This document shows, piece after piece, positions 1-54,451 of a stretch of DNA of 54,451 nucleotides (position 1 is the stretch's first letter; the number at the start of each line of letters is the position of its first letter). The stretch spans positions 1 through 54,451 of the forward strand of contig CAYRMU010000001.1 in NCBI GenBank assembly GCA_964425655.1. Direction: 5' to 3'. This stretch comes from an uncultured Candidatus Saccharibacteria bacterium (GTDB taxonomy: Bacteria; Patescibacteriota; Minisyncoccia; Phycocordibacterales; UBA918). The notes beneath the pieces are model-generated. The model had not been told where the DNA came from, did not search any database, and was given only the letters and a program-made list of their open reading frames with translations. A program made the translations under genes and the position numbers.

Positions 1-209
1 CCGGCCGTATCCATCACCTTCTCCTGTCCAGTATAAAACGGGTGTGATGAACTCGATACGTCAACGTAGGCAACCGGGTATTCAACACCATCGTCCCAGG
101 TAGCTGTACCAGTTGTCTCAACAGTTGATCCCATAAGGAAACGAGCGCCACATGAGTTATCGTGGAAAATTACCATGCGGTAGTTCTTTGGGTGAATGTT
201 TTGCTTCAT
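1..209 (-). CDS. rpmE: 50S ribosomal protein L31, first 69 codons; CDS runs off the left edge
   Basis: Manual minus-strand translation from ATG (complement of 207-209): MKQNIHPKNYRMVIFHDNSCGARFLMGSTVETTGTATWDDGVEYPVAYVDVSSSSHPFYTGQEKVMDTAG. This carries the L31 signatures MKxxIHP, SHPFYTG and DTAG. Only one Cys is present, so it looks like the zinc-free form. It is absent from the ORF track because no stop lies in the window. Confidence 0.9.
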   Translation of the reverse strand, partial: MKQNIHPKNYRMVIFHDNSCGARFLMGSTVETTGTATWDDGVEYPVAYVDVSSSSHPFYTGQEKVMDTA

Positions 210-310
210 AAGATTGTTTGGCGGTCACATTGATTCAGCGACCTTATGTATAAATTTACGTGGGGGTACTATACCAGAAATACTATATTCTGCAACAAGG
301 AAGGCTCTTG

Positions 311-1696
311 CTAGCGGTTTTCGAGGAAGTCGATGTTGGTCTGGTAGGTTTCAGCATGGCGGAGCACGCTCGCCGCGTATTCAAGGCCACGGGTGGCCCA
401 GCCACCACCAGCGTAGTACCGCCCAGCCGCCTCACGCTCAGCCGAGTAGCCACCGGCTGCAGCACCGAGCTCTTGAAGGTAAATTGAAGTCGCCATGATT
501 GCGTGCTGCGGATTCCACGGATCACCCACTGACGCACCAAAGGCAGCGGCAATGCGACCTTCGTAAATCTGCCAGGTCGATGGAATAAACTGGGTTGGCC
601 CCATACCGCCACCGTACCAACTCGGGCCAGAGCATGAGACCGGTGTATTGTACGGGTCACGACCAAGCCGGCTCATCAAGCTAATGAACGGTGCGATATC
701 GCGATCAGGCTTCATGAGACCAGGGAATGGTGTGCCGGTATTCTTCCCTTTTCCGTCTCCCGTTTTTGCGTCAACCAAGAGACACTGTCCCACGTTCACC
801 CCGAAGTTGCCGTTATCACCACGGTCCGATTCCTGGCGCAAAATTCCAAGAATAAATGCGGTGCGAACACCAGTTTTTGCCGACGCAATCTGCGCATAGG
901 CTAAGGCATCCTTAAACGGAATACCTCCACCATCAACACCACGCAAACGGAAGAGTGCGGCATTGATTTGCGTAGCTTTTGCCTGACGATCAGCTACGAT
1001 TTGCTCATACGTCTTCGCTTCCCGCTCGGTCGCAGCCAACACTTCTCGCTGCTCTGCCTGGTTTACCGCAATGTTCTTCTTATTGATTTCGATTTCGTAC
1101 TTGGCATCAAGCTCCTGTCGCTGCACCGCATCAAGCTTCTCACGTTCAATCTCAGTCCACGACACGTGTTCCTGCAGCTCGTTGAGTCGGTCCTGGAGTG
1201 CTGACTGAATCATATTGAACGACTCAACATCAGCAAAGAAGTCTGAAAAATTCTGGCTCTGCAACACAACTTCTGCGAGCGTATGATTATCGAGCTTATG
1301 GGTGTCACGCATCAGCTTCGCGAGTGACCGCCGGCCATCCTCAATTGAACTCTCAAGGCTCTTGATTTTGAGCGTACGAATGCTGATATCTGAAGACAAC
1401 TGCGAGATAGCAATGTTCTTCGACTTAATCGTTGCTTCGGCAGCCTTAATCTTCGCCGTCAATGCTTGGACGTTACTATCAATTGTATCGACTCGATCAC
1501 GGGTGTTATTGAGTACGCCTTGCCAGCGGGCAATTTCAGCATTACAGAGCTGCAAATCAGCTTGAAGCTGTGCCTCTGTCTTACCCGCCACACTATCGTC
1601 ACACACGGGTGCTGCCTGCGCTGAAACAGATACAGGCGAAGTGAAGAGGAAACAGACCACCATGAAAACGCCCGCAATAATAAAATTCTTACCCAT
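311..1696 (-). CDS. secreted coiled-coil protein with C-terminal lytic transglycosylase (MltB/SLT_2-like) domain
   Basis: ATG start and a signal peptide (MGKNFIIAGVFMVVCFLFTSPVSVSAQA). About 230 aa are heptad-rich coiled coil. The C-terminus carries LRQESDRG (catalytic Glu context) and GPTQFIPSTW...DPWNPQHAIMATSIYL, as in SLT_2 lytic murein transglycosylases. Confidence 0.7.
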   Translation of the reverse strand: MGKNFIIAGVFMVVCFLFTSPVSVSAQAAPVCDDSVAGKTEAQLQADLQLCNAEIARWQGVLNNTRDRVDTIDSNVQALTAKIKAAEATIKSKNIAISQLSSDISIRTLKIKSLESSIEDGRRSLAKLMRDTHKLDNHTLAEVVLQSQNFSDFFADVESFNMIQSALQDRLNELQEHVSWTEIEREKLDAVQRQELDAKYEIEINKKNIAVNQAEQREVLAATEREAKTYEQIVADRQAKATQINAALFRLRGVDGGGIPFKDALAYAQIASAKTGVRTAFILGILRQESDRGDNGNFGVNVGQCLLVDAKTGDGKGKNTGTPFPGLMKPDRDIAPFISLMSRLGRDPYNTPVSCSGPSWYGGGMGPTQFIPSTWQIYEGRIAAAFGASVGDPWNPQHAIMATSIYLQELGAAAGGYSAEREAAGRYYAGGGWATRGLEYAASVLRHAETYQTNIDFLENR

Positions 1697-1765
1697 ACGT
1701 AGAGCTATTAGTATACCACTACTGCCCGCCCACCTGACAACCCGGAGACATCCACAGGCAATCTC

Positions 1766-1822
1766 ACCCGCACCTACAAAAAACCGAGACAGTGGCTGTC
1801 TCGGTTTTTTGTAGGTGCGGGT
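1766..1822 (-). terminator. rho-independent terminator of rplY; perfect 27-bp-arm palindrome with 3-nt loop
   Basis: acccgcacctacaaaaaaccgagacag-tgg-ctgtctcggttttttgtaggtgcgggt. The inner GC-rich 9-bp stem (1784-1804) is flanked by A6 and T6, so it reads as a terminator on either strand. It lies 6 nt downstream of the rplY stop. Confidence 0.75.
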
Positions 1823-1827
1823 ACGCG

Positions 1828-2403
1828 TTACGCGGCTGCCTGAGAGGTTGTCTCTACATCTTCCTCGCGCGCTTCAGTCACCGATGCAACGATAACGTGA
1901 GGTTCGTTATTGATGGTTACGCCTGTTGGTACCACAAGGTCTTTGATGGCAATGTTTGCGTCTACGTCAGTCAAAACTGAAACGTCAACATCGATATGGT
2001 TAGGCAATACACTCGGACGGCAAGTTACTTCAACTTCATGGAGCATCTTGTTAACAGTTGCTCCTGTCTTTGTAACTGGTGCTTCACCAATGAATTCAAG
2101 CGCTACATTGGTTGTTAGCTCCTTACCACGCTCAATAGCATAAAAGTCTGCATGCTCAACACCGCCACGAGCAGCATTGAATGAGACATCATGAATCAAC
2201 ACTTCAATCTCATCGCCGAGACCAACGAGGTTAATAATCGTTGACTCGCCTGCCTCTTCCAAGGTTTTCGTGAACAGTACAGTGTCTACGGCAATAGAAA
2301 CTGGCTCCTGCTTTGGTCCGTACACCACTCCCGGTGTCATACCTTTAGCGCGGAGGGTTGTTGCGTCTCCTTCGCGTTTTACTACTTCAAGTTTAATTGT
2401 CAT
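1828..2403 (-). CDS. rplY: 50S ribosomal protein L25/general stress protein Ctc
   Basis: MTIKLEVVKREGDATTLRAKGMTPGVVYG..., the two-domain Ctc-form length, and an acidic tail. ATG at 2403 is preferred over ATG at 2412; AAGGT lies upstream. Confidence 0.9.
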   Translation of the reverse strand: MTIKLEVVKREGDATTLRAKGMTPGVVYGPKQEPVSIAVDTVLFTKTLEEAGESTIINLVGLGDEIEVLIHDVSFNAARGGVEHADFYAIERGKELTTNVALEFIGEAPVTKTGATVNKMLHEVEVTCRPSVLPNHIDVDVSVLTDVDANIAIKDLVVPTGVTINNEPHVIVASVTEAREEDVETTSQAAA

Positions 2404-2467
2404 ATGGCACATACCTTACCACACTCCCCAAAAAGCTCAACCTATACCGAACCGGTGGGAGCGCCAA

Positions 2468-2476
2468 TGCTATACT
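2468..2476 (+). promoter_or_regulatory. extended -10 element (TGcTATACT), 9 nt upstream of the pfkB-family ATG; near-leaderless transcript
   Basis: tgctatact at 2468-2476 and ATG at 2486, with no Shine-Dalgarno sequence between them. Confidence 0.3.
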
Positions 2477-2485
2477 GATACCTGT

Positions 2486-3490
2486 ATGCCACAACAATAT
2501 GATTTTATCGCCATCGGTGACATTGTCGTCGATGCATTTATCCAACTGTCCAAAGACCACGCAGATGTTTCAATTGACCTCGATACCGGGCGCAAAACGC
2601 TCCATATGCAGTTCGGGCAAAAACTTCCGTACGAGGATGTGGTCGTTATCCCTGCCGTCGGTAACTCACCAAACGCTGCGGTTGCAGCTCACCGTCTTGG
2701 CTTACAATCAGCGATTTTAACGAACGTTGGAAACGACCGAAACGGCAAAGACTGTCTCGATGCACTCCGCACCGAAGGCGTCCATACCGATTATGTGAAA
2801 ATTCACGAAGGTAAGAAAACAAACTACCACTACGTACTTCGCTACGGACCTGAACGCACTATTTTGATTAACCACGAAAAGTATCCGTACCAGCTTCCCC
2901 AGTTTGCGGTACCGCCGCGCTTCATCTACTTCTCTTCAATTGGTGAGCACGGTATTGATCACCACTTTGAGATTGCTGACTACGTAAAGGCACACCCAGA
3001 AACCAAACTAGTGTTCCAGCCGGGGACCTTCCAAATTAGTCTAGGCCCTGAAAAACTTAAGTCGATTTACGAAGCGACCGAAATCTTCTTCTGCAACAAA
3101 GAAGAAGCGCAAGAAATCTTGGGTACCGACAGTCAAGATATGGCAAAGCTCATTCGTGACTTTAAAAAGCTTGGACCAAAGCTGCCGGTTATTACCGATG
3201 GGCCAAACGGCGCGTACGTGGTCGATGAGAACGATCAGGCCTGGCACATGCCGATGTACCCTGACCCAGCTGATCCCGTTGACCGCACCGGTGCTGGCGA
3301 CTCTTTCTCATCAACCTTCACCACCGCCATCGCACTTGGGAAAACCCCGGCTGAAGCACTCTCGTGGGGCCCAATTAACTCCATGTCAGTGGTGCAGTAT
3401 ATTGGTGCACAGAAAGGCCTCCTCACGCGAGCGCAGCTCGAGGACTACCTCAAGAACGCTCCAGCAGAATACCAAGCACGAAAGATATAA
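2486..3490 (+). CDS. PfkB-family carbohydrate/nucleoside kinase
   Basis: The conserved N-terminus begins at the internal ATG 2486 (MPQQYDFIAIGDIVVDAF). The PfkB signature DRTGAGDSFSSTF lies near the C-terminus. The 72 codons upstream in the ORF track overlap rplY antisense. Confidence 0.85.
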   Translation: MPQQYDFIAIGDIVVDAFIQLSKDHADVSIDLDTGRKTLHMQFGQKLPYEDVVVIPAVGNSPNAAVAAHRLGLQSAILTNVGNDRNGKDCLDALRTEGVHTDYVKIHEGKKTNYHYVLRYGPERTILINHEKYPYQLPQFAVPPRFIYFSSIGEHGIDHHFEIADYVKAHPETKLVFQPGTFQISLGPEKLKSIYEATEIFFCNKEEAQEILGTDSQDMAKLIRDFKKLGPKLPVITDGPNGAYVVDENDQAWHMPMYPDPADPVDRTGAGDSFSSTFTTAIALGKTPAEALSWGPINSMSVVQYIGAQKGLLTRAQLEDYLKNAPAEYQARKI

Positions 3491-3515
3491 ACAGCCACGT
3501 ACATTAGGTATCAAT

Positions 3516-3545
3516 AAAACCGGCACGCTAGGCGTGCCGGTTTTT
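3516..3545. terminator. bidirectional rho-independent terminator between convergent pfkB-like and pilin genes
   Basis: aaaa-ccggcacgc-tag-gcgtgccgg-ttttt: a 9-bp GC-rich stem, a 3-nt loop, and A/T tracts on both sides. Confidence 0.8.
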
Positions 3546-3563
3546 GCTATATACAGCGATTAC

Positions 3564-4124
3564 TTACGAGGACGATAGTCGGCACAGCGTATACTCACCG
3601 ACCAAGTTTGGATTGGCTACCGACGAACGTCCACCACAGTCTTCATCGGTTCCTTCAAGTAAAAACCAGATACTGTAGTCCGCACTGGTGCACGGCAAAT
3701 CGTCGTTCATACCGATGCCGGCACAACCACTATACGCAGGACTTGAATACGTGTATGTACCACGTGTCTGCGCATACCGCCGTAGCGATGACATATACGC
3801 TAGAAATGCCGACTCAGCGGCAGCTGAGTTTACCGCACTGTATCCAGCTGAGTTCGTAATAGAACCCATGCACTGCTCTCCACTGGCTAACCCTTCGCCA
3901 ATACAGTAGCGCGCTCGTCTATTACCGTTCGTGCCCGGATAAGTACCGGTATCAGTGAAGTTCAGCTCGATGGCTTTCTGGTACTCATGCACTTGACCAA
4001 TGACCGCCTCATTTCTTGAGTTACGTCGACTATCATTGAGCGCAGCGATAACCACCGTTGATAGAATGCCAATAATAGCAATCACGATGAGAAGTTCGAG
4101 TAATGTAAAGCCGCGCTGCCGCAT
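3564..4124 (-). CDS. type IV pilin-like protein (prepilin-type N-terminal cleavage/methylation domain)
   Basis: MRQRG|FTLLELLIVIAIIGILSTVVIAAL is the classic G/FTLxE prepilin peptidase site with Glu5 and a hydrophobic helix. The globular C-terminal part has six Cys. Confidence 0.85.
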   Translation of the reverse strand: MRQRGFTLLELLIVIAIIGILSTVVIAALNDSRRNSRNEAVIGQVHEYQKAIELNFTDTGTYPGTNGNRRARYCIGEGLASGEQCMGSITNSAGYSAVNSAAAESAFLAYMSSLRRYAQTRGTYTYSSPAYSGCAGIGMNDDLPCTSADYSIWFLLEGTDEDCGGRSSVANPNLVGEYTLCRLSSS

Positions 4125-4126
4125 AG

Positions 4127-5113
4127 TTACCCAGCCGCTGCTTTAATAGTATGCACAACGGTGTCTGCATCCATACCGTAGTGTGCCAAAAGTTCATCCA
4201 TTGTACCTGACTGACCAAACGCATCATTGACCCCAAGACGAATGACCCGCTTCGGAGTAGTGCTCGCGTAGTACTCACACACAGCACTACCAAGACCACC
4301 AATAATCTGGTGCTCTTCCAGGGTCACAATGAGCTCATGTTCGGCACCAAAGGAAGCGAGCGCCTCAGTATCTAAGGGCTTTACTGTTGGCATGTGGAGC
4401 ACAGAAACGCCAATCCCCTCTTTATCTAAACGCAGCGCAGCCTGAAGGGCATTATGGACAAGTGTACCCGTGACAACTATCCCAACGGTCGTTGCATGCT
4501 GCGGGTTTCGATCGAAAAACAGTTCAGCCTTACCAATCACAAACGGTGATGCATCGGTAGTGACTACTGGGGTTTTCTCCCGGCCAATTCGAATGTACAC
4601 CGGACCATTAAATGCTGCTGCGGCGAACGTTGCCTTATGGGCCTCAATCGCATCGCACGGTGCAATAACTACCATGTTGGGTACAACACGCATGATGGCC
4701 ATGTCTTCAATCGCTTGGTGGGTAGCACCGTCTGGACCAACCGAAACGCCAGCGTGTGCTCCGATAATCTTTACATTGGCTTCATTGTAGGCGACGGTTG
4801 TACGGATTTGTTCCCAGCTGCGACCGGGTGAAAACATTGCGTATGACGCAGTAAATGGAATCTTTCCCATTGCTGCCATACCTGAAGCTACTGAAACAAG
4901 ATTCTGCTCAGCGATACCGACCTGGACAAAACGCTCAGGGAACGCTTCTGCAAAATCAATGGTGCGCGTTGATTCAGTTAAATCGCAGCAGAGTGCTACA
5001 ACACGCGCATCATGCGTGCCTGCTTCTTTGAGACCGGTGCCGTAGCCATTACGTGATGGTGTCATTTCGACATCGGGCGTACAAACTTTTTTACTGAGGT
5101 GAGAAGCGAACAT
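4127..5113 (-). CDS. transketolase, C-terminal subunit (pyrimidine-binding + C-terminal domains)
   Basis: RNGYGTGL..., GIAEQNLVSVASGMA, and HAGVSVGPDGATHQAIEDMA, the transketolase motif. The gene starts 1 nt after the stop of the N-terminal subunit. Confidence 0.9.
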   Translation of the reverse strand: MFASHLSKKVCTPDVEMTPSRNGYGTGLKEAGTHDARVVALCCDLTESTRTIDFAEAFPERFVQVGIAEQNLVSVASGMAAMGKIPFTASYAMFSPGRSWEQIRTTVAYNEANVKIIGAHAGVSVGPDGATHQAIEDMAIMRVVPNMVVIAPCDAIEAHKATFAAAAFNGPVYIRIGREKTPVVTTDASPFVIGKAELFFDRNPQHATTVGIVVTGTLVHNALQAALRLDKEGIGVSVLHMPTVKPLDTEALASFGAEHELIVTLEEHQIIGGLGSAVCEYYASTTPKRVIRLGVNDAFGQSGTMDELLAHYGMDADTVVHTIKAAAG

Positions 5114-5114
5114 A

Positions 5115-6008
5115 CTAGTAGTCAGAAGGATTAACGAGGCCTCCGAGCGAGCGGAGCTTCTGGAGGGCTAACCGTGCCTGCTCACTTTTTGAGACACGAT
5201 CTTCTGGCCCTTTTCCTGGAGGGTTACCATGCCAGCGGAAGTCACGTTCAAATACATCAACTCCCTTTGAAGCAATAGTGTGTGCAATGATGACTGAAGG
5301 TTGCCCGTAAACACCTTGCGCTTTTCCGATAGCATCATTCACCATGCGAATGTTATGCCCATCAACTTCTTGAACGTCGAAGTTAAAGGCTTCGAACTTT
5401 TCGCGCAGTGGCTCAAGCGGCATGACGTCCTTGGTATAGCCATCAATCTGAATGCCGTTTCTATCAACAATCACAACGAGGTTATGGAGCTGTTCTTTTC
5501 CGGCCAGCATTGCTGCCTCCCACATCTGCCCTTCGTTCCACTCACCGTCTCCGGTAATACAGTAGACAAATTTTGAAGTGTAGGGATTATCCATGCGCTC
5601 AGCAATCGCCATGCCAACCGCTTGCGAAAGACCACTCCCTAACGGGCCTGAGCTCGTTTCAATACCTGGTAACGCAGTCCGGTGCGGGTGCCCTTGGAGG
5701 CGAGAGCCAAACGTACGCAGCGTCGCGAGTTCCTCAATCGGAAAATACCCTGCATGCGCCATCGCAGCGTAGAGGACGGGACAGATGTGGCCTGCTGAAA
5801 GCACCAGTCGATCACGCTCCTCCCAATCGGGATTTTTTGGGTCGTGCTTTAGCACGCTAAAGTAGAGCAGCGCAAAGATATCCGCCATATCAAGCGGTCC
5901 AGCGGTGTGTCCACTTCCCGCCTCAACCAGCATCTCAATAATGCTCTGACGGATTTCGTTAGCTTTTATTTCAAGAACTTTAATTTCATCATTACCCAGG
6001 TAATTCAT
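5115..6008 (-). CDS. transketolase, N-terminal (TPP-binding) subunit
   Basis: SGHTAGPLDMADIF, GHPH, and ITGDGEWNEGQMWEA (TPP GDG...N motif). The track start at 6014 is TTG, so ATG at 6008 is used. Confidence 0.9.
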   Translation of the reverse strand: MNYLGNDEIKVLEIKANEIRQSIIEMLVEAGSGHTAGPLDMADIFALLYFSVLKHDPKNPDWEERDRLVLSAGHICPVLYAAMAHAGYFPIEELATLRTFGSRLQGHPHRTALPGIETSSGPLGSGLSQAVGMAIAERMDNPYTSKFVYCITGDGEWNEGQMWEAAMLAGKEQLHNLVVIVDRNGIQIDGYTKDVMPLEPLREKFEAFNFDVQEVDGHNIRMVNDAIGKAQGVYGQPSVIIAHTIASKGVDVFERDFRWHGNPPGKGPEDRVSKSEQARLALQKLRSLGGLVNPSDY

Positions 6009-6064
6009 ATTCAAAATAAGTATACCGCACTTGCGCGCGGACGTTGCGTGTAGCCGTGTAAAAA

Positions 6065-6736
6065 CTAGTGTGCCAAGAGTGCTACTAAGCTTCGGTAAGC
6101 AGCCGCAGGGTCAGCTGCTTTGGTAATTGCTGAACCCGGAGCAAAACGATTCACGCCAGCAGCGTAGAGTCGTGCAATTGTATCTGCATTTACCGCACCA
6201 TCGGTAGCAATTTCGAGATCGGGATAGCGCGCTCGCAGGTGGCGTGCACGCAGAAGCGTACGTTCATCAAATGGCTGTCCCTGCTGCCCTACCGCTGCAA
6301 TCCCCATGAGTTGAATAAACCCTACCTCAGGAATCAGTGCCTCAATTTCGTGAAGCGGCACATCCGCAGTCGCTGCAATACCTAGCGTATACCCGTACGT
6401 TGCTGCGTGCGCAAGAATCAAACTAAACTCGGTAGTGCTCCCAATGTGCACAATGACACGCTTTGCGCCGGCCGCCACAATTGCATCGAGGTACTGAAAC
6501 GGCTCCTGCACCATGCAGTCAACCTCGAGTATAAATTGGGACGCGTATGGCAGAAGCGAAGCGAACGCCTCAAGCGGATGTGCCTCGGTAAACGGCCACG
6601 AGGTATGCGGAACAAATACTCCGTCAACAATGTCTACCTGAAAGCCAGCACTGACTCCCGCAAGCGCTACGAACTGCTCCTCGAGTGCCGCAAACGTAGG
6701 AGCTGGAAACGATGGAACAAAAGAAAGCGGTACCAT
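6065..6736 (-). CDS. rpe: ribulose-phosphate 3-epimerase family protein (divergent)
   Basis: It aligns by eye with Rpe along the barrel: VDIVDGVFVPHTS, LEVDCMV, FIQLMGIAAVGQQGQPF, ATDGAVNADTI, APGSAI. Two canonical metal-binding His positions read Q and D. ATG at 6736 lies 4 nt after the rpiB stop. Confidence 0.65.
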   Translation of the reverse strand: MVPLSFVPSFPAPTFAALEEQFVALAGVSAGFQVDIVDGVFVPHTSWPFTEAHPLEAFASLLPYASQFILEVDCMVQEPFQYLDAIVAAGAKRVIVHIGSTTEFSLILAHAATYGYTLGIAATADVPLHEIEALIPEVGFIQLMGIAAVGQQGQPFDERTLLRARHLRARYPDLEIATDGAVNADTIARLYAAGVNRFAPGSAITKAADPAAAYRSLVALLAH

Positions 6737-6740
6737 AGAC

Positions 6741-7232
6741 TCAGCGACGCAGCTGCTCAAGTTTTTTAATACGCCGCACGTGCCGTTCATCTCCACCAAA
6801 CGATGTCATCAACCACCGGGCCACTACCTCCTTCGCCATTTCAGAATCAATAAACCGCGCGCCTAAGGAAAGTACATTGGCGTCGTTATGCATACGTGTC
6901 GACTCAAGCAAGGTGAGTGACTGGGCTGACGCATCAACCTGCACACTCGCAGGTTGCCCATAAAAGACTGCCGCCCGAACATTAGGAAACCGATTCGCCG
7001 CCATTGCTTCACCTTGCCCTGATGCACCGAGAATGATTGCTCTATCGCTCGGCCGCTTTGATACTTGTGCAGCTGCTAGCCCAATGAAATCAGGATAGTC
7101 ATCATCTTCATTGAGTACCCGCGCACCGCAATCAACCACCGGATACACGAGCACATCACGAACATACGAGACGAGCACTTCTTTCAGTGCAAATCCCGCG
7201 TGATCGGTAGCAAAATAGACGGTGGGTTTCAT
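6741..7232 (-). CDS. rpiB: ribose 5-phosphate isomerase B
   Basis: FATDHAGFALKE, DCGA, DDYPDF, and ILGASGQGEAMAANRFPNVRAA, typical of the RpiB/LacAB family. Confidence 0.9.
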   Translation of the reverse strand: MKPTVYFATDHAGFALKEVLVSYVRDVLVYPVVDCGARVLNEDDDYPDFIGLAAAQVSKRPSDRAIILGASGQGEAMAANRFPNVRAAVFYGQPASVQVDASAQSLTLLESTRMHNDANVLSLGARFIDSEMAKEVVARWLMTSFGGDERHVRRIKKLEQLRR

Positions 7233-7246
7233 GCGTATAATTACGG

Positions 7247-8263
7247 CTACAAGAGTGCAGCAATTGCTCGCGTGTGTTCAACCAAGGTGTGCGTGTAGCT
7301 TGTCTCGTTGTCGTACCACGCAAGTACCTTTACTAAGTTTCCGTCAACCACGCGCGTTAGAGGAAGGTCAATAATAGCTGCAACCCGAGCACCGATGATG
7401 TCACTTGAAACGAGCGGCTCATCAGTAACCGCCATGAGGTTCTTCCACTGGTCTGAGGCGGCAGCTGCCACAAAGGCAGCATTCACCTCTTCAACCGTCG
7501 TCGGTCGAGATGCAATAAACGTAACATCAACAATTGACCCACAGGGTACTGGTACGCGAATCGCAATACCGTCAAATTTGTTGGTGAGCTCAGTGTGCGC
7601 CAAGGTGGTAGCTTTCGCTGCGCCAGTAGATGACGGGATGATGTTCTGCGCTGCTGCACGCCCCTCTCGTAAGTCTTTCTTACTTGGACCATCAACAAGT
7701 GCTTGCGTGGCGGTATAGGCGTGTACGGTGTTCAAAATAGCCTTTTCAATACCGACCGCCGCTTTCATAACGGCAATCACCGGACTCGTCGCGTTCGTGG
7801 TACACGATGCATTTGAGGTGATGGCGCAGGTCGTAAGGTCGTGTTCGTTAACACCCATGAGGACCGTTGCTCCAGGTACCGTACTGCTTCCATCTTTAGC
7901 TGGTCCTGAGATAACCACCCGCTTTGCACCCGCATCGATGTGCATCTGTGACTGTTCGTAACTCGTGAAGATACCAGTTGACTCAATCACGATATCAATC
8001 CCCATCGCTCCCCACGGCAACGCCTTCGGATCTTTCTCCTGCACAATTGTAATTTTCTTTCCATTCACGATGAGCGCCCCTTCCCCCACTTCGACTGAAA
8101 AGGGACTATGTCCGTACACGGTATCGTACTTTAAGAGGTAGGCGAGACTTTCTAAGCTTCCGAGGTCGTTGACGGCCACAATATCAATATCAGGATTTTC
8201 GAATGCCATCTTAAAAAACGTACGACCAATACGACCAAACCCATTAATTGCGACTTTTGCCAT
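7247..8263 (-). CDS. gap: type I glyceraldehyde-3-phosphate dehydrogenase
   Basis: MAKVAINGFGRIGR, and the active site SNASCTTNA. Confidence 0.95.
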   Translation of the reverse strand: MAKVAINGFGRIGRTFFKMAFENPDIDIVAVNDLGSLESLAYLLKYDTVYGHSPFSVEVGEGALIVNGKKITIVQEKDPKALPWGAMGIDIVIESTGIFTSYEQSQMHIDAGAKRVVISGPAKDGSSTVPGATVLMGVNEHDLTTCAITSNASCTTNATSPVIAVMKAAVGIEKAILNTVHAYTATQALVDGPSKKDLREGRAAAQNIIPSSTGAAKATTLAHTELTNKFDGIAIRVPVPCGSIVDVTFIASRPTTVEEVNAAFVAAAASDQWKNLMAVTDEPLVSSDIIGARVAAIIDLPLTRVVDGNLVKVLAWYDNETSYTHTLVEHTRAIAALL

Positions 8264-8309
8264 AGATTGAAAAATTATGATTACTAGACTGGTTCTACTA
8301 TACCGCGAA

Positions 8310-8329
8310 GGGGGTGCCGCAGCACCCCC
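8310..8329 (-). terminator. GC-rich hairpin downstream of the FN3 gene (weak U-tract)
   Basis: gggggtgc-cgca-gcaccccc: an 8-bp stem, with only TT following on the minus strand. Confidence 0.45.
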
Positions 8330-8353
8330 AACTTATCCTCATGTTGCGGAACG

Positions 8354-9991
8354 TTACTGTATGTGGAGCGTATTTCTGCGTCGTCGTCTTCCAAAAAAGA
8401 ATCGAAGCAAAAGCAAGAGAAGCCACCACAAGCCAAACATGGTGAGCAAACCAATGATGCCTCCAAGAATGATGTACGTGGTTGCAACGTAGAGCACCGT
8501 CTCCTCTGCCTCTGTCACTTGTGCTGCAGGAAGTACCTCAAGGGTTCCGGTAACGCTTCCGAGTGTCAGCGTGTTACGGTCAAAGACCGAGAGCTGCATT
8601 GGATACAGACCAACGTCTTCCATGCTGGCAGCCATCGCTTCAAAATGGGTTCCTGCGTCATTTCGGCGAAGTAAGTACGACGTGGTTCGATCGGCTTTCG
8701 TTGGGTGCTGCCACGTCACAATAACAGTTCGTACATCTGATGGGACAAGCGCCACCGGAACACGAATCACAAACGGAGCACCTGCCACGACTGCAATAGT
8801 CTCTGTTTGAGCTGGAACGAGTTCATCAAACTGCACTATCGTAATGTCGGCAAACGTGAGTCGGAAGAATTCTTGCTGCACCTCGTTTGGAGCGGCTGCA
8901 CTCGACGTGCTCGTTGTACCCCTTGGCAGCTGACTACCTGAGGTTGGTAGCACCGGCTCACTAGGCGGGAGACGGACCCCTGCTCGAAGCGCTAGTGCCA
9001 CGGCACCTGATGATGGCTGACCATCAATATTGTAGGCAAAGACTGTGTAGTACTGCCGATCATGTTCCCTGAGCGCACCTTCGTCATAAAACGTATCAGC
9101 TAAGCCTTCATAGACAATATAGCCATCATTCGGTGAGACAGGATACGTATAGTGGCTTCGCACCACCCGCACATACCCAAGTGCATCCCCTACCGGATTG
9201 CCCCACTGGAGAAGCACATTGAGCCCCGATACAGTCGCAGTAAAAAAGGAGACATTCGGCGCAGCTGCTAGGCTAAAGCGACTCAGTGTCGTGAAGCTGT
9301 CTTCACGCAAGAGGACCTCACGACCAAAGCGATCTTTTCCGAAGAGTGCATAAAAATAGGTCGTTGACGGCGCTAAGTCGGTCAAGATTGTACTATGATC
9401 TTTTTTATAAAGATCTGACTGCACAAAACCATCAGTCACTGCATCGGTTGTTCCGTAGCGCAGTATGTAGGTAACTGGCTGGAGTGTCCCAAAGGTAAAG
9501 CGCGCACTCCCGGTTCCCGGGTCAACATCAAGTGTACGGAGTCGTGGCGGCATGACTGTCGACTGGGGCGCAGCGTCAACATCTTCAGCAGGTGGCGGTG
9601 CCGCAAAGGTAGTAGTACTCACACTAACTGAAGACGTCGAGATATTTCCGAACAAATCAAATGCATCTACGTAGTAGGTGTAGGTTGTACTTGGGGTGAG
9701 TCCCGTGTCGCTATAGGTAAGGAGGGTCGTTGTCGCAATCTGCACGGCATCACGAAAGAGGCGGTAGCCCGCCAACACGTTGTTATCTGTCGAAGCGCCC
9801 CAGGTTACGTCAATTTGCGTTGTCGCAATTGGCGTCGCAGTTACCGGTGCAGGTATCGAAGGTGCAACTGCATCATCTCCGTAGAGCTGCTGCACGGTAA
9901 ACTCATCTGTTGACTGCGCTAGAGATGGCACGGGTATCAGTGCCGCCACTCCACAAGACAAACACAGCGCTACGACAATTGCACGAATCAT
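8354..9991 (-). CDS. cell-surface protein with about three fibronectin type III-like domains and a C-terminal TM anchor
   Basis: Signal peptide present. An FN3 signature is present (IDVTWGASTDNNVLAGYRLFRD...GLTPSTTYTYYVDAFD), with two further FN3-like segments. The C-terminus is YIILGGIIGLLTMFGLWWLLLLLL followed by RFFFGRRRRR. The ATG overlaps the upstream stop as ATGA (9988-9991). Confidence 0.7.
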   Translation of the reverse strand: MIRAIVVALCLSCGVAALIPVPSLAQSTDEFTVQQLYGDDAVAPSIPAPVTATPIATTQIDVTWGASTDNNVLAGYRLFRDAVQIATTTLLTYSDTGLTPSTTYTYYVDAFDLFGNISTSSVSVSTTTFAAPPPAEDVDAAPQSTVMPPRLRTLDVDPGTGSARFTFGTLQPVTYILRYGTTDAVTDGFVQSDLYKKDHSTILTDLAPSTTYFYALFGKDRFGREVLLREDSFTTLSRFSLAAAPNVSFFTATVSGLNVLLQWGNPVGDALGYVRVVRSHYTYPVSPNDGYIVYEGLADTFYDEGALREHDRQYYTVFAYNIDGQPSSGAVALALRAGVRLPPSEPVLPTSGSQLPRGTTSTSSAAAPNEVQQEFFRLTFADITIVQFDELVPAQTETIAVVAGAPFVIRVPVALVPSDVRTVIVTWQHPTKADRTTSYLLRRNDAGTHFEAMAASMEDVGLYPMQLSVFDRNTLTLGSVTGTLEVLPAAQVTEAEETVLYVATTYIILGGIIGLLTMFGLWWLLLLLLRFFFGRRRRRNTLHIQ

Positions 9992-10749
9992 AGTGGTAAG
10001 GCAGTTATTGTTGTGGTGGCAATATACACTCCAGGCGGCTGCACGACGGAACCCCCTACCCCTACCTGAAACTCAATCTTGGTGGGTGTACCACTTGGGT
10101 GATTGGCTGCGGGCGACGTGGCAATGATGACCGGGGTGGTCGAGAGCCCATCCCAACAGCGGTCGTTAGTGTCTGATCCAGACCCACACACGCCACCACT
10201 ATCAAGATACCGAGCAGCGACATGCGTGCCTTCAGGAGAAAACCCTAAATGCGCATCAGCCGCACCGGTCGTAAAGGTAAAATCGGCAGCTGCCCCGGCA
10301 GGTGCATAGTCGGCAATCGTATTCGCACCTGACTGCATCGCTGGACTTGATTCAGCTACAATCGTGAGTTCATACCCAGACAGGCTATCAGTAGTAACGG
10401 TGACGGTGGTTGAGCCCGTGGCGGTACCGCCAGAAACACCCGGAATCGTTGGTCCAAGCACCACTGCCGCAGAACCAGTCAGCGATATGTAGACTTGCTG
10501 CATTTGCTGATACCCAGCGCGGATTTCAAAATTTGTACTCTCAGAATTGCCGGTGGCAATTTCACCAACAGTAGACTCAGTCTGGTAGTTAGTCGACGAA
10601 CTGAAGCCACCCCCTACGTTGATAGAGTCACTTTGAATCATATAGTTGGTGCTCTCCATCACCTGTGCCAAAGAGAGCTGCAGGGAGAAAAAGACAAGGG
10701 GAAAGAAAAGTACCGAAGCACCAAATGTGACAAACACTTGACGCACCAT
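9988..10749 (-). CDS. secreted beta-rich protein, divergent WxL-like domain (paralogue A)
   Basis: Signal peptide present. Three S-x-STN(Y/F) motifs follow, then TVTVTTDSLSGYELTIV, a C-x10-CW pair, and the C-terminus PPGVYIATTTITALPL. It is colinear with 11959..12645. Confidence 0.5.
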   Translation of the reverse strand: MVRQVFVTFGASVLFFPLVFFSLQLSLAQVMESTNYMIQSDSINVGGGFSSSTNYQTESTVGEIATGNSESTNFEIRAGYQQMQQVYISLTGSAAVVLGPTIPGVSGGTATGSTTVTVTTDSLSGYELTIVAESSPAMQSGANTIADYAPAGAAADFTFTTGAADAHLGFSPEGTHVAARYLDSGGVCGSGSDTNDRCWDGLSTTPVIIATSPAANHPSGTPTKIEFQVGVGGSVVQPPGVYIATTTITALPL

Positions 10750-10751
10750 AC

Positions 10752-11858
10752 TTAGTCTTTTCGTTTAAACTCGAAGCGAGTAAAGATAAATCGAATCAAG
10801 AGGAAGAAGACGAAGAGCGATGCAAAGACTCCGAGCATGATTTTCCAAGGGAAAACCCAAAATACGATTGTCATTTCATCGACAATGTCGTCGTAACTGC
10901 GGTTCAACTGAATAGTCGCAACGTACCGACCGATCAAGAGCTCGCGATCCCAGGAAACCTCCTTGGTGCGCAGTGACTTCGGCAAAATGAACCAAGGCTG
11001 CAAGTCAACCACACCCACCTCTTCACCAATGATGTTGCTGATAGTGATACGTCCGTACGGTGCAAGGTGCACTGAACCAGTACTTTCAAAGGTTACCCCA
11101 AAATCGATCGGGCCGCTGAGGAAAAACTTCTGGTCGCCGAGCGTAGCAAAATCTTTAAGCGAACCTTCTCGCTCAATATCACCTGGAGAAGTCACAAAAA
11201 AGAGTGTTCCGATGCGACTAATGATAGTTGAACCTGGCTTAGCACCACCCTGCTCATCGAGTAGGTTTGGATCACTGGTTATCTGCGTCAGTATACTTCC
11301 ATAGAAGCCGCCTGGCTCTGCATCGGCAGGAATAGAGACAGTAACCGGAATGCGGACACGCTGCCCATGCTCCAGGTAAAACTTATCGTAGGGCACACTG
11401 ATGAAGTCCTTGATACTGTACGGACCTACACGCTCACCAAGGAGACTGACTGCGGTAGAACCATCAACTGACCCCTCTGCGTCTTCCATAGTGAACTCAA
11501 AGAGTTCTCGCTGCCCCATGCGGTTAGATACAATGAGCTCAACAGTCTTTGACTGGCCTGGTGCGAGCTCCAGGTCAAACTTGCCTGGCCCGACCACGAA
11601 ATCGTTGAACACCTCTTCCGGGTTAGGTAGGCCTTCTCGCGGATAGTTATCGTAGAAGGTATTTGCTGCCTGAGGCACACTATCAGTCGATGTACTGGTT
11701 GCCTCAACGACATCCTCAAGGATGAAGTCCGACACCTCGGTAACACCGAGACTTGCTTCGCCCTGCGCAAAAACACCCACAGGCATTGCCGTGAGTGCTA
11801 GTGCTATTACTCCGAGGAGAGAAATAATTTTAGTTGTGATGTGTGTAGCTGTGTTCAT
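10752..11858 (-). CDS. DUF916/DUF3324-like (CscA-type) surface protein with C-terminal TM anchor
   Basis: ATG at 11858 is preceded by AAGGAA, and a signal peptide follows. Matching segments are FDLELAPGQSKTVELIVSNR, PGGFYGSIL, and ILPKSLRTKEVSWDRELLIGRYVATIQL. A terminal TM and basic tail (FEFKRKD) close the protein. This matches the architecture of DUF916+DUF3324 proteins in WxL loci. Confidence 0.5.
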   Translation of the reverse strand: MNTATHITTKIISLLGVIALALTAMPVGVFAQGEASLGVTEVSDFILEDVVEATSTSTDSVPQAANTFYDNYPREGLPNPEEVFNDFVVGPGKFDLELAPGQSKTVELIVSNRMGQRELFEFTMEDAEGSVDGSTAVSLLGERVGPYSIKDFISVPYDKFYLEHGQRVRIPVTVSIPADAEPGGFYGSILTQITSDPNLLDEQGGAKPGSTIISRIGTLFFVTSPGDIEREGSLKDFATLGDQKFFLSGPIDFGVTFESTGSVHLAPYGRITISNIIGEEVGVVDLQPWFILPKSLRTKEVSWDRELLIGRYVATIQLNRSYDDIVDEMTIVFWVFPWKIMLGVFASLFVFFLLIRFIFTRFEFKRKD

Positions 11859-11958
11859 AGAGATTCCTTTGCCTGTAAAATAGTCAATCAATTACAATTT
11901 CGTTGCCAGACTATTTTAGCATACGGCCCTGAAATCTCTAATCAACAACACTGCACTA

Positions 11959-12645
11959 CTAGTTGACCAATGCTGTCAAGGTAGCAGTTGCGTTGTAGAA
12001 ACCGGCAGGCAAATCTGGGTCTGGGTTTGCACCAACACCAACTCGGAAGGCAATGATAGTTGTCTCACCTTCTGCCGGAGTAGGGGTTGCGCGGTTTACG
12101 AGTGTGTACGGAGTGGTTGCGTTTGACTCCATAGTCCAGCAGCGACTAGCGTTACTGTTACCGCCACCAATGTTACAGGCTGATCCGTTGTTGCGGAGCT
12201 CAGTCACGATACTGGTTGATGAGGCAGCGAGCGCGAAGCTTGATGAACCGGTAATCACACTAAAGTTGTAGTCAGCGCCACCACCGTCGTTGTAGTTAGG
12301 AATATAATCAGGACCTGATTCATACTGCATCGCAATTGTGTCAGCAAAGTGAATCGTCATGTTGTAGCCGTCAACGTCGTTGGTTGAGACAGCTACGGTT
12401 GTGGTACCACTTGAGATACCGCCCGTAATACCAGCAATATCTGGGGCCATAACCACGTCTGCTGCTGTGGTTTCAAAGCGAATTTCAGCAGTAATTTCTT
12501 GCTCAACGGTAAACACATCCTCAGCGGCGATACTTACAGTTGGTTCGAGTGTTACAAATGAAAGTAAAGTCACTGCCAGTGCAGCAGTAGCAGCTACCAA
12601 CGCAGCCACTACTGGATTAGTCTTTGTAAAAAGATTCGTACTCAT
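11959..12645 (-). CDS. secreted beta-rich protein, divergent WxL-like domain (paralogue B)
   Basis: Signal peptide present, then TTVAVSTNDVDGYNMTIH, a C-x11-CW pair, and the C-terminus PAGFYNATATLTALVN. It aligns along its length with 9988..10749. Confidence 0.5.
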   Translation of the reverse strand: MSTNLFTKTNPVVAALVAATAALAVTLLSFVTLEPTVSIAAEDVFTVEQEITAEIRFETTAADVVMAPDIAGITGGISSGTTTVAVSTNDVDGYNMTIHFADTIAMQYESGPDYIPNYNDGGGADYNFSVITGSSSFALAASSTSIVTELRNNGSACNIGGGNSNASRCWTMESNATTPYTLVNRATPTPAEGETTIIAFRVGVGANPDPDLPAGFYNATATLTALVN

Positions 12646-12746
12646 ACAATATAATTAAATTAATATATTACACAACTAAAATGTAATACCTATAGTATAT
12701 AGCCCCGACGGTATAAAGTTTGACGTTTTGGGTAATCCAATGTGGA

Positions 12747-12781
12747 TAACAAAAGCACCCTCAGGAAGGGTGCTTTTGTTA
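12747..12781 (-). terminator. rho-independent terminator of the giant fibre gene
   Basis: taacaaaagcaccct-cagga-agggtgcttttgtta: 15-bp arms including A/T tracts. It starts 4 nt after the stop at 12785. Confidence 0.75.
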
Positions 12782-12784
12782 CTT

Positions 12785-15700
12785 TTAGCTACTTGCTTCG
12801 GTTTCAGTCTCTGTATCCACTGCTGGTTCGTCTGTGGGCCCTGTTTCAGTACTCGCTTCGCTTGGTACCACCACCTCGTCATTGGGGGTATCTTCTGTCT
12901 GATCCTCTACTACTGCATCGGTACCTATTTCATCTTCAGCCTCTTGCGAAATACCGTTTAGAGGTGCGACTGGCTCTACTGACTCACCAGGCGATTCATC
13001 GGTAGGCTGATCAGGTTCCGGTTCATTTTGCTCTACCGGTGTAGGTGCTGTACCGAGGGCGGCTTCGAGTTCCTGCACACGAGCCTCAAGCTCAGTTATG
13101 CGCTCACCCTGCCCTCGCACAATATCCCACAAGTCTTTTACTGCCTCGACGACGAGCGCAATCATATTGCTCTTATTGAGCGACCAGTAGTCACCTCCTT
13201 TACTCACGACTTCCGGTAAGACCAGGTCGACCTCTTGCGCAATAAAGCCTATCTCGACTTGCGCCCCGAACCGATCCTTGTCTATCCACTCGTACCGTAC
13301 ACCACGAAGCTCAGTGAGGAGCTCGAGTGCATTTTCAACCTCGGTCACATTTTCCTTGAGTCGTGCATCTGAAGGATCGCGAATGATGACTCCATTGGCA
13401 TCCGTTGTCAGGTTAGTAGCACCACCTAAGAGATTCGCAGCTTTTATACTGCCATCAACCGTAAGCTTACTCGAGGTAGAGGTGGTGCCAATACCCAATG
13501 AACCCTCAATGTACGAGCTACTACTTCCGTACACGAGCAGTGCGCCGTCAGTAACAATTCCTTCAGCACCAACACTCAGTCCAACACCAGCCCTAAGCCG
13601 CCCGGCAACCGTGGCGTCATCACTGATAGAGAGCTGACTGCCTGAGATTGAGTACACAATGGCTGACTGCAGAGTTGCGCCTGAGATGTCAAAGACGTGG
13701 AAGTCATTACCACCGACTTCAGTCGTCATATAGGCATACCGCCCGATAATGCGGATGCCGTATGCACTACCTGCGCCGAGGTTGCTGCCGCCAATACGTA
13801 CCGCTGCAAGCGGGTTAGCGACATCAACTACCTCGATATCATCACCGGTTGTTAAGGATGCAATGTAGGCGTACCGTCCAGCCAGCGCAATACCTCGCCC
13901 GGCGGCATCAAGCGCTACTGAAGAAGCTACACTGATGTCTGCCGGATTACGTACGTTAATTACATGGAAATCGTTGCCGGTGCCGTTGGTGGTTACGTAG
14001 GCGTACGCACCACTCACCACCACCTTATGAGCCCCATCAGTTAGCGCAACAGAATCGGTAGTAGTTGGAGCAGTTGGATTACTAATATTGATTACATGGA
14101 AATCGTTGCCGGTGCCGTTGGTGGTTACGTAGGCGTAGTCACCCCGCACAGCGACACCGTTGGCGTTGGTCGGAAGATTTACGCCGCCGACAATCACTGG
14201 GTTCAATGGGTCTGATATATCCACGATGGACATATCATCGCCCGGTGAATCACTCACTACGTAAGCGTACCGTCCTGCTATTGCAATACCATTGACTGCA
14301 CTCGGCATTGCTGCAACAGCCACCTGCACTGGGCTGAGTGGATTACTGATATCTATGACATGAAAATTATTACCAATTGTGTCAGTCCCCACAAACGCAT
14401 ACCGTCCGCGAACCACTACTGCCTCAGAACTGCCAGTAAGATTAATAGCTGCTACCTGGGCTGGCGCAGCTGGGTTTGTTACGTCCACCACGTGGAAGTC
14501 ATTACCAGTCGACTCACTCACCAGGTAGGCGTAGTTACCAACCACATCGAGCGCGTACACGGTGTCACTGAGCGATATACCGCCAACCGATGAAGGTCCA
14601 TAATCGGTTGTACTGTTACCGCCCTGCTGCGTAATTGAGCCACCGAGAATTGTCAGTCTATCACTCGGTGATTCGGTGCCGAGACCGAGCAAGGCACTAG
14701 ATTGGTTGTAATACAGACCGGCTGTTCCGCCTGGACCGTTAAAATTGACTGAGCCATTAACCTCGAGCATCTCTGTTGGAGCCGTGACGCCGATACCTAG
14801 GTTAGTACCAGTAAACACAAAATTGCTGCTCTGGGTTAGGTAGGTACTTGACCCGTGCACATACTGAATCGCTCCAGCCGTGAAGCTGTTGGGAGTATCA
14901 TCAAGTCCGAGGTAGGTCTCAGACCCGCCACCAATGGCGCTGACTGGCGCAAACCGTAAATTACCAGCCCCGTCAGTCACGAGGACATGGTCGCTCGACC
15001 CGTCTTCTGTTGGCAAGGTCCAGACAGTGTCAGAAGCTAATGTACTTGATGCTCGAAACCCTACGTAATTTGATCCGTTGCTATAAAGGCGCAGTGTCCC
15101 CTGCCCCACCAAACTTGCGTCACCATCAATTGAGAGTCGCGTCGCAACTGAGCTAGTACCGAGTCGCAAGCTGTTATTGAGGTAGGTTAGACTCGCTGTT
15201 TGCGTTATCGCTGAACTCGTCGCATTCGCAAACTGCAGGGCTCCTGCAATAAAGGAGTCCGGTGTGTCATCAAGTCCAAGGTACGTACCGTCACCATACC
15301 CGAGTGCGGCTGAAGCCACATTCACCCAAGCAACACCGTCATACTGGAGTAAGTCGCCCGCTGTTGTGGTGGCCAGAGTGACATCAGTCAAGTCTCCGAG
15401 TTGATCTGCCCCACCAAGGCACGTACCATTTACTGCCACACAGCCGCTCGTTACATTAATACCGCCAACAAATGCACTATTGCCCACCACTGAAAGTGTT
15501 GCCATAGGGCTTGAGGTACCGATGCCGAGACGAGTACCGGTAAATACAAAGTCAGCCGCTTGCGTCAGCGCGGTGTTTGAAGCGTTTACGTACTGAATCG
15601 CCCCAGCGACAAAACTATTTGGCGAATCAGAAAGTCCCAGGTAGGTACCGTCACCGAGGCCCAGTGCTGCCGCAGACACGTTTCGCCACACTGAGCCATC

Positions 15701-17143
15701 GTACTGTAAATAATCTCCAAGCGTAGTTGAGCTAAGGCTCACGTCATTGAGCTCATCAAGTGTATTTGCTCCCGTAAGACACGTACCATTTACTGCCACA
15801 CAGCCGCTCGTTACATTAATACCGCCAACAAACAGTGAGCTCGTGCTGTTAATCACAGTGAAGCCGCCGGTAAAGGTACTGTCCCCAACTACCGTCAAGG
15901 TATCGGTTGGGGTCGAGGTACCAATGCCGAGACGGTCGTTGCGGTACACGAAGCCAGCTGACTGCGTCAACGCTGAACTCGTCGCATTCGCAAACTGCAG
16001 CGCACCAGCAATCAGCGTATTTGGAGTGTCGGTTAGGCCGACGTACGAAGCAGGTGCTGCGCCCGCAATACACACGCCATCAACCGCGTAGCAGCCATCG
16101 GTAATGTTCACACCACCACCAAACGTAGACGTGGCAGTACCGACAGTCGTGAGCGTACCAAAAACAGTCAAGCTCGCTGGTGTACTCGTTGCACCGACTG
16201 CCACATTAGTAAAGAATGCTGCTGCTGGTGTACTTGCGCCAATGATAGTGTCATCAATGGTGCCACTGAGGATAGTAAGAATGTTACTAACGTCCCCATC
16301 AAGAATACAACCGGAACATCCGCCTCGACCGCGCACAGAATCAAGTGTTGAAACGTTTTCAATCGTCAGTCCGTCAATTTCAATATCTTCACCTTCCTCC
16401 AAATCAAGTTCTCCAGTCTCACCATTAAGACTCGTCACCACCTCAAGATCTTCGAGGTCAACTGAGATAACTGGATTATTTTGAGTGCCGGTAATACTGA
16501 TGTTATCGCCAGCGGTAACGGTATTGACTATATTGCTCGCAAAAATACTTCCACCTTCCAGGTCAATATCTGCACCATTGGTGGTGATGCCACCTCCAAC
16601 GACCAGCGATCCCGCCACGGTAGCGCTACCGAGCGTGCTGTAGGAGCCAAACGTTGCTGCGCCAACTGTAGTAAGTGTATTCGTCTCAAGTGCATCAATG
16701 GTCAGCAATCCTAAAATAGTCGTCGTCGATAGCGTCGCCAAACCACTGATACGGAGATTGGTATCAATAAATAACGGCGCATTGATAACGAGTGTACCCT
16801 GCTCACTCGTGGCGGTTGGCACGTATGAACTACCCCTTTGCGCTACAGTATCGGTAGGCGAAACCAATTCATTGTTGGAGCTACCAAGCTGCGCCACTTG
16901 CAGTGCTTCGCCAGAAAAAATCTTCCCTGCCGTCGTGTACGCAATAGACCAAACTTTTTCAAACTGTGCACTCATCCGTGACCACCACGGTGACACATCG
17001 TCACCGGCCGCCTCTGTAGCAGCAAGTGGTGCAAACATAAACACGAGCATCATTAAAATAGCAATACTGAGCTTCACTAAATAGCCTCTAGTATACCCAT
17101 GCCTGAGTAGAGAGGTAGTAGTTTTTGCACGAATAATCTGCAT
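12785..17143 (-). CDS. giant (1452 aa) surface fibre protein: N-terminal signal/anchor, tandem fibre modules, LVIVD beta-propeller, S74 intramolecular-chaperone domain, acidic tail
   Basis: A single uninterrupted ORF with an ATG start and an N-terminal hydrophobic segment (LSIAILMMLVFMFAPLAATEA). The domain evidence is given in the sub-features below. Confidence 0.85.
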   Translation of the reverse strand: MQIIRAKTTTSLLRHGYTRGYLVKLSIAILMMLVFMFAPLAATEAAGDDVSPWWSRMSAQFEKVWSIAYTTAGKIFSGEALQVAQLGSSNNELVSPTDTVAQRGSSYVPTATSEQGTLVINAPLFIDTNLRISGLATLSTTTILGLLTIDALETNTLTTVGAATFGSYSTLGSATVAGSLVVGGGITTNGADIDLEGGSIFASNIVNTVTAGDNISITGTQNNPVISVDLEDLEVVTSLNGETGELDLEEGEDIEIDGLTIENVSTLDSVRGRGGCSGCILDGDVSNILTILSGTIDDTIIGASTPAAAFFTNVAVGATSTPASLTVFGTLTTVGTATSTFGGGVNITDGCYAVDGVCIAGAAPASYVGLTDTPNTLIAGALQFANATSSALTQSAGFVYRNDRLGIGTSTPTDTLTVVGDSTFTGGFTVINSTSSLFVGGINVTSGCVAVNGTCLTGANTLDELNDVSLSSTTLGDYLQYDGSVWRNVSAAALGLGDGTYLGLSDSPNSFVAGAIQYVNASNTALTQAADFVFTGTRLGIGTSSPMATLSVVGNSAFVGGINVTSGCVAVNGTCLGGADQLGDLTDVTLATTTAGDLLQYDGVAWVNVASAALGYGDGTYLGLDDTPDSFIAGALQFANATSSAITQTASLTYLNNSLRLGTSSVATRLSIDGDASLVGQGTLRLYSNGSNYVGFRASSTLASDTVWTLPTEDGSSDHVLVTDGAGNLRFAPVSAIGGGSETYLGLDDTPNSFTAGAIQYVHGSSTYLTQSSNFVFTGTNLGIGVTAPTEMLEVNGSVNFNGPGGTAGLYYNQSSALLGLGTESPSDRLTILGGSITQQGGNSTTDYGPSSVGGISLSDTVYALDVVGNYAYLVSESTGNDFHVVDVTNPAAPAQVAAINLTGSSEAVVVRGRYAFVGTDTIGNNFHVIDISNPLSPVQVAVAAMPSAVNGIAIAGRYAYVVSDSPGDDMSIVDISDPLNPVIVGGVNLPTNANGVAVRGDYAYVTTNGTGNDFHVINISNPTAPTTTDSVALTDGAHKVVVSGAYAYVTTNGTGNDFHVINVRNPADISVASSVALDAAGRGIALAGRYAYIASLTTGDDIEVVDVANPLAAVRIGGSNLGAGSAYGIRIIGRYAYMTTEVGGNDFHVFDISGATLQSAIVYSISGSQLSISDDATVAGRLRAGVGLSVGAEGIVTDGALLVYGSSSSYIEGSLGIGTTSTSSKLTVDGSIKAANLLGGATNLTTDANGVIIRDPSDARLKENVTEVENALELLTELRGVRYEWIDKDRFGAQVEIGFIAQEVDLVLPEVVSKGGDYWSLNKSNMIALVVEAVKDLWDIVRGQGERITELEARVQELEAALGTAPTPVEQNEPEPDQPTDESPGESVEPVAPLNGISQEAEDEIGTDAVVEDQTEDTPNDEVVVPSEASTETGPTDEPAVDTETETEASS
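12788..13057 (-). other. 90-aa acidic Pro/Glu/Asp/Thr-rich low-complexity C-terminal tail of the giant protein
   Basis: PTPVEQNEPEPDQPTDESPGESVEP...TEDTPNDEVVVPSEASTETGPTDEPAVDTETETEASS. Confidence 0.8.
13058..13378 (-). other. Peptidase_S74-type intramolecular chaperone/auto-processing domain followed by a coiled coil
   Basis: DPSDARLKENVTEVENALELLTELRGVRYEWID...IGFIAQEV...NMIALVVEAVKDL...ELEARVQELEAAL. Ser1258 (codon 13370-13372) and Lys1263 have the S-x4-K spacing of the endosialidase/tail-fibre self-cleavage dyad. Confidence 0.8.
13664..14566 (-). repeat. seven tandem ~44-aa LVIVD-type repeats (predicted 7-bladed beta-propeller)
   Basis: Seven copies of G(R/D/N)YAY(V/L/I)xxxxxGNDFHV(I/V)D(I/V)SNPxxP. 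An exact 47-bp DNA repeat sits at 13959-14005 and 14091-14137, spaced 132 bp. Confidence 0.8.
14654..16126 (-). repeat. four tandem fibre modules (period about 120 aa) within the giant CDS
   Basis: Y(L/V)GL(T/S/D)D(T/S)P(N/D)(S/T)(F/L)xAGA(L/I)Q(F/Y)...LGIGT recurs at aa 367, 501, 621 and 744. GGINVTSGCVAVNGTC recurs at aa 440 and 560. An exact 53-bp DNA repeat sits at 15420-15472 and 15780-15832, spaced exactly 360 bp. Confidence 0.85.
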
Positions 17144-17229
17144 ACGAAAATGATGCTGGGCTTCACCCAGTTAGCTTAATCGTAGCATAGCGATTTGGTC
17201 AAAATGTGGCTTATCACCGGGGTACAACC

Positions 17230-17502
17230 TCAGTTTTCAGTAGAAACCAGTTCGGGCTGTGTGTAGATTTTGGCGACATTATCAGCAAAGAATAGAACTG
17301 CCTGAGGAAATGAAAATGTCTCAACCTTTTCGTTTGGCAGCACTGCCAAAATGGGTACCTTACCGATAATGGTCATAAAACGTGCATGATCGGGTAGTAT
17401 AGAAAACTCACCCTCGACATTCTCCGATTCTAGCGCAATTACTTGCCCTTCCCAGACGACGCTTTGAGGACTCAATATTTGTACCGTAAACGTATCAGAC
17501 AT
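17230..17502 (-). CDS. atpC: F1 ATP synthase epsilon subunit, N-terminal beta-sandwich only (90 aa)
   Basis: ILSPQSVVWEGQVIALESENVEGEFSILPDHARFMTII matches the epsilon N-domain. It is the last gene of the atp cluster, and no C-terminal helical hairpin is encoded. Confidence 0.8.
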   Translation of the reverse strand: MSDTFTVQILSPQSVVWEGQVIALESENVEGEFSILPDHARFMTIIGKVPILAVLPNEKVETFSFPQAVLFFADNVAKIYTQPELVSTEN

Positions 17503-17508
17503 AGACTA

Positions 17509-19848
<2,340 letters not shown>

Positions 19849-19865
<17 letters not shown>

Positions 19866-21312
19866 ACGTTTGCATGATGTTATGGTGTGCTTTTACGGTT
19901 GTCAGGAAGGTCTGCCAGTCAATGGCGTCGTTGTACACCATTTGCCGCAAGGGTTCGAGCTCAGGGTGCTCGGTCACCATTTTTACCAACTTCGGTCGAA
20001 GCTTGGTCACAAAATCAACGGTGTAGCCAGAAAAGAATTCAGAAAACACTAGCGCCATGAGAAGCACCTGTGCCGCTGGGGTACGCCCCTCAAAGACGGG
20101 CTGCTGCAGCAACGCCTCAATAATCCCTCCACGACGAAGGACCTCTTTCGTCTGCTCACTTAAGTCAGCACTAAACTTTGCGTACTCGAGCTGTGTTCGG
20201 TATGAACCTAAGAGCATCTGCGTGTGTCTAGTCACCTGCTTCTGGAGCGTACGCTGGGATTGCCGCCCGACACGAGTTACCGACTGCTCAATACTGATGG
20301 ACGGGTAAATACCCTCAGCGCGGAGTCCAGGGACAAATGACAAGTGTCCGTCGGTACACGCCATGACGTTGGTTGGAATCAAGTCTGAGAAATTACGGAC
20401 GTCGGTTTGAATAACCGGCAGTGCGGTGATTGAACCGCCGCCAAGCTCTTCACTAAAGTGACCCGAGCGCTCCATCAAGTGGGCATGCTGGTAGAAAATA
20501 TCACCAGGATATGACTCTGTACTTGGTAAACGGCCCTCAAGGAGAGCGATCTCGCGCAGGTACTTTGCGTGCGCATCAAGGTCATCGAGGACGACGAGGA
20601 CATGCTCACCAAGACGGGCAAAGTGCTCCGCGAGCAAAAAAGCAATCGATGGTGCGAGCGAAATCATGGAGGCTGGCTCATCGGAGAGTGCCGAAATAAC
20701 TATGTTTTTACTCCCCGGGCGGGCCTTCCCAATAATGGTGTCAGTAATTTTGCGCAGGCCATTAATAGGCTTTCCAATAACGGTATAAATACAAACCGTC
20801 CCAAGACTGGCTTGTGCCTGAACTACTTCAGTTAAAAAGGTACTCTTACCACTCCGCATTGGTCCAAAAACCAGCTGACGCTGCCCTTTCGCAATTGGAA
20901 TCAGCGTATCAACCATGGTCACGCCCGTAATGAGCTGCTCATGAATTGGCTGCCGCACCTCAATCCCCGGAGCATCACCCTCAAGTGCAAAGCGCACATT
21001 GGCAGGTGGAAAGGAACCTTTATTATCGATGGGTTGCCCCAAGACATCAATAATTCGTCCAAAGAGGTGATTACCAACCGAATAGTGGTTGTCGTCGGCC
21101 AGGTACTGGTAGCGATCACCGGGCTGAGCTGCGTCAGAGAGCGCCAAGGCAAACACATGGGCGTCCCCAAGCGCACGCACAATAGCCCGCCGACCCTTTT
21201 GATCGATAAGCAAATCATTTACGCGCGCCGAAGGGAGCCCCTCAATCGTGAGCAGGTACCGCTTTGCTTTAACAACGATACCAACCTCCTGTATCCGAGT
21301 ACTAGGTTGCAT
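19849..21312 (-). CDS. atpA: F1 ATP synthase alpha subunit (divergent P-loop GPMRSGKST)
   Basis: LIPIAKGQRQLVFGPMRSGKSTF compares with the canonical GDRQTGKT. YPGDIFYQHAHLMER and ALPVIQT are also present. The track start at 21330 is GTG, so ATG at 21312 is used. Confidence 0.9.
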
Positions 21313-21817
21313 AGCTATCGAGTACCTCACGGATTACCTCTGGCATTTTTCGCAACCTTGGCGTGAAGGAATAATCGTACAACTTCCCGCCGGAAATGAC
21401 CGCACAGCCACCAAGCGTCATGGCATCTATCTCAAAATCGAGCATATGGTTTGGTGATAACTCTTTGCGGCACCACTCCCCCATGGTCTCCTCTCCATCT
21501 GCATCGAGGACTGCGGGTACGTACACCGTCACTCGCGGGAGCCCCTCAAGCCAAGTATGCAGCTCCGCTATGTTGGTATGGAATGTCTGCTCTGAAAATG
21601 CCGTAAGCCACGCAGTACCCCACAGCGCAACAGCGGTATGGTCTTCTGGCGTCGCTTCAACGGCCAACGCAGCGCTGTATCGCTCCTCAGGCGTTGCATC
21701 ACCTTCAGCTTTTGTATAAAAAAGTGATTCCAAAACTCGCTGCAAAAGACCAATCCGGCGCTTAGCCGCTTCAACCGAAAAAGTATTACTGAGTAAAGCT
21801 GCCTTAAGTGAATCCAT
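21302..21817 (-). CDS. atpH: F1 ATP synthase delta (OSCP) subunit, divergent
   Basis: Its position between b and alpha, its length of 171 aa, and the C-terminal EIDAMTLGGCAVISGGKLYDYSF, which resembles the OSCP motif DPxLIGGxxxxxGDxxxDxS. Confidence 0.65.
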   Translation of the reverse strand: MDSLKAALLSNTFSVEAAKRRIGLLQRVLESLFYTKAEGDATPEERYSAALAVEATPEDHTAVALWGTAWLTAFSEQTFHTNIAELHTWLEGLPRVTVYVPAVLDADGEETMGEWCRKELSPNHMLDFEIDAMTLGGCAVISGGKLYDYSFTPRLRKMPEVIREVLDSYAT

Positions 21818-21823
21818 AGCGTA

Positions 21824-22609
21824 TTACAAAATGTTTTCGCGCTTAGCGACCGCGAGTGCATCGCGCGCCAATTCAGCATGGTCAGTAATGGTGAGTTGCT
21901 TCTGAAGCACTTTCTTTGTGACTGACTCGACGATGTTGTTGATATGCGTATCAAGGAGGTGCAACCGCGCTTTTTTGTACGCCAAGATTTCTCCATCGAG
22001 TGCAACCAAGGCTGCTTTTGTGTGCTCATCGAGCTTCGTCTTCACCATCATGTCTTGTGTAGCTAGTGCGTTTGTGAGTGTACTCGAGGCATTCTCAATC
22101 ACGCGACTCATTGTACTGAGTGAGGCCTGGGCAGCTGCATCAACCTGCTTCTCTGTTGCGGTAAACGAATCGAGTACCCCCATAAAGCGGGTATTGAGTT
22201 TTTCTCGTCCAGCCTCAAGGGCATCAAGTGACTGATCACCAATACTTTCAAGCTTTTCTAAATGGACCGCAATAGCGCCGTTCATTTTCTGTGTCAGCAT
22301 TTCAGCGTGCTGCTTGAGATTTTCCTGGTAGGCACTCTGCAGCTCTGCGGCGTGCTGGGTATAGGCAGCTAGAATCTGTGTATGTTCAGTTTCAGCACTG
22401 GCGATAATGGCATCTGCCTTGCGCTTTGCCTCGGCTATAATTCCCTCAGCCTCTTCTTCCGCCTGGTGCTGCACAAATTCGTAGGCTGGCGCCGCAATCC
22501 GGTTTACCATTAAGCTGCTTCGGACCTGGAGAAAAAGCATGACCAACATCGATACAATAAGGCCACCTAAAATTCCAGCAAGAAGTTCAATTGAGAGAGG
22601 GATGTTCAT
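21824..22609 (-). CDS. atpF: F0 ATP synthase b subunit-like, elongated (261 aa)
   Basis: A single N-terminal TM (LLAGILGGLIVSMLVMLFL) followed by a long charged helix (QAEEEAEGIIAEAKRKADAIIASAE...). It is the first gene of the cluster. Confidence 0.65.
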   Translation of the reverse strand: MNIPLSIELLAGILGGLIVSMLVMLFLQVRSSLMVNRIAAPAYEFVQHQAEEEAEGIIAEAKRKADAIIASAETEHTQILAAYTQHAAELQSAYQENLKQHAEMLTQKMNGAIAVHLEKLESIGDQSLDALEAGREKLNTRFMGVLDSFTATEKQVDAAAQASLSTMSRVIENASSTLTNALATQDMMVKTKLDEHTKAALVALDGEILAYKKARLHLLDTHINNIVESVTKKVLQKQLTITDHAELARDALAVAKRENIL

Positions 22610-22747
22610 AGTGTAACTCGTCTAATCGTAACGTAGGAAGCAAGGAGCTACAAGCTTTTCTACGCACAGCCCTAAAGAAATTAAAAATTAGAAATAAAAT
22701 ATTAAATATATACTTTTTTATTTTCTCTATTTAATATTTCATATTAT
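22610..22747 (-). promoter_or_regulatory. atp operon upstream region: AT-rich tract (22674-22747) plus candidate TTGTAG-N17-TACGAT promoter
   Basis: On the minus strand, the -35 is the complement of 22648-22653 and the -10 is the complement of 22625-22630, with a 17-nt spacer. A run of roughly 75 nt upstream is almost all A/T. Confidence 0.3.
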
Positions 22748-23530
22748 TTATATAGGGAGCACGAGGACGCCGATGGCGACAAAGATAACAACAATTACCA
22801 ATAGCAGCACCATGATTAAGCTGCCAGCTGCAATCCAGACAACCGACTTTCGCGCGCGCGGATTGCGTCCAATTGAGAGTACGCTTGAGCTCAGTATTGA
22901 GCGGAAACTGTAGAGCAAGAAACCGAGTGCACCGAGTGTGATAATCACGGCCACTAAAATGCGCGGCAATGAGGTCGCTTCTTTTGCCTCACGTGCTTCA
23001 GCAACTGCTGCCTGACGAGACTGTTGTGCTGCCATCGCTGCTTCTACCCCCACCTCTGCTTGAATAATCCCCTGTCCAGCTGCTAAATCCTCTAGCGCAA
23101 CCGCAAATACCGCCATTGTCTCAAGATCAGCCCGCATGGCTACTCCAGCCACTGGGCTCGTTGTGAGTAAATCACCACGAACAATGGCACCATTCTGACC
23201 CGCATCCACCAGTACGCCACTGACTCCCTGCGTTACAATCGGTGTTGTATTGCTGGCTGTCACAAAAACAATTGCTGGACGCTCACCTACTACCCCATAG
23301 ACGGCTGTATCAAACGCTGCTTCAGTTAACGTATACGTAGCACGCTCGTCATTGTAGCGAACCACCATACCTGGAGATCCAGGAGTGCCTGCCAGCGGAA
23401 TTGTCGTAGCAATCGGTAGCTCTGAATTTGCCTGCACCCCAGAACCAGCCAGGAGAGCGTACACCACCCCCACCACCACGAGCCAACGCCAGTGGACCGT
23501 CAGCTGATTACGCGAAGAAAAATAAAACAT
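22748..23530 (-). CDS. hypothetical membrane protein: signal peptide, ~170-aa extracytoplasmic domain, Ala/Gln-rich linker, C-terminal two-TM hairpin
   Basis: ATG at 23530; the track start at 23563 is TTG. The signal is WRWLVVVGVVYALLAGSGVQA. The C-terminus is LVAVIITLGALGFLLYSF...SIGRNPRARKS...VWIAAGSLIMVLLLVIVVIFVAIGVLV. Confidence 0.55.
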   Translation of the reverse strand: MFYFSSRNQLTVHWRWLVVVGVVYALLAGSGVQANSELPIATTIPLAGTPGSPGMVVRYNDERATYTLTEAAFDTAVYGVVGERPAIVFVTASNTTPIVTQGVSGVLVDAGQNGAIVRGDLLTTSPVAGVAMRADLETMAVFAVALEDLAAGQGIIQAEVGVEAAMAAQQSRQAAVAEAREAKEATSLPRILVAVIITLGALGFLLYSFRSILSSSVLSIGRNPRARKSVVWIAAGSLIMVLLLVIVVIFVAIGVLVLPI

Positions 23531-23537
23531 AGAAGTG

Positions 23538-24023
23538 CTAGTCAGATACTTCAAACCACTCAATCACCGCTGCTGGGGTAACTACGCGCTCACGTAACAC
23601 AGACGCAGTTTGTGATAACCCGTCACCAATATCTGCCCACGTCACCTCAGCCTGAAAAGCTGCAAACGAAACAATCGCAAGAATACATCCGCACATTGTC
23701 ACAATCCCTACCTGACCAACAACAAACCAGGCCTGTGCGGGCTCTCGAAGTTGCCCTGTTCGTTCTTCGTACTCACGCCAGGCTGTCTCAGCTCGTTCAC
23801 GAAGTGCTACGTTACGAAGCTGCATCGTGGCATCATGCTCTGAAGCCGCTATAAACGCCTGGAGTGAAGCAATATCTACAAAACATTGACCCTGCACAAA
23901 GGATGCATCAATCCATTTACCTCGAGCCAGCCGCTCGACATAGGACACGTGGTACCCCACGACCAAAGCCGCTCGATCACTCGCTACATACAACCGCCCG
24001 TTTATATCGAGTGACTCAAGCAT
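23538..24023 (-). CDS. hypothetical protein: possible N-terminal excisionase/MerR-like HTH plus a single TM
   Basis: LYVASDRAALVVGYHVSYVERLARGKWIDASFVQGQCFVDIASLQAFI resembles the HTH_17 pattern. The TM is WFVVGQVGIVTMCGCILAIVSFAAF. Confidence 0.45.
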   Translation of the reverse strand: MLESLDINGRLYVASDRAALVVGYHVSYVERLARGKWIDASFVQGQCFVDIASLQAFIAASEHDATMQLRNVALRERAETAWREYEERTGQLREPAQAWFVVGQVGIVTMCGCILAIVSFAAFQAEVTWADIGDGLSQTASVLRERVVTPAAVIEWFEVSD

Positions 24024-24071
24024 ACCGTAGCTCTATTGTAGCTGAAGTGCACTTAAAAGCGCTGCGTAAGC

Positions 24072-24887
24072 TTAAAAACTGTGGACAAGCAAGGCAGTGA
24101 GCTGCATTTTTATCAAGTTGACCAGCTCTACCAGTGGCGTGAGACTGTACGTCTCGCCACTCGCATCAGCCGTTACTGCAACTGAATTAGTTACACTCAC
24201 CAGGCCGACCGCAATAATGGAGGCAGTGAGGCCCGATACGACAATCACCCACGGAGAAACTAGCGAACGACTATCGACCATTCGTGCATCTACTTTAATA
24301 GTTGTCCCACGCGGGTTTCGGTCTGTTATGCGCTCTCGCTGCATACCAATAATGCCGTCAGGATTACTCAAAGGAACTAAGGTTTCCTTTTCGTGCTTCG
24401 TGTAGGCATTGAGTGTCTTTCGTCCTTTCTTGTGAACGACCGGTATGTGGTACACACCGTGCGCATCTTTACCTTGAGCAACTGCATCGTCGGTTAAAGC
24501 AGCAACTTCTGCGTCCGCTTCTTTTGTGGCAGCTGGCTTTGCCGCTTCGGCCACGGAAGCTTCGGGAACCACTGCGTTTTCGGCCACCGCTTCAACTGGC
24601 ACATCTGGCACTTCACCAATTGAGAGTTTGCCTCGAAACTGAATCACCGGGAGCGGAGTTGCTTCATAGCGTGCAGTGCCTCCATCACTTGACGCAATGC
24701 GGACCTTCTCAGCCTCGGCTAGACCCACCGCAACTCGGCCAATTTTTTTTGGCTTCGGGAGCAAATCTCCAGCATCAGTCTCATAGGAAGCTTTCGTGAT
24801 TGGAATACGACGGTAAAAATGCTCAGCATATTTTGCTGAAGCAGTTCCCCCTCCTACACGAACAAAACTACGTGTCTCCTGACCCAT
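24072..24887 (-). CDS. hypothetical protein with a single TM near the C-terminus
   Basis: ATG start and an Ala/Glu-rich central region. The TM is WVIVVSGLTASIIAVGLVSV. I recognise no family. Confidence 0.5.
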   Translation of the reverse strand: MGQETRSFVRVGGGTASAKYAEHFYRRIPITKASYETDAGDLLPKPKKIGRVAVGLAEAEKVRIASSDGGTARYEATPLPVIQFRGKLSIGEVPDVPVEAVAENAVVPEASVAEAAKPAATKEADAEVAALTDDAVAQGKDAHGVYHIPVVHKKGRKTLNAYTKHEKETLVPLSNPDGIIGMQRERITDRNPRGTTIKVDARMVDSRSLVSPWVIVVSGLTASIIAVGLVSVTNSVAVTADASGETYSLTPLVELVNLIKMQLTALLVHSF

Positions 24888-24919
24888 ATTACGTAGCCCC
24901 AGTATACCGCCCTAACCAA

Positions 24920-24953
24920 AACCACACCAGGCACTTCTGTGGCTGGTGTGGTT
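24920..24953 (-). terminator. rho-independent terminator of gatB
   Basis: aaccacaccag-gcacttctgtgg-ctggtgtggtt: an 11-bp stem, with TTTT following on the minus strand. Confidence 0.7.
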
Positions 24954-25006
24954 ATATGTATGAAAGTCCTACTATCGTAGTATGACAATAACTTTTATCA
25001 AGGTTT

Positions 25007-26413
25007 CTAACCGATTCGCTGCTTGATAATCTCCGCCAACATTCCTGGGTTAGCAGAACCTTTCGTTGCCTTCATTCCCTGCCCAACTAAGAACTGGAGT
25101 ACTGCGTCTTTACCCGCCTTTAGCTCAGCGACAACCGTAGGGTTCGCAGCGAGAATTTCGTCAATAATAGGAATGAGTTCGTCAGCGTTAGAGCGCTGCA
25201 CGAGTCCGCGAGCTTCTGCGAGTGCTTTGGCGTCAGCGCCATCAAAGACTACTTCAACCATGAGATCTTTGGCTACTCGTGAGTTAATATGCCCCTCTAA
25301 GACAAGTGCCCCGAGTGCACGAAACGCTAGCGCATGCGCCCTATCGAGCACTCGCTCACCTGATTCAAGGTGCGCCAGTACGTCAGTGATAAAGTAGTTA
25401 GCTAACGTCTTGGTGAGTTTTTCGTAAGAATCATCTCCCACTGCTGCCGCAAAAAAAGCTTCGCGCGCAACATCACTGATGATGATTTCAATCTGATCAG
25501 ACGGAAGTCCCAGGGCTGCATAGCGAATACGTTTTTTCTCCGGTGTTTCAGGCAGTGCCGCCTCGAGAGCTGCGTCACTCCAATCAGGTCGATCACTCCG
25601 CAGGAGCTTAGGAATATCTGGATCGGGGAAATAGCGGTAATCGTCAGCGGTTTCCTTGATGCGCTGGCTGAACGTCTTGCCTTTATTTTCATCCCAGCCG
25701 CGTGTTTCCTGAATGATAGTACCTCCTGCCTCGAGTGTCTCAATGTGCCGCTTTGTTTCAAAAACAATCGCTGCTTCTGCCGCCTTGAACGAGTTGATGT
25801 TTTTAACTTCAACCTTCGTGCCGAAGGTATCAGTTTTACTCACTGACAAGTTGACTTCAACACGCATCTCGCCGCGCTCCATATTTGCATCAGATGCACC
25901 GAGGGTACGCAGGAGAAGTTGCAGCTCACGAGCAAATGCGCCAGCTTGTTCCGCAGTATGAATAACCGGCTCGGTTACGAGCTCCATCAAAGGAACACCG
26001 GCACGATTAAAGTCAACGAAACTCTTTTCGCCTTCGTGCTGACTTCGCGCCGTGTCTTCCTCCAAATGAATACGGGTAATCTTGACCCCACCAAGTTCGC
26101 CACCTTTCACGAGTGGATACTGGTACTGACTAATCTGGTAGGCCTTTGGAATATCGGGGTAGAAGTAATTCTTTCGATCAAACTCACTGAAATCAGCTAG
26201 TGTTCCACCAATCGCCTTACCTACCATAAGGACCAGCTCAACCGCCCGTTCATTCACCGTCGGGAGTGTGCCGGGATGGGCCATACACACTGGACACACG
26301 TGTGTGTTCGGTGTTGCGCTGTGTGGGTCATTTTTGCACCCACAGAACATCTTGCTGTTGGTTTTGAGTTCAGCGTGGATTTCAAGACCCACCGTCGTCG
26401 TATATTCGCTCAT
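25007..26413 (-). CDS. gatB: Asp-tRNA(Asn)/Glu-tRNA(Gln) amidotransferase subunit B
   Basis: MSEYTTTVGLEIHAELKTNSKMFCGC..., RIHLEEDTA, and a C-terminal GatB/YqeY domain. The track start at 26419 is GTG, so ATG at 26413 is used. Confidence 0.95.
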   Translation of the reverse strand: MSEYTTTVGLEIHAELKTNSKMFCGCKNDPHSATPNTHVCPVCMAHPGTLPTVNERAVELVLMVGKAIGGTLADFSEFDRKNYFYPDIPKAYQISQYQYPLVKGGELGGVKITRIHLEEDTARSQHEGEKSFVDFNRAGVPLMELVTEPVIHTAEQAGAFARELQLLLRTLGASDANMERGEMRVEVNLSVSKTDTFGTKVEVKNINSFKAAEAAIVFETKRHIETLEAGGTIIQETRGWDENKGKTFSQRIKETADDYRYFPDPDIPKLLRSDRPDWSDAALEAALPETPEKKRIRYAALGLPSDQIEIIISDVAREAFFAAAVGDDSYEKLTKTLANYFITDVLAHLESGERVLDRAHALAFRALGALVLEGHINSRVAKDLMVEVVFDGADAKALAEARGLVQRSNADELIPIIDEILAANPTVVAELKAGKDAVLQFLVGQGMKATKGSANPGMLAEIIKQRIG

Positions 26414-26423
26414 GGGCACTATA

Positions 26424-27392
26424 CTACCGGCTTCGGAGATGCTTCACAAGCGCATCACCCAGTTCTTTGGTGCCGTCTTCAAGTGGTGCTGAAATAGCAA
26501 AGACTGGCTTGCCTAGCTTTTCAAATTGCGCTTTGAAGGCAGCCACTTCTTCAGTGGAACGGGTGTCAGTCTTTGTTAAGACAATCCACTCAGTTTTAGA
26601 GGCAATATCTTGGCTATACTTTGAAAGTTCGTGGCGAATTTCTTCATAGGCAGCCATTGGGTCCTCGTTCTCAAGTGACACTAAGTGCAGCACCATAGCG
26701 GTTCGCTCAATATGGCGGAGGAATTTATGACCGAGCCCCTTGCCGTCAGCAGCACCTTCAATCAAGCCTGGAATATCGGCGAGCACGTAGCCCTGAATTA
26801 CCCCCAAGTGCGGTTCCAACGTCGTAAAGGGATAGGCGCCAATCGCAGAGTGCGCATTGGTGTAGGTATTCAACAGGGTCGATTTACCAGCATTTGGCAA
26901 CCCTACCAACCCCACATCGGCCATCAATAAAACTTCAATCTTGAAGGTCCCTTCTTCTCCGAGCTTTCCCTTAGTTGATTCTTCTGGTGAACGATTAGTT
27001 GCACTCTTAAAGTGCTCGTTGCCGTAGCCTCCTTGACCACCTTTTAAGATAAGTACCGTCTCTCCTTCCTTTGTCATTTCAAACGAACGTTCACGGTCAA
27101 TATCAGTCACCCGTGAACCAACCGGAATATCGATATACAAATCTTCACTATTCTTTCCAAATTGACTCAGTGAACGTCCAGTGCCACCATTGTCTGCAAT
27201 AAAATTTTTATCACCGGTGTACTTGGCGAGCTTATTGAGATCACGAACTGCCCGGACGTACACATCGCCGCCGTTACCGCCGTCACCTCCCGCTGGACCA
27301 GCCATCGGTCGGAACTTTTCATGTCGCCAGCGAACAACGCCGTCGCCTCCGTCACCCGCTTTCGCGTAAATTTCTAATTCATCAACAAACAT
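26424..27392 (-). CDS. obg: GTPase Obg
   Basis: MFVDELEIYAKAGDGGDG...GGDGGNGGDV is the Obg fold, and G1 is GLPNAGKSTLL. ATG at 27392 is used; the track N-terminal extension is not conserved. Confidence 0.95.
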   Translation of the reverse strand: MFVDELEIYAKAGDGGDGVVRWRHEKFRPMAGPAGGDGGNGGDVYVRAVRDLNKLAKYTGDKNFIADNGGTGRSLSQFGKNSEDLYIDIPVGSRVTDIDRERSFEMTKEGETVLILKGGQGGYGNEHFKSATNRSPEESTKGKLGEEGTFKIEVLLMADVGLVGLPNAGKSTLLNTYTNAHSAIGAYPFTTLEPHLGVIQGYVLADIPGLIEGAADGKGLGHKFLRHIERTAMVLHLVSLENEDPMAAYEEIRHELSKYSQDIASKTEWIVLTKTDTRSTEEVAAFKAQFEKLGKPVFAISAPLEDGTKELGDALVKHLRSR

Positions 27393-27402
27393 AATACTAA
27401 CC

Positions 27403-27741
27403 TTACGCGATAAACTTGTTTCCAATTGTGGTTACAACCGACACCAGGAGTGAACCTACGAGTGCAGCGAGAAAGCCACTGACCGCAAAACCATCAATAA
27501 ATGAAGCAGCAAACATAAACAGCAGTGCATTAATCACAAAAATAAAGAGGCCCAGCGTGAGGATTGTAATCGGGAGGGTCAGAATAACCAAAACCGGCTT
27601 CACGACAGCATTGAAGATTCCCAAGATAACTGCAGCAATGAGCGCTGGGTACAGACCATCAATACTGACACCCGGTACAACCTCAGCAACCAAGAGTAGC
27701 GCGAGGGCTCCCAATAAAATTCGAGTAAGTAGAGTTACCAT
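27403..27741 (-). CDS. YvlD / phage-holin-4 superfamily four-TM membrane protein
   Basis: The 112-aa protein carries VKPVLVILTLPITILTLGLFIFVINALLF, which closely resembles Bacillus YvlD-family proteins. Confidence 0.8.
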   Translation of the reverse strand: MVTLLTRILLGALALLLVAEVVPGVSIDGLYPALIAAVILGIFNAVVKPVLVILTLPITILTLGLFIFVINALLFMFAASFIDGFAVSGFLAALVGSLLVSVVTTIGNKFIA

Positions 27742-27747
27742 TTGGTT

Positions 27748-27776
27748 ACGGTACGTTATTTTTAAGTAAATGTCAA
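27748..27776 (-). promoter_or_regulatory. candidate promoter TTGACA-N17-TACCGT placed 6 nt from the ATG (leaderless transcript)
   Basis: On the minus strand, the -35 is the complement of 27771-27776 and the -10 is the complement of 27748-27753. The ATG is at 27741 and there is no SD. Confidence 0.3.
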
Positions 27777-27855
27777 TGAAGTAGCTATACCTAGCCCCAC
27801 GAAACGGTTTTACCTTTTACCTATGCAACCATTCAACCAACATACTTCCATGCTC

Positions 27856-27900
27856 AAAACAGCAACAGGGGACATCGGATGTCCCCTGTTGCTGTTTTTT
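27856..27900 (-). terminator. rho-independent terminator of secA (bidirectional shape)
   Basis: aaaa-cagcaacaggggacat-cgg-atgtcccctgttgctg-tttttt: a 16-bp perfect stem. Confidence 0.8.
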
Positions 27901-27916
27901 GCACTTCCCTATTTCG

Positions 27917-30436
27917 CTACTTCACGAGCGTCCACCCCTCTGCCAGCAGCGGCTCAGCCTTCTTGTATTTCAACGTCTGCGTCTCTCCCCCTTTCACAAT
28001 TGTCACCACATCGTTTCGTCCTGCTGCTACATCGCTGGTACGCGGCTCTTGCTTCTGCACGCCCGCTTTCGCACCATCACGAACCTCTTGAGCCGCAATG
28101 CGCTCCTTTCGAAGAGCCTCTTCTTCACGCTCAAGCGCTTGTGGTTGCAGCTGCGGCAAAATATCAGCCATACGTTCCAAGACCGCTTGCTGCATTTCCT
28201 TAAATAGGCGTGACCCTTCCTTACGATACTCAAGAAGCGGATCTTTCTGTCCGTACGCGCGGAGGTTAACACTCGAACGTGTGTACTGCATTACCTCAAG
28301 GTGCTCTACCCAAAGAATATCAATCATCTGGAGCGTAAGCTTTTGTACCATATCTGTCCATACATCGGTACCGAACTCAGCCTCCTTAGCAGTAATGACT
28401 GGTGCCAGCTCAGGCGCGAGCGCAGTAATTTCACCAAGCACCGCAGCTATCTCTCCTTTGTCTCCCTTGAGCAGCTTCACGCGTCGCTCATAGACAGCCT
28501 TACGCTGCTGATTTTGCACATTGTCGTATGCGAGCACTTGCTTACGCGCATCAAAGTGGAAGCCTTCAATTCGTGACTGCGCACTCTCAAGCTGTCGACT
28601 AATCATGCCGTTTTGAATTGGCTCATCCTCAGGAATACCGAAGCTTCCCATGAGCGACTTAATTCGCTCACCACCAAACACTCGCATGAGCTGATCTTCC
28701 ATCGACACCATAAAGAGGGTCTCACCTGGGTCACCCTGACGACCTGAACGACCACGGAGCTGATTATCGATTCGGCGCGCTTCATGTCGCTCGGTACCCA
28801 ACACGAAGAGACCACCGAGTTGGCGAACTTCTTCTGCCACCTCTGGCGTTGCGTCAACGCCACCGAGCTTAATGTCGACGCCACGACCTGCCATGTTCGT
28901 CGCGAGCGTTACTTTACCCTTGCGTCCTGCGTTAGCGATAATCTCTCCTTCTCGCTCGTGGTTCTTCGCATTCAACATTTCATGGGGCACGCCGGCTGCG
29001 GTTAACGCCGCTGAAAGTACCTCGTTGGTTTCAATTGACGCGGTACCGATAAGAACTGGTTGTCCGGTTGCTTGCACCTCCTTTACTTTGCGAATCACTG
29101 CCGTGTACTTTCCTTTAGTCGTTTGGAAAATAAGGTCGTGATTATCTTTTCGCTGTACTGGCCTATTCGTTGGCACCGGAATTACGTCTAGGCCATACAC
29201 CGAGTAAAACTCTTCTTGCGATGTGAGTGCTGTACCCGTCATACCAGCCAACTTCTCGTACATCTTAAAGTAGTTCTGGTAGGTAATCTGTGCGTACGTT
29301 TTAGATTCCTTTTGAATGGCTACCCCCTCCTTTGCCTCAACTGCTTGGTGCAGTCCATCACTCCAGCGACGACCTGGTTGGAGACGGCCGGTAAACTCAT
29401 CAACGATTACAACCTCACCGTCACGAACTACGTACTCCTTGTCTTTTGTGTAGAGCCCCTTCGCCCGCACTGCGGTCTCGAGATGGTGCACATACTTAAT
29501 GCCACGATCGGTATAAATATTTTCAATACCGAGCATCTTCTCAGCGGCCTCAACACCTGCATCAGTGAGTGTTGCTGCCTTGAGCTTTTCATCGAGTTCG
29601 TAGTGCTCACCTTCATGGAGTTGTCGCGCAATCGATGCAAACGTCTCGTAGAGATTTTCTCCTTGCGCGGCAGGTGCAGAAATAATAAGTGGCGTCCGTG
29701 CCTCGTCAATTAAAATAGAGTCAATTTCGTCAACAATCGCAAAGTAGTGATCCCGCTGCCGTAATTTTTTTTCTTCAAACTCGATATTGTCTCGCAAGAA
29801 ATCAAACCCAAACTCACTGTTGGTACCATAGGTAATGTCGGCGGCGTACGCTTCTTGTCGAGTACATGGACGGAGAAATTCGTAAAACACTTTAAAAGAT
29901 CCATGTTCATCACGTTCCTCATCTACTTCCTTGTGGCCCGCATCGTAAAGGTACGAGGTGTTGTGATTAATAACCGCCACCGACAGTCCGAGTGCTGCGT
30001 ACACCTGCCCCATCCAGACAGCATCGCGACGCGCCAAGTAGTCATTGACCGTTACGACATGCACTCCACGTCCACTGAGTGCATTGAGTGCCGCAGGGAG
30101 AGTTGCCACGAGTGTCTTACCTTCACCAGTTCGCATTTCTGTAATGCGGCCACGATGGAGCAAAATGCCGCCAACAAGCTGCACGTCATAATGACGCAAC
30201 CCAAGTGTGCGCTTCGCCGCTTCGCGCGTGAGTGCCGCTACCTGCGGAAGAATATCGTCGAGTGGTACCCCGTTGGTTCGGTGCCGATCCTTCTCTGCAA
30301 CCACAGCTGCAATAAGCTCGGCATCAGACATACCGGTATACCGCTCTTCCAGACCGTTAATTTCATTAATAAGTGGCTGAATCGCTTTTAATTCCTTTGC
30401 GTAGGAAGGACCGAAAAATTTATCGAGAAATGACAT
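27917..30436 (-). CDS. secA: preprotein translocase ATPase SecA
   Basis: MSFLDKFFGPSYAKELK..., MRTGEGKTLVATL, DEIDSILIDEARTPLIIS, and TNMAGRGVDI. ATG at 30436 is used. The track's 36-codon N-terminal extension overlaps the terminator of the upstream gene. Confidence 0.97.
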   Translation of the reverse strand: MSFLDKFFGPSYAKELKAIQPLINEINGLEERYTGMSDAELIAAVVAEKDRHRTNGVPLDDILPQVAALTREAAKRTLGLRHYDVQLVGGILLHRGRITEMRTGEGKTLVATLPAALNALSGRGVHVVTVNDYLARRDAVWMGQVYAALGLSVAVINHNTSYLYDAGHKEVDEERDEHGSFKVFYEFLRPCTRQEAYAADITYGTNSEFGFDFLRDNIEFEEKKLRQRDHYFAIVDEIDSILIDEARTPLIISAPAAQGENLYETFASIARQLHEGEHYELDEKLKAATLTDAGVEAAEKMLGIENIYTDRGIKYVHHLETAVRAKGLYTKDKEYVVRDGEVVIVDEFTGRLQPGRRWSDGLHQAVEAKEGVAIQKESKTYAQITYQNYFKMYEKLAGMTGTALTSQEEFYSVYGLDVIPVPTNRPVQRKDNHDLIFQTTKGKYTAVIRKVKEVQATGQPVLIGTASIETNEVLSAALTAAGVPHEMLNAKNHEREGEIIANAGRKGKVTLATNMAGRGVDIKLGGVDATPEVAEEVRQLGGLFVLGTERHEARRIDNQLRGRSGRQGDPGETLFMVSMEDQLMRVFGGERIKSLMGSFGIPEDEPIQNGMISRQLESAQSRIEGFHFDARKQVLAYDNVQNQQRKAVYERRVKLLKGDKGEIAAVLGEITALAPELAPVITAKEAEFGTDVWTDMVQKLTLQMIDILWVEHLEVMQYTRSSVNLRAYGQKDPLLEYRKEGSRLFKEMQQAVLERMADILPQLQPQALEREEEALRKERIAAQEVRDGAKAGVQKQEPRTSDVAAGRNDVVTIVKGGETQTLKYKKAEPLLAEGWTLVK

Positions 30437-30533
30437 AACCGGGCAATAATAGCACAAAAAGCCCTCTCTCACAGGACCACAAGGGCTCGGGGTAAAAATC
30501 GGCACTCTCGTCAAGTAGATACTCAAACGAAAA

Positions 30534-30557
30534 AGCCATAGCACAATGGCTATAGCT
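30534..30557 (-). terminator. rho-independent terminator of the Lys-rich small gene
   Basis: On the minus strand: agctatagc-cattgt-gctatggct followed by TTTT. The stem is 9 bp with one G-U pair. Confidence 0.6.
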
Positions 30558-30618
30558 TAATCGATGAGACGTACACGCAAGTGTCGCGTATCTTGAATCT
30601 TTCGAATCTTGATACGAT

Positions 30619-30795
30619 TTATTTCTTCTTGCGTGGTGCTGCTTTTTTTGTGGCCTTCTTTGCAGTCTTCTTAACTACTTTCTTAGCAGCTTTCTTGACT
30701 ACTTTCTTCGCCACCTTCTTTACGGTCTTCTTAACAGCTTTCTTAACTGCCTTTTTTGGAGCAGCTTTCTTTACTGTTTTCTTTTTTGCAACCAT
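30619..30795 (-). CDS. 58-aa lysine-rich histone H1-like (Hc1/AlgP-repeat-like) basic protein
   Basis: Manual translation gives MVAKKKTVKKAAPKKAVKKAVKKTVKKVAKKVVKKAAKKVVKKTAKKATKKAAPRKKK*. It has 28 Lys in 58 aa, about 12 xxKK units, an ATG at 30795, a TAA stop and its own terminator. It falls below the ORF-track length cut-off. The listed + strand ORF 30581..30826 is its Phe-rich antisense shadow. Confidence 0.6.
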   Translation of the reverse strand: MVAKKKTVKKAAPKKAVKKAVKKTVKKVAKKVVKKAAKKVVKKTAKKATKKAAPRKKK

Positions 30796-30925
30796 AGTAT
30801 TTTTGCTTAAAGGTGATTCCGAGTAATGGATCGACCGCTAAGACTTCTCAGTGAAAGAACTAATCGAGAGAGAATGTCTTCGTATGTTTATTATCACGTG
30901 CGCATGCATTTGTTACAAGCAAATG

Positions 30926-30947
30926 TTATGCACAGTGGTGTGGATAA
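30926..30947. promoter_or_regulatory. inverted pair of DnaA-box-like 9-mers: TTATgCACA-N4-TGTGGATAA
   Basis: 30939-30947 is a perfect match to the reverse complement of TTATCCACA, and 30926-34 has one mismatch. Together they form a near-palindrome abutting the AT-rich tract. Confidence 0.3.
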
Positions 30948-31087
30948 TAAAAAAAATATTTTTAAAATTAATTTTAAAAATATTTTTTATGTATTCTTCT
31001 TTATGTAAATAATTTTTCAATATGTAATTTTTAATTTTTGATATGTACTATTTTATTTTCAATATCAACTTTTTTATATTTTGAATT
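30948..31087. other. 140-bp extremely AT-rich intergenic tract with reiterated TT(C/G)ATAT motifs
   Basis: Almost no G/C, against flanks that look roughly half G+C by eye. tttcaatatgtaat, tttgatatgtacta and tttcaatatcaact recur about 21-23 bp apart. The tract lies between the murB stop and the Lys-rich gene. Confidence 0.8.
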
Positions 31088-32101
31088 TTATTTTAAAAGA
31101 GTTACTTCACGTTCAATCGTAATCCCTGTCGCTTCATAGACCTGTGTCGCAATACCATCAGTAAACGTAAGGATGTCTGCAGTAGTTGCATCACCCTTGG
31201 TGTACACCACAAGCGCCTGTCCTTCATAGCAGCCCACAGTATCAGTCCCCTGCCCTTTGAGATTGAGCACCTTATCAAGGATCCAGCCCAGCGGGACCTT
31301 GACCCGGGTCGCATCGACTGCATACGAAGGTAGGTCTGGGTACTTGTTGCAGAGGGTCTCGTAGTGTTCACGCGTGATCACGGGGTTCTTAAAAAATGAA
31401 CCCGCTGTACCAACCGTGTGCCAGTCTGGAAACTTCTTCGATCTGATTGCAATTACCGCGTCTCGAATTGCTGCAAGTGTTGGTGACTGATCATGAAAGC
31501 GTTCAGCTAAATCTTTGTACGTTACCTGTGGCGTCGGGAGTAGCGTGAGACAAAACGTAACTGCGGTAATAATGTACCGACCACCTTCCACCTGCTTAAA
31601 GACTGAATCTCGGTACGTAAACGCGCAGTCAGTTTGTGCGAGTGAGGTGAACGATTCGGTACAGGTATCAAATACACGAACGAGCGAGACGAGCGACCCC
31701 ACCTCGACGCCATACGCACCCACATTCTGTACTGGCGTAGCACCAACACTGCCGGGAATATGCGAAAGATTTTCCAAGCCCCAGAACCCCTCCTGTACCG
31801 CGTACGCTACTACATCATCGAAAACCTCCCCTGCTCCTGCCGTCAGGTACACACTGTCACCCTCAAGGTGCGGAATCACCCCGGTAATCTTCATCACTAT
31901 GACGAGTCCGGTAATTCCTTCGTCTGGCACAAGTACGTTTGAACCACCACCTAAAACGGTTACGGGAAGATTACGCGCACGTGCAAAGGCCACTGCTTCG
32001 GCTAACTCAGCCTCGGTCGTAACTTCAGCTATGTGCGAAGCAGCACCACCGGTTTTAAAGGTAGTCAAAGGAGCCAGTGGTAGGTGTTCACTAATTAGCA
32101 T
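31088..32101 (-). CDS. murB: UDP-N-acetylenolpyruvoylglucosamine reductase
   Basis: PLAPLTTFKTGGAA, VLGGGSNVL, PGSVGATPVQNVGAYG, and a C-terminal MurB domain. ATG at 32101 overlaps the last 11 nt of the upstream gene. Confidence 0.9.
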   Translation of the reverse strand: MLISEHLPLAPLTTFKTGGAASHIAEVTTEAELAEAVAFARARNLPVTVLGGGSNVLVPDEGITGLVIVMKITGVIPHLEGDSVYLTAGAGEVFDDVVAYAVQEGFWGLENLSHIPGSVGATPVQNVGAYGVEVGSLVSLVRVFDTCTESFTSLAQTDCAFTYRDSVFKQVEGGRYIITAVTFCLTLLPTPQVTYKDLAERFHDQSPTLAAIRDAVIAIRSKKFPDWHTVGTAGSFFKNPVITREHYETLCNKYPDLPSYAVDATRVKVPLGWILDKVLNLKGQGTDTVGCYEGQALVVYTKGDATTADILTFTDGIATQVYEATGITIEREVTLLK

Positions 32102-34301
32102 TCGGTGTAGTCGTAGCAACACACGGCGTTGATGGATCTTTGCCAGTAGAAATATTATCTGCGTAGCAGGTCGCTGTTTCCTTGAACGATGGGATTTCAC
32201 TACCAGCTACCTGCAGCACCTTTACCGCTTCATCAGGTCGATCGAGCTCATAGTAAAGGAACGCTAAGCTCGCGCGGTTTTGCGCATCTTCAGGTGCTGC
32301 AACAACACGGATTTCATAGAGCTCTGCCAAGTAGGCATAGTCCTTTACGAACTCAACTGAACTGACTGCGTAATCATTGAGTGCAAACTCTTGCACATAC
32401 TGATCAGTGATAAGAGCCTTTGCCGCATCAATTTCATTCAAACGGAACAGTACTGCTGCGTAAAAGATACGAGCGGTGCTATTTCGCTCTTCAAGCGCAA
32501 ATGCTTTCGCTAAGTACTCACGCGCTTTACCTAAGTCATTTGCCTGCAATTCAACAATCGCTTGCTCAACGTGAAGCGCCGGCTTATTTGGAGAGAACGA
32601 CAACGCTAAGGCGGCTTGTTCGCGCGCCTGTGGTATGGCTCCAATTGTACGGTAGAACGAAGCTAAGAAATTGTGAATACGAGCATCACCTGGCTTTTCA
32701 TCTGCCATACGGAGTAGTTCAAGCTCAGCCCGCTGGACAATGAGTTGTCGCTCATTTTCAGGTACTTGCGGTGTCCGCACTACCTGCATTGCTTGCTGTG
32801 CGAGCTGCTCAACAATCTCTTGATCAGCAAATGAACCGCGACCAAGTGCACTATGGAACTCCTCCAAGCGACCGCGAGCGGTGTTATTGGTCATCGCATC
32901 AATGATGTCGCCGGCTGCCTGCATGCTCGGCACGTTAAGGAAGTAAACGGTAAAACCAGTAATAATAATTACAATCGGAGCAGCGAACTGACCCACCATT
33001 TTTTCAGATATAGTAAACGACTGTACTCGCTTCATTGGTGTTGCAATGCGACTGTGCACAATAGCCAAGAGCACTGCGTAGAAGATGTAACTGATGATGT
33101 TATCAAACACCACCACGTTATGAATCAAGTACGCTGCCAAGAGACCGAGCAACACGGCTTGTTCTGGTACCGAGAAAATGTTTTCACGCTTGAGAATTAC
33201 CGGCGCCACGAAGAGGTAGTACACCACCGCGGCCATAATAGAGAAGTACGCCAAGAAGCCGATCACGCCGCCAGCAATCAGCCAATCGAGGAAGATGTTA
33301 TGCACTCGATCAAACCACTGCTCCTGGTTCCAGATATCAGCCCGGTACTGCTCGTTAAACACGTAGTTGAAGTTCCCCAACCCCCAACCGAGGATTGGTC
33401 GCTCCTCCACACCAGCCATCGCCATGCTCCAAATCTTTCCACGTGTCTGGAGGTCTTGCTCGATATTAATATTAGCAATACGAGCTACCGGACTTTCTGC
33501 TGGAATAATTGAACTCTCGCGTACCCCAATAAAGGCCACAATCAAAACGCCGAGAGCTACCACGCCAGCAATCGCGTAGCGGCGCAGGTGCGGGAAGCGC
33601 CGTGCGAAGAGCGCGATGTAGCCCACTGTCACGACCGAACCACCAACGAGACCGAGGAACGTACCACGGGTACCAGTCTGAAGTAAGGTGTAGGCCAAAA
33701 TAAAGGCCGCCACACCATAGGCCACACGCTCCCACGTAACTTTCGTACGGAGCATCAAGAGGTATGCGAAGAATATGTGGAAGAGCATATAAATAGCCAT
33801 ATATGCCGCGTTACCGAGCTTTGAGTCAACACGACCTCGAGCACCTTCAAAGATATCTGCCTGCTGCCCAAGGCCGTAGAGGGCCACCATGAGCGCGACA
33901 CCTATTGATGTATTCAAAAACCACCACCAAATTTTTTCTGTCTGCATCACACTACCAAGCACAACCGTGAAGAGGAACACGTGAATGAGCGTGATGTAGC
34001 CATCCATACGCTCGTAGTTACTCCAGAAGCTCGTGTGCGGATCTTCCGCGGTTACCGTTGCTACAGCCATCACTGCCATGAGGGCAGCAAACGTGGCAAA
34101 AATCCAAGAAAACTTTGGTCGGTACTTTACATCGCTGAGCGCGAGGAGGATCCAGGCCGCAAAGACAATTTCAACAATAATGCGGAAGGCAAAGTTCTTG
34201 CCAGTAATAAATGGGAAAAAGTAATCGTTCTCAACGTATAACGGCAAAAATGGAATAAGGAATAGTCCGCCAAACACCACCGCCAGCAATGTATCTTTCA
34301 T
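32091..34301 (-). CDS. O-antigen ligase/Wzy_C-family polytopic membrane protein fused to C-terminal TPR repeats
   Basis: About 12 TM segments are present. The Wzy_C-like core is LLQTGTRGTFLGL...IWSMAMAGVEERPILGWGLGNF...HNIFLDWLIAGGVIGF. The roughly 270-aa C-terminus has TPR-like repeats. Confidence 0.7.
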   Translation of the reverse strand: MKDTLLAVVFGGLFLIPFLPLYVENDYFFPFITGKNFAFRIIVEIVFAAWILLALSDVKYRPKFSWIFATFAALMAVMAVATVTAEDPHTSFWSNYERMDGYITLIHVFLFTVVLGSVMQTEKIWWWFLNTSIGVALMVALYGLGQQADIFEGARGRVDSKLGNAAYMAIYMLFHIFFAYLLMLRTKVTWERVAYGVAAFILAYTLLQTGTRGTFLGLVGGSVVTVGYIALFARRFPHLRRYAIAGVVALGVLIVAFIGVRESSIIPAESPVARIANINIEQDLQTRGKIWSMAMAGVEERPILGWGLGNFNYVFNEQYRADIWNQEQWFDRVHNIFLDWLIAGGVIGFLAYFSIMAAVVYYLFVAPVILKRENIFSVPEQAVLLGLLAAYLIHNVVVFDNIISYIFYAVLLAIVHSRIATPMKRVQSFTISEKMVGQFAAPIVIIITGFTVYFLNVPSMQAAGDIIDAMTNNTARGRLEEFHSALGRGSFADQEIVEQLAQQAMQVVRTPQVPENERQLIVQRAELELLRMADEKPGDARIHNFLASFYRTIGAIPQAREQAALALSFSPNKPALHVEQAIVELQANDLGKAREYLAKAFALEERNSTARIFYAAVLFRLNEIDAAKALITDQYVQEFALNDYAVSSVEFVKDYAYLAELYEIRVVAAPEDAQNRASLAFLYYELDRPDEAVKVLQVAGSEIPSFKETATCYADNISTGKDPSTPCVATTTPNAN

Positions 34302-34473
34302 ATTGCTGAGAATAGTACCACGCCCGCTCCCCTCGCCGCATCACCTAAACAGGCATAAAACGACAAAAACTTAATTCGTCAATACTATTGATGCGCCAAA
34401 GTTTCACTTTTGCCGGACGGTACACTGTATGAACATGAGATTGAAACGACACGTACCATGATAGGATGGTCTA

Positions 34474-35241
34474 ATGATAAAAGTTTTGTCGTCTATCTCA
34501 AAAGTCATTTGGACATGTAAAAATTATTACTTATCTCGTAAAACTCCGGTGGTAGTTTTCGCGCCAGGCAGAGTTGGATCTATGGCCCTGCATAAAAACT
34601 TACTCGAGGCGGGCGTATTTGCGTTCAAAGTAGAATTCTATCTCAAAGATACCCGAGGCTTGTCAAACTTCATCCAAACATTCGTCTTCAAGCGAAAACA
34701 ACCAGCTATAATAATTACGATTGTCCGCGACCCGCTGACGATGATGGCAACATACTTTTTTAGTAAGGCATCTGCCGGGCATCTCTCTGACGCGCATCGA
34801 GCATGGAAAAATAATGACGTCGAAAGTTTACAAGAAATATTTATTCGTGACGTGCTCCAAACTGACCGGCTCGATAGTCACCTCTATTGGTTTGAGCGTG
34901 ATTTCAAAAGTGCAACAGGAATAAATGTCTATGCATACCCCTTCAATAAAACATCGAAGTTTGATTACATCAGCAATACTACCTACCCTATATTGCTACT
35001 GCGCACAGAAATGGACGACACCGTAAAAGCATCAGCGGTCAGTGAATTTTTACACATTAAGGAATTTGCAATTACACGAGAAAATACGAGGTCACACAAA
35101 GAAGACGCTGAGCTGTATAAAGCCTTTAATGCGTCTCTAAAAATTCCTACCGATATACTCAAAAAGATATACACAGCGCCCGTCTCGCAGCATTTCTTAA
35201 CTGAAGAAGAGATTGCAGCTGCGATAACTAAATATTCGTAA
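34474..35241 (+). CDS. sulfotransferase-like protein
   Basis: VVVFAPGRVGSMAL resembles the 5'-PSB loop (PKxGTT), and IVRDPLTMMATYFF resembles the 3'-PB motif (RDPxxxxxSxY). Confidence 0.45.
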   Translation: MIKVLSSISKVIWTCKNYYLSRKTPVVVFAPGRVGSMALHKNLLEAGVFAFKVEFYLKDTRGLSNFIQTFVFKRKQPAIIITIVRDPLTMMATYFFSKASAGHLSDAHRAWKNNDVESLQEIFIRDVLQTDRLDSHLYWFERDFKSATGINVYAYPFNKTSKFDYISNTTYPILLLRTEMDDTVKASAVSEFLHIKEFAITRENTRSHKEDAELYKAFNASLKIPTDILKKIYTAPVSQHFLTEEEIAAAITKYS

Positions 35242-35243
35242 CC

Positions 35244-35954
35244 CTACTTATTTAAGTGTATTTTTTTTGAAACTTGATGCGCGTACTCGTCTGCATCCTC
35301 AGAAACACGCTCAATGTCCTCTTCTTCAGAAGCACCGATCTGTACTTCAAGTATTTTTAAGTCACTATCCTCGGGTGCTTGCGGAGCGTGCCAAACACCA
35401 GGTAAATTCATGCGCACCTCACCATTTGGCATGAAGAAAAACTCACTTCTCTTAGCGTGTTTTTGCAGCGAGAGCTTTTTACCTGCCTCGATGTGCAGCA
35501 TCTTCACTTTAAGGTTTGGCATATCTATAAGGACCTCATACCAGCCCCACCGTGTATCAACGCGCTTCTTGGCGTTTATTTCAGAGCTCGAACTATACTT
35601 GCCGCCGCCTAGTTCAAAGACGGGTTCAATACCAAGCTCCTCACAGACTGTGAGTTCGGGTGTATTTTTAGCCCCTCTGTCTCCCCCATTACCAAAGTAG
35701 TCAGGCTTAATTCGTCGCAATGCTTCGCATACTGTCCCGTCAGTGTCATCGACAGCATGAATGTGCGGTGTGTACGCCTCTAGTAATTTTTTACGATCCC
35801 GCCACGGTTGAAAGAAAAAACCCTTTTTACGGATAAGCCAGTCGTCGCTATTAACCACTATATGCACCTCACCGTATTCTGCCGCCGACTCAATCATGGC
35901 AACATGACCTGGGTGCAATGGATCGAAACCTCCCGAAATGACTATTTTTTTCAT
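35244..35954 (-). CDS. fusion protein: RfaE-domain-II-like cytidylyl/adenylyltransferase + type II PMI-like cupin
   Basis: The N-terminus has ISGGFDPLHPGHVAMIE...VVNSDDWLIRKKG...GGDRG...SSSEI (HxGH nucleotidyltransferase). The C-terminus has RWGWYEVL...KVKMLHIEAGKKLSLQKHAKRSEFFF (cupin motif). ATG at 35954 is used. Confidence 0.6.
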   Translation of the reverse strand: MKKIVISGGFDPLHPGHVAMIESAAEYGEVHIVVNSDDWLIRKKGFFFQPWRDRKKLLEAYTPHIHAVDDTDGTVCEALRRIKPDYFGNGGDRGAKNTPELTVCEELGIEPVFELGGGKYSSSSEINAKKRVDTRWGWYEVLIDMPNLKVKMLHIEAGKKLSLQKHAKRSEFFFMPNGEVRMNLPGVWHAPQAPEDSDLKILEVQIGASEEEDIERVSEDADEYAHQVSKKIHLNK

Positions 35955-36017
35955 AGATACAACATGTAACTGTTGCGAAATCAAAAATGTTACAATGGTA
36001 TACACCTCCACCATTAC

Positions 36018-36413
36018 ATGAAGCCTTCTGCATCATTTGCTCAACTCACCAAATTTATCCTGGCCGGTGGATCAGTTGCTGTCTTCCATCTTATTTTTAT
36101 GTATGTACTCACGAGCATCTTTATGCTCTGGTATCTCGCCTCAGCAATCATCTCCTACAGCTGTGCCATTATATTGAATTTCATTCTACAAAAAAAACTA
36201 GTGTTTGTTGACGTCGCCCAAGTGCCAGAGGCAGCGGGGCGGCAGTTTACCCTCTTTACCATTACCGCACTCAGCCACTTAACGCTCAATACAATACTGC
36301 TCTATGTTTTCGTCAATACGTTTGCAGTAAACTACCTGCTCGCTCAGGCTGGTATTTTGGTCTTTTTATCACTGGGAACATACTGTATCAACCGGTATTT
36401 TATCTTTACTTAA
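36018..36413 (+). CDS. GtrA-family membrane protein
   Basis: The 131-aa protein has four TMs. LTKFILAGGSVAVFHLIFMYVL...YSCAIILNFILQKKLVF is typical of the GtrA family. Confidence 0.8.
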   Translation: MKPSASFAQLTKFILAGGSVAVFHLIFMYVLTSIFMLWYLASAIISYSCAIILNFILQKKLVFVDVAQVPEAAGRQFTLFTITALSHLTLNTILLYVFVNTFAVNYLLAQAGILVFLSLGTYCINRYFIFT

Positions 36414-36440
36414 AGAACGTATATACTCTGCATACTGTCT

Positions 36441-37391
36441 ATGGATAACAAAACGCCAACACTTGCCATCGTTGTCCCCTGCTATAACGAGGAGGAGGTA
36501 CTTCGTGATTCGTGCAACATTTTGTCTGAAGCACGTAAAAACCTCATAGCAAAAAATGTAATCAGCACCGATAGCACAATTGTACTTGTTGATGATGGAA
36601 GTAGCGATCAAACTTGGAACCAAATCAAGGAAGCCAAAACCAGGTACCCAGAAATACGTGGAATTCGTTTGAGTAAAAACTCCGGCCACCAAACAGCACT
36701 CATCGCCGGACTCGAAGCGGCGTACCAATACGCAGATGTGATGATAACCATCGATGCTGATCTCCAAGATGATGTAGCCGCCATGGAGCACATGCTGCAT
36801 GCATTCACGAAGGGTTCAGATATTGTCTATGGTGTACGGAGTAAGCGTGACGTAGATACTTTTTTTAAGAAAACATCAGCACATTTTTTTTATTCACTCA
36901 TGCGTGTCTTGGGTGTTTCCATTATTTACAACCATGCAGACTATCGCCTAACCAGTAAGCGTGTTGTCGGCAACTTAAAACTATACACTGAGAAAAATCT
37001 TTTTCTTCGGGGTATTTTCCCCCACATGGGTTTTCCAAGTAGTACGGTTTACTATGAACGAAAAAAAAGAACTGCCGGTACATCAAAATATCCTTTTCTC
37101 AAAATGCTCAGTTTTGCGTTAGACGGCATTACCTCCTTTTCAATCCAACCACTTCGTCTAGTGATGCTGCTCGGCTTAGGTATACTACTTCTCAGTCTTG
37201 GAGTAAGCGCATACGCAATTTATGCTCGCTACTATTTATCTGTAGTAACCGGATGGTCATCACTGATTGTGTCAATTTACTTCTTAGGGGGGCTGCAGTT
37301 ATTCAGTATTGGACTTATTGGAGAATATCTTGGTAAAGTCTACCGCGAAGTAAAGGACCGACCTCGATATCACATCGAGGATCACATATAG
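36441..37391 (+). CDS. family 2 glycosyltransferase, GtrB/ArnC-like polyprenyl-phosphate glycosyltransferase
   Basis: LAIVVPCYNEEEVL, VLVDDGSSDQT, ITIDADLQDD, and two C-terminal TMs. Confidence 0.85.
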   Translation: MDNKTPTLAIVVPCYNEEEVLRDSCNILSEARKNLIAKNVISTDSTIVLVDDGSSDQTWNQIKEAKTRYPEIRGIRLSKNSGHQTALIAGLEAAYQYADVMITIDADLQDDVAAMEHMLHAFTKGSDIVYGVRSKRDVDTFFKKTSAHFFYSLMRVLGVSIIYNHADYRLTSKRVVGNLKLYTEKNLFLRGIFPHMGFPSSTVYYERKKRTAGTSKYPFLKMLSFALDGITSFSIQPLRLVMLLGLGILLLSLGVSAYAIYARYYLSVVTGWSSLIVSIYFLGGLQLFSIGLIGEYLGKVYREVKDRPRYHIEDHI

Positions 37392-37393
37392 CT

Positions 37394-38116
37394 ATGACCA
37401 AATTTTCAGAAACACAGCTATCTGCGGTATATCCCGTTGCAATAGAAAAGCACTATTGGAATGTTGCTCGTAATAAAATTATCCTTGGTGAGATTTCGCA
37501 TCTCGGGTTGACTGATGTGACAATGCTCGAGATTGGCTGCGGAACAGGTGTCGTTTTGCGAGCAGTACGTAGCGTTTCCCCTTCGTGCTACGGCGTAGAT
37601 TTAGCAGCACATGAGAGCACGCCAGATATCGCACCGTATACGTTTTATGAAACTGACTTTACCGCCCTTCCACGTGAACTTCGAGAGAAAGTCACCCTCA
37701 TACTCCTCTGCGATGTTATCGAACACATTGCAGACGATGTAGCGTTTCTTAATTCTATTAAGCAGCACTTCCCTAACGTAACGCACCTCCTTATAACTGT
37801 TCCTGCCCGGCCAGAACTATGGTCAAATTATGATACTTACTATGGTCACTTCAGACGCTACACGAGAGCCAGTATTGCAACACTAGCTGCCGCAAGCTCA
37901 CTTGAAGTTGCTACCAATCGATATTTCTTTCATGGTCTCTATCTCCCGGCCCGCCTCTTAGGCAAACTAAAGATGTCACGGCAAACCACCATTACCCCAC
38001 CACGAGGCATCGGTATTGCTATACACTACCTTCTCGGTATTCTTTTTTACCTTGAATTCAGGTTACTTCCAAAGCGCATTGCAGGAACATCAATTCTTTT
38101 CGTAGCTAAAGTATGA
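37394..38116 (+). CDS. class I SAM-dependent methyltransferase
   Basis: Motif I MLEIGCGTGVVL, and motif II LILLCDVIEHI. Confidence 0.75.
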   Translation: MTKFSETQLSAVYPVAIEKHYWNVARNKIILGEISHLGLTDVTMLEIGCGTGVVLRAVRSVSPSCYGVDLAAHESTPDIAPYTFYETDFTALPRELREKVTLILLCDVIEHIADDVAFLNSIKQHFPNVTHLLITVPARPELWSNYDTYYGHFRRYTRASIATLAAASSLEVATNRYFFHGLYLPARLLGKLKMSRQTTITPPRGIGIAIHYLLGILFYLEFRLLPKRIAGTSILFVAKV

Positions 38117-39894
38117 TGCACAAGTTTGTACACCAACAAATTGTCCCACTCATTAAAGCGCACGGCTTCGTTCTTGTCATGGCACTCACCTTTGGTGCAG
38201 TTGCAGTATCTCCCCATGTGCGGGCTGTACTTACCTTGCAGCCAGACACATTTGCCGGTGTGTATGCACCAATGAGTGACGACGAGGTGTACTACCAAGC
38301 ACGCATTAAAGAAGTTGTTGATGGACATATTAGTATTAGTAACCCCTACGTATACGAGTACCAAGACGCACCATTTATTATGCCTCCCTTGGCAGAGTGG
38401 TTTATGGCTGGAGTAGCGATTATAACTGGCGCATCTGTACCGCTTGTAACCTCGCTCGGTGATTTTGTCTTCACAGCCATTAACTTTGTACTTGTGTATG
38501 CACTCCTCCTAGTTCTAACTAGAGGCAACAAGATTATCTCACTCGTCTATACAGCAATTTTTTTCTGCCTTTTCCTCAGCACCTTTGGCCGACCAGTTAG
38601 TCCACATTTTAACAGCATATTTCTTTTCATCGGGCTCCTCAGTCTGACCCAGCTCTTTACCGGTACCACCACGGTAACTCGAAAGCAACATGCACTCGCC
38701 GGAATCATTACTGGCGTAACCTGCTTTTTATCACCCTACTTTTTTACATCACTCTTCGTTCTCTATTTTCTTGCCACCCTCCTTACCCATGTTCCCGCAA
38801 AGCTAAAGCAAGCTGGTGTAAACACCAGCTGGTTTTTACTTGGGTTTATTCCCTTTGGTGCCCTCTACGCCCTCGTACAGCTACGTGCAGCAGCGGATCC
38901 GTTTTATGAAGAAGCGGTGCTTCGGTATGGACTGTTACATTCACACATACCGGGTGCCTACACCAATATCATCATTGGCTGCCTCATAACGACAACTATC
39001 GTTCTAAGCAAAGCGTTCCTACCTAAGTACACCTGGCTATTAACCCTTAGTTTTGCACTCAGTATTTTTGTCTTAAATTGGCAAAATATTATTACCGGTA
39101 CGTCACTCCAATTTTCAAGCCACTATCTTTTCACCACAATTCTTTTTACCATTGTCGCTCTCAGTATCATTCACGCACATCATGTAAAGAACCATTTGTA
39201 TGCTCGCCATCGAATTATACTTGGCGTGAGCATGCTGCTCACACTGAGCTTTGTAAGCTACAACCAACTCGATGTATTTTCTGCTGTCGCAAAAACACCC
39301 TATACTGCAAGCGAACTGACGAGTATGCAAAATAAAAAAGCAGTATTTGATTGGCTCAACAATCACACGGCCAAAGACTCGGTTGTGCTTACACTTGGCT
39401 CCGATTACGACTTCCTCCTCCCTGTCTACACCCACAACAAAGTACACTACAATTTTTATGCCACACTTTTTACCGTACCTAACGATGAAACTGAAAACCG
39501 CTGGGTGATTGAAAAGCAATTCACACCTAATTTAGCCACAACAACTGTCCTCGCTGAGCAGAGAGACTTTTGGGGAAATCGCTTCATTGATTCCTACCAA
39601 TCAAAAGAAGTACGAAAAAAAAATATGGCTCGCCTGACAGGAGAGTCATATACGGCAGGAATCCAAATCCCCGTCTCAGAAATCGATCGCGTAGCTGCAA
39701 AATGGGAAGCCTACCGAGCTGTACCACTCGATACCAGTATCAATACCTACCGCACTGACTACGTTCTCCTCAGCCCTGATTTTCCTGACTATACCTATGC
39801 ACTTGAACGAATTGAGCATGAGCTACAACTGCCACTTTTGGAAACCATAGGTACGGTGCGGATTTACCAAAACACAACTCGATTGCGTGAGTAG
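38113..39894 (+). CDS. polytopic membrane protein, candidate GT-C-type glycosyltransferase (GtrC/ArnT-like role)
   Basis: At least 10 TMs are followed by a ~190-aa soluble C-terminal domain. The ATG overlaps the upstream stop as ATGA. Its position after GtrA/GtrB supports the role, but I recognise no diagnostic motif. Confidence 0.4.
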   Translation: MMHKFVHQQIVPLIKAHGFVLVMALTFGAVAVSPHVRAVLTLQPDTFAGVYAPMSDDEVYYQARIKEVVDGHISISNPYVYEYQDAPFIMPPLAEWFMAGVAIITGASVPLVTSLGDFVFTAINFVLVYALLLVLTRGNKIISLVYTAIFFCLFLSTFGRPVSPHFNSIFLFIGLLSLTQLFTGTTTVTRKQHALAGIITGVTCFLSPYFFTSLFVLYFLATLLTHVPAKLKQAGVNTSWFLLGFIPFGALYALVQLRAAADPFYEEAVLRYGLLHSHIPGAYTNIIIGCLITTTIVLSKAFLPKYTWLLTLSFALSIFVLNWQNIITGTSLQFSSHYLFTTILFTIVALSIIHAHHVKNHLYARHRIILGVSMLLTLSFVSYNQLDVFSAVAKTPYTASELTSMQNKKAVFDWLNNHTAKDSVVLTLGSDYDFLLPVYTHNKVHYNFYATLFTVPNDETENRWVIEKQFTPNLATTTVLAEQRDFWGNRFIDSYQSKEVRKKNMARLTGESYTAGIQIPVSEIDRVAAKWEAYRAVPLDTSINTYRTDYVLLSPDFPDYTYALERIEHELQLPLLETIGTVRIYQNTTRLRE

Positions 39895-39917
39895 GCATAA
39901 TCAATTAAAATACTCCC

Positions 39918-40481
39918 ATGCAAAAACTAAATCTGGGTGCTGGTAAAGACCGCAAAGAAGGCTACGTTAATATTGACTGGAATGAACTCGACAACCCAGA
40001 CATCCTTCATGACCTCAATGTATTCCCCTACCCCTTTGAAGCTGGTACATTTGACCTCATTGAAGCCAACCACATCATGGAGCACCTTGATCGCCCGTTT
40101 GCTGTAATGAAGGAGTTGCACCGTATTTTAAAACCAGAAGGAAAGCTCATTATCAATGTGCCTCACTTCAGCCGTGGTTTTAGTCACTCAGAGCACGCCC
40201 ACGGTTTTGACACCACCTTCCCCCTCTACTTTGATAAAAATTTCCCTGGTACCGGCTACTTCGGCGTAGATTTTAAACTTGAATCACTCCGCTTTCAGTA
40301 CTTTGCTTTTCTCCATCTCCTACCTTACCTAGGATTTAGTCGGCCAACTATTGCGCTTCTTAAAGTTGTAAATGCGATAGTATCTTTCTTGGCCAACCTA
40401 TCTCCATACTTCACGAGCCGTATTTGGTGCTACTGGGTTGGAGGATTTGAGCAGATTACCTTCAATTTTATTAAGAAGTAG
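39918..40481 (+). CDS. class I SAM-dependent methyltransferase (Methyltransf_11-like)
   Basis: LNLGAGKDRKEGYVNID, HIMEHL, and LKPEGKLII. Confidence 0.7.
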   Translation: MQKLNLGAGKDRKEGYVNIDWNELDNPDILHDLNVFPYPFEAGTFDLIEANHIMEHLDRPFAVMKELHRILKPEGKLIINVPHFSRGFSHSEHAHGFDTTFPLYFDKNFPGTGYFGVDFKLESLRFQYFAFLHLLPYLGFSRPTIALLKVVNAIVSFLANLSPYFTSRIWCYWVGGFEQITFNFIKK

Positions 40482-40597
40482 CATACTTCTGCTACAGATT
40501 AACTCAGAGCGTGTACACTCCAGTACATGCTTTTTGTTAATCTGCCGTGTAACATATGCTAGAGTTTTATTGTTACATCAGGAACCAGACGCAGCAT

Positions 40598-41836
40598 ATG
40601 ATTGAAAAATTTACCTCTACGCTTAGCCGTATCCTCAAAATTGATGTCCGTTACGCAGCCACCAACGGCACCTGGTTACTCTCGGCCCATGCGGTGAGCA
40701 TTCTAAGTATCCTCGTCACCTCGTACATTTTTGCAAACTATGTGCCTGCGGTTGTGTACGGCCAATATAAATACCTTTTGACTGTGGGTATACTGCTCAC
40801 CGCCTTTTCGTTTACTGGTGCCGGGACAGCAATTACCCAAGCAGCTGCCAAAGAAATTGCTGGTTTTTTCGGCCGAATGCGACAGATTAATTTTCGCTAC
40901 TCACTTATTATTACCGGATTGGCTGTATCGGCTGCACTCTACTATTTTGTACAAGGCAATATCGAATTGGCTACTGGTCTCGCATTGATAGCTATATTTC
41001 AGCCTCTATTTAATAACTCGATGCTGATTTTTCCCTACCTGCAAGGGACGCAGCAATTCCGTATTAATACTTTTACACAAATTATTAAGACAGTTTTTGT
41101 TGCAATCGTAATGATAGGTAGCGTCTTTTTGACTGACGCTGTACTCATTCTTCTCGCATGCTACTTCATTGCAAACATCATCGCAAACTATACTGCTCAT
41201 TACTTATTTGCTCCACAAGATACAGCAGAAAAAAGTGACTCACTTGCAACTGCCTCGATCCTTCGTTATGGAAAACACAGTAGTATTCAAAACATCGTTT
41301 CTGGCATCTCCAATCAGCTTGATAAAATCCTCATCTTCCAGAACCTCGGTGCAGTTGACCTCGCAACCTACGCTTTTGCCACTGCCCTGCCTGATCAGTT
41401 CAAAAGTCTTACAGTTGCAATTGAAACCATGCTTCTACCTCGTTTCAGTGCTCAGTCAAACACATCAGTCAAAAGCGGCATGTTCCGCAAGACGGTTATC
41501 TATTTTATGCTCCTAGTTGCATGTGTTGGTAGTTATATACTTGTGGCACCATATATATTTCAATTTCTCTATCCAAACTATGAGAGCGCAACCCTTCTTT
41601 CTCAGATCTATGCCTTGGGCATCTTAACGGGTATTGGTGGTATTCCACTCACAGCACTTCGATCACAGCTATCAAGTCGAAAATTGTACCAATTTAATGC
41701 CTTTACCTCTGGCATACAAATAGTTAGTCTGTTCGTTCTATTACCAAAACTTGGTCTTCTTGGAGCGGTACTTGCACGAATAACATACCGCATCTCGGTT
41801 TGTGTATCTGCGTATTATCTATACTACAAAAAATAA
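40598..41836 (+). CDS. Wzx-like polysaccharide flippase (MOP superfamily)
   Basis: About 12 TMs in a polysaccharide-biosynthesis-protein architecture. An alternative ATG lies at 40556. Confidence 0.65.
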   Translation: MIEKFTSTLSRILKIDVRYAATNGTWLLSAHAVSILSILVTSYIFANYVPAVVYGQYKYLLTVGILLTAFSFTGAGTAITQAAAKEIAGFFGRMRQINFRYSLIITGLAVSAALYYFVQGNIELATGLALIAIFQPLFNNSMLIFPYLQGTQQFRINTFTQIIKTVFVAIVMIGSVFLTDAVLILLACYFIANIIANYTAHYLFAPQDTAEKSDSLATASILRYGKHSSIQNIVSGISNQLDKILIFQNLGAVDLATYAFATALPDQFKSLTVAIETMLLPRFSAQSNTSVKSGMFRKTVIYFMLLVACVGSYILVAPYIFQFLYPNYESATLLSQIYALGILTGIGGIPLTALRSQLSSRKLYQFNAFTSGIQIVSLFVLLPKLGLLGAVLARITYRISVCVSAYYLYYKK

Positions 41837-41855
41837 TAGCCGGCATTAAGCAATA

Positions 41856-42509
41856 CTACCTGAGTGTCACTTTTGCAAAACTAATTTTCAGCTGGCCAAA
41901 ATCTGGATTATTAAATACGTCCACTTCCGGAAGGATCTCCACTACATATTTTGACTGATCAATTTTATCGACAACAGGCTTTGCTGCTTTGTCAGGAACA
42001 CTTCGCCAGTAATCATCGAAGATGACGACTGTGTGCTGATGCATGAGTTTGGCAACTGAATCCCAGTCACTTTGAATCGTTGCGACATCATGTCCACCGT
42101 CAATAAAAATAAAATCAAATTTTTCGGCAGAGTGTGCAAACTCAGGGAGGGTCGTTAATGTATTGCCTTGTATGAGCGTTACATCTGCATTACTTGCCGC
42201 TAAAGTATTCTGAACCTCAGCTTTACTTGGAGGACGTTTTGAAATCTCTAAATGGTACAACGCATCAGTGAGGCTTTCGAAAAGATCAAACCCAACATAC
42301 GTAACTGGCTTAGAACTATTTTTTTGCGCTACTGCTATCATTTGTACCGCACGATTTCCATTCCATGTACCGACTTCGAGGATACGAGTTGCTTTTATTT
42401 TAGTGATCTCATCAAACAGATGATGGTATCGTTTCGGTGCCTTAAACGTACTGTAATACCAATTAGTTACAGGAGAATACATAGGCCGGAGGTATTGTTT
42501 AAATGTCAT
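41856..42509 (-). CDS. class I SAM-dependent (O-)methyltransferase
   Basis: ILEVGTWNGNRAV, FIFIDGGHD, and VVIFDDY. ATG at 42509 lies 10 nt after the upstream stop. ATG at 42557 is an alternative that would overlap the upstream gene. Confidence 0.65.
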   Translation of the reverse strand: MTFKQYLRPMYSPVTNWYYSTFKAPKRYHHLFDEITKIKATRILEVGTWNGNRAVQMIAVAQKNSSKPVTYVGFDLFESLTDALYHLEISKRPPSKAEVQNTLAASNADVTLIQGNTLTTLPEFAHSAEKFDFIFIDGGHDVATIQSDWDSVAKLMHQHTVVIFDDYWRSVPDKAAKPVVDKIDQSKYVVEILPEVDVFNNPDFGQLKISFAKVTLR

Positions 42510-42519
42510 ATTGGTATTG

Positions 42520-43638
42520 TTACTTATTGGGTAGTAAATATGATAATTCCTTTTCATACGCCTTAATTACGTATTTCCAGTCATATGTAATTGCTCTATC
42601 AAACGCAGACTTGGCTAGTGTAGCACGAAGAACTCCATCATTAAGTAGTAGTGCCATTGCTGCAGCTAATTGATCTACGTTATGTTGCTCCACAAGTAAC
42701 CCAGTGACCCTATCGACGATTGCCGCTTCGGCACCGGTATCGAAGGTGCCAATCGATGGCACACCACAAAGTGCTGCTTCAAGATACACCATACCAAAAC
42801 CCTCGATGGCCCCGCCAGCATTCTGTGGCACCATCACAAAAAACTCCGCACCGCTATACAAATTCTGAAGCTCATCGTCAGAGACATCTTCTACAAGAAT
42901 CACTCGATCCTCTAAACCCTCTGCTCGGATGTAGCTATAAATTTCCTTCACATACTCTGAGGCATCGACTGTTGAGCCCACAATGACATACTTTAAATCA
43001 GGAAACGTGTTCTTGATTGCATTAAAAGCCTTAATCGAGGTGAACTGATCTTTACGTTCTTTAATAGCACCGACACTAATAATATACTTTTGCGCATAGG
43101 TATAAGTTGGTACCCGTTTTGCAAATGACTGTGTATCAACACCAACAGGAACAAACGTATGATTACCTGAGAATCTAAAAGCCAAATCTGTACTCGACTC
43201 TTCAATTTTACGTTTCACAAATTCATTTATGACAAATACTTTCGCAGCACTATGAAAAACATACTGCATCAACCACTTCTTAAATTTGTTACGGGCCGGA
43301 AACAACGAGTATGTACCAAGTGTGTGAATTACTGCAGTATGGCTTCTTCCAATGTTTGCAAGGTAAACGATGAGTGCAGCTGGCTGAACATCAAATGACA
43401 CGATAACGTCATACGTACTTGTGAACGACCGCACCTTAATAAGATCAATCACAGTCCCGAAGCACTTCTTTATAGAGAAGCGGAAATCAATTTTAAGATG
43501 CGTAGGCGAATCGCTATCGCCAGATGTAATATAGCCAACTTCATGACCCTCAGAAACAAGCCCATTAGCGATACTGGTGACCATCCTCCCTAAACCTGCT
43601 TTAGGATTAATATTGTCGGCAACAAAACAAATCTTCAC
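42520..43638 (-). CDS. family 4 (GT-B) glycosyltransferase
   Basis: EGFGMVYLEAALCGVPSIGT (E-x7-E). The start codon is GTG at 43638 (MKICFVADN). Confidence 0.85.
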   Translation of the reverse strand: MKICFVADNINPKAGLGRMVTSIANGLVSEGHEVGYITSGDSDSPTHLKIDFRFSIKKCFGTVIDLIKVRSFTSTYDVIVSFDVQPAALIVYLANIGRSHTAVIHTLGTYSLFPARNKFKKWLMQYVFHSAAKVFVINEFVKRKIEESSTDLAFRFSGNHTFVPVGVDTQSFAKRVPTYTYAQKYIISVGAIKERKDQFTSIKAFNAIKNTFPDLKYVIVGSTVDASEYVKEIYSYIRAEGLEDRVILVEDVSDDELQNLYSGAEFFVMVPQNAGGAIEGFGMVYLEAALCGVPSIGTFDTGAEAAIVDRVTGLLVEQHNVDQLAAAMALLLNDGVLRATLAKSAFDRAITYDWKYVIKAYEKELSYLLPNK

Positions 43639-43640
43639 AA

Positions 43641-44030
43641 TTAATCAATCATTACATCAACACGCACAGTATCTTCTTCATAACCGTTTGCTAAACGATT
43701 TAGTGTAGTGATATCAATCATGACACTTTGTTCTTCAGCAATATAGGTGTGAACGATTCCTGGAGGTATCTCGGTAGCCATACCAGCTTCAAGAACATGG
43801 TCTTCACGAGCTGAGCCGTCTGGCAAGCATACGACTAATCTAATTTTTCCGCTCAAGATGTAGTCATACTGTGTTGACTGCTTATGGTAATGCTTTGCTC
43901 TAAGTGCCCCGGCTGCAAAATCAATAAGACCAATGTGGCTTACTGGTTTATCAAGAATATCTGTAATACTACCTCGCGCATCGGTAAACGCTGGATTGAC
44001 TTTGGTTATTGTGATTAGTTTACTGTCCAT
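43641..44030 (-). CDS. cupin-fold sugar-nucleotide enzyme, FdtA/WxcM-like 3,4-ketoisomerase candidate
   Basis: The 129-aa protein has FTDARGSITDIL...LRAKHYHKQSTQYDYILSGKIRLVV, which resembles the FdtA pattern. Confidence 0.5.
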   Translation of the reverse strand: MDSKLITITKVNPAFTDARGSITDILDKPVSHIGLIDFAAGALRAKHYHKQSTQYDYILSGKIRLVVCLPDGSAREDHVLEAGMATEIPPGIVHTYIAEEQSVMIDITTLNRLANGYEEDTVRVDVMID

Positions 44031-44045
44031 ATAATTATATTACGG

Positions 44046-45311
44046 CTATACAACAACGGGAAAAGGAATCGGTATAATAAACTTCCCTCCCTGCGCTTTA
44101 AATGCTGCTAAATTTTGCATAATCTCCTCTGCAAAGTTCCAAGCGAGAATCAGTGCGTAATCAGGTTGATCTTCCAGAAACTTTGCATCACTATAGATTG
44201 GGATGTGAGTACCTGGTGTGTAGAGACCCTGCTTAAACTCACTCTTTTCAGTAATGTAGTCAAGGTAGTAGCCATCGATATTACAAAAGTTAAGTAGCGT
44301 ATTACCTTTAGCAGGTGCTGAAATACCAACAATAGTTTTTCCTTCTTGCTTTAAGGTTTCAAGCAGGGTAACTAATTGAGCACGCTGAGCATATACTTCA
44401 CGCGCAAATTGCGAAAGTCTCTCTGTGGTGTATAGACCAAACGTTTGCTCCTTTTCCAAATAATCCGTTACTGCAGTTGATACCACATGTTTGCCAGCAT
44501 GCCCCACATAGTAACGCAAGGTACCACCGTGTATGTCACGATGGAGCACATCAAACAGTTCTAAGCCAAACCGTTTAAAATATGCCTGCATAGGTTTTAC
44601 AGATAGGTACCCAATGTGCTGGTGGTACGTAGTGTCGTATTCAACTTTTTCAATAAAATCAAGTGCGTACGGGGCTTCTATAACCAGTACCCCGTCCTCA
44701 TCGAGCAGTGCAGCGATACCCTCTGTAGCTGAATCGATATCATGTAGGTGAGCGAACACATTTGTTCCCGTCACAACTTTAGCAGTACCAAACTCAGACA
44801 CTATTTGTTTCGCTACATCTCTAGAGAAATAATCGATAATGGTTTTTATACCATTAGCATTTGCTTTACTCGCAACTTTTTCTGCCGGATCAACTCCCAG
44901 CACATTGAATCCCTGCTCTTTGAAGCCCGTTAGGAGCACCCCAACGTTACTTCCAATATCTACTGCTAAGCTACTCCCATCTTGAGCGAAACTAAACTTA
45001 GCAGCAATGTCAGCTGCCATTTGTTTATAGTGGGCAACGCCGCTTTTCGTGATTGAGGATTCGTAAACATAGTTAGTCCGGTAGAGAATGTCAGGATTAA
45101 CAAAGTAGTCAATCTGCAACAACCCGCAGTCACTGCAAGAAACGAGCCTGAGGGGAAACATATGTTCCACCTCTGAAAGTCTCTCCTTTTCTAGAAAGTC
45201 ATCTGAGTGTGGGTGCATACCGAGATCTATCACCAGGCCTAATTTGGGCGAGGCGCACATATGGCAAGCGGTAGCCACCCTTCCGTAATCCATGGATTGC
45301 ATGAAATTCAT
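44046..45311 (-). CDS. NDP-hexose C-methyltransferase-like (zinc-ribbon + SAM MT + C-methyltransferase C-terminal domain)
   Basis: C-x2-C ... C-x2-C (CHMCAS...CSDCGL), VDIGSNVGVLL, and a TylCIII-like length of 421 aa. Confidence 0.7.
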   Translation of the reverse strand: MNFMQSMDYGRVATACHMCASPKLGLVIDLGMHPHSDDFLEKERLSEVEHMFPLRLVSCSDCGLLQIDYFVNPDILYRTNYVYESSITKSGVAHYKQMAADIAAKFSFAQDGSSLAVDIGSNVGVLLTGFKEQGFNVLGVDPAEKVASKANANGIKTIIDYFSRDVAKQIVSEFGTAKVVTGTNVFAHLHDIDSATEGIAALLDEDGVLVIEAPYALDFIEKVEYDTTYHQHIGYLSVKPMQAYFKRFGLELFDVLHRDIHGGTLRYYVGHAGKHVVSTAVTDYLEKEQTFGLYTTERLSQFAREVYAQRAQLVTLLETLKQEGKTIVGISAPAKGNTLLNFCNIDGYYLDYITEKSEFKQGLYTPGTHIPIYSDAKFLEDQPDYALILAWNFAEEIMQNLAAFKAQGGKFIIPIPFPVVV

Positions 45312-45312
45312 A

Positions 45313-46305
45313 TTATGACTTTTTAACTGCCGCTATGTCAGCGTCGACCAGAATTTTTACCAATTCCTTAAACTTTGTTTTAGGCTCCCAACCTAGTACA
45401 GCCTTTGCTTTAGCTGGATTACCGCGCAAGAGATCAACTTCAGCAGGTCGAAATAATTGCTCCTTAATGTCAACATATTTTTTCCAATCTAGTCCAACAT
45501 ACGAAAACGCTTCTTCTAAAAACTCCTTCACAGAATGAGACTCATTTGTCGCTAGCACAAAGTCATCTGGCTTGTCCTGTTGTAGCATGCGCCACATTGC
45601 CTCTACGTACTCAGGAGCATAACCCCAGTCTCGCTGTGCATCGACATTCCCTAAGAAAATCTTTTCCTGCCTTCCCGCTAGAATGTTTGCCACACCAATA
45701 GATATTTTTCGTGTCACAAAATTTGGACCACGACGAGGTGACTCATGATTAAATAGAATGCCGCTTGAAATGAACATACCGTACGATTCTTTGTAATTTT
45801 TACACATCCAATGTGCGTACAGCTTACTTACCGCATACGGACTTCGTGGATAAAACGGAGTTGTTTCAGTTTGAGGAGTCTCAATCACTTTACCGTAGAG
45901 CTCTGAGGTTGATGCTTGGTAAATTTTAGTATTCGTTAGATTATTATTTCTCACTGCCTCGAGGATGCGTGTCGTGCCGAGTCCAGTCACATCTCCAGTG
46001 TATTCTGGTATATCAAAACTCACCCGCACATCACTCATAGCCCCCAAGTTATAAATCTCGGTCGGCCTAACCGCCTTAATGACACGCTCAATACCGCTTG
46101 AATCACTTAAGTCACCATAGTGCAAATGTAGATTGTTGTGTGCTGCCAAATACCCATGATCAACCTTTCCATTATCTGCGCCAATATAAAAACTGCTTGA
46201 ACGCCGCACTATTCCATGAACTTCATATCCCTTTTCAAGTAAGAGCTCAGCGAGATATGACCCATCCTGTCCAGTGATTCCTGTAATAAGGGCGACATTT
46301 GACAT
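45313..46305 (-). CDS. gmd: GDP-mannose 4,6-dehydratase (paralogue 1)
   Basis: [40 protein letters not shown], and [11 protein letters not shown]. Confidence 0.9.
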
Positions 46306-46402
46306 ACGCTATAGAACTCAGATAGTAAATAATTAGTTGCACCATTATAAACTTGATTAGCTATAATCACCAACAGTAAAATATGGTATAGTTTGATTAA
46401 TT

Positions 46403-47122
46403 ATGGAGCCTGAATCCAAGAAAATCCTTATTATAGGCGCAACAGGTGGCATCGGCTCTGCAATCGCTCGATCTCTAGCTAGACCAGAAATTCATTTAGT
46501 CCTCCACGGAACGAATGGCGATACGCTTGAATCTTTGACGAACATACTTGCTCCCACGTGTGCGAGTGCAACGTCATATGCAGCCGATCTCACGAACGAA
46601 GAATCGGCTCGTCTATTTTGTAACCACGTAACAGCTACAGCGCACGAACCATTTGACTGGATCATCTACTGCGCAGGCTTTATCGACGAGACTGAACCGC
46701 ACAGACTCATTTCTGCGAATAGTGCCCTCAAAACCTTTACTATTAATGTGCTATCTGCCCACGCAATCATACAAGCTTGCGAGTCCACAATCTCCAATCA
46801 AGGTGGCGTCCTGCTAATCTCTTCGACCGCCGGTCTATGGGGCAATGGCGAGTATCCAGTGTATGCTGCTTCTAAGGCAGCTTTAAATAACCTAGGGAAG
46901 TCACTCGCTAAGCGCTGGGGAAACAATAAAAAAGCTATCGTTATTTGTCCTGGACCAACCAATACTGCTATGCGCGAAAAAATTGCTCATGACGCGGAAA
47001 CACATCAATCCCCCCTAGAAATAGGGAAATTGGTATCAAAGATTATTTCTGATGCACAGACGTACTCGTCTGGTACAATTATTCAGATCCGCAATAGTGA
47101 AGTAACACGTATTCAAGAATAG
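46403..47122 (+). CDS. short-chain dehydrogenase/reductase
   Basis: IIGATGGIGSAIA and YAASKAAL. Confidence 0.85.
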   Translation: MEPESKKILIIGATGGIGSAIARSLARPEIHLVLHGTNGDTLESLTNILAPTCASATSYAADLTNEESARLFCNHVTATAHEPFDWIIYCAGFIDETEPHRLISANSALKTFTINVLSAHAIIQACESTISNQGGVLLISSTAGLWGNGEYPVYAASKAALNNLGKSLAKRWGNNKKAIVICPGPTNTAMREKIAHDAETHQSPLEIGKLVSKIISDAQTYSSGTIIQIRNSEVTRIQE

Positions 47123-47132
47123 CAATTATTTT

Positions 47133-47639
47133 ATGGAAAAACTAAACGCATACAGAGACAACAGAGAGGCTTTCAATATTCATGGTAGTGCAGTACTCGT
47201 AAAAACTGACAAAGGCACCCTGCTATTCCACCTGAAGGATGGTGGTGCACCAAGTGGTGACGCTGACCAAATTTCAACGTTTGGAGGAGCTCGCGAACCC
47301 CATATTGACGGGCGAAATTTCAAGACCAAAGAGCTGACACATGAGGCAGCTAAACGAGAACTCATGGAAGAACTATCATTGACAGAGGGTCAAATAAAAA
47401 GTATCAGTCCATTCGGCTATCAAAGCTTTAATTACCCAGATAATCCTGCTAAAGGATTTTCAGTACACATGGCAGAGCTCATACCGGGTATTTCAGCTAC
47501 TGACCTAGATGTAACAGAAGGTGCTGGAGTTATTGAAGGAACACTCGATGAAATACTCGAACGAAAAAACATTTTTCCTCCTATTCGTGAGATGCTTGAA
47601 CGAAATCGTGAAAGGATTGAAAAATGGACCTCAGAGTAA
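47133..47639 (+). CDS. Nudix-like hydrolase
   Basis: E-x7-RELMEELSL matches the Nudix box core. The G-to-E spacing is one residue longer than canonical. Confidence 0.45.
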   Translation: MEKLNAYRDNREAFNIHGSAVLVKTDKGTLLFHLKDGGAPSGDADQISTFGGAREPHIDGRNFKTKELTHEAAKRELMEELSLTEGQIKSISPFGYQSFNYPDNPAKGFSVHMAELIPGISATDLDVTEGAGVIEGTLDEILERKNIFPPIREMLERNRERIEKWTSE

Positions 47640-47756
47640 GCCCGTTTAAGGCTGTAGTATAACTATTTGAGTCTATCGGTTTAACTTTGGGGAACTACTA
47701 GAGGGCTTACTGGTAAATCTATACCGCACGACTGAAGTCATGATGCACACGTGCGG

Positions 47757-48587
47757 TTATTTCCAGGCAATTAATTTAGAAGAATAGTTTTTCTTACTCC
47801 GACCTATTACATAGGGAAATGTAATACCTGTCTCAATCACATACTTGAACCCTGCTTCATCTAACCTTGTGAGCATCCGACCTAATGGGTACATCGTATT
47901 TTCTCCATCGAAATGGTACTCAATAAATAGCTTCTTAATTAACGACAGCTTTCCATTCGCTGCCAACTCATCGAGCACCTCTCCTTCTGCACCTTCTATA
48001 TCAAGCTTTACAACATCAATCTGCTCATTAATAAACGACGACAGAGTGAGCATCTTGACCTGTAGGGCCTCTAAAGGTCGTTCTTTGTTAGTGAGATGCT
48101 TGGTGGCACTAGCACTTTGGGATGAGACATCTTCACTATCTGTATATATAGTCATCTCACCAGCTTCACCTGCTACACCTGCATTGTAGAGCTCCACTGA
48201 AAATGTATTGCGCTCAAGATTACGTTTTAAAACCTCGAATGTGTGCGGATTAGGTTCAAATGAAGTGACGACTGAGTTGGGTGCTAGAAACTTGAAATAT
48301 GCTACCGACATCCCAATATTCGAGCCACAATCGATAATGCGCAGCTTTTCATTCGTTGGCGCAATAAGATAATTTTGCTCGAGGAATATTTCTTTAAACA
48401 TTCCATAGAAGCTACCGCGATTACCATACTCAAAGGTAAAACCAACGATATTTTCATACCCGCTTGATACCGTGCCTCGAAAACGGTTTTTCACTAAAAT
48501 TCTCAACCACGTGTAAAAAACTTTACTCGCTACATTGAGCGGGTAATACTTAAAAATATTATGTGTGTTCTGGGTAAGTCTTTTCAT
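47757..48587 (-). CDS. FkbM-family methyltransferase
   Basis: IIDCGSNIGMSVAYF and VKLDIEGAEGEVL. ATG at 48587 overlaps the gmd2 stop as ATGA. Confidence 0.75.
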   Translation of the reverse strand: MKRLTQNTHNIFKYYPLNVASKVFYTWLRILVKNRFRGTVSSGYENIVGFTFEYGNRGSFYGMFKEIFLEQNYLIAPTNEKLRIIDCGSNIGMSVAYFKFLAPNSVVTSFEPNPHTFEVLKRNLERNTFSVELYNAGVAGEAGEMTIYTDSEDVSSQSASATKHLTNKERPLEALQVKMLTLSSFINEQIDVVKLDIEGAEGEVLDELAANGKLSLIKKLFIEYHFDGENTMYPLGRMLTRLDEAGFKYVIETGITFPYVIGRSKKNYSSKLIAWK

Positions 48588-49603
48588 TGCTGTACTGTCA
48601 TTATATCTGCCTCGCACATCATTTCTACGAGCTGCACGAACGAAACTTCAGGTTGCCAACCAAGTTTACTACGTGCTTTTGCTGGGTTGCCTTGCATAAA
48701 ATTTAACTCATGCGGACGGTAAAATTCTGGATTAATCTTTACCAGTATATTACCAGTCTTAGCATCTCGCCCTGTTTCCGATTCATTCTCCCCTTCCCAG
48801 ACAATTTCAAACCCAAAGTAACGCGCTGTTATTTCTACGAACTCACGGACCGTATGCGACTCTCCGCTAGCAATGACGAAGTCTTCGGGTGTGTCTTGCT
48901 GCAACATAAGGTGCATAGCACGGACATAGTCACCAGCAAAGCCCCAATCCCGGACTGCGTTAAGGTTCCCTAGCTCAATGTGTGTCTGTGCACCAGCAGC
49001 AATTTTGGCAAAAGAATGAGTAATTTTTCTTGTTACAAACTGTTTCCCTCGACGTGGTGATTCATGATTAAACAAAATACCGGACACAGCAAAAGCATTT
49101 TGGGTATTTCGCTTATTTACAATAAAGTCTTCATGAGCACGCAGCTTAGCTTCTGCATACGGACTCTCTGGAGCAAATGGCGTATCCTCACTCTGGGGTG
49201 CTGGCGAGTTGCCAAACATCTCACTGGTTGAGGCTTGGTAGATTCGAACCTGTGAATTCACCGCCAACGCCTCGTTTACCACCCTCCCTAAGCCGTAGTA
49301 GTTAATATCCCAGGTTTCCTCAGGCTGCTTAAATGAAAGTCCGACATGTGACTGTGCAGCTAAGTTATACACTTCATCAGGCCCAACCACTTCCATTATC
49401 GCCTTTACTTGACTCAGATCTCTAACGTTGCCCGTATGGAATGTGATTTTTCGACCAGCAAACCATTCGTTTATGTTTTCCGTTGATGAAGTTTCAGTGC
49501 TGCGCACAATTGCATGGACCTCGTACCCATTATCAAGTAGAAGTGGCGCTAAGTATGAACCGTCTTGACCTGAAATACCTGTGATGAGTGCTACTTTAGA
49601 CAT
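48584..49603 (-). CDS. gmd: GDP-mannose 4,6-dehydratase family (paralogue 2)
   Basis: [36 protein letters not shown], and [11 protein letters not shown]. Confidence 0.88.
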   Translation of the reverse strand: MSKVALITGISGQDGSYLAPLLLDNGYEVHAIVRSTETSSTENINEWFAGRKITFHTGNVRDLSQVKAIMEVVGPDEVYNLAAQSHVGLSFKQPEETWDINYYGLGRVVNEALAVNSQVRIYQASTSEMFGNSPAPQSEDTPFAPESPYAEAKLRAHEDFIVNKRNTQNAFAVSGILFNHESPRRGKQFVTRKITHSFAKIAAGAQTHIELGNLNAVRDWGFAGDYVRAMHLMLQQDTPEDFVIASGESHTVREFVEITARYFGFEIVWEGENESETGRDAKTGNILVKINPEFYRPHELNFMQGNPAKARSKLGWQPEVSFVQLVEMMCEADIMTVQQ

Positions 49604-49690
49604 AATCTGAATGTAATATCGGTATTATAGGGCTTTTTACATAAATACGCACGAAGTACAGGCGTGCCTACCCAGAAAGGGTAAAAATAG

Positions 49691-50782
49691 TTATTGCGAA
49701 ACTTTCACAATAACTTCTGCGTAGGTAGCAGCACTCTTTTCCCATGAAAAATGAGACGCCCGCTCGTACCCTTTTTTAATCAACTCTTCGCGGACACTAT
49801 CGTCCTGAAGCGTAAGCATTGCGCTAGCGAAGCCATCGACATCATGCGAATCCACAGTCAGTGCATAGCCATTGGCTACTTCACCCTGAGCACTATTTGC
49901 AGAAGAAATTACGGGCACACCGCACGACATTGCTTCAACAATCACCATACCGAAACCTTCAATATGACTCGGAAACACGAACGCTCGCGCCTTCGTGTAT
50001 AAGGTTACCAGTTCTTCGTTTGTGACGTAGCCTTTGAAAATAATATCTTCACTGTAGCCGGAATTTTTCGCTACTTCCTCAATCTCGCGAGCATACTCAT
50101 TTGCACGCTTTCCCACAATAATAAGCTTTGCCTGCAACCCCGCGTCTCTTGCCTTTATAAACGCCTGAATTGCCGTACGCTGATTTTTTCGTGGCTTCAC
50201 GACACCCACCATCAGGTAGTATGACTCCGGTACATCCAAATGAGCATCTGATTCATAAATCTCACATACACGAGTAAAGCCGCACATGGCAACTGAGACA
50301 GTTTCAGGTGCTACAAACGGAAAAAACTTGTGTACATCTACTTTTGTGGCTTCTGAAATCGCAACGACGTGGGCCGCTCTTTTGAAGGAAAGTTTTTCTA
50401 TATACTGCAAACCCATCCGCTTGCACCTAGCTACAAATGGCAATTCAAAGCTATCGTAGTAGCTTGATAAGTCTGGCACAATCACGATGCTTTTTTTCGG
50501 TCGTGCAAAAAATGGCAACGTTGGATTTAAGTACAACCAAACGTCCACGTCACGATTTTTGATTACGGCTAAATCTTTCCAAAGAAACGTATGTGGTAGA
50601 AAATGCACAGAGACGTTTTTGTATTTTGAAAATACATCCGTGTTCGGATTTCCCTTAACACATACGACAAACTTCCAGTCTGGCTTCTGCTCTATCAAAG
50701 CTTGCGAGAGGTGTAAAATAAACACCCCTAACCCAGATGGAGACTGTTCGCTATACGGACTTAGTGCAATACCAACTTTCAT
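49691..50782 (-). CDS. family 4 (GT-B) glycosyltransferase
   Basis: EGFGMVIVEAMSCGVPVISS. Confidence 0.85.
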   Translation of the reverse strand: MKVGIALSPYSEQSPSGLGVFILHLSQALIEQKPDWKFVVCVKGNPNTDVFSKYKNVSVHFLPHTFLWKDLAVIKNRDVDVWLYLNPTLPFFARPKKSIVIVPDLSSYYDSFELPFVARCKRMGLQYIEKLSFKRAAHVVAISEATKVDVHKFFPFVAPETVSVAMCGFTRVCEIYESDAHLDVPESYYLMVGVVKPRKNQRTAIQAFIKARDAGLQAKLIIVGKRANEYAREIEEVAKNSGYSEDIIFKGYVTNEELVTLYTKARAFVFPSHIEGFGMVIVEAMSCGVPVISSANSAQGEVANGYALTVDSHDVDGFASAMLTLQDDSVREELIKKGYERASHFSWEKSAATYAEVIVKVSQ

Positions 50783-50788
50783 ATGTTC

Positions 50789-51973
50789 CTAAATGAGACT
50801 ACCGACAAACGAAATAATCCTCTGCGCCCTTCTATCCCACGTGTACTCCAAAGCAGCCAATCCAGCCGTCTTTGCCTTTTCTGCAGACGCATCCTGAGCA
50901 TCAATAGCGCTATGGATACTACTCGATAAGCTCTGTATATCTCCGGAAGCAAAAAAGTACGCATTCTGTTCGTTGAGAACTTCCCGGAGTGAAGGAATAT
51001 CGGACGCGACTATACATTTCGCGCTTGCCATATATTCAAACAGCTTCATAGGTGAGGTATAGAGGTTACTATAGGTATCACTTGCCAAATCAGGCAAGAC
51101 CACAATATCAGCGCACGCAAGCAACCGTGGAATCTCATGATGATCTACCTGACCAACTATAGAAATATTTTTAAAGCTACCGTACCGCTCTTTAAACGCC
51201 GGCACCTGATACTCCAATCCTCCAACAAACACCACATGCACGTTTTCCGAAAGCAACGGTGCAGCGTCAGCCAAGGTATGCACCCCCTTCTCTACCCCGA
51301 GACTACCAGTATACATGACGATTTTTTTATCTCTCGGGAGATTAAATTTTTCGTATACAGCTAGGTCCTTAGGGACATTCATAAACCTATCAATGTTGAC
51401 AGCATCCCGAGCCACCAAGATTTTATGAGCAGAAATACCAAACTCTTGTACCAAACGTAGTTTCAGTCGCTCAGTTATGACGACAACACCGTTTATGCGA
51501 CGCAAGAAAAAGCGATACCATTTGTCGTGATTCCTAATTTGATGTGTTTCAAAGAAAACCGGGAAGAAGTAAAAAAATGGAAAAAGTAGAAAAATCACTT
51601 CTCCACGAACATAGAGCACGACTTTCTCCCTTCGAAGAAGGGCTCGTACGAAGACAAACATCAGGTACGCACACAGACTGGGAGCATACGTGACTGAGCG
51701 CAAATAAAATCGCCAGCGCACTAGGAATGGGAGATCTAGTGCCGGTAGACGCGTTAAACTAAGATTTGTCGCTGTTTCAAATGATGGTGCCTCAGCAAAA
51801 AACGGCGTCACAAGGGTTACATGGTTGCAGCATAATCCTAACGCTGCAGCGGTTTGGGTAATCTGGAGACTATGTGCCCGTCCCGTTGGTATGCGTGCGT
51901 TTACAACGTACAGAATATTAATGTTTGGGGCATTCATGTGTGATTGGTATACAGTATAACGAATAAAATTCAT
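50789..51973 (-). CDS. family 4-like (GT-B) glycosyltransferase
   Basis: GVEKGVHTL and SPMKLFEYMASAKCIVASDIPSLREV. An alternative ATG lies at 51937. Confidence 0.75.
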   Translation of the reverse strand: MNFIRYTVYQSHMNAPNINILYVVNARIPTGRAHSLQITQTAAALGLCCNHVTLVTPFFAEAPSFETATNLSLTRLPALDLPFLVRWRFYLRSVTYAPSLCAYLMFVFVRALLRREKVVLYVRGEVIFLLFPFFYFFPVFFETHQIRNHDKWYRFFLRRINGVVVITERLKLRLVQEFGISAHKILVARDAVNIDRFMNVPKDLAVYEKFNLPRDKKIVMYTGSLGVEKGVHTLADAAPLLSENVHVVFVGGLEYQVPAFKERYGSFKNISIVGQVDHHEIPRLLACADIVVLPDLASDTYSNLYTSPMKLFEYMASAKCIVASDIPSLREVLNEQNAYFFASGDIQSLSSSIHSAIDAQDASAEKAKTAGLAALEYTWDRRAQRIISFVGSLI

Positions 51974-52003
51974 GGGAAGTTACCACCCAATCAATAGCCA
52001 AAA

Positions 52004-53827
52004 TTACAAGTGCAAGCCTTTGGCTTTAGCCCAGACTTGAAGCTGCACCAAGTTCCAGATTGGATTCACAGCGTAGGTATCGCCTGCCACGTGTTCTGCA
52101 AGTAATCCGCGAGCTTGTTCCCAATCAATCATGTCACTCAGCGTACTGGAGTACCCAGTACTCATAACCTGGTTTAACTGATCATTAATTCTTTTATCTC
52201 GAAACCACTTGGCTGCCGGAGAAAGCCAACCGCGTTTTTTCCGTACAAAAAGGTGCGCGGGCAACACGTCACGGTAGACATTCCGTAATACCTTTTTACC
52301 GAGTCGCGGTGAGAGGTTCTTATGCAGTGGGATTGAAGCTGCGTGCGACAGTACGAGCTGATCCAAAAACGGAACACGGTACTCAAGTCCATGTGCCATG
52401 GTTGCCCTATCAGTCGAATGGAGTGACTCATCAGGCAACCAGAGGTGACTATCAGCAGCAATAAAACCTCGTACACCTTTTAGATCTTTAGCATACAGTT
52501 GATACTTTTCAGCAAGCATCCCTTCAGCAAAGCTAACGGTATCGAAGGAGTGTTTGATTATACTTGGAAAACGAGTCGAATTTGTAACCAATCGAGCATG
52601 AAAGGTAGGGCCAAGCGGCGAAGATAATTTCTTGGCGCGTGGGTAGAGCTCTCCTATCGCACTTTGCAGCGCCTTAGGTAACGACTGAAAATACTCTGCT
52701 ACGAGCGCCGCTCGATAGCGCGGATACCCCTTAAATACCTCATCACCCCCGTCCCCTCCCAAGGCCACCACAATCCCCTCTCCTCGCACCCATTCTGACA
52801 GCATGTATTTGGTAAAGGCGGTTGGGTTAGCCACCGGCTCATCGAGTGAAGCTAGGACGTCTTCGAGTCGAGAAGCAACATCGGCATGTGAAAGGGTAAA
52901 CAGTGTATGCCGGACACCATAATGTGCGGCAGTTTTTTCGGCAGTCAGGCTATCAAAATTAAATTTAGCCTGATTCTCTTCAGAATTGTCGTCCAGTTCA
53001 AAACCAAGTGAGAACGTCTTGATATCTGCCATTGCCGCAGCTGCATGGTGGAGCACAATGCTTGAGTCTAAGCCTCCAGAGAGAAATAATCCTACTTCTC
53101 GATCAGATATCAACTGGTGCGAAACTGCATCAGTGAGCACATCGTACGTCTTTCCCTTAGCTGCTTCTGATACAGCAATCGTCGAAGTGTCATACTGCAC
53201 CACTGATGAAACGCCCGCTCTATACGTCAGCACTTCTCCTGGCTGCAATTTTTTAACCTTCTCGATAATGGTGTAAGGGCTCGGGACGTACTGCATTGAA
53301 AGATACAGCGCTACCATGTCGCGAGAAAGTGCGGTGAAGCCGGCAGCAATCATTCCTTCTAGCTCAGAGGAAAATACGAGACCATTGTCACTCAGCGCGT
53401 AGTACAGTGGCTTTACCCCAGCGTGGTCACGAACCAGCACAATAGAATTATCGTTCTGGTCTAAGACAGCAAACGCAAAGATCCCCCTAAGTCGAGACAA
53501 CGCCGCCTGACCCCACGTGATATAGGCTGCCAGGAGTACTTCAGTATCCCCTTCTGTCTTGAACTGGTAGGTTGCTTTCAATTCTTCTCGGAGCTCTTTG
53601 AAGTTATAGATTTCTCCGTTGAAGACGATGACATACCGACCATCTTGACTCACCATTGGTTGATTGGACCTCGACGATAAATCAATAATAGCGAGGCGAT
53701 TGTGACCAAGTGTCGATGAACTGACCTGATACACCGATGAACCGTCAGGGCCACGATGCTTCGTAGCCAGATTCATCTTTGAAACCAATGTTTCGTTCGC
53801 CTTCGTTATGCCATTAATGCCGCACAT
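52004..53827 (-). CDS. asnB: asparagine synthase (glutamine-hydrolysing) family amidotransferase
   Basis: MCGINGI (Cys2 nucleophile) and the PP-loop LSGGLDSS. Confidence 0.9.
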   Translation of the reverse strand: MCGINGITKANETLVSKMNLATKHRGPDGSSVYQVSSSTLGHNRLAIIDLSSRSNQPMVSQDGRYVIVFNGEIYNFKELREELKATYQFKTEGDTEVLLAAYITWGQAALSRLRGIFAFAVLDQNDNSIVLVRDHAGVKPLYYALSDNGLVFSSELEGMIAAGFTALSRDMVALYLSMQYVPSPYTIIEKVKKLQPGEVLTYRAGVSSVVQYDTSTIAVSEAAKGKTYDVLTDAVSHQLISDREVGLFLSGGLDSSIVLHHAAAAMADIKTFSLGFELDDNSEENQAKFNFDSLTAEKTAAHYGVRHTLFTLSHADVASRLEDVLASLDEPVANPTAFTKYMLSEWVRGEGIVVALGGDGGDEVFKGYPRYRAALVAEYFQSLPKALQSAIGELYPRAKKLSSPLGPTFHARLVTNSTRFPSIIKHSFDTVSFAEGMLAEKYQLYAKDLKGVRGFIAADSHLWLPDESLHSTDRATMAHGLEYRVPFLDQLVLSHAASIPLHKNLSPRLGKKVLRNVYRDVLPAHLFVRKKRGWLSPAAKWFRDKRINDQLNQVMSTGYSSTLSDMIDWEQARGLLAEHVAGDTYAVNPIWNLVQLQVWAKAKGLHL

Positions 53828-53833
53828 AGAGGT

Positions 53834-54451
53834 TTAACTATCACGCTGAGTGACAGGCTTAATTATAAAATAGTACCCCAATATATACCGGGCACCATTT
53901 TTGGGACGAAGTAATAGAAAGATACTGTCAAGCCCATGGAAGCATAAAAAGATTGGTAAACGGGTAACCATAGGCAGCGATTGCATCAGCATTTGTGCTG
54001 CCGCCGTGAATGGCCCGCGTGCTAACGGCACTATTGTGTATTCAGTGATGCCGCATTCAGAAAAAATACGCTCTAGTGCTTCGTGCGTGTACCGAAAATA
54101 ATCTTTGTAGTCTGGGTGGTACCACATCAGAAATGGCACAACACCAATCAGCTGACCCCCTGGCTTCGTGATGCGATATACCTCTGACAAGATGTGTTTA
54201 TGGTTGTAGATATGCTCCATAACGTTCAAGAAAAGTACCGTATCATACGCACCGGTAGTGGCTGGCAGTGTATCGCTTTCAAAATCAATAACTGCACCGG
54301 CCTTTAGGTCAAATGTCTCTAGCCGAACACCCTCAGCTCGCGGCATAAAACTCAAATAATCTGCATTTTTGCCACCACCGACATCGATTACCGAGCCAAC
54401 AAGCGTGTCTTTCTTTAGCTGTGCGTTGTAGTAGGCGCGGATAACACTTTT
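53834..54451 (-). CDS. class I SAM-dependent methyltransferase; 5' end beyond right window edge
   Basis: The reading frame stays open upstream of the track start (TTG at 54355). Manual translation gives KSVIRAYYNAQLKKDTLVGSVIDVGGGKNADYLSFMPRAEG, containing SAM motif I VIDVGGG. FLNVMEHI and TKPGGQLI follow downstream. Confidence 0.7.
   Translation of the reverse strand, partial: KSVIRAYYNAQLKKDTLVGSVIDVGGGKNADYLSFMPRAEGVRLETFDLKAGAVIDFESDTLPATTGAYDTVLFLNVMEHIYNHKHILSEVYRITKPGGQLIGVVPFLMWYHPDYKDYFRYTHEALERIFSECGITEYTIVPLARGPFTAAAQMLMQSLPMVTRLPIFLCFHGLDSIFLLLRPKNGARYILGYYFIIKPVTQRDS

Follow-up and report, generated by a model that had tools for sequence, protein, structure and literature searches.

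The closest described counterpart of the module reported here is the Pam pilus of Candidatus Mycosynbacter amalyticus (CPR, Saccharimonadia), first described in 2026 (Troman et al., bioRxiv 10.64898/2026.03.03.709456). According to the same preprint, Pam pili are proven filaments, the conserved pam neighbourhood contains ATP synthase and, centrally, a 'tail fibre-like protein' gene, and conservation of PamA and PamB peaks at the donated linker and at a CTD site (preprint supplement). WxL clusters of Lactobacillales, Enterococcus and Listeria, including Csc-type loci, combine a small WxL protein, a large WxL protein and a WxLIP of DUF916-DUF3324-TM architecture (PMC10599100, PMC9772566). TasA-family proteins have been reported in Patescibacteria (PMC9245690). 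We read the locus analysed here, from an uncultured CPR bacterium, as most likely a previously undescribed Parcubacteria variant of the Pam system. We put at about 65% the probability that it encodes a minimal CPR Pam pilus of the Parcubacteria type, a thin surface filament that needs neither sortase nor usher and forms by donor-strand complementation and exchange.

Organisation of the module and its neighbourhood

The window (the whole 54,451-nt stretch analysed) carries four consecutive minus-strand ORFs (Table 1), for which independent gene calls on identical public contigs gave products of 228, 368, 253 and 545 aa. The chaperone gene most likely starts at the ATG, as in the database entries, and not at the upstream TTG. 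All four proteins begin with a hydrophobic stretch and, after it, a cleavage-type site x-[LFI]-A, bearing out the claim of an earlier note on this DNA that every product is exported, and the 368- and 545-aa proteins also end in a hydrophobic helix and a basic tail (RFEFKRKD in the former).

The junctions read TAAgtATG between the chaperone gene and pilA, a 2-nt gap, and ctATGAtt between pilA and the FN3 anchor gene, a 4-nt overlap. This packing, noticed before, is kept across 72 loci: chaperone-to-pilA spacing is ≤20 nt in 69/72, and pilA-to-FN3 spacing is ≤20 nt in 70/72, with the −4 overlap in 30/72. Four-gene order is likewise conserved in about 70 related CPR genomes, the chaperone gene adjoining pilA in 70/71 loci, the FN3 anchor gene lying directly downstream of pilA in 69/69 and pilB lying upstream of the chaperone gene in 52/61. 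A divergent subgroup of loci lacks pilB, leaving a three-gene variant with pilA as the only pilin. Among the top 150 representative clusters, at least 15 have chaperone and pilA fused in a single ORF, and the one fusion inspected has a coherent membrane topology. Chaperone, pilA and anchor are an invariant, translationally coupled core, and pilB is an accessory pilin. Neither a C-terminal LPXTG signal nor a sortase domain was found in the ORFs scanned, which agrees with the earlier picture of a tightly coupled surface machine, exported, free of sortase and attached to an FN3 membrane anchor; a giant fibre gene usually accompanies it.

Table 1 Features of the module and of the adjacent fibre gene
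Feature	Position	Strand	Size, parts or basis
FN3 anchor	8354..9991	(-)	545 aa; Pfam, hhalign, hydrophobicity; begins with signal peptide
TM helix of anchor, then Arg-rich tail	8390-8500	(-)
Fourth beta-rich domain of anchor	8507-8899	(-)
Three FN3-type domains of anchor	8972-9874	(-)
Free N-terminal strand of anchor, then Pro-rich linker	9872-9913	(-)	aa ~27-40
pilA, secreted core pilin-like protein	9988..10749	(-)	253 aa; signal peptide aa 1-27/28 (cleavage …SLA/QVM); beta-sandwich aa 88-253
pilA N-terminal extension, candidate donated segment	10489..10668	(-)	aa 28-87; conservation and AF2
Membrane-anchored chaperone-like protein	10752..11858	(-)	368 aa from ATG at 11858; 379-aa ORF (10752-11891) reaches TTG at 11891
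TM helix of chaperone	10773-10847	(-)
Second Ig-like domain of chaperone	10854-11165	(-)
DUF916/WxLIP_PGBD domain of chaperone	11292-11579	(-)
pilB, secreted pilin-like protein (accessory pilin)	11959..12645	(-)	ORF, 228 aa; signal peptide about aa 1-40; donor-like strand aa 45-57; beta-sandwich aa 58-228
pilB N-terminal strand FTVEQEITAEIRF, candidate donor strand	12475..12513	(-)	column counts
Hairpin, core stem GCACCCT/AGGGTGC, then TTTTGTT	12747..12781	(-)	sequence read and hairpin scan
Fibre/adhesin gene	12785..17143	(-)	1452 aa; Pfam

The ATP synthase operon neighbours the module, and the gene upstream of pilB encodes a fibre protein with an N-terminal hydrophobic anchor, LVIVD beta-propeller repeats (E=6e-29, six stretches) and a C-terminal Peptidase_S74 (tail-fibre intramolecular chaperone) domain (E=6e-17). 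The terminator-like hairpin starts immediately past the stop codon of this gene, so that the AT-rich spacer 12646-12746, on whose minus strand no consensus -35/-10 was found, probably holds a separate promoter for the four-gene module; the fibre gene is probably an associated gene with a separate transcript. Alternatively, the four proteins might anchor or assemble this LVIVD/S74 fibre and form no filament of their own, with the extension of pilA binding the fibre. Such a basal adaptor would fit the finding that most related loci have a giant ORF on the same strand immediately upstream of pilB, as well as the central place of the tail-fibre-like gene in the pam neighbourhood (bioRxiv 10.64898/2026.03.03.709456), but the fibre gene has its own hydrophobic anchor and its own hairpin, other genes occupy its position in the subgroup without pilB and in locus L092, and its sequence is poorly conserved in genomes among which pilA keeps an identity of about 60%. 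We consider this explanation improbable.

The DUF916/WxLIP-type protein and the relation to WxL clusters

The product of the middle gene is a true DUF916/WxLIP homologue, as profile and structural searches agree. Pfam PF06030 matches it with 29 bits (cut-off 27.3) and matches 43/44 of its orthologues, EfmWxLIP1 in the PDB is matched at E=5.7e-8, and hhalign against WxLIP gives 96.8%. The AF2 model (pLDDT 83) consists of two beta-sandwiches and a helix at residues 338-362, and Foldseek placed 9i1y/9i25_C first (E=4e-13), followed by the chaperones CfaA, CsuC, FimC and CupB2, the nearest solved structure being the E. faecium WxLIP. Of the DUF916 plus DUF3324 architecture proposed previously, DUF916, the two Ig-like domains, the C-terminal TM helix and the basic tail were confirmed, whereas DUF3324 (PF11797) was detected by sequence in 0/44 orthologues; its counterpart may be the second Ig-like domain, visible only in the model.

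The two pilin-like paralogues had been taken for Trp-less, divergent WxL domains, and this assignment was rejected after HMM, profile-profile and motif tests all failed. Pfam WxL matched 0/41 pilA and 0/40 pilB orthologues (0/81 together) even at E≤1. Probabilities from hhalign against nine authentic WxL proteins were about 2-4% and 0.5%, the alignments covering only the two short motifs noticed in the earlier note, which were paired with the two WxL motifs, and a global alignment scored no better than one against a reversed-WxL control. Neither paralogue has Trp motifs of the WxL type, and the solved WxL chain 9i25_A, although present in the PDB, is missing from the 50 best fold matches to the pilin model. 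The kinship with WxL loci claimed in the earlier note survives in a weaker form, namely a homologous chaperone-like protein common to both kinds of locus.

It was also considered that the DUF916 protein may be a permanent membrane tether of one pilA or pilB domain, held by strand complementation, while the FN3 protein holds another pilin domain and the pilA extension or the fibre is displayed without polymerisation. Apart from WxL-domain membership, this non-filamentous complex is near the view of the earlier note. The nearest relative of the chaperone by sequence and by fold is indeed WxLIP, whose stable complex with a WxL domain has been solved (9i25) and to which a linking role is ascribed instead of one in assembly; the tight 1:1-type coupling and the chaperone–pilA fusions suggest that the chaperone is used stoichiometrically and not as a catalyst, the three-gene variant has one pilin type alone, and the two short motifs do pair locally with those of WxL. 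However, the paralogues fail every WxL test and PamT is matched instead, the conserved, monomer-disordered N-terminal segment of pilA has the look of donated strands in Pam pilins, the anchor strand mimics a pilin strand as a terminator does, and filaments are proven for Pam pili, whose parts list is the same. A non-filamentous complex appears unlikely.

Pilin-like proteins, candidate donor strands and the FN3 anchor

The paralogy of pilA and pilB was confirmed by BLASTP (34% identity over 169 aa, E=2e-20) and hhalign (E=1.7e-46), but not over the full length as previously stated: only the C-terminal ~170 aa are common to both, and pilB, a paralogue of the C-terminal domain of pilA, is without the extension of the 253-aa protein. 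Both beta-sandwich domains contain the one conserved disulfide-type Cys pair of the pilins. This pair had been described as Cys-x10/11-Cys-Trp; the pair itself and the x11 spacing (C-x11-C-W in pilB) hold, while pilA has C-x9-C-W and x10 is the family norm. The C-terminal strands read G-V-Y-I-A-T-T-T-I-T-A-L-P-L in pilA and YNATATLTAL in pilB. Homologues of pilA about 253 aa long number more than 1000, and its homologues at large form 1633 clusters (50% identity, E<1e-3); mean column identity in the pilB family alignment (A3) is 44%.

Residues 88-253 of pilA are modelled by AF2 with a pLDDT of about 90. The top Foldseek matches of this model, TasA, the PapG pilin domain, FimA, CsuA/B, PapE and CfaB, are individually weak (all E≥0.01, TM about 0.3-0.6), and the best matches are almost all donor-strand-exchange fibre subunits. 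Weak Caf1 matches were obtained for 4/40 pilB orthologues, among which WxL, PamT and TasA found none. Because the TasA fibre (8aur) and a TasA-like protein (9ikk) ranked first and third, and TasA-family proteins are on record for Patescibacteria (PMC9245690), we also weighed a fibre of the TasA or archaeal-bundling-pilus type, in which donor-strand exchange would be spontaneous and need no chaperone, leaving the DUF916 protein some other role. The TasA matches are weak, though (E=0.01, TM about 0.3), Pfam Peptidase_M73/TasA matched 0/81 pilA and pilB orthologues at E≤1, and the module shows no recognisable SipW-type peptidase or TapA-like gene. A protein with a chaperone fold is invariably encoded alongside, in some cases within a fusion. 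We consider this explanation highly improbable.

The N-terminal extension of pilA (56-60 aa) comprises three S-x-N-[YF]-x-[ILT] repeats, ends in AGYQQMQ and is the most conserved part of the protein, with S33, D41, S42, N44, G47, G48, S50, S52, E58, G62, E63, G67, S71, G79, Q81 and Q82 invariant or nearly so. It is unstructured in the monomer model (pLDDT <50 for aa 28-83). Proteins in the pilA slot of other CPR lineages, flanked by the same chaperone and FN3 anchor, have two domains with the SxNY segment between them, and their lengths of ~330-380 and 490-520 aa are similar to those of PamB and PamA; the extension is thus a candidate equivalent of the linker between the domains of these longer relatives.

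In pilB, the corresponding candidate is a short strand with the family consensus F-T-[VI]-x-Q-x-I-T-x-E-I-S-F (F45 60/61, V/I47 61/61, Q49 60/61, I/V51 61/61 and F57 58/61). This motif recurs at the mature N-terminus of the FN3 anchor, where F31 is kept in 63/73, I/V33 in 69/73 and D40 in 70/73 sequences. The anchor was correctly recognised beforehand as a triple-FN3, TM-anchored protein, given the Pfam fn3 match (E=7e-9), a match to the FN3-like Pur_ac_phosph_N, internal repeats in hhalign (d1-d3 95.6%, d1-d2 81%) and a C-terminal hydrophobic segment at 498-534.

The earlier reading overlooked a closer relative, the CPR Pam pilus, for which an NCBIfam model, NF058579 'CPR-type pilus protein PamT', already exists. 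It matches pilA (E=8e-13, 48 bits), covering only the N-terminal half at a score far below the 240-bit equivalog cut-off, and it matches 41/41 pilA orthologues (best E=1.8e-14). The model also aligns to the SxNY segment where this is internal in two-domain relatives, so the match is not a signal-peptide artefact. Together with the PamT matches, the Pam reading is supported by a parts list the same as that of the published pam operon, by a pilin beta-sandwich that resembles donor-strand-exchange subunits and has weak Caf1 matches and a Cys pair, by an extension whose conservation and disorder in the monomer match the conservation peaks of PamA and PamB, and by the conserved gene order, tight spacing and chaperone–pilA fusions. 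Against it stand the sub-cut-off PamT score, the lack of matches of the chaperone and FN3 protein to any Pam-named model, the weakness of the individual fold matches, a pilA extension of 56 residues that is much longer than a single donor strand, and the homologous Firmicute WxLIP, regarded as a stable tether or adaptor and not as an assembly chaperone.

Proposed assembly and comparison with known systems

We infer that the module polymerises into a filament, which would be assembled on the cytoplasmic membrane of a monoderm cell. Sec would export all four proteins, as their signal peptides and TM segments suggest. The DUF916/WxLIP-type protein would stay in the membrane by its C-terminal helix and, as a homologue of WxLIP with a fold similar to that of CfaA, CsuC and FimC, act as a chaperone, supplying a beta-strand that the Ig-like domains of pilA and pilB lack. 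The supplied strand may then be swapped for an N-terminal segment of the next subunit, either the triple-repeat extension of pilA or the 13-residue strand of pilB. By analogy with PamR and PapH, the FN3 protein may stop growth and tether the fibre, its free strand ([DE]-x-F-T-[IV]…) mimicking that of pilB and plugging the groove of the last subunit, with the three FN3 domains as a stalk and the C-terminal helix as membrane anchor. Acting with the giant fibre encoded next door, the filament would likely serve to reach a host or partner cell and to hold it.

Two orders of subunits are conceivable. PilA may polymerise as the shaft, being the sole pilin of the three-gene variant and having its highest conservation in the extension, just as PamA and PamB have theirs at the donated linker. 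PilB may instead form the shaft, with pilA as a PamT-like tip or initiator; pilB is encoded by the first gene and is more variable, its short donor strand is of the classical kind and is mimicked by the anchor, and the PamT model matches pilA.

Like TasA fibres of Bacillus and archaeal bundling pili and cannulae, the module in our reading would form a monoderm or archaeal type of surface fibre by donor-strand exchange, but those systems have no dedicated chaperone, whereas a chaperone-fold protein is obligatory here and the Peptidase_M73 signature is absent. Gram-negative chaperone-usher pili, above all those of the archaic and alternate types (Csu, CFA/I, Caf1), resemble it in the folds of chaperone and pilin domain, as noted above, and share N-terminal donor-like strands with alternating hydrophobic residues and a terminator-like donor-strand mimic. 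Unlike them, the module has neither usher nor outer membrane, its chaperone is membrane-anchored, its anchor is an FN3 transmembrane protein and not a pilin-fold terminator, and it yielded no PapD_N/PapD_C or fimbrial Pfam matches.

With WxL clusters the module shares the homologous DUF916 protein, including a conserved [YKR]-F-[DE]-L strand, and a gene arrangement in which this protein lies beside secreted beta-rich proteins of ~200-250 aa, larger versions of which carry extra N-terminal domains; in those clusters, too, the DUF916 protein is predicted to complete the beta-sandwich of its partner with its own strand. It differs in that the partners are not WxL domains, DUF3324 is undetected, an FN3 membrane anchor is present where some WxL loci have LPXTG proteins and sortase, and the host belongs to the CPR and not to Bacillota.

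Both Pam and the module are CPR-restricted and lack usher and sortase. In each, the secreted pilins have paired cysteines, an Ig-like C-terminal domain that is incomplete, and a conserved donated segment at the N-terminus or in a linker; a C-terminal helix keeps a PapD/FimC-like chaperone of two domains in the membrane; and an FnIII protein ends in a TM helix and has an additional strand at its N-terminus (the likeness to PamC/PamD and to PamR being one of architecture only). A tail-fibre-like gene and an ATP synthase operon lie next to both. The module differs from Pam in its four genes, against about seven or more, and in its single chaperone, which stands in place of PamC and PamD. Its two pilins are single-domain, without the N-terminal domain of PamA and PamB, and its anchor has three FN3 domains and a fourth domain instead of two FN3 domains. 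Its lineage, Parcubacteria/Paceibacteria, is not named in the preprint, and the variant is known from genes and models only. Its chaperone is recognisably of the DUF916/WxLIP type, a link that the preprint does not make, and this homology ties Pam-type systems to the WxL clusters of Firmicutes.

Module layout and genomic surroundings

The module consists of the genes of two small paralogues, pilB and pilA, a DUF916-type chaperone and an FN3 anchor protein, whose positions are collected with those of their neighbours in the table below. All four products start with a hydrophobic segment, at the end of which is a small-x-Ala site, and the chaperone and the anchor also have a C-terminal hydrophobic helix with a basic tail. 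The chaperone start was placed at ATG 11858, as in database copies and independent gene calls, rather than at the TTG where the ORF begins. The gene junctions read exactly as the earlier note had written them, with TAAgtATG between the chaperone gene and pilA and an ATGA overlap between pilA and the anchor gene.

Features of the module and its neighbourhood in the window
Feature	Position	Strand	Details
186-aa protein with type IV pilin N-terminal methylation motif	3564-4124	minus	PF07963, E=3e-9
FN3 anchor gene	8354-9991	minus	545 aa, ORF call
pilA	9988-10749	minus	253 aa, ORF call
DUF916-type chaperone gene	10752-11858	minus	368 aa from ATG; ORF reaches TTG at 11891
pilB	11959-12645	minus	228 aa, ORF call
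Fibre gene, LVIVD + Peptidase_S74	12785-17143	minus	1452 aa, Pfam; upstream of module
ATP synthase subunits	17509-21817		ORF domain scan; beyond fibre gene
Four ORFs of 161-271 aa	21824-22609, 22748-23563, 23538-24023, 24072-24887	minus	between recognisable ATP synthase subunits and gatB
Low-GC region	~32000-54451		surface-glycan biosynthesis cluster

In the product of the fibre-like neighbour, a hydrophobic anchor at the N-terminus is combined with six LVIVD beta-propeller repeats and a Peptidase_S74 domain of the phage-tail-fibre type. A hairpin and a T-run lie at the end of this gene, and the order of fibre gene and ATP synthase operon is the same in three related loci (L002, L003 and L005). 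That the module acts as an adaptor for a giant fibre is, in our judgement, improbable. In most related loci (L002-L079) a giant ORF on the same strand lies immediately upstream of pilB; these ORFs span ~780 to over 2690 aa, often end at the edge of the 10-kb flank and are poorly conserved in sequence. Downstream of the module lie GAPDH, RpiB and further housekeeping genes. The four ORFs following the recognisable ATP synthase subunits gave no Pfam matches at E<=0.001, and membrane subunits a and b of ATP synthase, in divergent form, may be among them. The type IV pilin-like protein represents a second kind of filament subunit in the window, ~4 kb from the module. Searches for rRNA and tRNA genes in the window found none.

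Near 34 kb the GC content falls from ~0.50 to ~0.43. The low-GC part is a coherent glycan cluster encoding a Wzy_C ligase with TPR repeats, GT2, two GT1/GT4 enzymes, a Polysacc_synt flippase, several methyltransferases including a sugar C-methyltransferase, GDP-mannose 4,6-dehydratase and AsnB, and an assembly chimera was therefore set aside as the source of the fall. The Ser+Thr content of the module pilins is 21-25% and PamA has been reported to be O-glycosylated; a tie between this cluster and the pilins is speculative.

Conservation of the locus and its variants

Relatives of pilA were found in 186 species-representative genomes, with >1000 length-conserved matches in a 90%-clustered collection and 1633 clusters at 50% identity (E<1e-3), and the protein is ~60% identical across lineages. 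Eighty loci were fetched, and only those with enough flanking DNA were counted for each neighbour. The DUF916 gene lies immediately upstream of pilA in 70/71 loci and the FN3 gene immediately downstream in 69/69, with a separate pilB upstream in 52/61 and GAPDH downstream in 54/61; the tight intergenic spacing is likewise conserved among related loci. The four-gene order, whose conservation the earlier note had proposed to examine, is thus seen in relatives, and the module is more than a chance grouping. The relatives are labelled Parcubacteria, Paceibacteria, Kaiserbacteria, Nomurabacteria, Zambryskibacteria and Minisyncoccia, and many others 'uncultured Candidatus Saccharibacteria', apparently a generic label. 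All public copies looked up are unnamed or annotated as 'hypothetical'. Two loci labelled as non-CPR, L021 (Acidimicrobiales) and L063 (a Nanoarchaeia archaeon), carry the same module, and the GAPDH of L021 is 69% identical to that of the window; both are most likely mis-binned CPR contigs and not evidence for the module outside CPR.

Nine divergent loci (L046, L047, L049, L054, L065, L067, L076, L078 and L080) have no pilB and instead encode an HTH-like protein before the chaperone. Since the other three genes are kept in these loci, the core is chaperone, pilA and anchor, with pilB as an accessory. The protein that precedes the chaperone in this subgroup is conserved; its N-terminus is HTH-like (…SRAAKISGYVNDYIGQLCRDGKLECR…), its C-terminal part carries the motif …GIIKPVFK…YLYVLVP, and it may be a membrane-associated regulator. 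It is also encoded at L092:2476-4308 in a comparison locus (JGI 3300029286), and its C-terminal motifs were absent from the six-frame translation of the window.

Longer relatives are common, with 48 long proteins among the best 150 representative pilA-family matches. In many, the part matching pilA aa ~30-253 comes after an N-terminal domain (total sizes ~330-380 and 490-670 aa, up to 2187 aa), and some have an inserted domain after the N-terminal extension of pilA. In two loci a two-domain protein takes the place of pilA, with the same chaperone on one side and the same FN3 anchor on the other. The pilA extension is thus equivalent to the linker between the domains of such longer proteins, and pilA itself is a pilin of the type 'linker + C-terminal domain'. 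In L092, a module with such a two-domain protein, the first gene is pilB-like. At least 15 of the best 150 representatives, from several metagenomic lineages, are single ORFs joining chaperone and pilA, which would be a natural means of 1:1 production. The one fusion inspected, P0245 (L096:410-2143), is a continuous ORF that runs from the chaperone TM helix through a basic loop into the pilA signal-peptide core and an SPase-type cleavage site; its source is one short contig, which leaves an assembly error possible for that case. The pam-like module of L092 also has Avd-like four-helix-bundle genes (23S_rRNA_IVP family) between its pilin and anchor genes, and is directly followed by a diversity-generating retroelement (L092:11374-16664) with a 951-aa target protein of the FGE-sulfatase fold, bAvd and an RVT_1 reverse transcriptase.

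The chaperone, the two pilin paralogues and the anchor

The middle gene had been assigned to DUF916 in the earlier note, and Pfam, phmmer, hhalign, structural modelling and Foldseek all agree with this. PF06030 (now WxLIP_PGBD) matched the chaperone at 28.9-29.0 bits, just over its gathering cut-off of 27.3, and recognised 43/44 chaperone orthologues (best E=1.7e-9). A phmmer search of the PDB retrieved E. faecium WxLIP (EfmWxLIP1) at E=5.7e-8, in an alignment that takes in the conserved [YK]-F-D-L strand. Against seven authentic WxLIPs, hhalign gave a probability of 96.8% (E=2.6e-10), and reciprocal HMM searches between the chaperone family and WxLIP matched 58/73 and 7/7. The AF2 model (pLDDT 83) comprises a helix at 3-27, strands at 74-224 and 232-335 and a helix at 338-362, and the model together with the hydrophobic segments gives the layout of a WxLIP, with a signal peptide, two Ig-like domains and a C-terminal TM helix. 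The best Foldseek matches of this model were WxLIP 9i1y and 9i25_C (E=4e-13 over ~270 columns, both domains), followed by RbmA and then the chaperone-usher chaperones CfaA (3e-9), CsuC (3e-8), FimC (4e-7) and CupB2 (1e-6). The DUF916 half of the DUF916 + DUF3324 architecture proposed earlier is therefore retained. The DUF3324 half found no counterpart in sequence, as WxLIP_HBD (PF11797) matched 0/44 chaperone orthologues at E<=0.01; the second Ig-like domain (aa 232-335) of the model shares with WxLIP no more than position and fold class and is unrecognisable in sequence as DUF3324.

The two paralogues are clearly related to each other (BLASTP E=2e-20; hhalign E=1.7e-46), but not along their whole length as had been thought, the common part being the C-terminal ~170 residues. 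The N-terminus of pilA is a specific extension (aa 28-87) with three S-x-N-[YF]-x-[ILT] repeats and AGYQQMQ at its end, and is among the best-conserved regions of the protein; in its place pilB has just one strand, likewise conserved, of the form F-T-[VI]-x-Q-x-I-T-x-E-I-S-F. The Cys-Cys-Trp loop noted earlier is present and contains the one invariant Cys pair, with spacings in the window of C-x9-C-W and C-x11-C-W in place of the x10/11 given before.

Membership of the paralogues in a Trp-less branch of the WxL family, the central proposal of the earlier note, was not borne out. Seven annotated, Pfam-confirmed Lactobacillales plasmid loci supplied nine small WxL proteins as references, together with seven WxLIPs. 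Pfam WxL (PF13731), under which the positive controls scored 72-197 bits, matched 0/41 pilA and 0/40 pilB orthologues at E<=1; a custom WxL HMM reached at best E=0.15 against 81 sequences and E=0.28 against 61, and reciprocal HMM searches between WxL proteins and pilA/pilB found nothing. Against the nine WxL proteins hhalign gave 2-4% for pilA (11-12 columns) and 0.5% for pilB (25 columns), global alignment scored no higher than against a reversed control, and the WxL chain 9i25_A, present in the PDB, was missing from the top 50 Foldseek matches of the pilin model. The pairs formed by hhalign were just SGYELTI/LGWKLSV and YNATATLTAL/YKTTLTWIL, the very motifs on which the proposal was built. 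The central motif G-Y-x-[LM] occurs in 80/81 pilA and 59/61 pilB sequences, the TxTW tail in 0/142, and the median Trp count is 1, namely the Trp of C-x-n-C-W. The resemblance to WxL is real as a pattern and carries no statistical weight; such a two-motif look is that of the edge strands of many strand-exchange subunits. With a WxLIP homologue on one side and uniformly negative WxL tests of its partners on the other, we regard a WxL-like display complex that does not polymerise as unlikely. A WxL cluster is defined by a minimum of one WxLIP plus two WxL within four genes (PMC10599100), and the module lies outside this definition, its WxLIP homologue being flanked by two small secreted paralogues of which neither has a WxL domain.

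Structural modelling placed pilA among subunits of another kind. In the AF2 models, which are of single chains, aa 88-253 of pilA form a beta-sandwich (pLDDT ~90) and aa 28-83 are unstructured. Its Foldseek matches were each weak (E>=0.01) and included the TasA fibre, the PapG pilin domain, FimA, CsuA/B, PapE, CfaB and CanA, so that the top of the list is made up almost entirely of donor-strand-exchange subunits. Four pilB orthologues weakly matched Caf1 in Pfam, and neither pilA nor its profile had a sequence match in the PDB at E<=10. A chaperone-independent, TasA-like fibre, to which the TasA fold match (E=0.01) might point, is very improbable; PF12389 (Peptidase_M73) matched 0/81 orthologues at E<=1, which led us to reject TasA/camelysin membership, and SipW/TapA partner domains were absent from the window ORFs scanned. 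A sortase-assembled Gram-positive pilus was also rejected, the earlier observation that LPXTG proteins and sortase are lacking having been upheld: the module proteins have no C-terminal LPXTG, the sole similar sequence being the LPTSG inside the anchor, at aa 348, and no sortase domain was found in the window ORFs scanned. Neither the module proteins nor the other window ORFs scanned matched usher, PapD_N/PapD_C or fimbrial-type pilin Pfam families. No tie to the module was found for the highly expressed 'peptidoglycan-binding-domain' proteins of cultivated Paceibacteria (PMC10936435), the one traced being 692 aa long and in another context.

The NCBIfam model NF058579, 'CPR-type pilus protein PamT', matched pilA at 48.3 bits (E=8e-13, model positions 8-141 of 241). 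It recognised 41/41 pilA orthologues, none near the 240-bit equivalog cut-off, and did not match pilB. The match persists on internal segments of the longer relatives and is therefore not a signal-peptide artefact; at this level of sequence similarity it supports homology with, and not orthology to, PamT.

The anchor has a Pfam fn3 match, three related FN3 domains (hhalign) and a TM helix at aa 498-534. Its mature N-terminus is a free strand conserved as [ST]-D-x-F-[TN]-[IV]-R-x-x-[VI]-G-x-D, which a Pro-rich linker separates from the first FN3 domain, and this strand mimics the N-terminal strand of pilB. The nine loci without pilB retain the anchor strand, leaving pilA as its sole possible partner there.

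A WxLIP strand was predicted to complete its WxL partner (PMC10599100), and a WxLIP-WxL complex has been solved (9i25). For the module, we infer the following route. The module proteins would be exported by Sec, and the membrane-anchored DUF916 chaperone would lend its own strand to complete the open sandwich of the pilins. The N-terminal segment of the next subunit would then displace the chaperone strand, and the fibre would be capped by the pilin-mimicking strand of the anchor and tethered by its FN3 stalk and TM helix. The sequence evidence on shaft and tip points both ways. PilA may be the shaft, as it is the only pilin in the three-gene variant and its extension is among its most conserved parts. 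Equally, pilB may be the shaft and pilA a PamT-like tip or initiator: pilB is the first gene of the module, it is the more variable of the two (44% versus 67% mean column identity), and it has a classical short strand, mimicked by the anchor.

Relation to WxL clusters and Pam pili

The homology of the chaperone to DUF916/WxLIP suggests that Pam-type systems and the WxL clusters of Firmicutes may be related. We tentatively propose that Pam-type pili and Bacillota WxL clusters could be two branches of one ancient usher-less monoderm system, in which a membrane-anchored DUF916/WxLIP protein, as the counterpart of PapD, would hold secreted, incomplete beta-sandwich subunits by strand complementation and pass them on by strand exchange, these being small or large with N-terminal adhesive domains, and of which no living example would be simpler than the four-gene operon. 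In that case WxL proteins, long seen as peptidoglycan-binding platforms, would be assembled like pilins, and a Parcubacterial operon of a chaperone, one or two subunits and one anchor would be widespread in the largest CPR class. In the WxL comparison loci L081-L087, small WxL proteins (e.g. L084:4055-4795) have a short conserved strand, …SNGxITFxP…, after the signal peptide and then a Pro-rich linker. This layout resembles a donor strand and would fit strand exchange in WxL clusters.

CPR/Patescibacteria account for a very large part of the diversity of bacteria, and the majority seem to live attached to other cells; how Parcubacteria hold partner cells is, to our knowledge, poorly understood. 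The module is among their most conserved unannotated surface loci. Read as a minimal Pam-type pilus, it would extend to Parcubacteria a class described in 2026 from Saccharimonadia and Microgenomatia; it would yield predictions on the pairing of strands and grooves, and a system of four proteins is small enough for reconstitution. For the WxL/Csc surface clusters of enterococci, listeriae and lactobacilli, which are poorly understood, the WxLIP homology also offers a concrete hypothesis that can be tested. The main surprise has been pre-empted by the Pam preprint, and it is the WxLIP link, the simplicity and the spread of the module that keep it a useful lead.

The closest known system is the Pam pilus of the CPR parasite Ca. 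Mycosynbacter amalyticus, of which two filaments were solved and the pam operon defined (Troman et al., bioRxiv 10.64898/2026.03.03.709456). In that work the pilins PamA, PamB and PamE are two-domain proteins, with a donated linker strand between the N-terminal domain and a truncated C-terminal domain that is Ig-like, PamT is single-domain, PamC and PamD are PapD/FimC-like chaperones each with a C-terminal TM helix, and PamR combines tandem FnIII domains with an additional strand at the N-terminus and a TM helix at the C-terminus. The conserved neighbourhood includes a tail-fibre-like gene and ATP synthase; the pilins are found mainly in Saccharimonadia and Microgenomatia, and neither Parcubacteria/Paceibacteria nor WxL/DUF916 is mentioned. 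A reduced version of these parts and of their surroundings is present in the window. Its chaperone, PapD/FimC-like and two-domain with a C-terminal TM helix, is likened by architecture to PamC/PamD, and its anchor by architecture to PamR (FnIII domains, extra N-terminal strand, TM helix); pilA matches the PamT model far under the equivalog cut-off, and the LVIVD/Peptidase_S74 fibre gene and the ATP synthase operon lie alongside. It differs from the described system in being a minimal variant of four proteins in a CPR lineage unnamed in the preprint. What is new here is this probable minimal variant of a pilus system known since 2026 and the recognition of its chaperone as a DUF916/WxLIP homologue.

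Follow-up and report, generated by a model that had tools for sequence, protein, structure and literature searches.

A candidate self-cleaving, phage-tail-fibre-like surface protein encoded at a conserved slot beside the ATP synthase operon of a Patescibacterium

Beyond a few cultured Saccharibacteria, little is known, to our knowledge, of how Patescibacteria recognise and hold their hosts, and the Parcubacteria-type lineages have almost no cultured members. A giant gene with the features of a phage tail fibre, lying among the housekeeping genes of such a bacterium, raises the question of what the cell does with it. The gene runs from 12785 to 17143 on the minus strand (ATG start; 1452 aa plus stop codon) of a 54,451-nucleotide stretch of DNA, here called the window, and its carrier is a Patescibacterium of the Parcubacteria/Paceibacteria group (Kaiserbacteria-like). 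The product is probably a phage-tail-fibre-like surface protein with its own folding chaperone trimmed off. With moderate confidence, it is regarded here as a core, vertically inherited, Sec-exported, trimeric, self-cleaving cell-surface adhesion fibre with a mosaic head. Given the neighbouring pilus-like gene cluster, it is plausible that it serves as a host-attachment device. The locus offers a concrete, conserved candidate for host recognition or attachment in Patescibacteria, with a testable maturation step and a confidently modelled propeller head that suits ligand screens.

A first-pass annotation had described a reading frame for, in order, an N-terminal hydrophobic segment, four fibre modules of ~120 aa, a seven-repeat LVIVD propeller, a Peptidase_S74 chaperone with an intact cleavage dyad and an acidic tail. 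Open reading frame, Pfam, repeat and homologue analyses bear out this anatomy. All 12 sequence variants, from separate assemblies, are full-length at 1452 aa with at most five differences each from the window protein, and the reading frame is thus not an assembly artefact. The whole fibre has a net charge of -106 and four CxxC/Cx6C pairs, which fits an extracytoplasmic fibre.

The N-terminal segment (aa 1-46; 17006..17143, minus strand) comprises five basic residues, a hydrophobic stretch of 19 residues (aa 25-43) and then the junction TEA/AG. It may be either a Sec signal peptide or a signal-anchor. Most of the fibre homologues have an AxA-like site and an N-terminal segment that looks cleavable; in the MerR-TM-fibre relatives, a hydrophobic segment in front of the base module that they share with the fibre serves as a genuine TM anchor. 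No LPXTG or similar known anchoring motif was found in the fibre. The base region (aa 47-345; 16109..17005, minus strand) comprises a predicted amphipathic helix at aa ~53-76 and a conserved cell-proximal base. The core module of this base spans aa ~195-300, has a GGCSGC Cys pair at its end, and is common to the fibre family and the MerR-TM-fibre proteins. Across the family, aa 202-301 are 56-60% identical; the module is rare, with 96 representative clusters among 1.84e9 proteins.

The stalk (aa 346-865; 14549..16108, minus strand) is made up of four ~120-aa modules, which open with Y[LV]GLxD[ST]P at aa 367, 501, 621 and 744. The first ~55 residues are common to the four modules and the second halves differ. 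The stalk contains [LV]GIGTxxPxxxL capping-loop motifs, CxxxxxxC loops and an LRLY...WTLP...VLVTDGAGNLRF module. Module copy number differs among homologues, module 2 being a lineage-specific extra copy marked by a gap at aa 452-551 in 94-98% of them (numbering in the homologue alignment, A1, equals the real fibre position minus 1, as Met1 was left out). The AF2 monomer of stalk and base is of low confidence (mean pLDDT 61.9), and a Foldseek search with this model gave no significant match.

The stalk leads into a seven-bladed LVIVD beta-propeller (aa 866-1160; 13664..14548, minus strand), recognised by Pfam, repeat period and AF2 model. LVIVD (PF08309) matches in six stretches at E = 6e-29 (99.6 bits against a cut-off of 20.2). 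Seven G-x-Y-A-[YF] repeats begin at aa 869, 913, 957, 1001, 1045, 1089 and 1134; the tandem period of 44 aa compares with a unit of ~42 aa in the LVIVD-repeat family, to which the propeller belongs. The AF2 monomer shows 28 strands (7 blades x 4) over about aa 850-1150 at pLDDT above 90. The TIGR04312 choice_anch_B model reaches 65.7 bits on the fibre, under its cut-off of 100. Foldseek finds generic propellers of seven or eight blades only, and no ligand can therefore be proposed.

Directly before the presumed scissile serine lies the tip (aa 1161-1257; 13373..13663, minus strand), presumed to be a triple-beta-helix with the capping loop LGIGTTSTSSKL. Capping-loop motifs of the [LV]G[IL]GTxxPxxxL type occur five times in the fibre. 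Monomer pLDDT of the tip in AF2 is low, as would be expected of an intertwined trimer. The ~100 aa that link the propeller to Ser1258 can be aligned to the beta-helix tip of a Bdellovibrio fibre, suggesting that, as in endosialidase, the distal end is formed by the propellers together with the tip. The propeller had been proposed as the distal binding head; its distal position is retained, and the head would comprise propellers and beta-helix tip, not the propeller alone.

The Peptidase_S74 or ICA domain (aa 1258-1365; 13049..13372, minus strand) follows. Peptidase_S74 (PF13884) matches aa 1258-1313 at E = 5.6e-17, with 62.2 bits against a cut-off of 22, and profile searches against the PDB retrieve the MYRF ICA structure 7dc3 (1.6e-11), 8jov (3.8e-9) and 6f45 (3.3e-7). 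The dyad consists of Ser1258 (codon 13370-13372, minus strand) and Lys1263 (codon 13355-13357, minus strand) within PSDARLKEN, an S-D-x-x-x-K arrangement in which Ser, Asp and Lys are invariant in 35 of 35 aligned homologues. D1248, within the tip, is nearly invariant. A predicted helix at aa 1324-1362 aligns to the C-terminal helix of the MYRF ICA domain; the coiled coil, first listed as a part in its own right, is therefore better assigned to the chaperone domain.

Beyond the chaperone lies an acidic tail (aa 1366-1452; 12788..13048, minus strand), which is disordered (pLDDT ~30); of its 87 residues, 31% are D or E and none is K or R, and its net charge is -27. Tails are present in all 35 homologues (72-163 aa, 16-42% D+E, 5% or less K+R), among which neither sequence conservation nor a C-terminal sorting motif was detected. 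No counterpart was found among the characterised ICA proteins compared.

From this anatomy, a maturation pathway can be proposed. The N-terminal segment would take the precursor through Sec and would then be cut off or kept as a membrane anchor. Outside the cell, the ICA domain would trimerise and template the folding of tip and stalk. In the correct trimer, Lys1263 would activate Ser1258 and the chain would be cut before Ser1258, freeing a 195-aa, 21-kDa fragment of chaperone plus acidic tail; release of the tail on maturation, as the first-pass annotation had it, would follow from this cut. The mature fibre would have ~1210 aa per chain (~122 kDa x 3), with a conserved base (aa ~47-345), a stalk of variable modules and a head of three LVIVD propellers and a short beta-helix cap, a layout that would repeat the propeller, stalk and chaperone of the endosialidases. 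The head would most likely bind a ligand on the surface of a host or partner cell, or some other substrate.

Cell-owned S74 fibres have a precedent in Bdellovibrio, and the concept is not new. The mosaic adhesive trimer (MAT) fibres of Bdellovibrio bacteriovorus are cell-owned, as shown experimentally (Caulton et al. 2024, PMC10769870), and the cell-encoded fibre Bd3182 self-cleaves at S782, which is blocked by the S782A mutation (PMC10769870). Like the fibre described here, the S74 MAT fibres are chromosomally encoded, ~1000 aa or longer and phage-fibre-like; they are Sec-exported, as is predicted for the present protein. Both carry a terminal S74 domain with SDxxxK, a beta-helix tip directly before the scissile Ser, repeated [VL]G[IG][GN]TxxPxxxL capping loops and a stalk module of the form ...YVGF[KR]A...WTLP..DG...VL.T.G.G.L. 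In BLASTP, the tip and S74 region (aa 1132-1363) matches a Bdellovibrio fibre at 3e-21, and the WTLP stalk module matches Bdellovibrio fibre modules at E = 8e-11. Mosaic heads on a conserved base, in an organism living on other bacteria, are a further shared feature. A cell-displayed, self-cleaving trimeric fibre is, by this analogy, a reasonable reading, consistent with the S74 MAT fibres (PMC10769870).

The two families also differ. BLASTP against two Bdellovibrio fibres gave no similarity, at the level of sequence, to the conserved ~130-aa beta-rich N-terminal MAT domain, which comes straight after the signal peptide. Unlike the MAT fibres, the present family has its own base module, an LVIVD propeller head and an acidic tail of 72-163 aa after the chaperone. 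The carrier is a CPR bacterium, described as having no outer membrane, and a single conserved locus beside the ATP synthase and a pilus-like cluster stands in place of the 21 dispersed paralogues of Bdellovibrio. Phage-type S74 fibres of bacteria living on bacteria would thereby be extended to a second, unrelated lineage, which likewise relies on other microbes and differs in its cell envelope.

In phages, the Ser-Lys cleavage has been established for T5 pb1 and K1F and needs a correctly folded trimer (PMC4690869), the active site being completed by an Arg/Asp of the upstream beta-helix from the neighbouring chain. The order of propeller, presumed triple-beta-helix stalk and putatively Ser-cleaved chaperone seen here is that of K1F/K1E and of T5 pb1/GA-1-type proteins (PMC4690869; PMC12632334). 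The Lys five residues past the Ser and the coiled-coil helix of the chaperone, trimeric in phage, are likewise shared, and the size is close to that of T5 pb1 (1396 aa). Phage proteins with a propeller plus ICA layout were also found in BFVD. The fibre differs from the phage spikes in being a non-virion protein with an export signal and in its acidic tail past the chaperone. Eukaryotic MYRF, the best solved-structure match to the ICA domain, resembles the fibre in having further sequence past that domain, so that the ICA is not the C-terminus; MYRF cleavage frees a cytoplasmic DNA-binding trimer, whereas both products would here be extracytoplasmic.

The neighbours of the gene are those first reported: atpC (17230..17502, minus strand; Pfam ATP-synt_DE_N), the last gene of the F-ATPase operon, lies 86 nt upstream, and a WxLIP_PGBD protein lies downstream. 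The latter belongs to a cluster of four genes, d1 to d4, all on the minus strand. The first, d1 (11959..12645), encodes a 228-aa secreted protein, a paralogue of d3 that is pilin-like or small-WxL-like and gave no Pfam or NCBIfam match. The second, d2 (10752..11891), matches WxLIP_PGBD (PF06030) at 1.3e-6 (28.9 bits against a cut-off of 27.3) and EfmWxLIP1 in the PDB at 6e-8; the locus had been called WxL-like, and at sequence level d2 is indeed a true homologue of the WxL-interacting protein. Compared by description, its architecture, with a C-terminal TM helix, fits that of the membrane-anchored Pam chaperones, which are PapD-like and end in such a helix. The third, d3 (9988..10749), encodes a 253-aa secreted protein with at least 1225 homologous clusters. 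It matches NCBIfam NF058579 at 8e-13 with 48 bits against an equivalog cut-off of 240, and by this score is only distantly related to the CPR pilus tip protein PamT and is not an equivalog; among the Pam models in NCBIfam, d3 alone gives a match, far below cut-off. The fourth, d4 (8354..9991), encodes an FnIII protein (Pfam fn3, 6.9e-9) with a C-terminal TM helix and poly-Arg, PamR-like in architecture by description. Neither d1 nor d3 nor the fibre matched a WxL domain at a threshold as loose as E <= 5. On the homologies of d2 to WxLIP and of d3 to PamT, the cluster is classed as Pam/WxL-type and pilus-like.

The best-surviving alternative starts from this cluster, and we take it as a genuine but minor possibility. 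The fibre would be a component of the adjacent pilus-like system and not an independent adhesin, for example as a distal adhesin, or as cargo held by d1/d3, the d2 chaperone/WxLIP and the d4 membrane anchor. In each locus examined, those reached via d3 included, a giant gene lies directly upstream of d1, and the fibre-to-d1 spacers in relatives are 68-171 nt, on the same strand and free of a strong hairpin. The fibre has no obvious anchor of its own. According to a preprint, a tail-fibre-like protein is consistently found with CPR pam operons, and ATP synthase genes co-localise with them too (Troman et al. 2026, bioRxiv 10.64898/2026.03.03.709456); that report gives the fibre one sentence with no domain analysis or function. 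The same triad of ATP synthase, tail-fibre-like gene and pilus cluster is found here, and the architectures of d2 and d4 fit the descriptions of PamC/D and PamR. The pam operon of that report is from Saccharimonadia, with seven genes and large PamA/B pilins; the present cluster is Parcubacteria-type with four genes, and the comparison with the M. amalyticus fibre is one of gene neighbourhood. Firmicute WxL/Csc clusters, for their part, combine a small WxL protein, a host-binding large WxL protein and a WxLIP (DUF916-DUF3324-TM) (PMC10599100). A WxLIP homologue, small secreted proteins and a large putative host-binding protein are common to both, whereas here d1 and d3 have no WxL-domain match and the large protein ends in ICA plus tail and not in WxL.

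Several observations tell against such a pilus component. In the source genome, a perfect 15-bp stem with a T-run (12747..12781) lies 4 nt past the fibre stop codon and separates the gene from d1. This hairpin had been described as the gene's own strong terminator; the structure is present, but it reads as a terminator on both strands and is not conserved in relatives. One locus (L012) has an ICA fibre beside gap yet lacks d1-d4, and other S74 fibres of Patescibacteria, in L008, L009 and L011, stand away from any such cluster. Synteny extends over the entire region, so that the adjacency may be historical. Neither a pilin nor a WxL domain is recognisable in the fibre, and a trimer is not easily fitted onto a single-file donor-strand pilus.

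A more ambitious version, offered as a doubtful speculation, joins the fibre with the neighbouring Pam/WxL-type donor-strand pilus cluster into a single composite host-capture organelle, core to Parcubacteria-type CPR bacteria. If true, d1/d3, d2 and d4 would hold or present the fibre, which would explain its missing anchor, and the exchangeable head at a fixed slot would decide which host is recognised. The CPR Pam pili would then belong with the Firmicute WxL/Csc clusters in one superfamily, in which the ICA fibre here replaces the large host-binding subunit. The locus in any case joins three separate literatures, those of ICA fibres, CPR Pam pili and Firmicute WxL clusters.

It is unlikely, in our judgement, that the protein is a structural component of the envelope, S-layer-like or a wall-spanning scaffold, with no specific ligand binding. 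LVIVD repeats are a usual feature of surface-layer proteins in archaea and bacteria, and the gene stands among housekeeping genes. The propeller is conserved and not hypervariable. Across species it shares ~45% identity and is free of indels, none of the polymorphism among 12 strain variants falls in it, and its variability is no greater than that of the stalk within the LVIVD subfamily. Such low variability, which weighs against the main reading as well, is not what typically marks a host-range determinant under an arms race. However, fibre modules and ICA domains characterise elongated trimeric adhesins and spikes, and the replacement of heads from lineage to lineage is easier to reconcile with changing specificity than with a fixed scaffold. 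The profile matches to a 'putative surface layer protein' (8bmy, 8bn0; E ~0.05) are weak and not significant.

Very improbable is an endosialidase-like depolymerase spike, the catalytic propeller of which would degrade a capsule or wall polymer of the host. The domain order is that of the K1F/K1E endosialidases, and the top PDB fold match is a propeller enzyme, the phosphotriesterase 5hrm. Nonetheless, the sequence showed no resemblance to a glycosidase or lyase family, and the Foldseek matches are mainly WD40-type binding propellers. The invariant propeller residues are the G/Y/A/D/P positions of the repeat structure, with no evident active-site constellation. A GH58 endosialidase was rejected as an identity: it gave no sequence match, its sialidase propeller has six blades against the seven LVIVD blades here, and the K1E tailspike, among the BFVD matches, reached a TMq of only 0.26.

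That the gene is a remnant of a prophage or tailocin is scarcely credible: PHROG tail-fibre families match its C-terminus (1e-23 to 1e-10) and NCBI names relatives 'tail fiber domain-containing protein', but the reading frame is intact in 12 assemblies, its GC content equals that of the flanks, the slot is syntenic, other phage genes are absent from the 54 kb, and phage matches cover the ICA and tip region only (49% identity or less in IMG/VR). As first noted, capsid, terminase, baseplate and integrase genes were not found anywhere in the 54-kb window, nor were phage genes within +/-10 kb in the 592-kb, 623-kb and 965-kb contigs of relatives. The window instead holds ribosomal L25, PfkB, pilin, tkt, rpe, rpiB, gap, the atp operon and GatB, together with Obg, SecA, MurB, a Wzy-like gene and a glycan-biosynthesis island.

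The reading as a cell-surface adhesion fibre of the bacterium itself draws further on the history of the slot. The shared order is GatB...[atp operon]-fibre-four-gene cluster-gap-rpiB-rpe-tkt, and it is kept in Patescibacteria whose fibres are only 42-54% identical. Because synteny persists at such identity, the fibre gene is, by sequence comparison, old and vertically inherited in Patescibacteria and not a recent phage capture. ICA domains are present in >500 cellular species genomes. The term 'domesticated', applied to the gene at first, is accordingly overstated, given this synteny and the restriction of phage likeness to tip and ICA. The slot between the atp operon (or GatB) and d1-d4 is occupied in loci L001-L005, L007, L014, L071 and L168-170. 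Its contents vary: L071, L014 and also L012 have ICA fibres with no LVIVD propeller or base module, and L171 and L172 have other giant proteins at the same slot. Judged from these genes, diversity at the locus arises by whole-head swapping, through which specificity would shift over evolution at a fixed chromosomal position, and a fixed slot with lineage-specific heads can be mined for host-range correlations.

The open reading frame at 12785-17143 (minus strand) was confirmed and encodes a product of 1452 amino acids. Both domains expected by the first-pass annotation were matched in Pfam far above the gathering scores: LVIVD repeats at 6e-29 and Peptidase_S74, the intramolecular chaperone (ICA) domain, at 5.6e-17 (aa 1258-1313). 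The predicted cleavage dyad is also found, in the motif P-S1258-D-A-R-L-K1263. Direct reading of the sequence reveals seven propeller repeats of the form G-x-Y-A-[YF], spaced exactly 44 residues apart between aa 869 and 1134, four short Cys pairs, and four stalk modules that start with Y[LV]GLxD[ST]P at aa 367, 501, 621 and 744. Only the first ~55 residues are common to all four modules, and module 2 is an additional copy that almost all homologues lack. The last 87 residues form an acidic tail with 31% Asp+Glu, no Lys or Arg and a net charge of -27. Outside the tail, acidic residues account for 7.5-11% of the chain, with 20% in the ICA domain. Part of the propeller (aa 970-1077) matches the NCBIfam model TIGR04312, ‘choice-of-anchor B’, at 4.4e-18, with a score of 65.7 bits that falls short of the cut-off of 100. 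This match ties LVIVD propellers to a family defined by variable cell-surface anchoring.

The C-terminal part of the fibre (aa 831-1452) was modelled as an AF2 monomer. The model contains a seven-bladed propeller of 28 strands with pLDDT above 90, a poorly defined linker of ~100 residues between the propeller and the ICA domain, and a disordered acidic tail. The ICA domain is of moderate confidence (pLDDT 66-81) and ends in a 39-residue helix at aa 1324-1362. This helix lines up with the one at the C-terminus of the solved MYRF ICA domain, and the phage T5 chaperone contains a central trimeric coiled coil (PMC4690869). The coiled coil, previously listed as a separate part of the protein, is therefore assigned to the chaperone domain. 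A Foldseek comparison of the C-terminal model with the PDB returned only generic WD40-like and designed propellers, with no functional clue. The AF2 monomer of aa 44-500 has a mean pLDDT of 61.9 and a pTM of 0.26, and Foldseek found nothing for it below E = 0.7. Bdellovibrio crystal structures of mosaic adhesive trimer (MAT) fibres account for 9 of the 30 non-significant matches and were given no weight.

A word-index homology search with aa 44-345 recovered nothing, not even the fibre’s own family, as low-complexity words had probably swamped the search. It was replaced by an exhaustive HMMER search with aa 100-345 (window 16109-16846), which traced the base module to no more than 96 representative clusters in a set of 1.84 billion proteins. 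Matches outside the fibre family include proteins of ~875-1300 aa (P0103, P0107, P0113, P0115 and P0117). In these, an N-terminal MerR helix-turn-helix is followed by a hydrophobic transmembrane segment, the base module, with the pattern ASN[IV]V...AGDN[IV]...SLNGETG...GGC.xC, and other fibre-like repeats. No S74 domain was found in these proteins. Their hydrophobic segment must serve as a genuine membrane anchor and leave the base module just outside the membrane. This arrangement supports a cell-proximal role for the base of the fibre. The MerR proteins could possibly be one-component surface sensors, in which a cytoplasmic DNA-binding domain is tethered to an extracellular fibre. A weak K1-lyase_C match was seen in P0117, and P0115 carries an intein. 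In most members of the LVIVD family, AxA-type sites lie past the N-terminal hydrophobic stretch, and this segment of the fibre is either cleaved or anchoring.

Cell-encoded ICA fibres are already known as a class. The MAT fibres of Bdellovibrio are chromosomally encoded and surface-located, and 13 of 21 carry an S74 end with the SDxxxK motif (PMC10769870). One of them, Bd3182, cleaves itself at S782, and the S782A mutant is uncleaved (PMC10769870). Two Bdellovibrio fibres align with the window fibre over two regions: the tip and S74 domain (aa 1132-1363, 3e-21), and a module at aa 682-795, “LRLY...YVGFRA...WTLP...VLVTDG.GNLRF” (8e-11). The β-helix of the MAT tip bears capping loops of the form V-G-G/N-pi-X-X-P-X-X-X-L (PMC10769870), and five motifs resembling these are visible in the window fibre. 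All MAT fibres share an N-terminal domain of ~130 aa (PMC10769870); at the level of sequence, this defining conserved domain is absent from the window fibre, which has no N-terminal similarity to the two Bdellovibrio fibres. The fibre appears to work like an S74 MAT fibre, and it shares modules with the MAT family. Its C-terminal half also repeats the endosialidase layout of propeller, β-helix stalk and cleavable chaperone (PMC12632334). The window propeller, a generic LVIVD one of seven blades, carries no signature of an enzyme. Searches of BFVD returned uncultured phage proteins with a propeller and an ICA domain, and the K1E tailspike was among the matches.

The best-supported reading is that of a Sec-exported, ICA-folded and self-cut fibre. 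The precursor would be exported by Sec, after which the ICA domain would nucleate trimer folding and then cut the chain before Ser1258. This would free a 21-kDa piece composed of the chaperone and the acidic tail. The remaining fibre, of ~122 kDa per chain, would consist of a conserved base, a modular stalk and a head made of three propellers and a β-helix tip. By analogy with MAT and phage fibres, and given the swapping of heads at its chromosomal site, its function would most likely be to adhere to a host or partner cell. The acidic tail, conserved as a feature throughout the family, may speculatively keep the precursor soluble or export-competent; it is equally a matter of speculation that it might repel the released chaperone from the acidic fibre.

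An exact-sequence look-up gave no match for the window protein, although a near-identical representative, P0001, was found instead. Twelve fibre variants from separate assemblies are all 1452 aa long and differ from the window protein at no more than five positions, so the reading frame did not arise from faulty assembly. Only seven sites in total are polymorphic among strains. None of these falls in the propeller (aa 866-1160), so that the proposal of a head that is hypervariable among strains was abandoned. The full LVIVD and S74 architecture is found in ~37 proteins of a 5.8-billion-protein collection, at 36-79% identity. All are metagenomic, and the named ones are from Patescibacteria and annotated “tail fiber domain-containing protein”. 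Ser1258, Asp1259 and Lys1263 are invariant across 35 homologues. The ICA domain (60-64% identity to the window protein) and the base segment at aa 202-301 (56-60%) are the most conserved regions. The propeller has ~45% identity with no indels, and the stalk is variable, with differing module copy number. The acidic tail is present in every homologue at 13-24% identity. The homologue tails are 72-163 aa in length, 16-42% acidic and at most 5% basic, and no conserved C-terminal motif was found among them. A search of the literature on LVIVD or S74 and Patescibacteria found no paper on the fibre, and the work on CPR host interaction that was compared likewise does not mention it.

In four relatives with fibres of 42-54% identity, the gene lies directly downstream of atpC. 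The three with long enough contigs also keep the wider order: Obg, GatB, three small genes, the atp operon, the fibre, the four cluster genes d1, d2, d3 and d4, gap, rpiB, rpe, tkt and pilin. The contig of the fourth, a Kaiserbacteria MAG, ends just past the fibre. The atp operon is absent from this slot in loci L014 and L071, where the order is GatB, one or two genes, an ICA fibre, d1 onwards and gap. In L012, GatB, an ICA fibre and gap follow one another without the d cluster.

The content of the slot was typed with local HMMs built from the fibre family. The ICA domain is present in the slot genes of L002, L004, L005, L007, L012, L014, L071 and L168, and the LVIVD propeller and base module occur in the LVIVD subfamily only. 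In L168 the slot gene encodes an S74 fibre of 3164 aa that has numerous stalk modules, and the S74 fibres encoded at the slot in L071 (1226 aa) and L012 (1089 aa) lack the propeller. Two loci carry unrelated giant proteins without S74, of 1805 aa (L171) and 3214 aa (L172, with EPTP/DUF6242-like matches). The slot is a mosaic: at this fixed position, both heads and entire genes have been replaced. True length variation among Kaiserbacteria strains was rejected: the L169 gene is called at 1552 aa and that of L168 at 3164 aa, and since the DNA is identical with a 5-nt offset, the two calls differ through a frameshift or through the assembly. A split of the ICA domain over two frames is seen in L014 at ~10190-10210. 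The L014 and L169 frameshifts reflect either mistakes in assembling repetitive genes or genuine pseudogenisation or phase variation. Locus L008, a Parcubacteria MAG, has two large ICA-domain fibre ORFs (7817-11950 and 14334-18470) ~2.4 kb apart, the first also with LVIVD blades; neither a d1-d4 cluster nor a gap gene was found near them. The Paceibacterota locus L171 encodes a 925-aa LVIVD-repeat protein (15480-18257), with no S74 on record, after transketolase, in the place held by the type IV pilin gene in the window.

The neighbouring cluster, initially described as a “WxL-like locus”, lies on the minus strand. At the level of sequence the name is right, and the cluster is better named a Pam/WxL-type pilus-like cluster. 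Its d2 product (10752-11891) has a TM helix at the C-terminus and is homologous to WxL-interacting proteins (WxLIP; Pfam at 1.3e-6, the solved EfmWxLIP1, 9i25, at 6e-8). The d1 (11959-12645) and d3 (9988-10749) products are secreted paralogues, in neither of which a Pfam WxL domain was found, even at E ≤ 5. The d4 product (8354-9991) carries FnIII domains and a C-terminal TM helix. The NCBIfam model of PamT, the CPR pilus tip protein, matches d3 at 8e-13, far below the equivalog cut-off, and is the only NCBIfam Pam match in the cluster; d1, d2 and d4 matched no Pam model there. The d3 profile had no meaningful match to PDB sequences. Its family numbers 1225 clusters or more, and most are entries of Parcubacteria, Kaiserbacteria and Paceibacterota with no name beyond ‘hypothetical protein’.

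Troman et al. solved the Pam pili of Ca. Mycosynbacter amalyticus (NZ_CP045921.1) and described pilins of the donor-strand type, PapD-like chaperones anchored in the membrane (PamC/D), PamT at the tip and PamR as an FnIII anchor (bioRxiv 10.64898/2026.03.03.709456). Hassan et al. predicted that a β-hairpin of the DUF916 part of WxLIP is inserted into the WxL domain (PMC10599100). Strand complementation in the Pam pilins is of this kind too. Taken together, the homologies of d2 to WxLIP (6e-8) and d3 to PamT (8e-13) suggest that CPR Pam pili and WxL/Csc clusters may form one superfamily of strand-complementation surface assemblies.

Co-localisation of a tail fibre-like protein and ATP synthase with pam operons was already noted in the Troman preprint, where the fibre is mentioned in one sentence only (bioRxiv 10.64898/2026.03.03.709456). 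In every locus found by the d3 search a giant gene lies directly upstream of d1. Obligatory coupling of the fibre to the d1-d4 cluster is argued against by the lack of the cluster in L012, by S74 fibres at other loci with no such cluster nearby, and by a strong terminator that separates the fibre gene from d1 in this genome and is absent in relatives. This hairpin (12747-12781), reported earlier and now verified, has a perfect 15-bp stem and a T-run, 4 nt past the fibre stop codon. It is bidirectional terminator-like and specific to this population. As a conserved feature it was rejected: L002, L004, L005, L168 and L071 have short AT-rich spacers and no comparable hairpin.

A scan of IMG/VR returned 430 phage relatives of the fibre. 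The best 80 of these match only from query aa ~1172 onward (tip and ICA), at no more than 49% identity, and none of the 80 matches the propeller, stalk or base. In a scan of one genome per species, ICA relatives occur in more than 500 cellular genomes, including Bacteroidota, Bdellovibrio, Planctomycetota, Acidobacteriota and Patescibacteria; ICA domains are common in cellular surface proteins. The GC content of the fibre gene equals that of its flanks. The synteny at 42-54% identity, the flank-like GC, the restriction of phage matches to the tip and ICA, and the cellular spread of the ICA domain indicate an old, vertically inherited cellular gene. A prophage remnant was rejected; as had been claimed, no phage genes were found in the 54-kb window, where PHROG models match the fibre in its C-terminal ICA and tip region alone and otherwise give just generic matches to FnIII and SecA.

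The window begins with ribosomal protein L25, a PfkB kinase and a type IV pilin, followed by transketolase, rpe, rpiB and gap. The four-gene cluster (d4 to d1) and the fibre come next, and then atpC, atpD, atpG, atpA, atpH and three unknown genes. GatB, Obg, SecA, MurB and a Wzy-like protein lead into a lower-GC glycan-biosynthesis island. The island (~34000-51000) has 41-44% GC against ~50%, and is preceded by a Wzy_C/TPR protein at 32091-34301. It contains glycosyltransferases, epimerases, methyltransferases, an asparagine-synthase-like gene and a Polysacc_synt flippase; a 593-aa ORF at 38113-39894 had no match by exact-sequence look-up. It is probably a surface-glycan or protein-glycosylation cluster, and was possibly acquired horizontally. 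The atpD ORF (17509-19029) is 506 aa long, against 468-472 aa in relatives, which align only from residue ~45-49, and it overlaps the atpG stop by 4 nt. The additional length is either an N-terminal extension or the result of an upstream start picked by the ORF rule.
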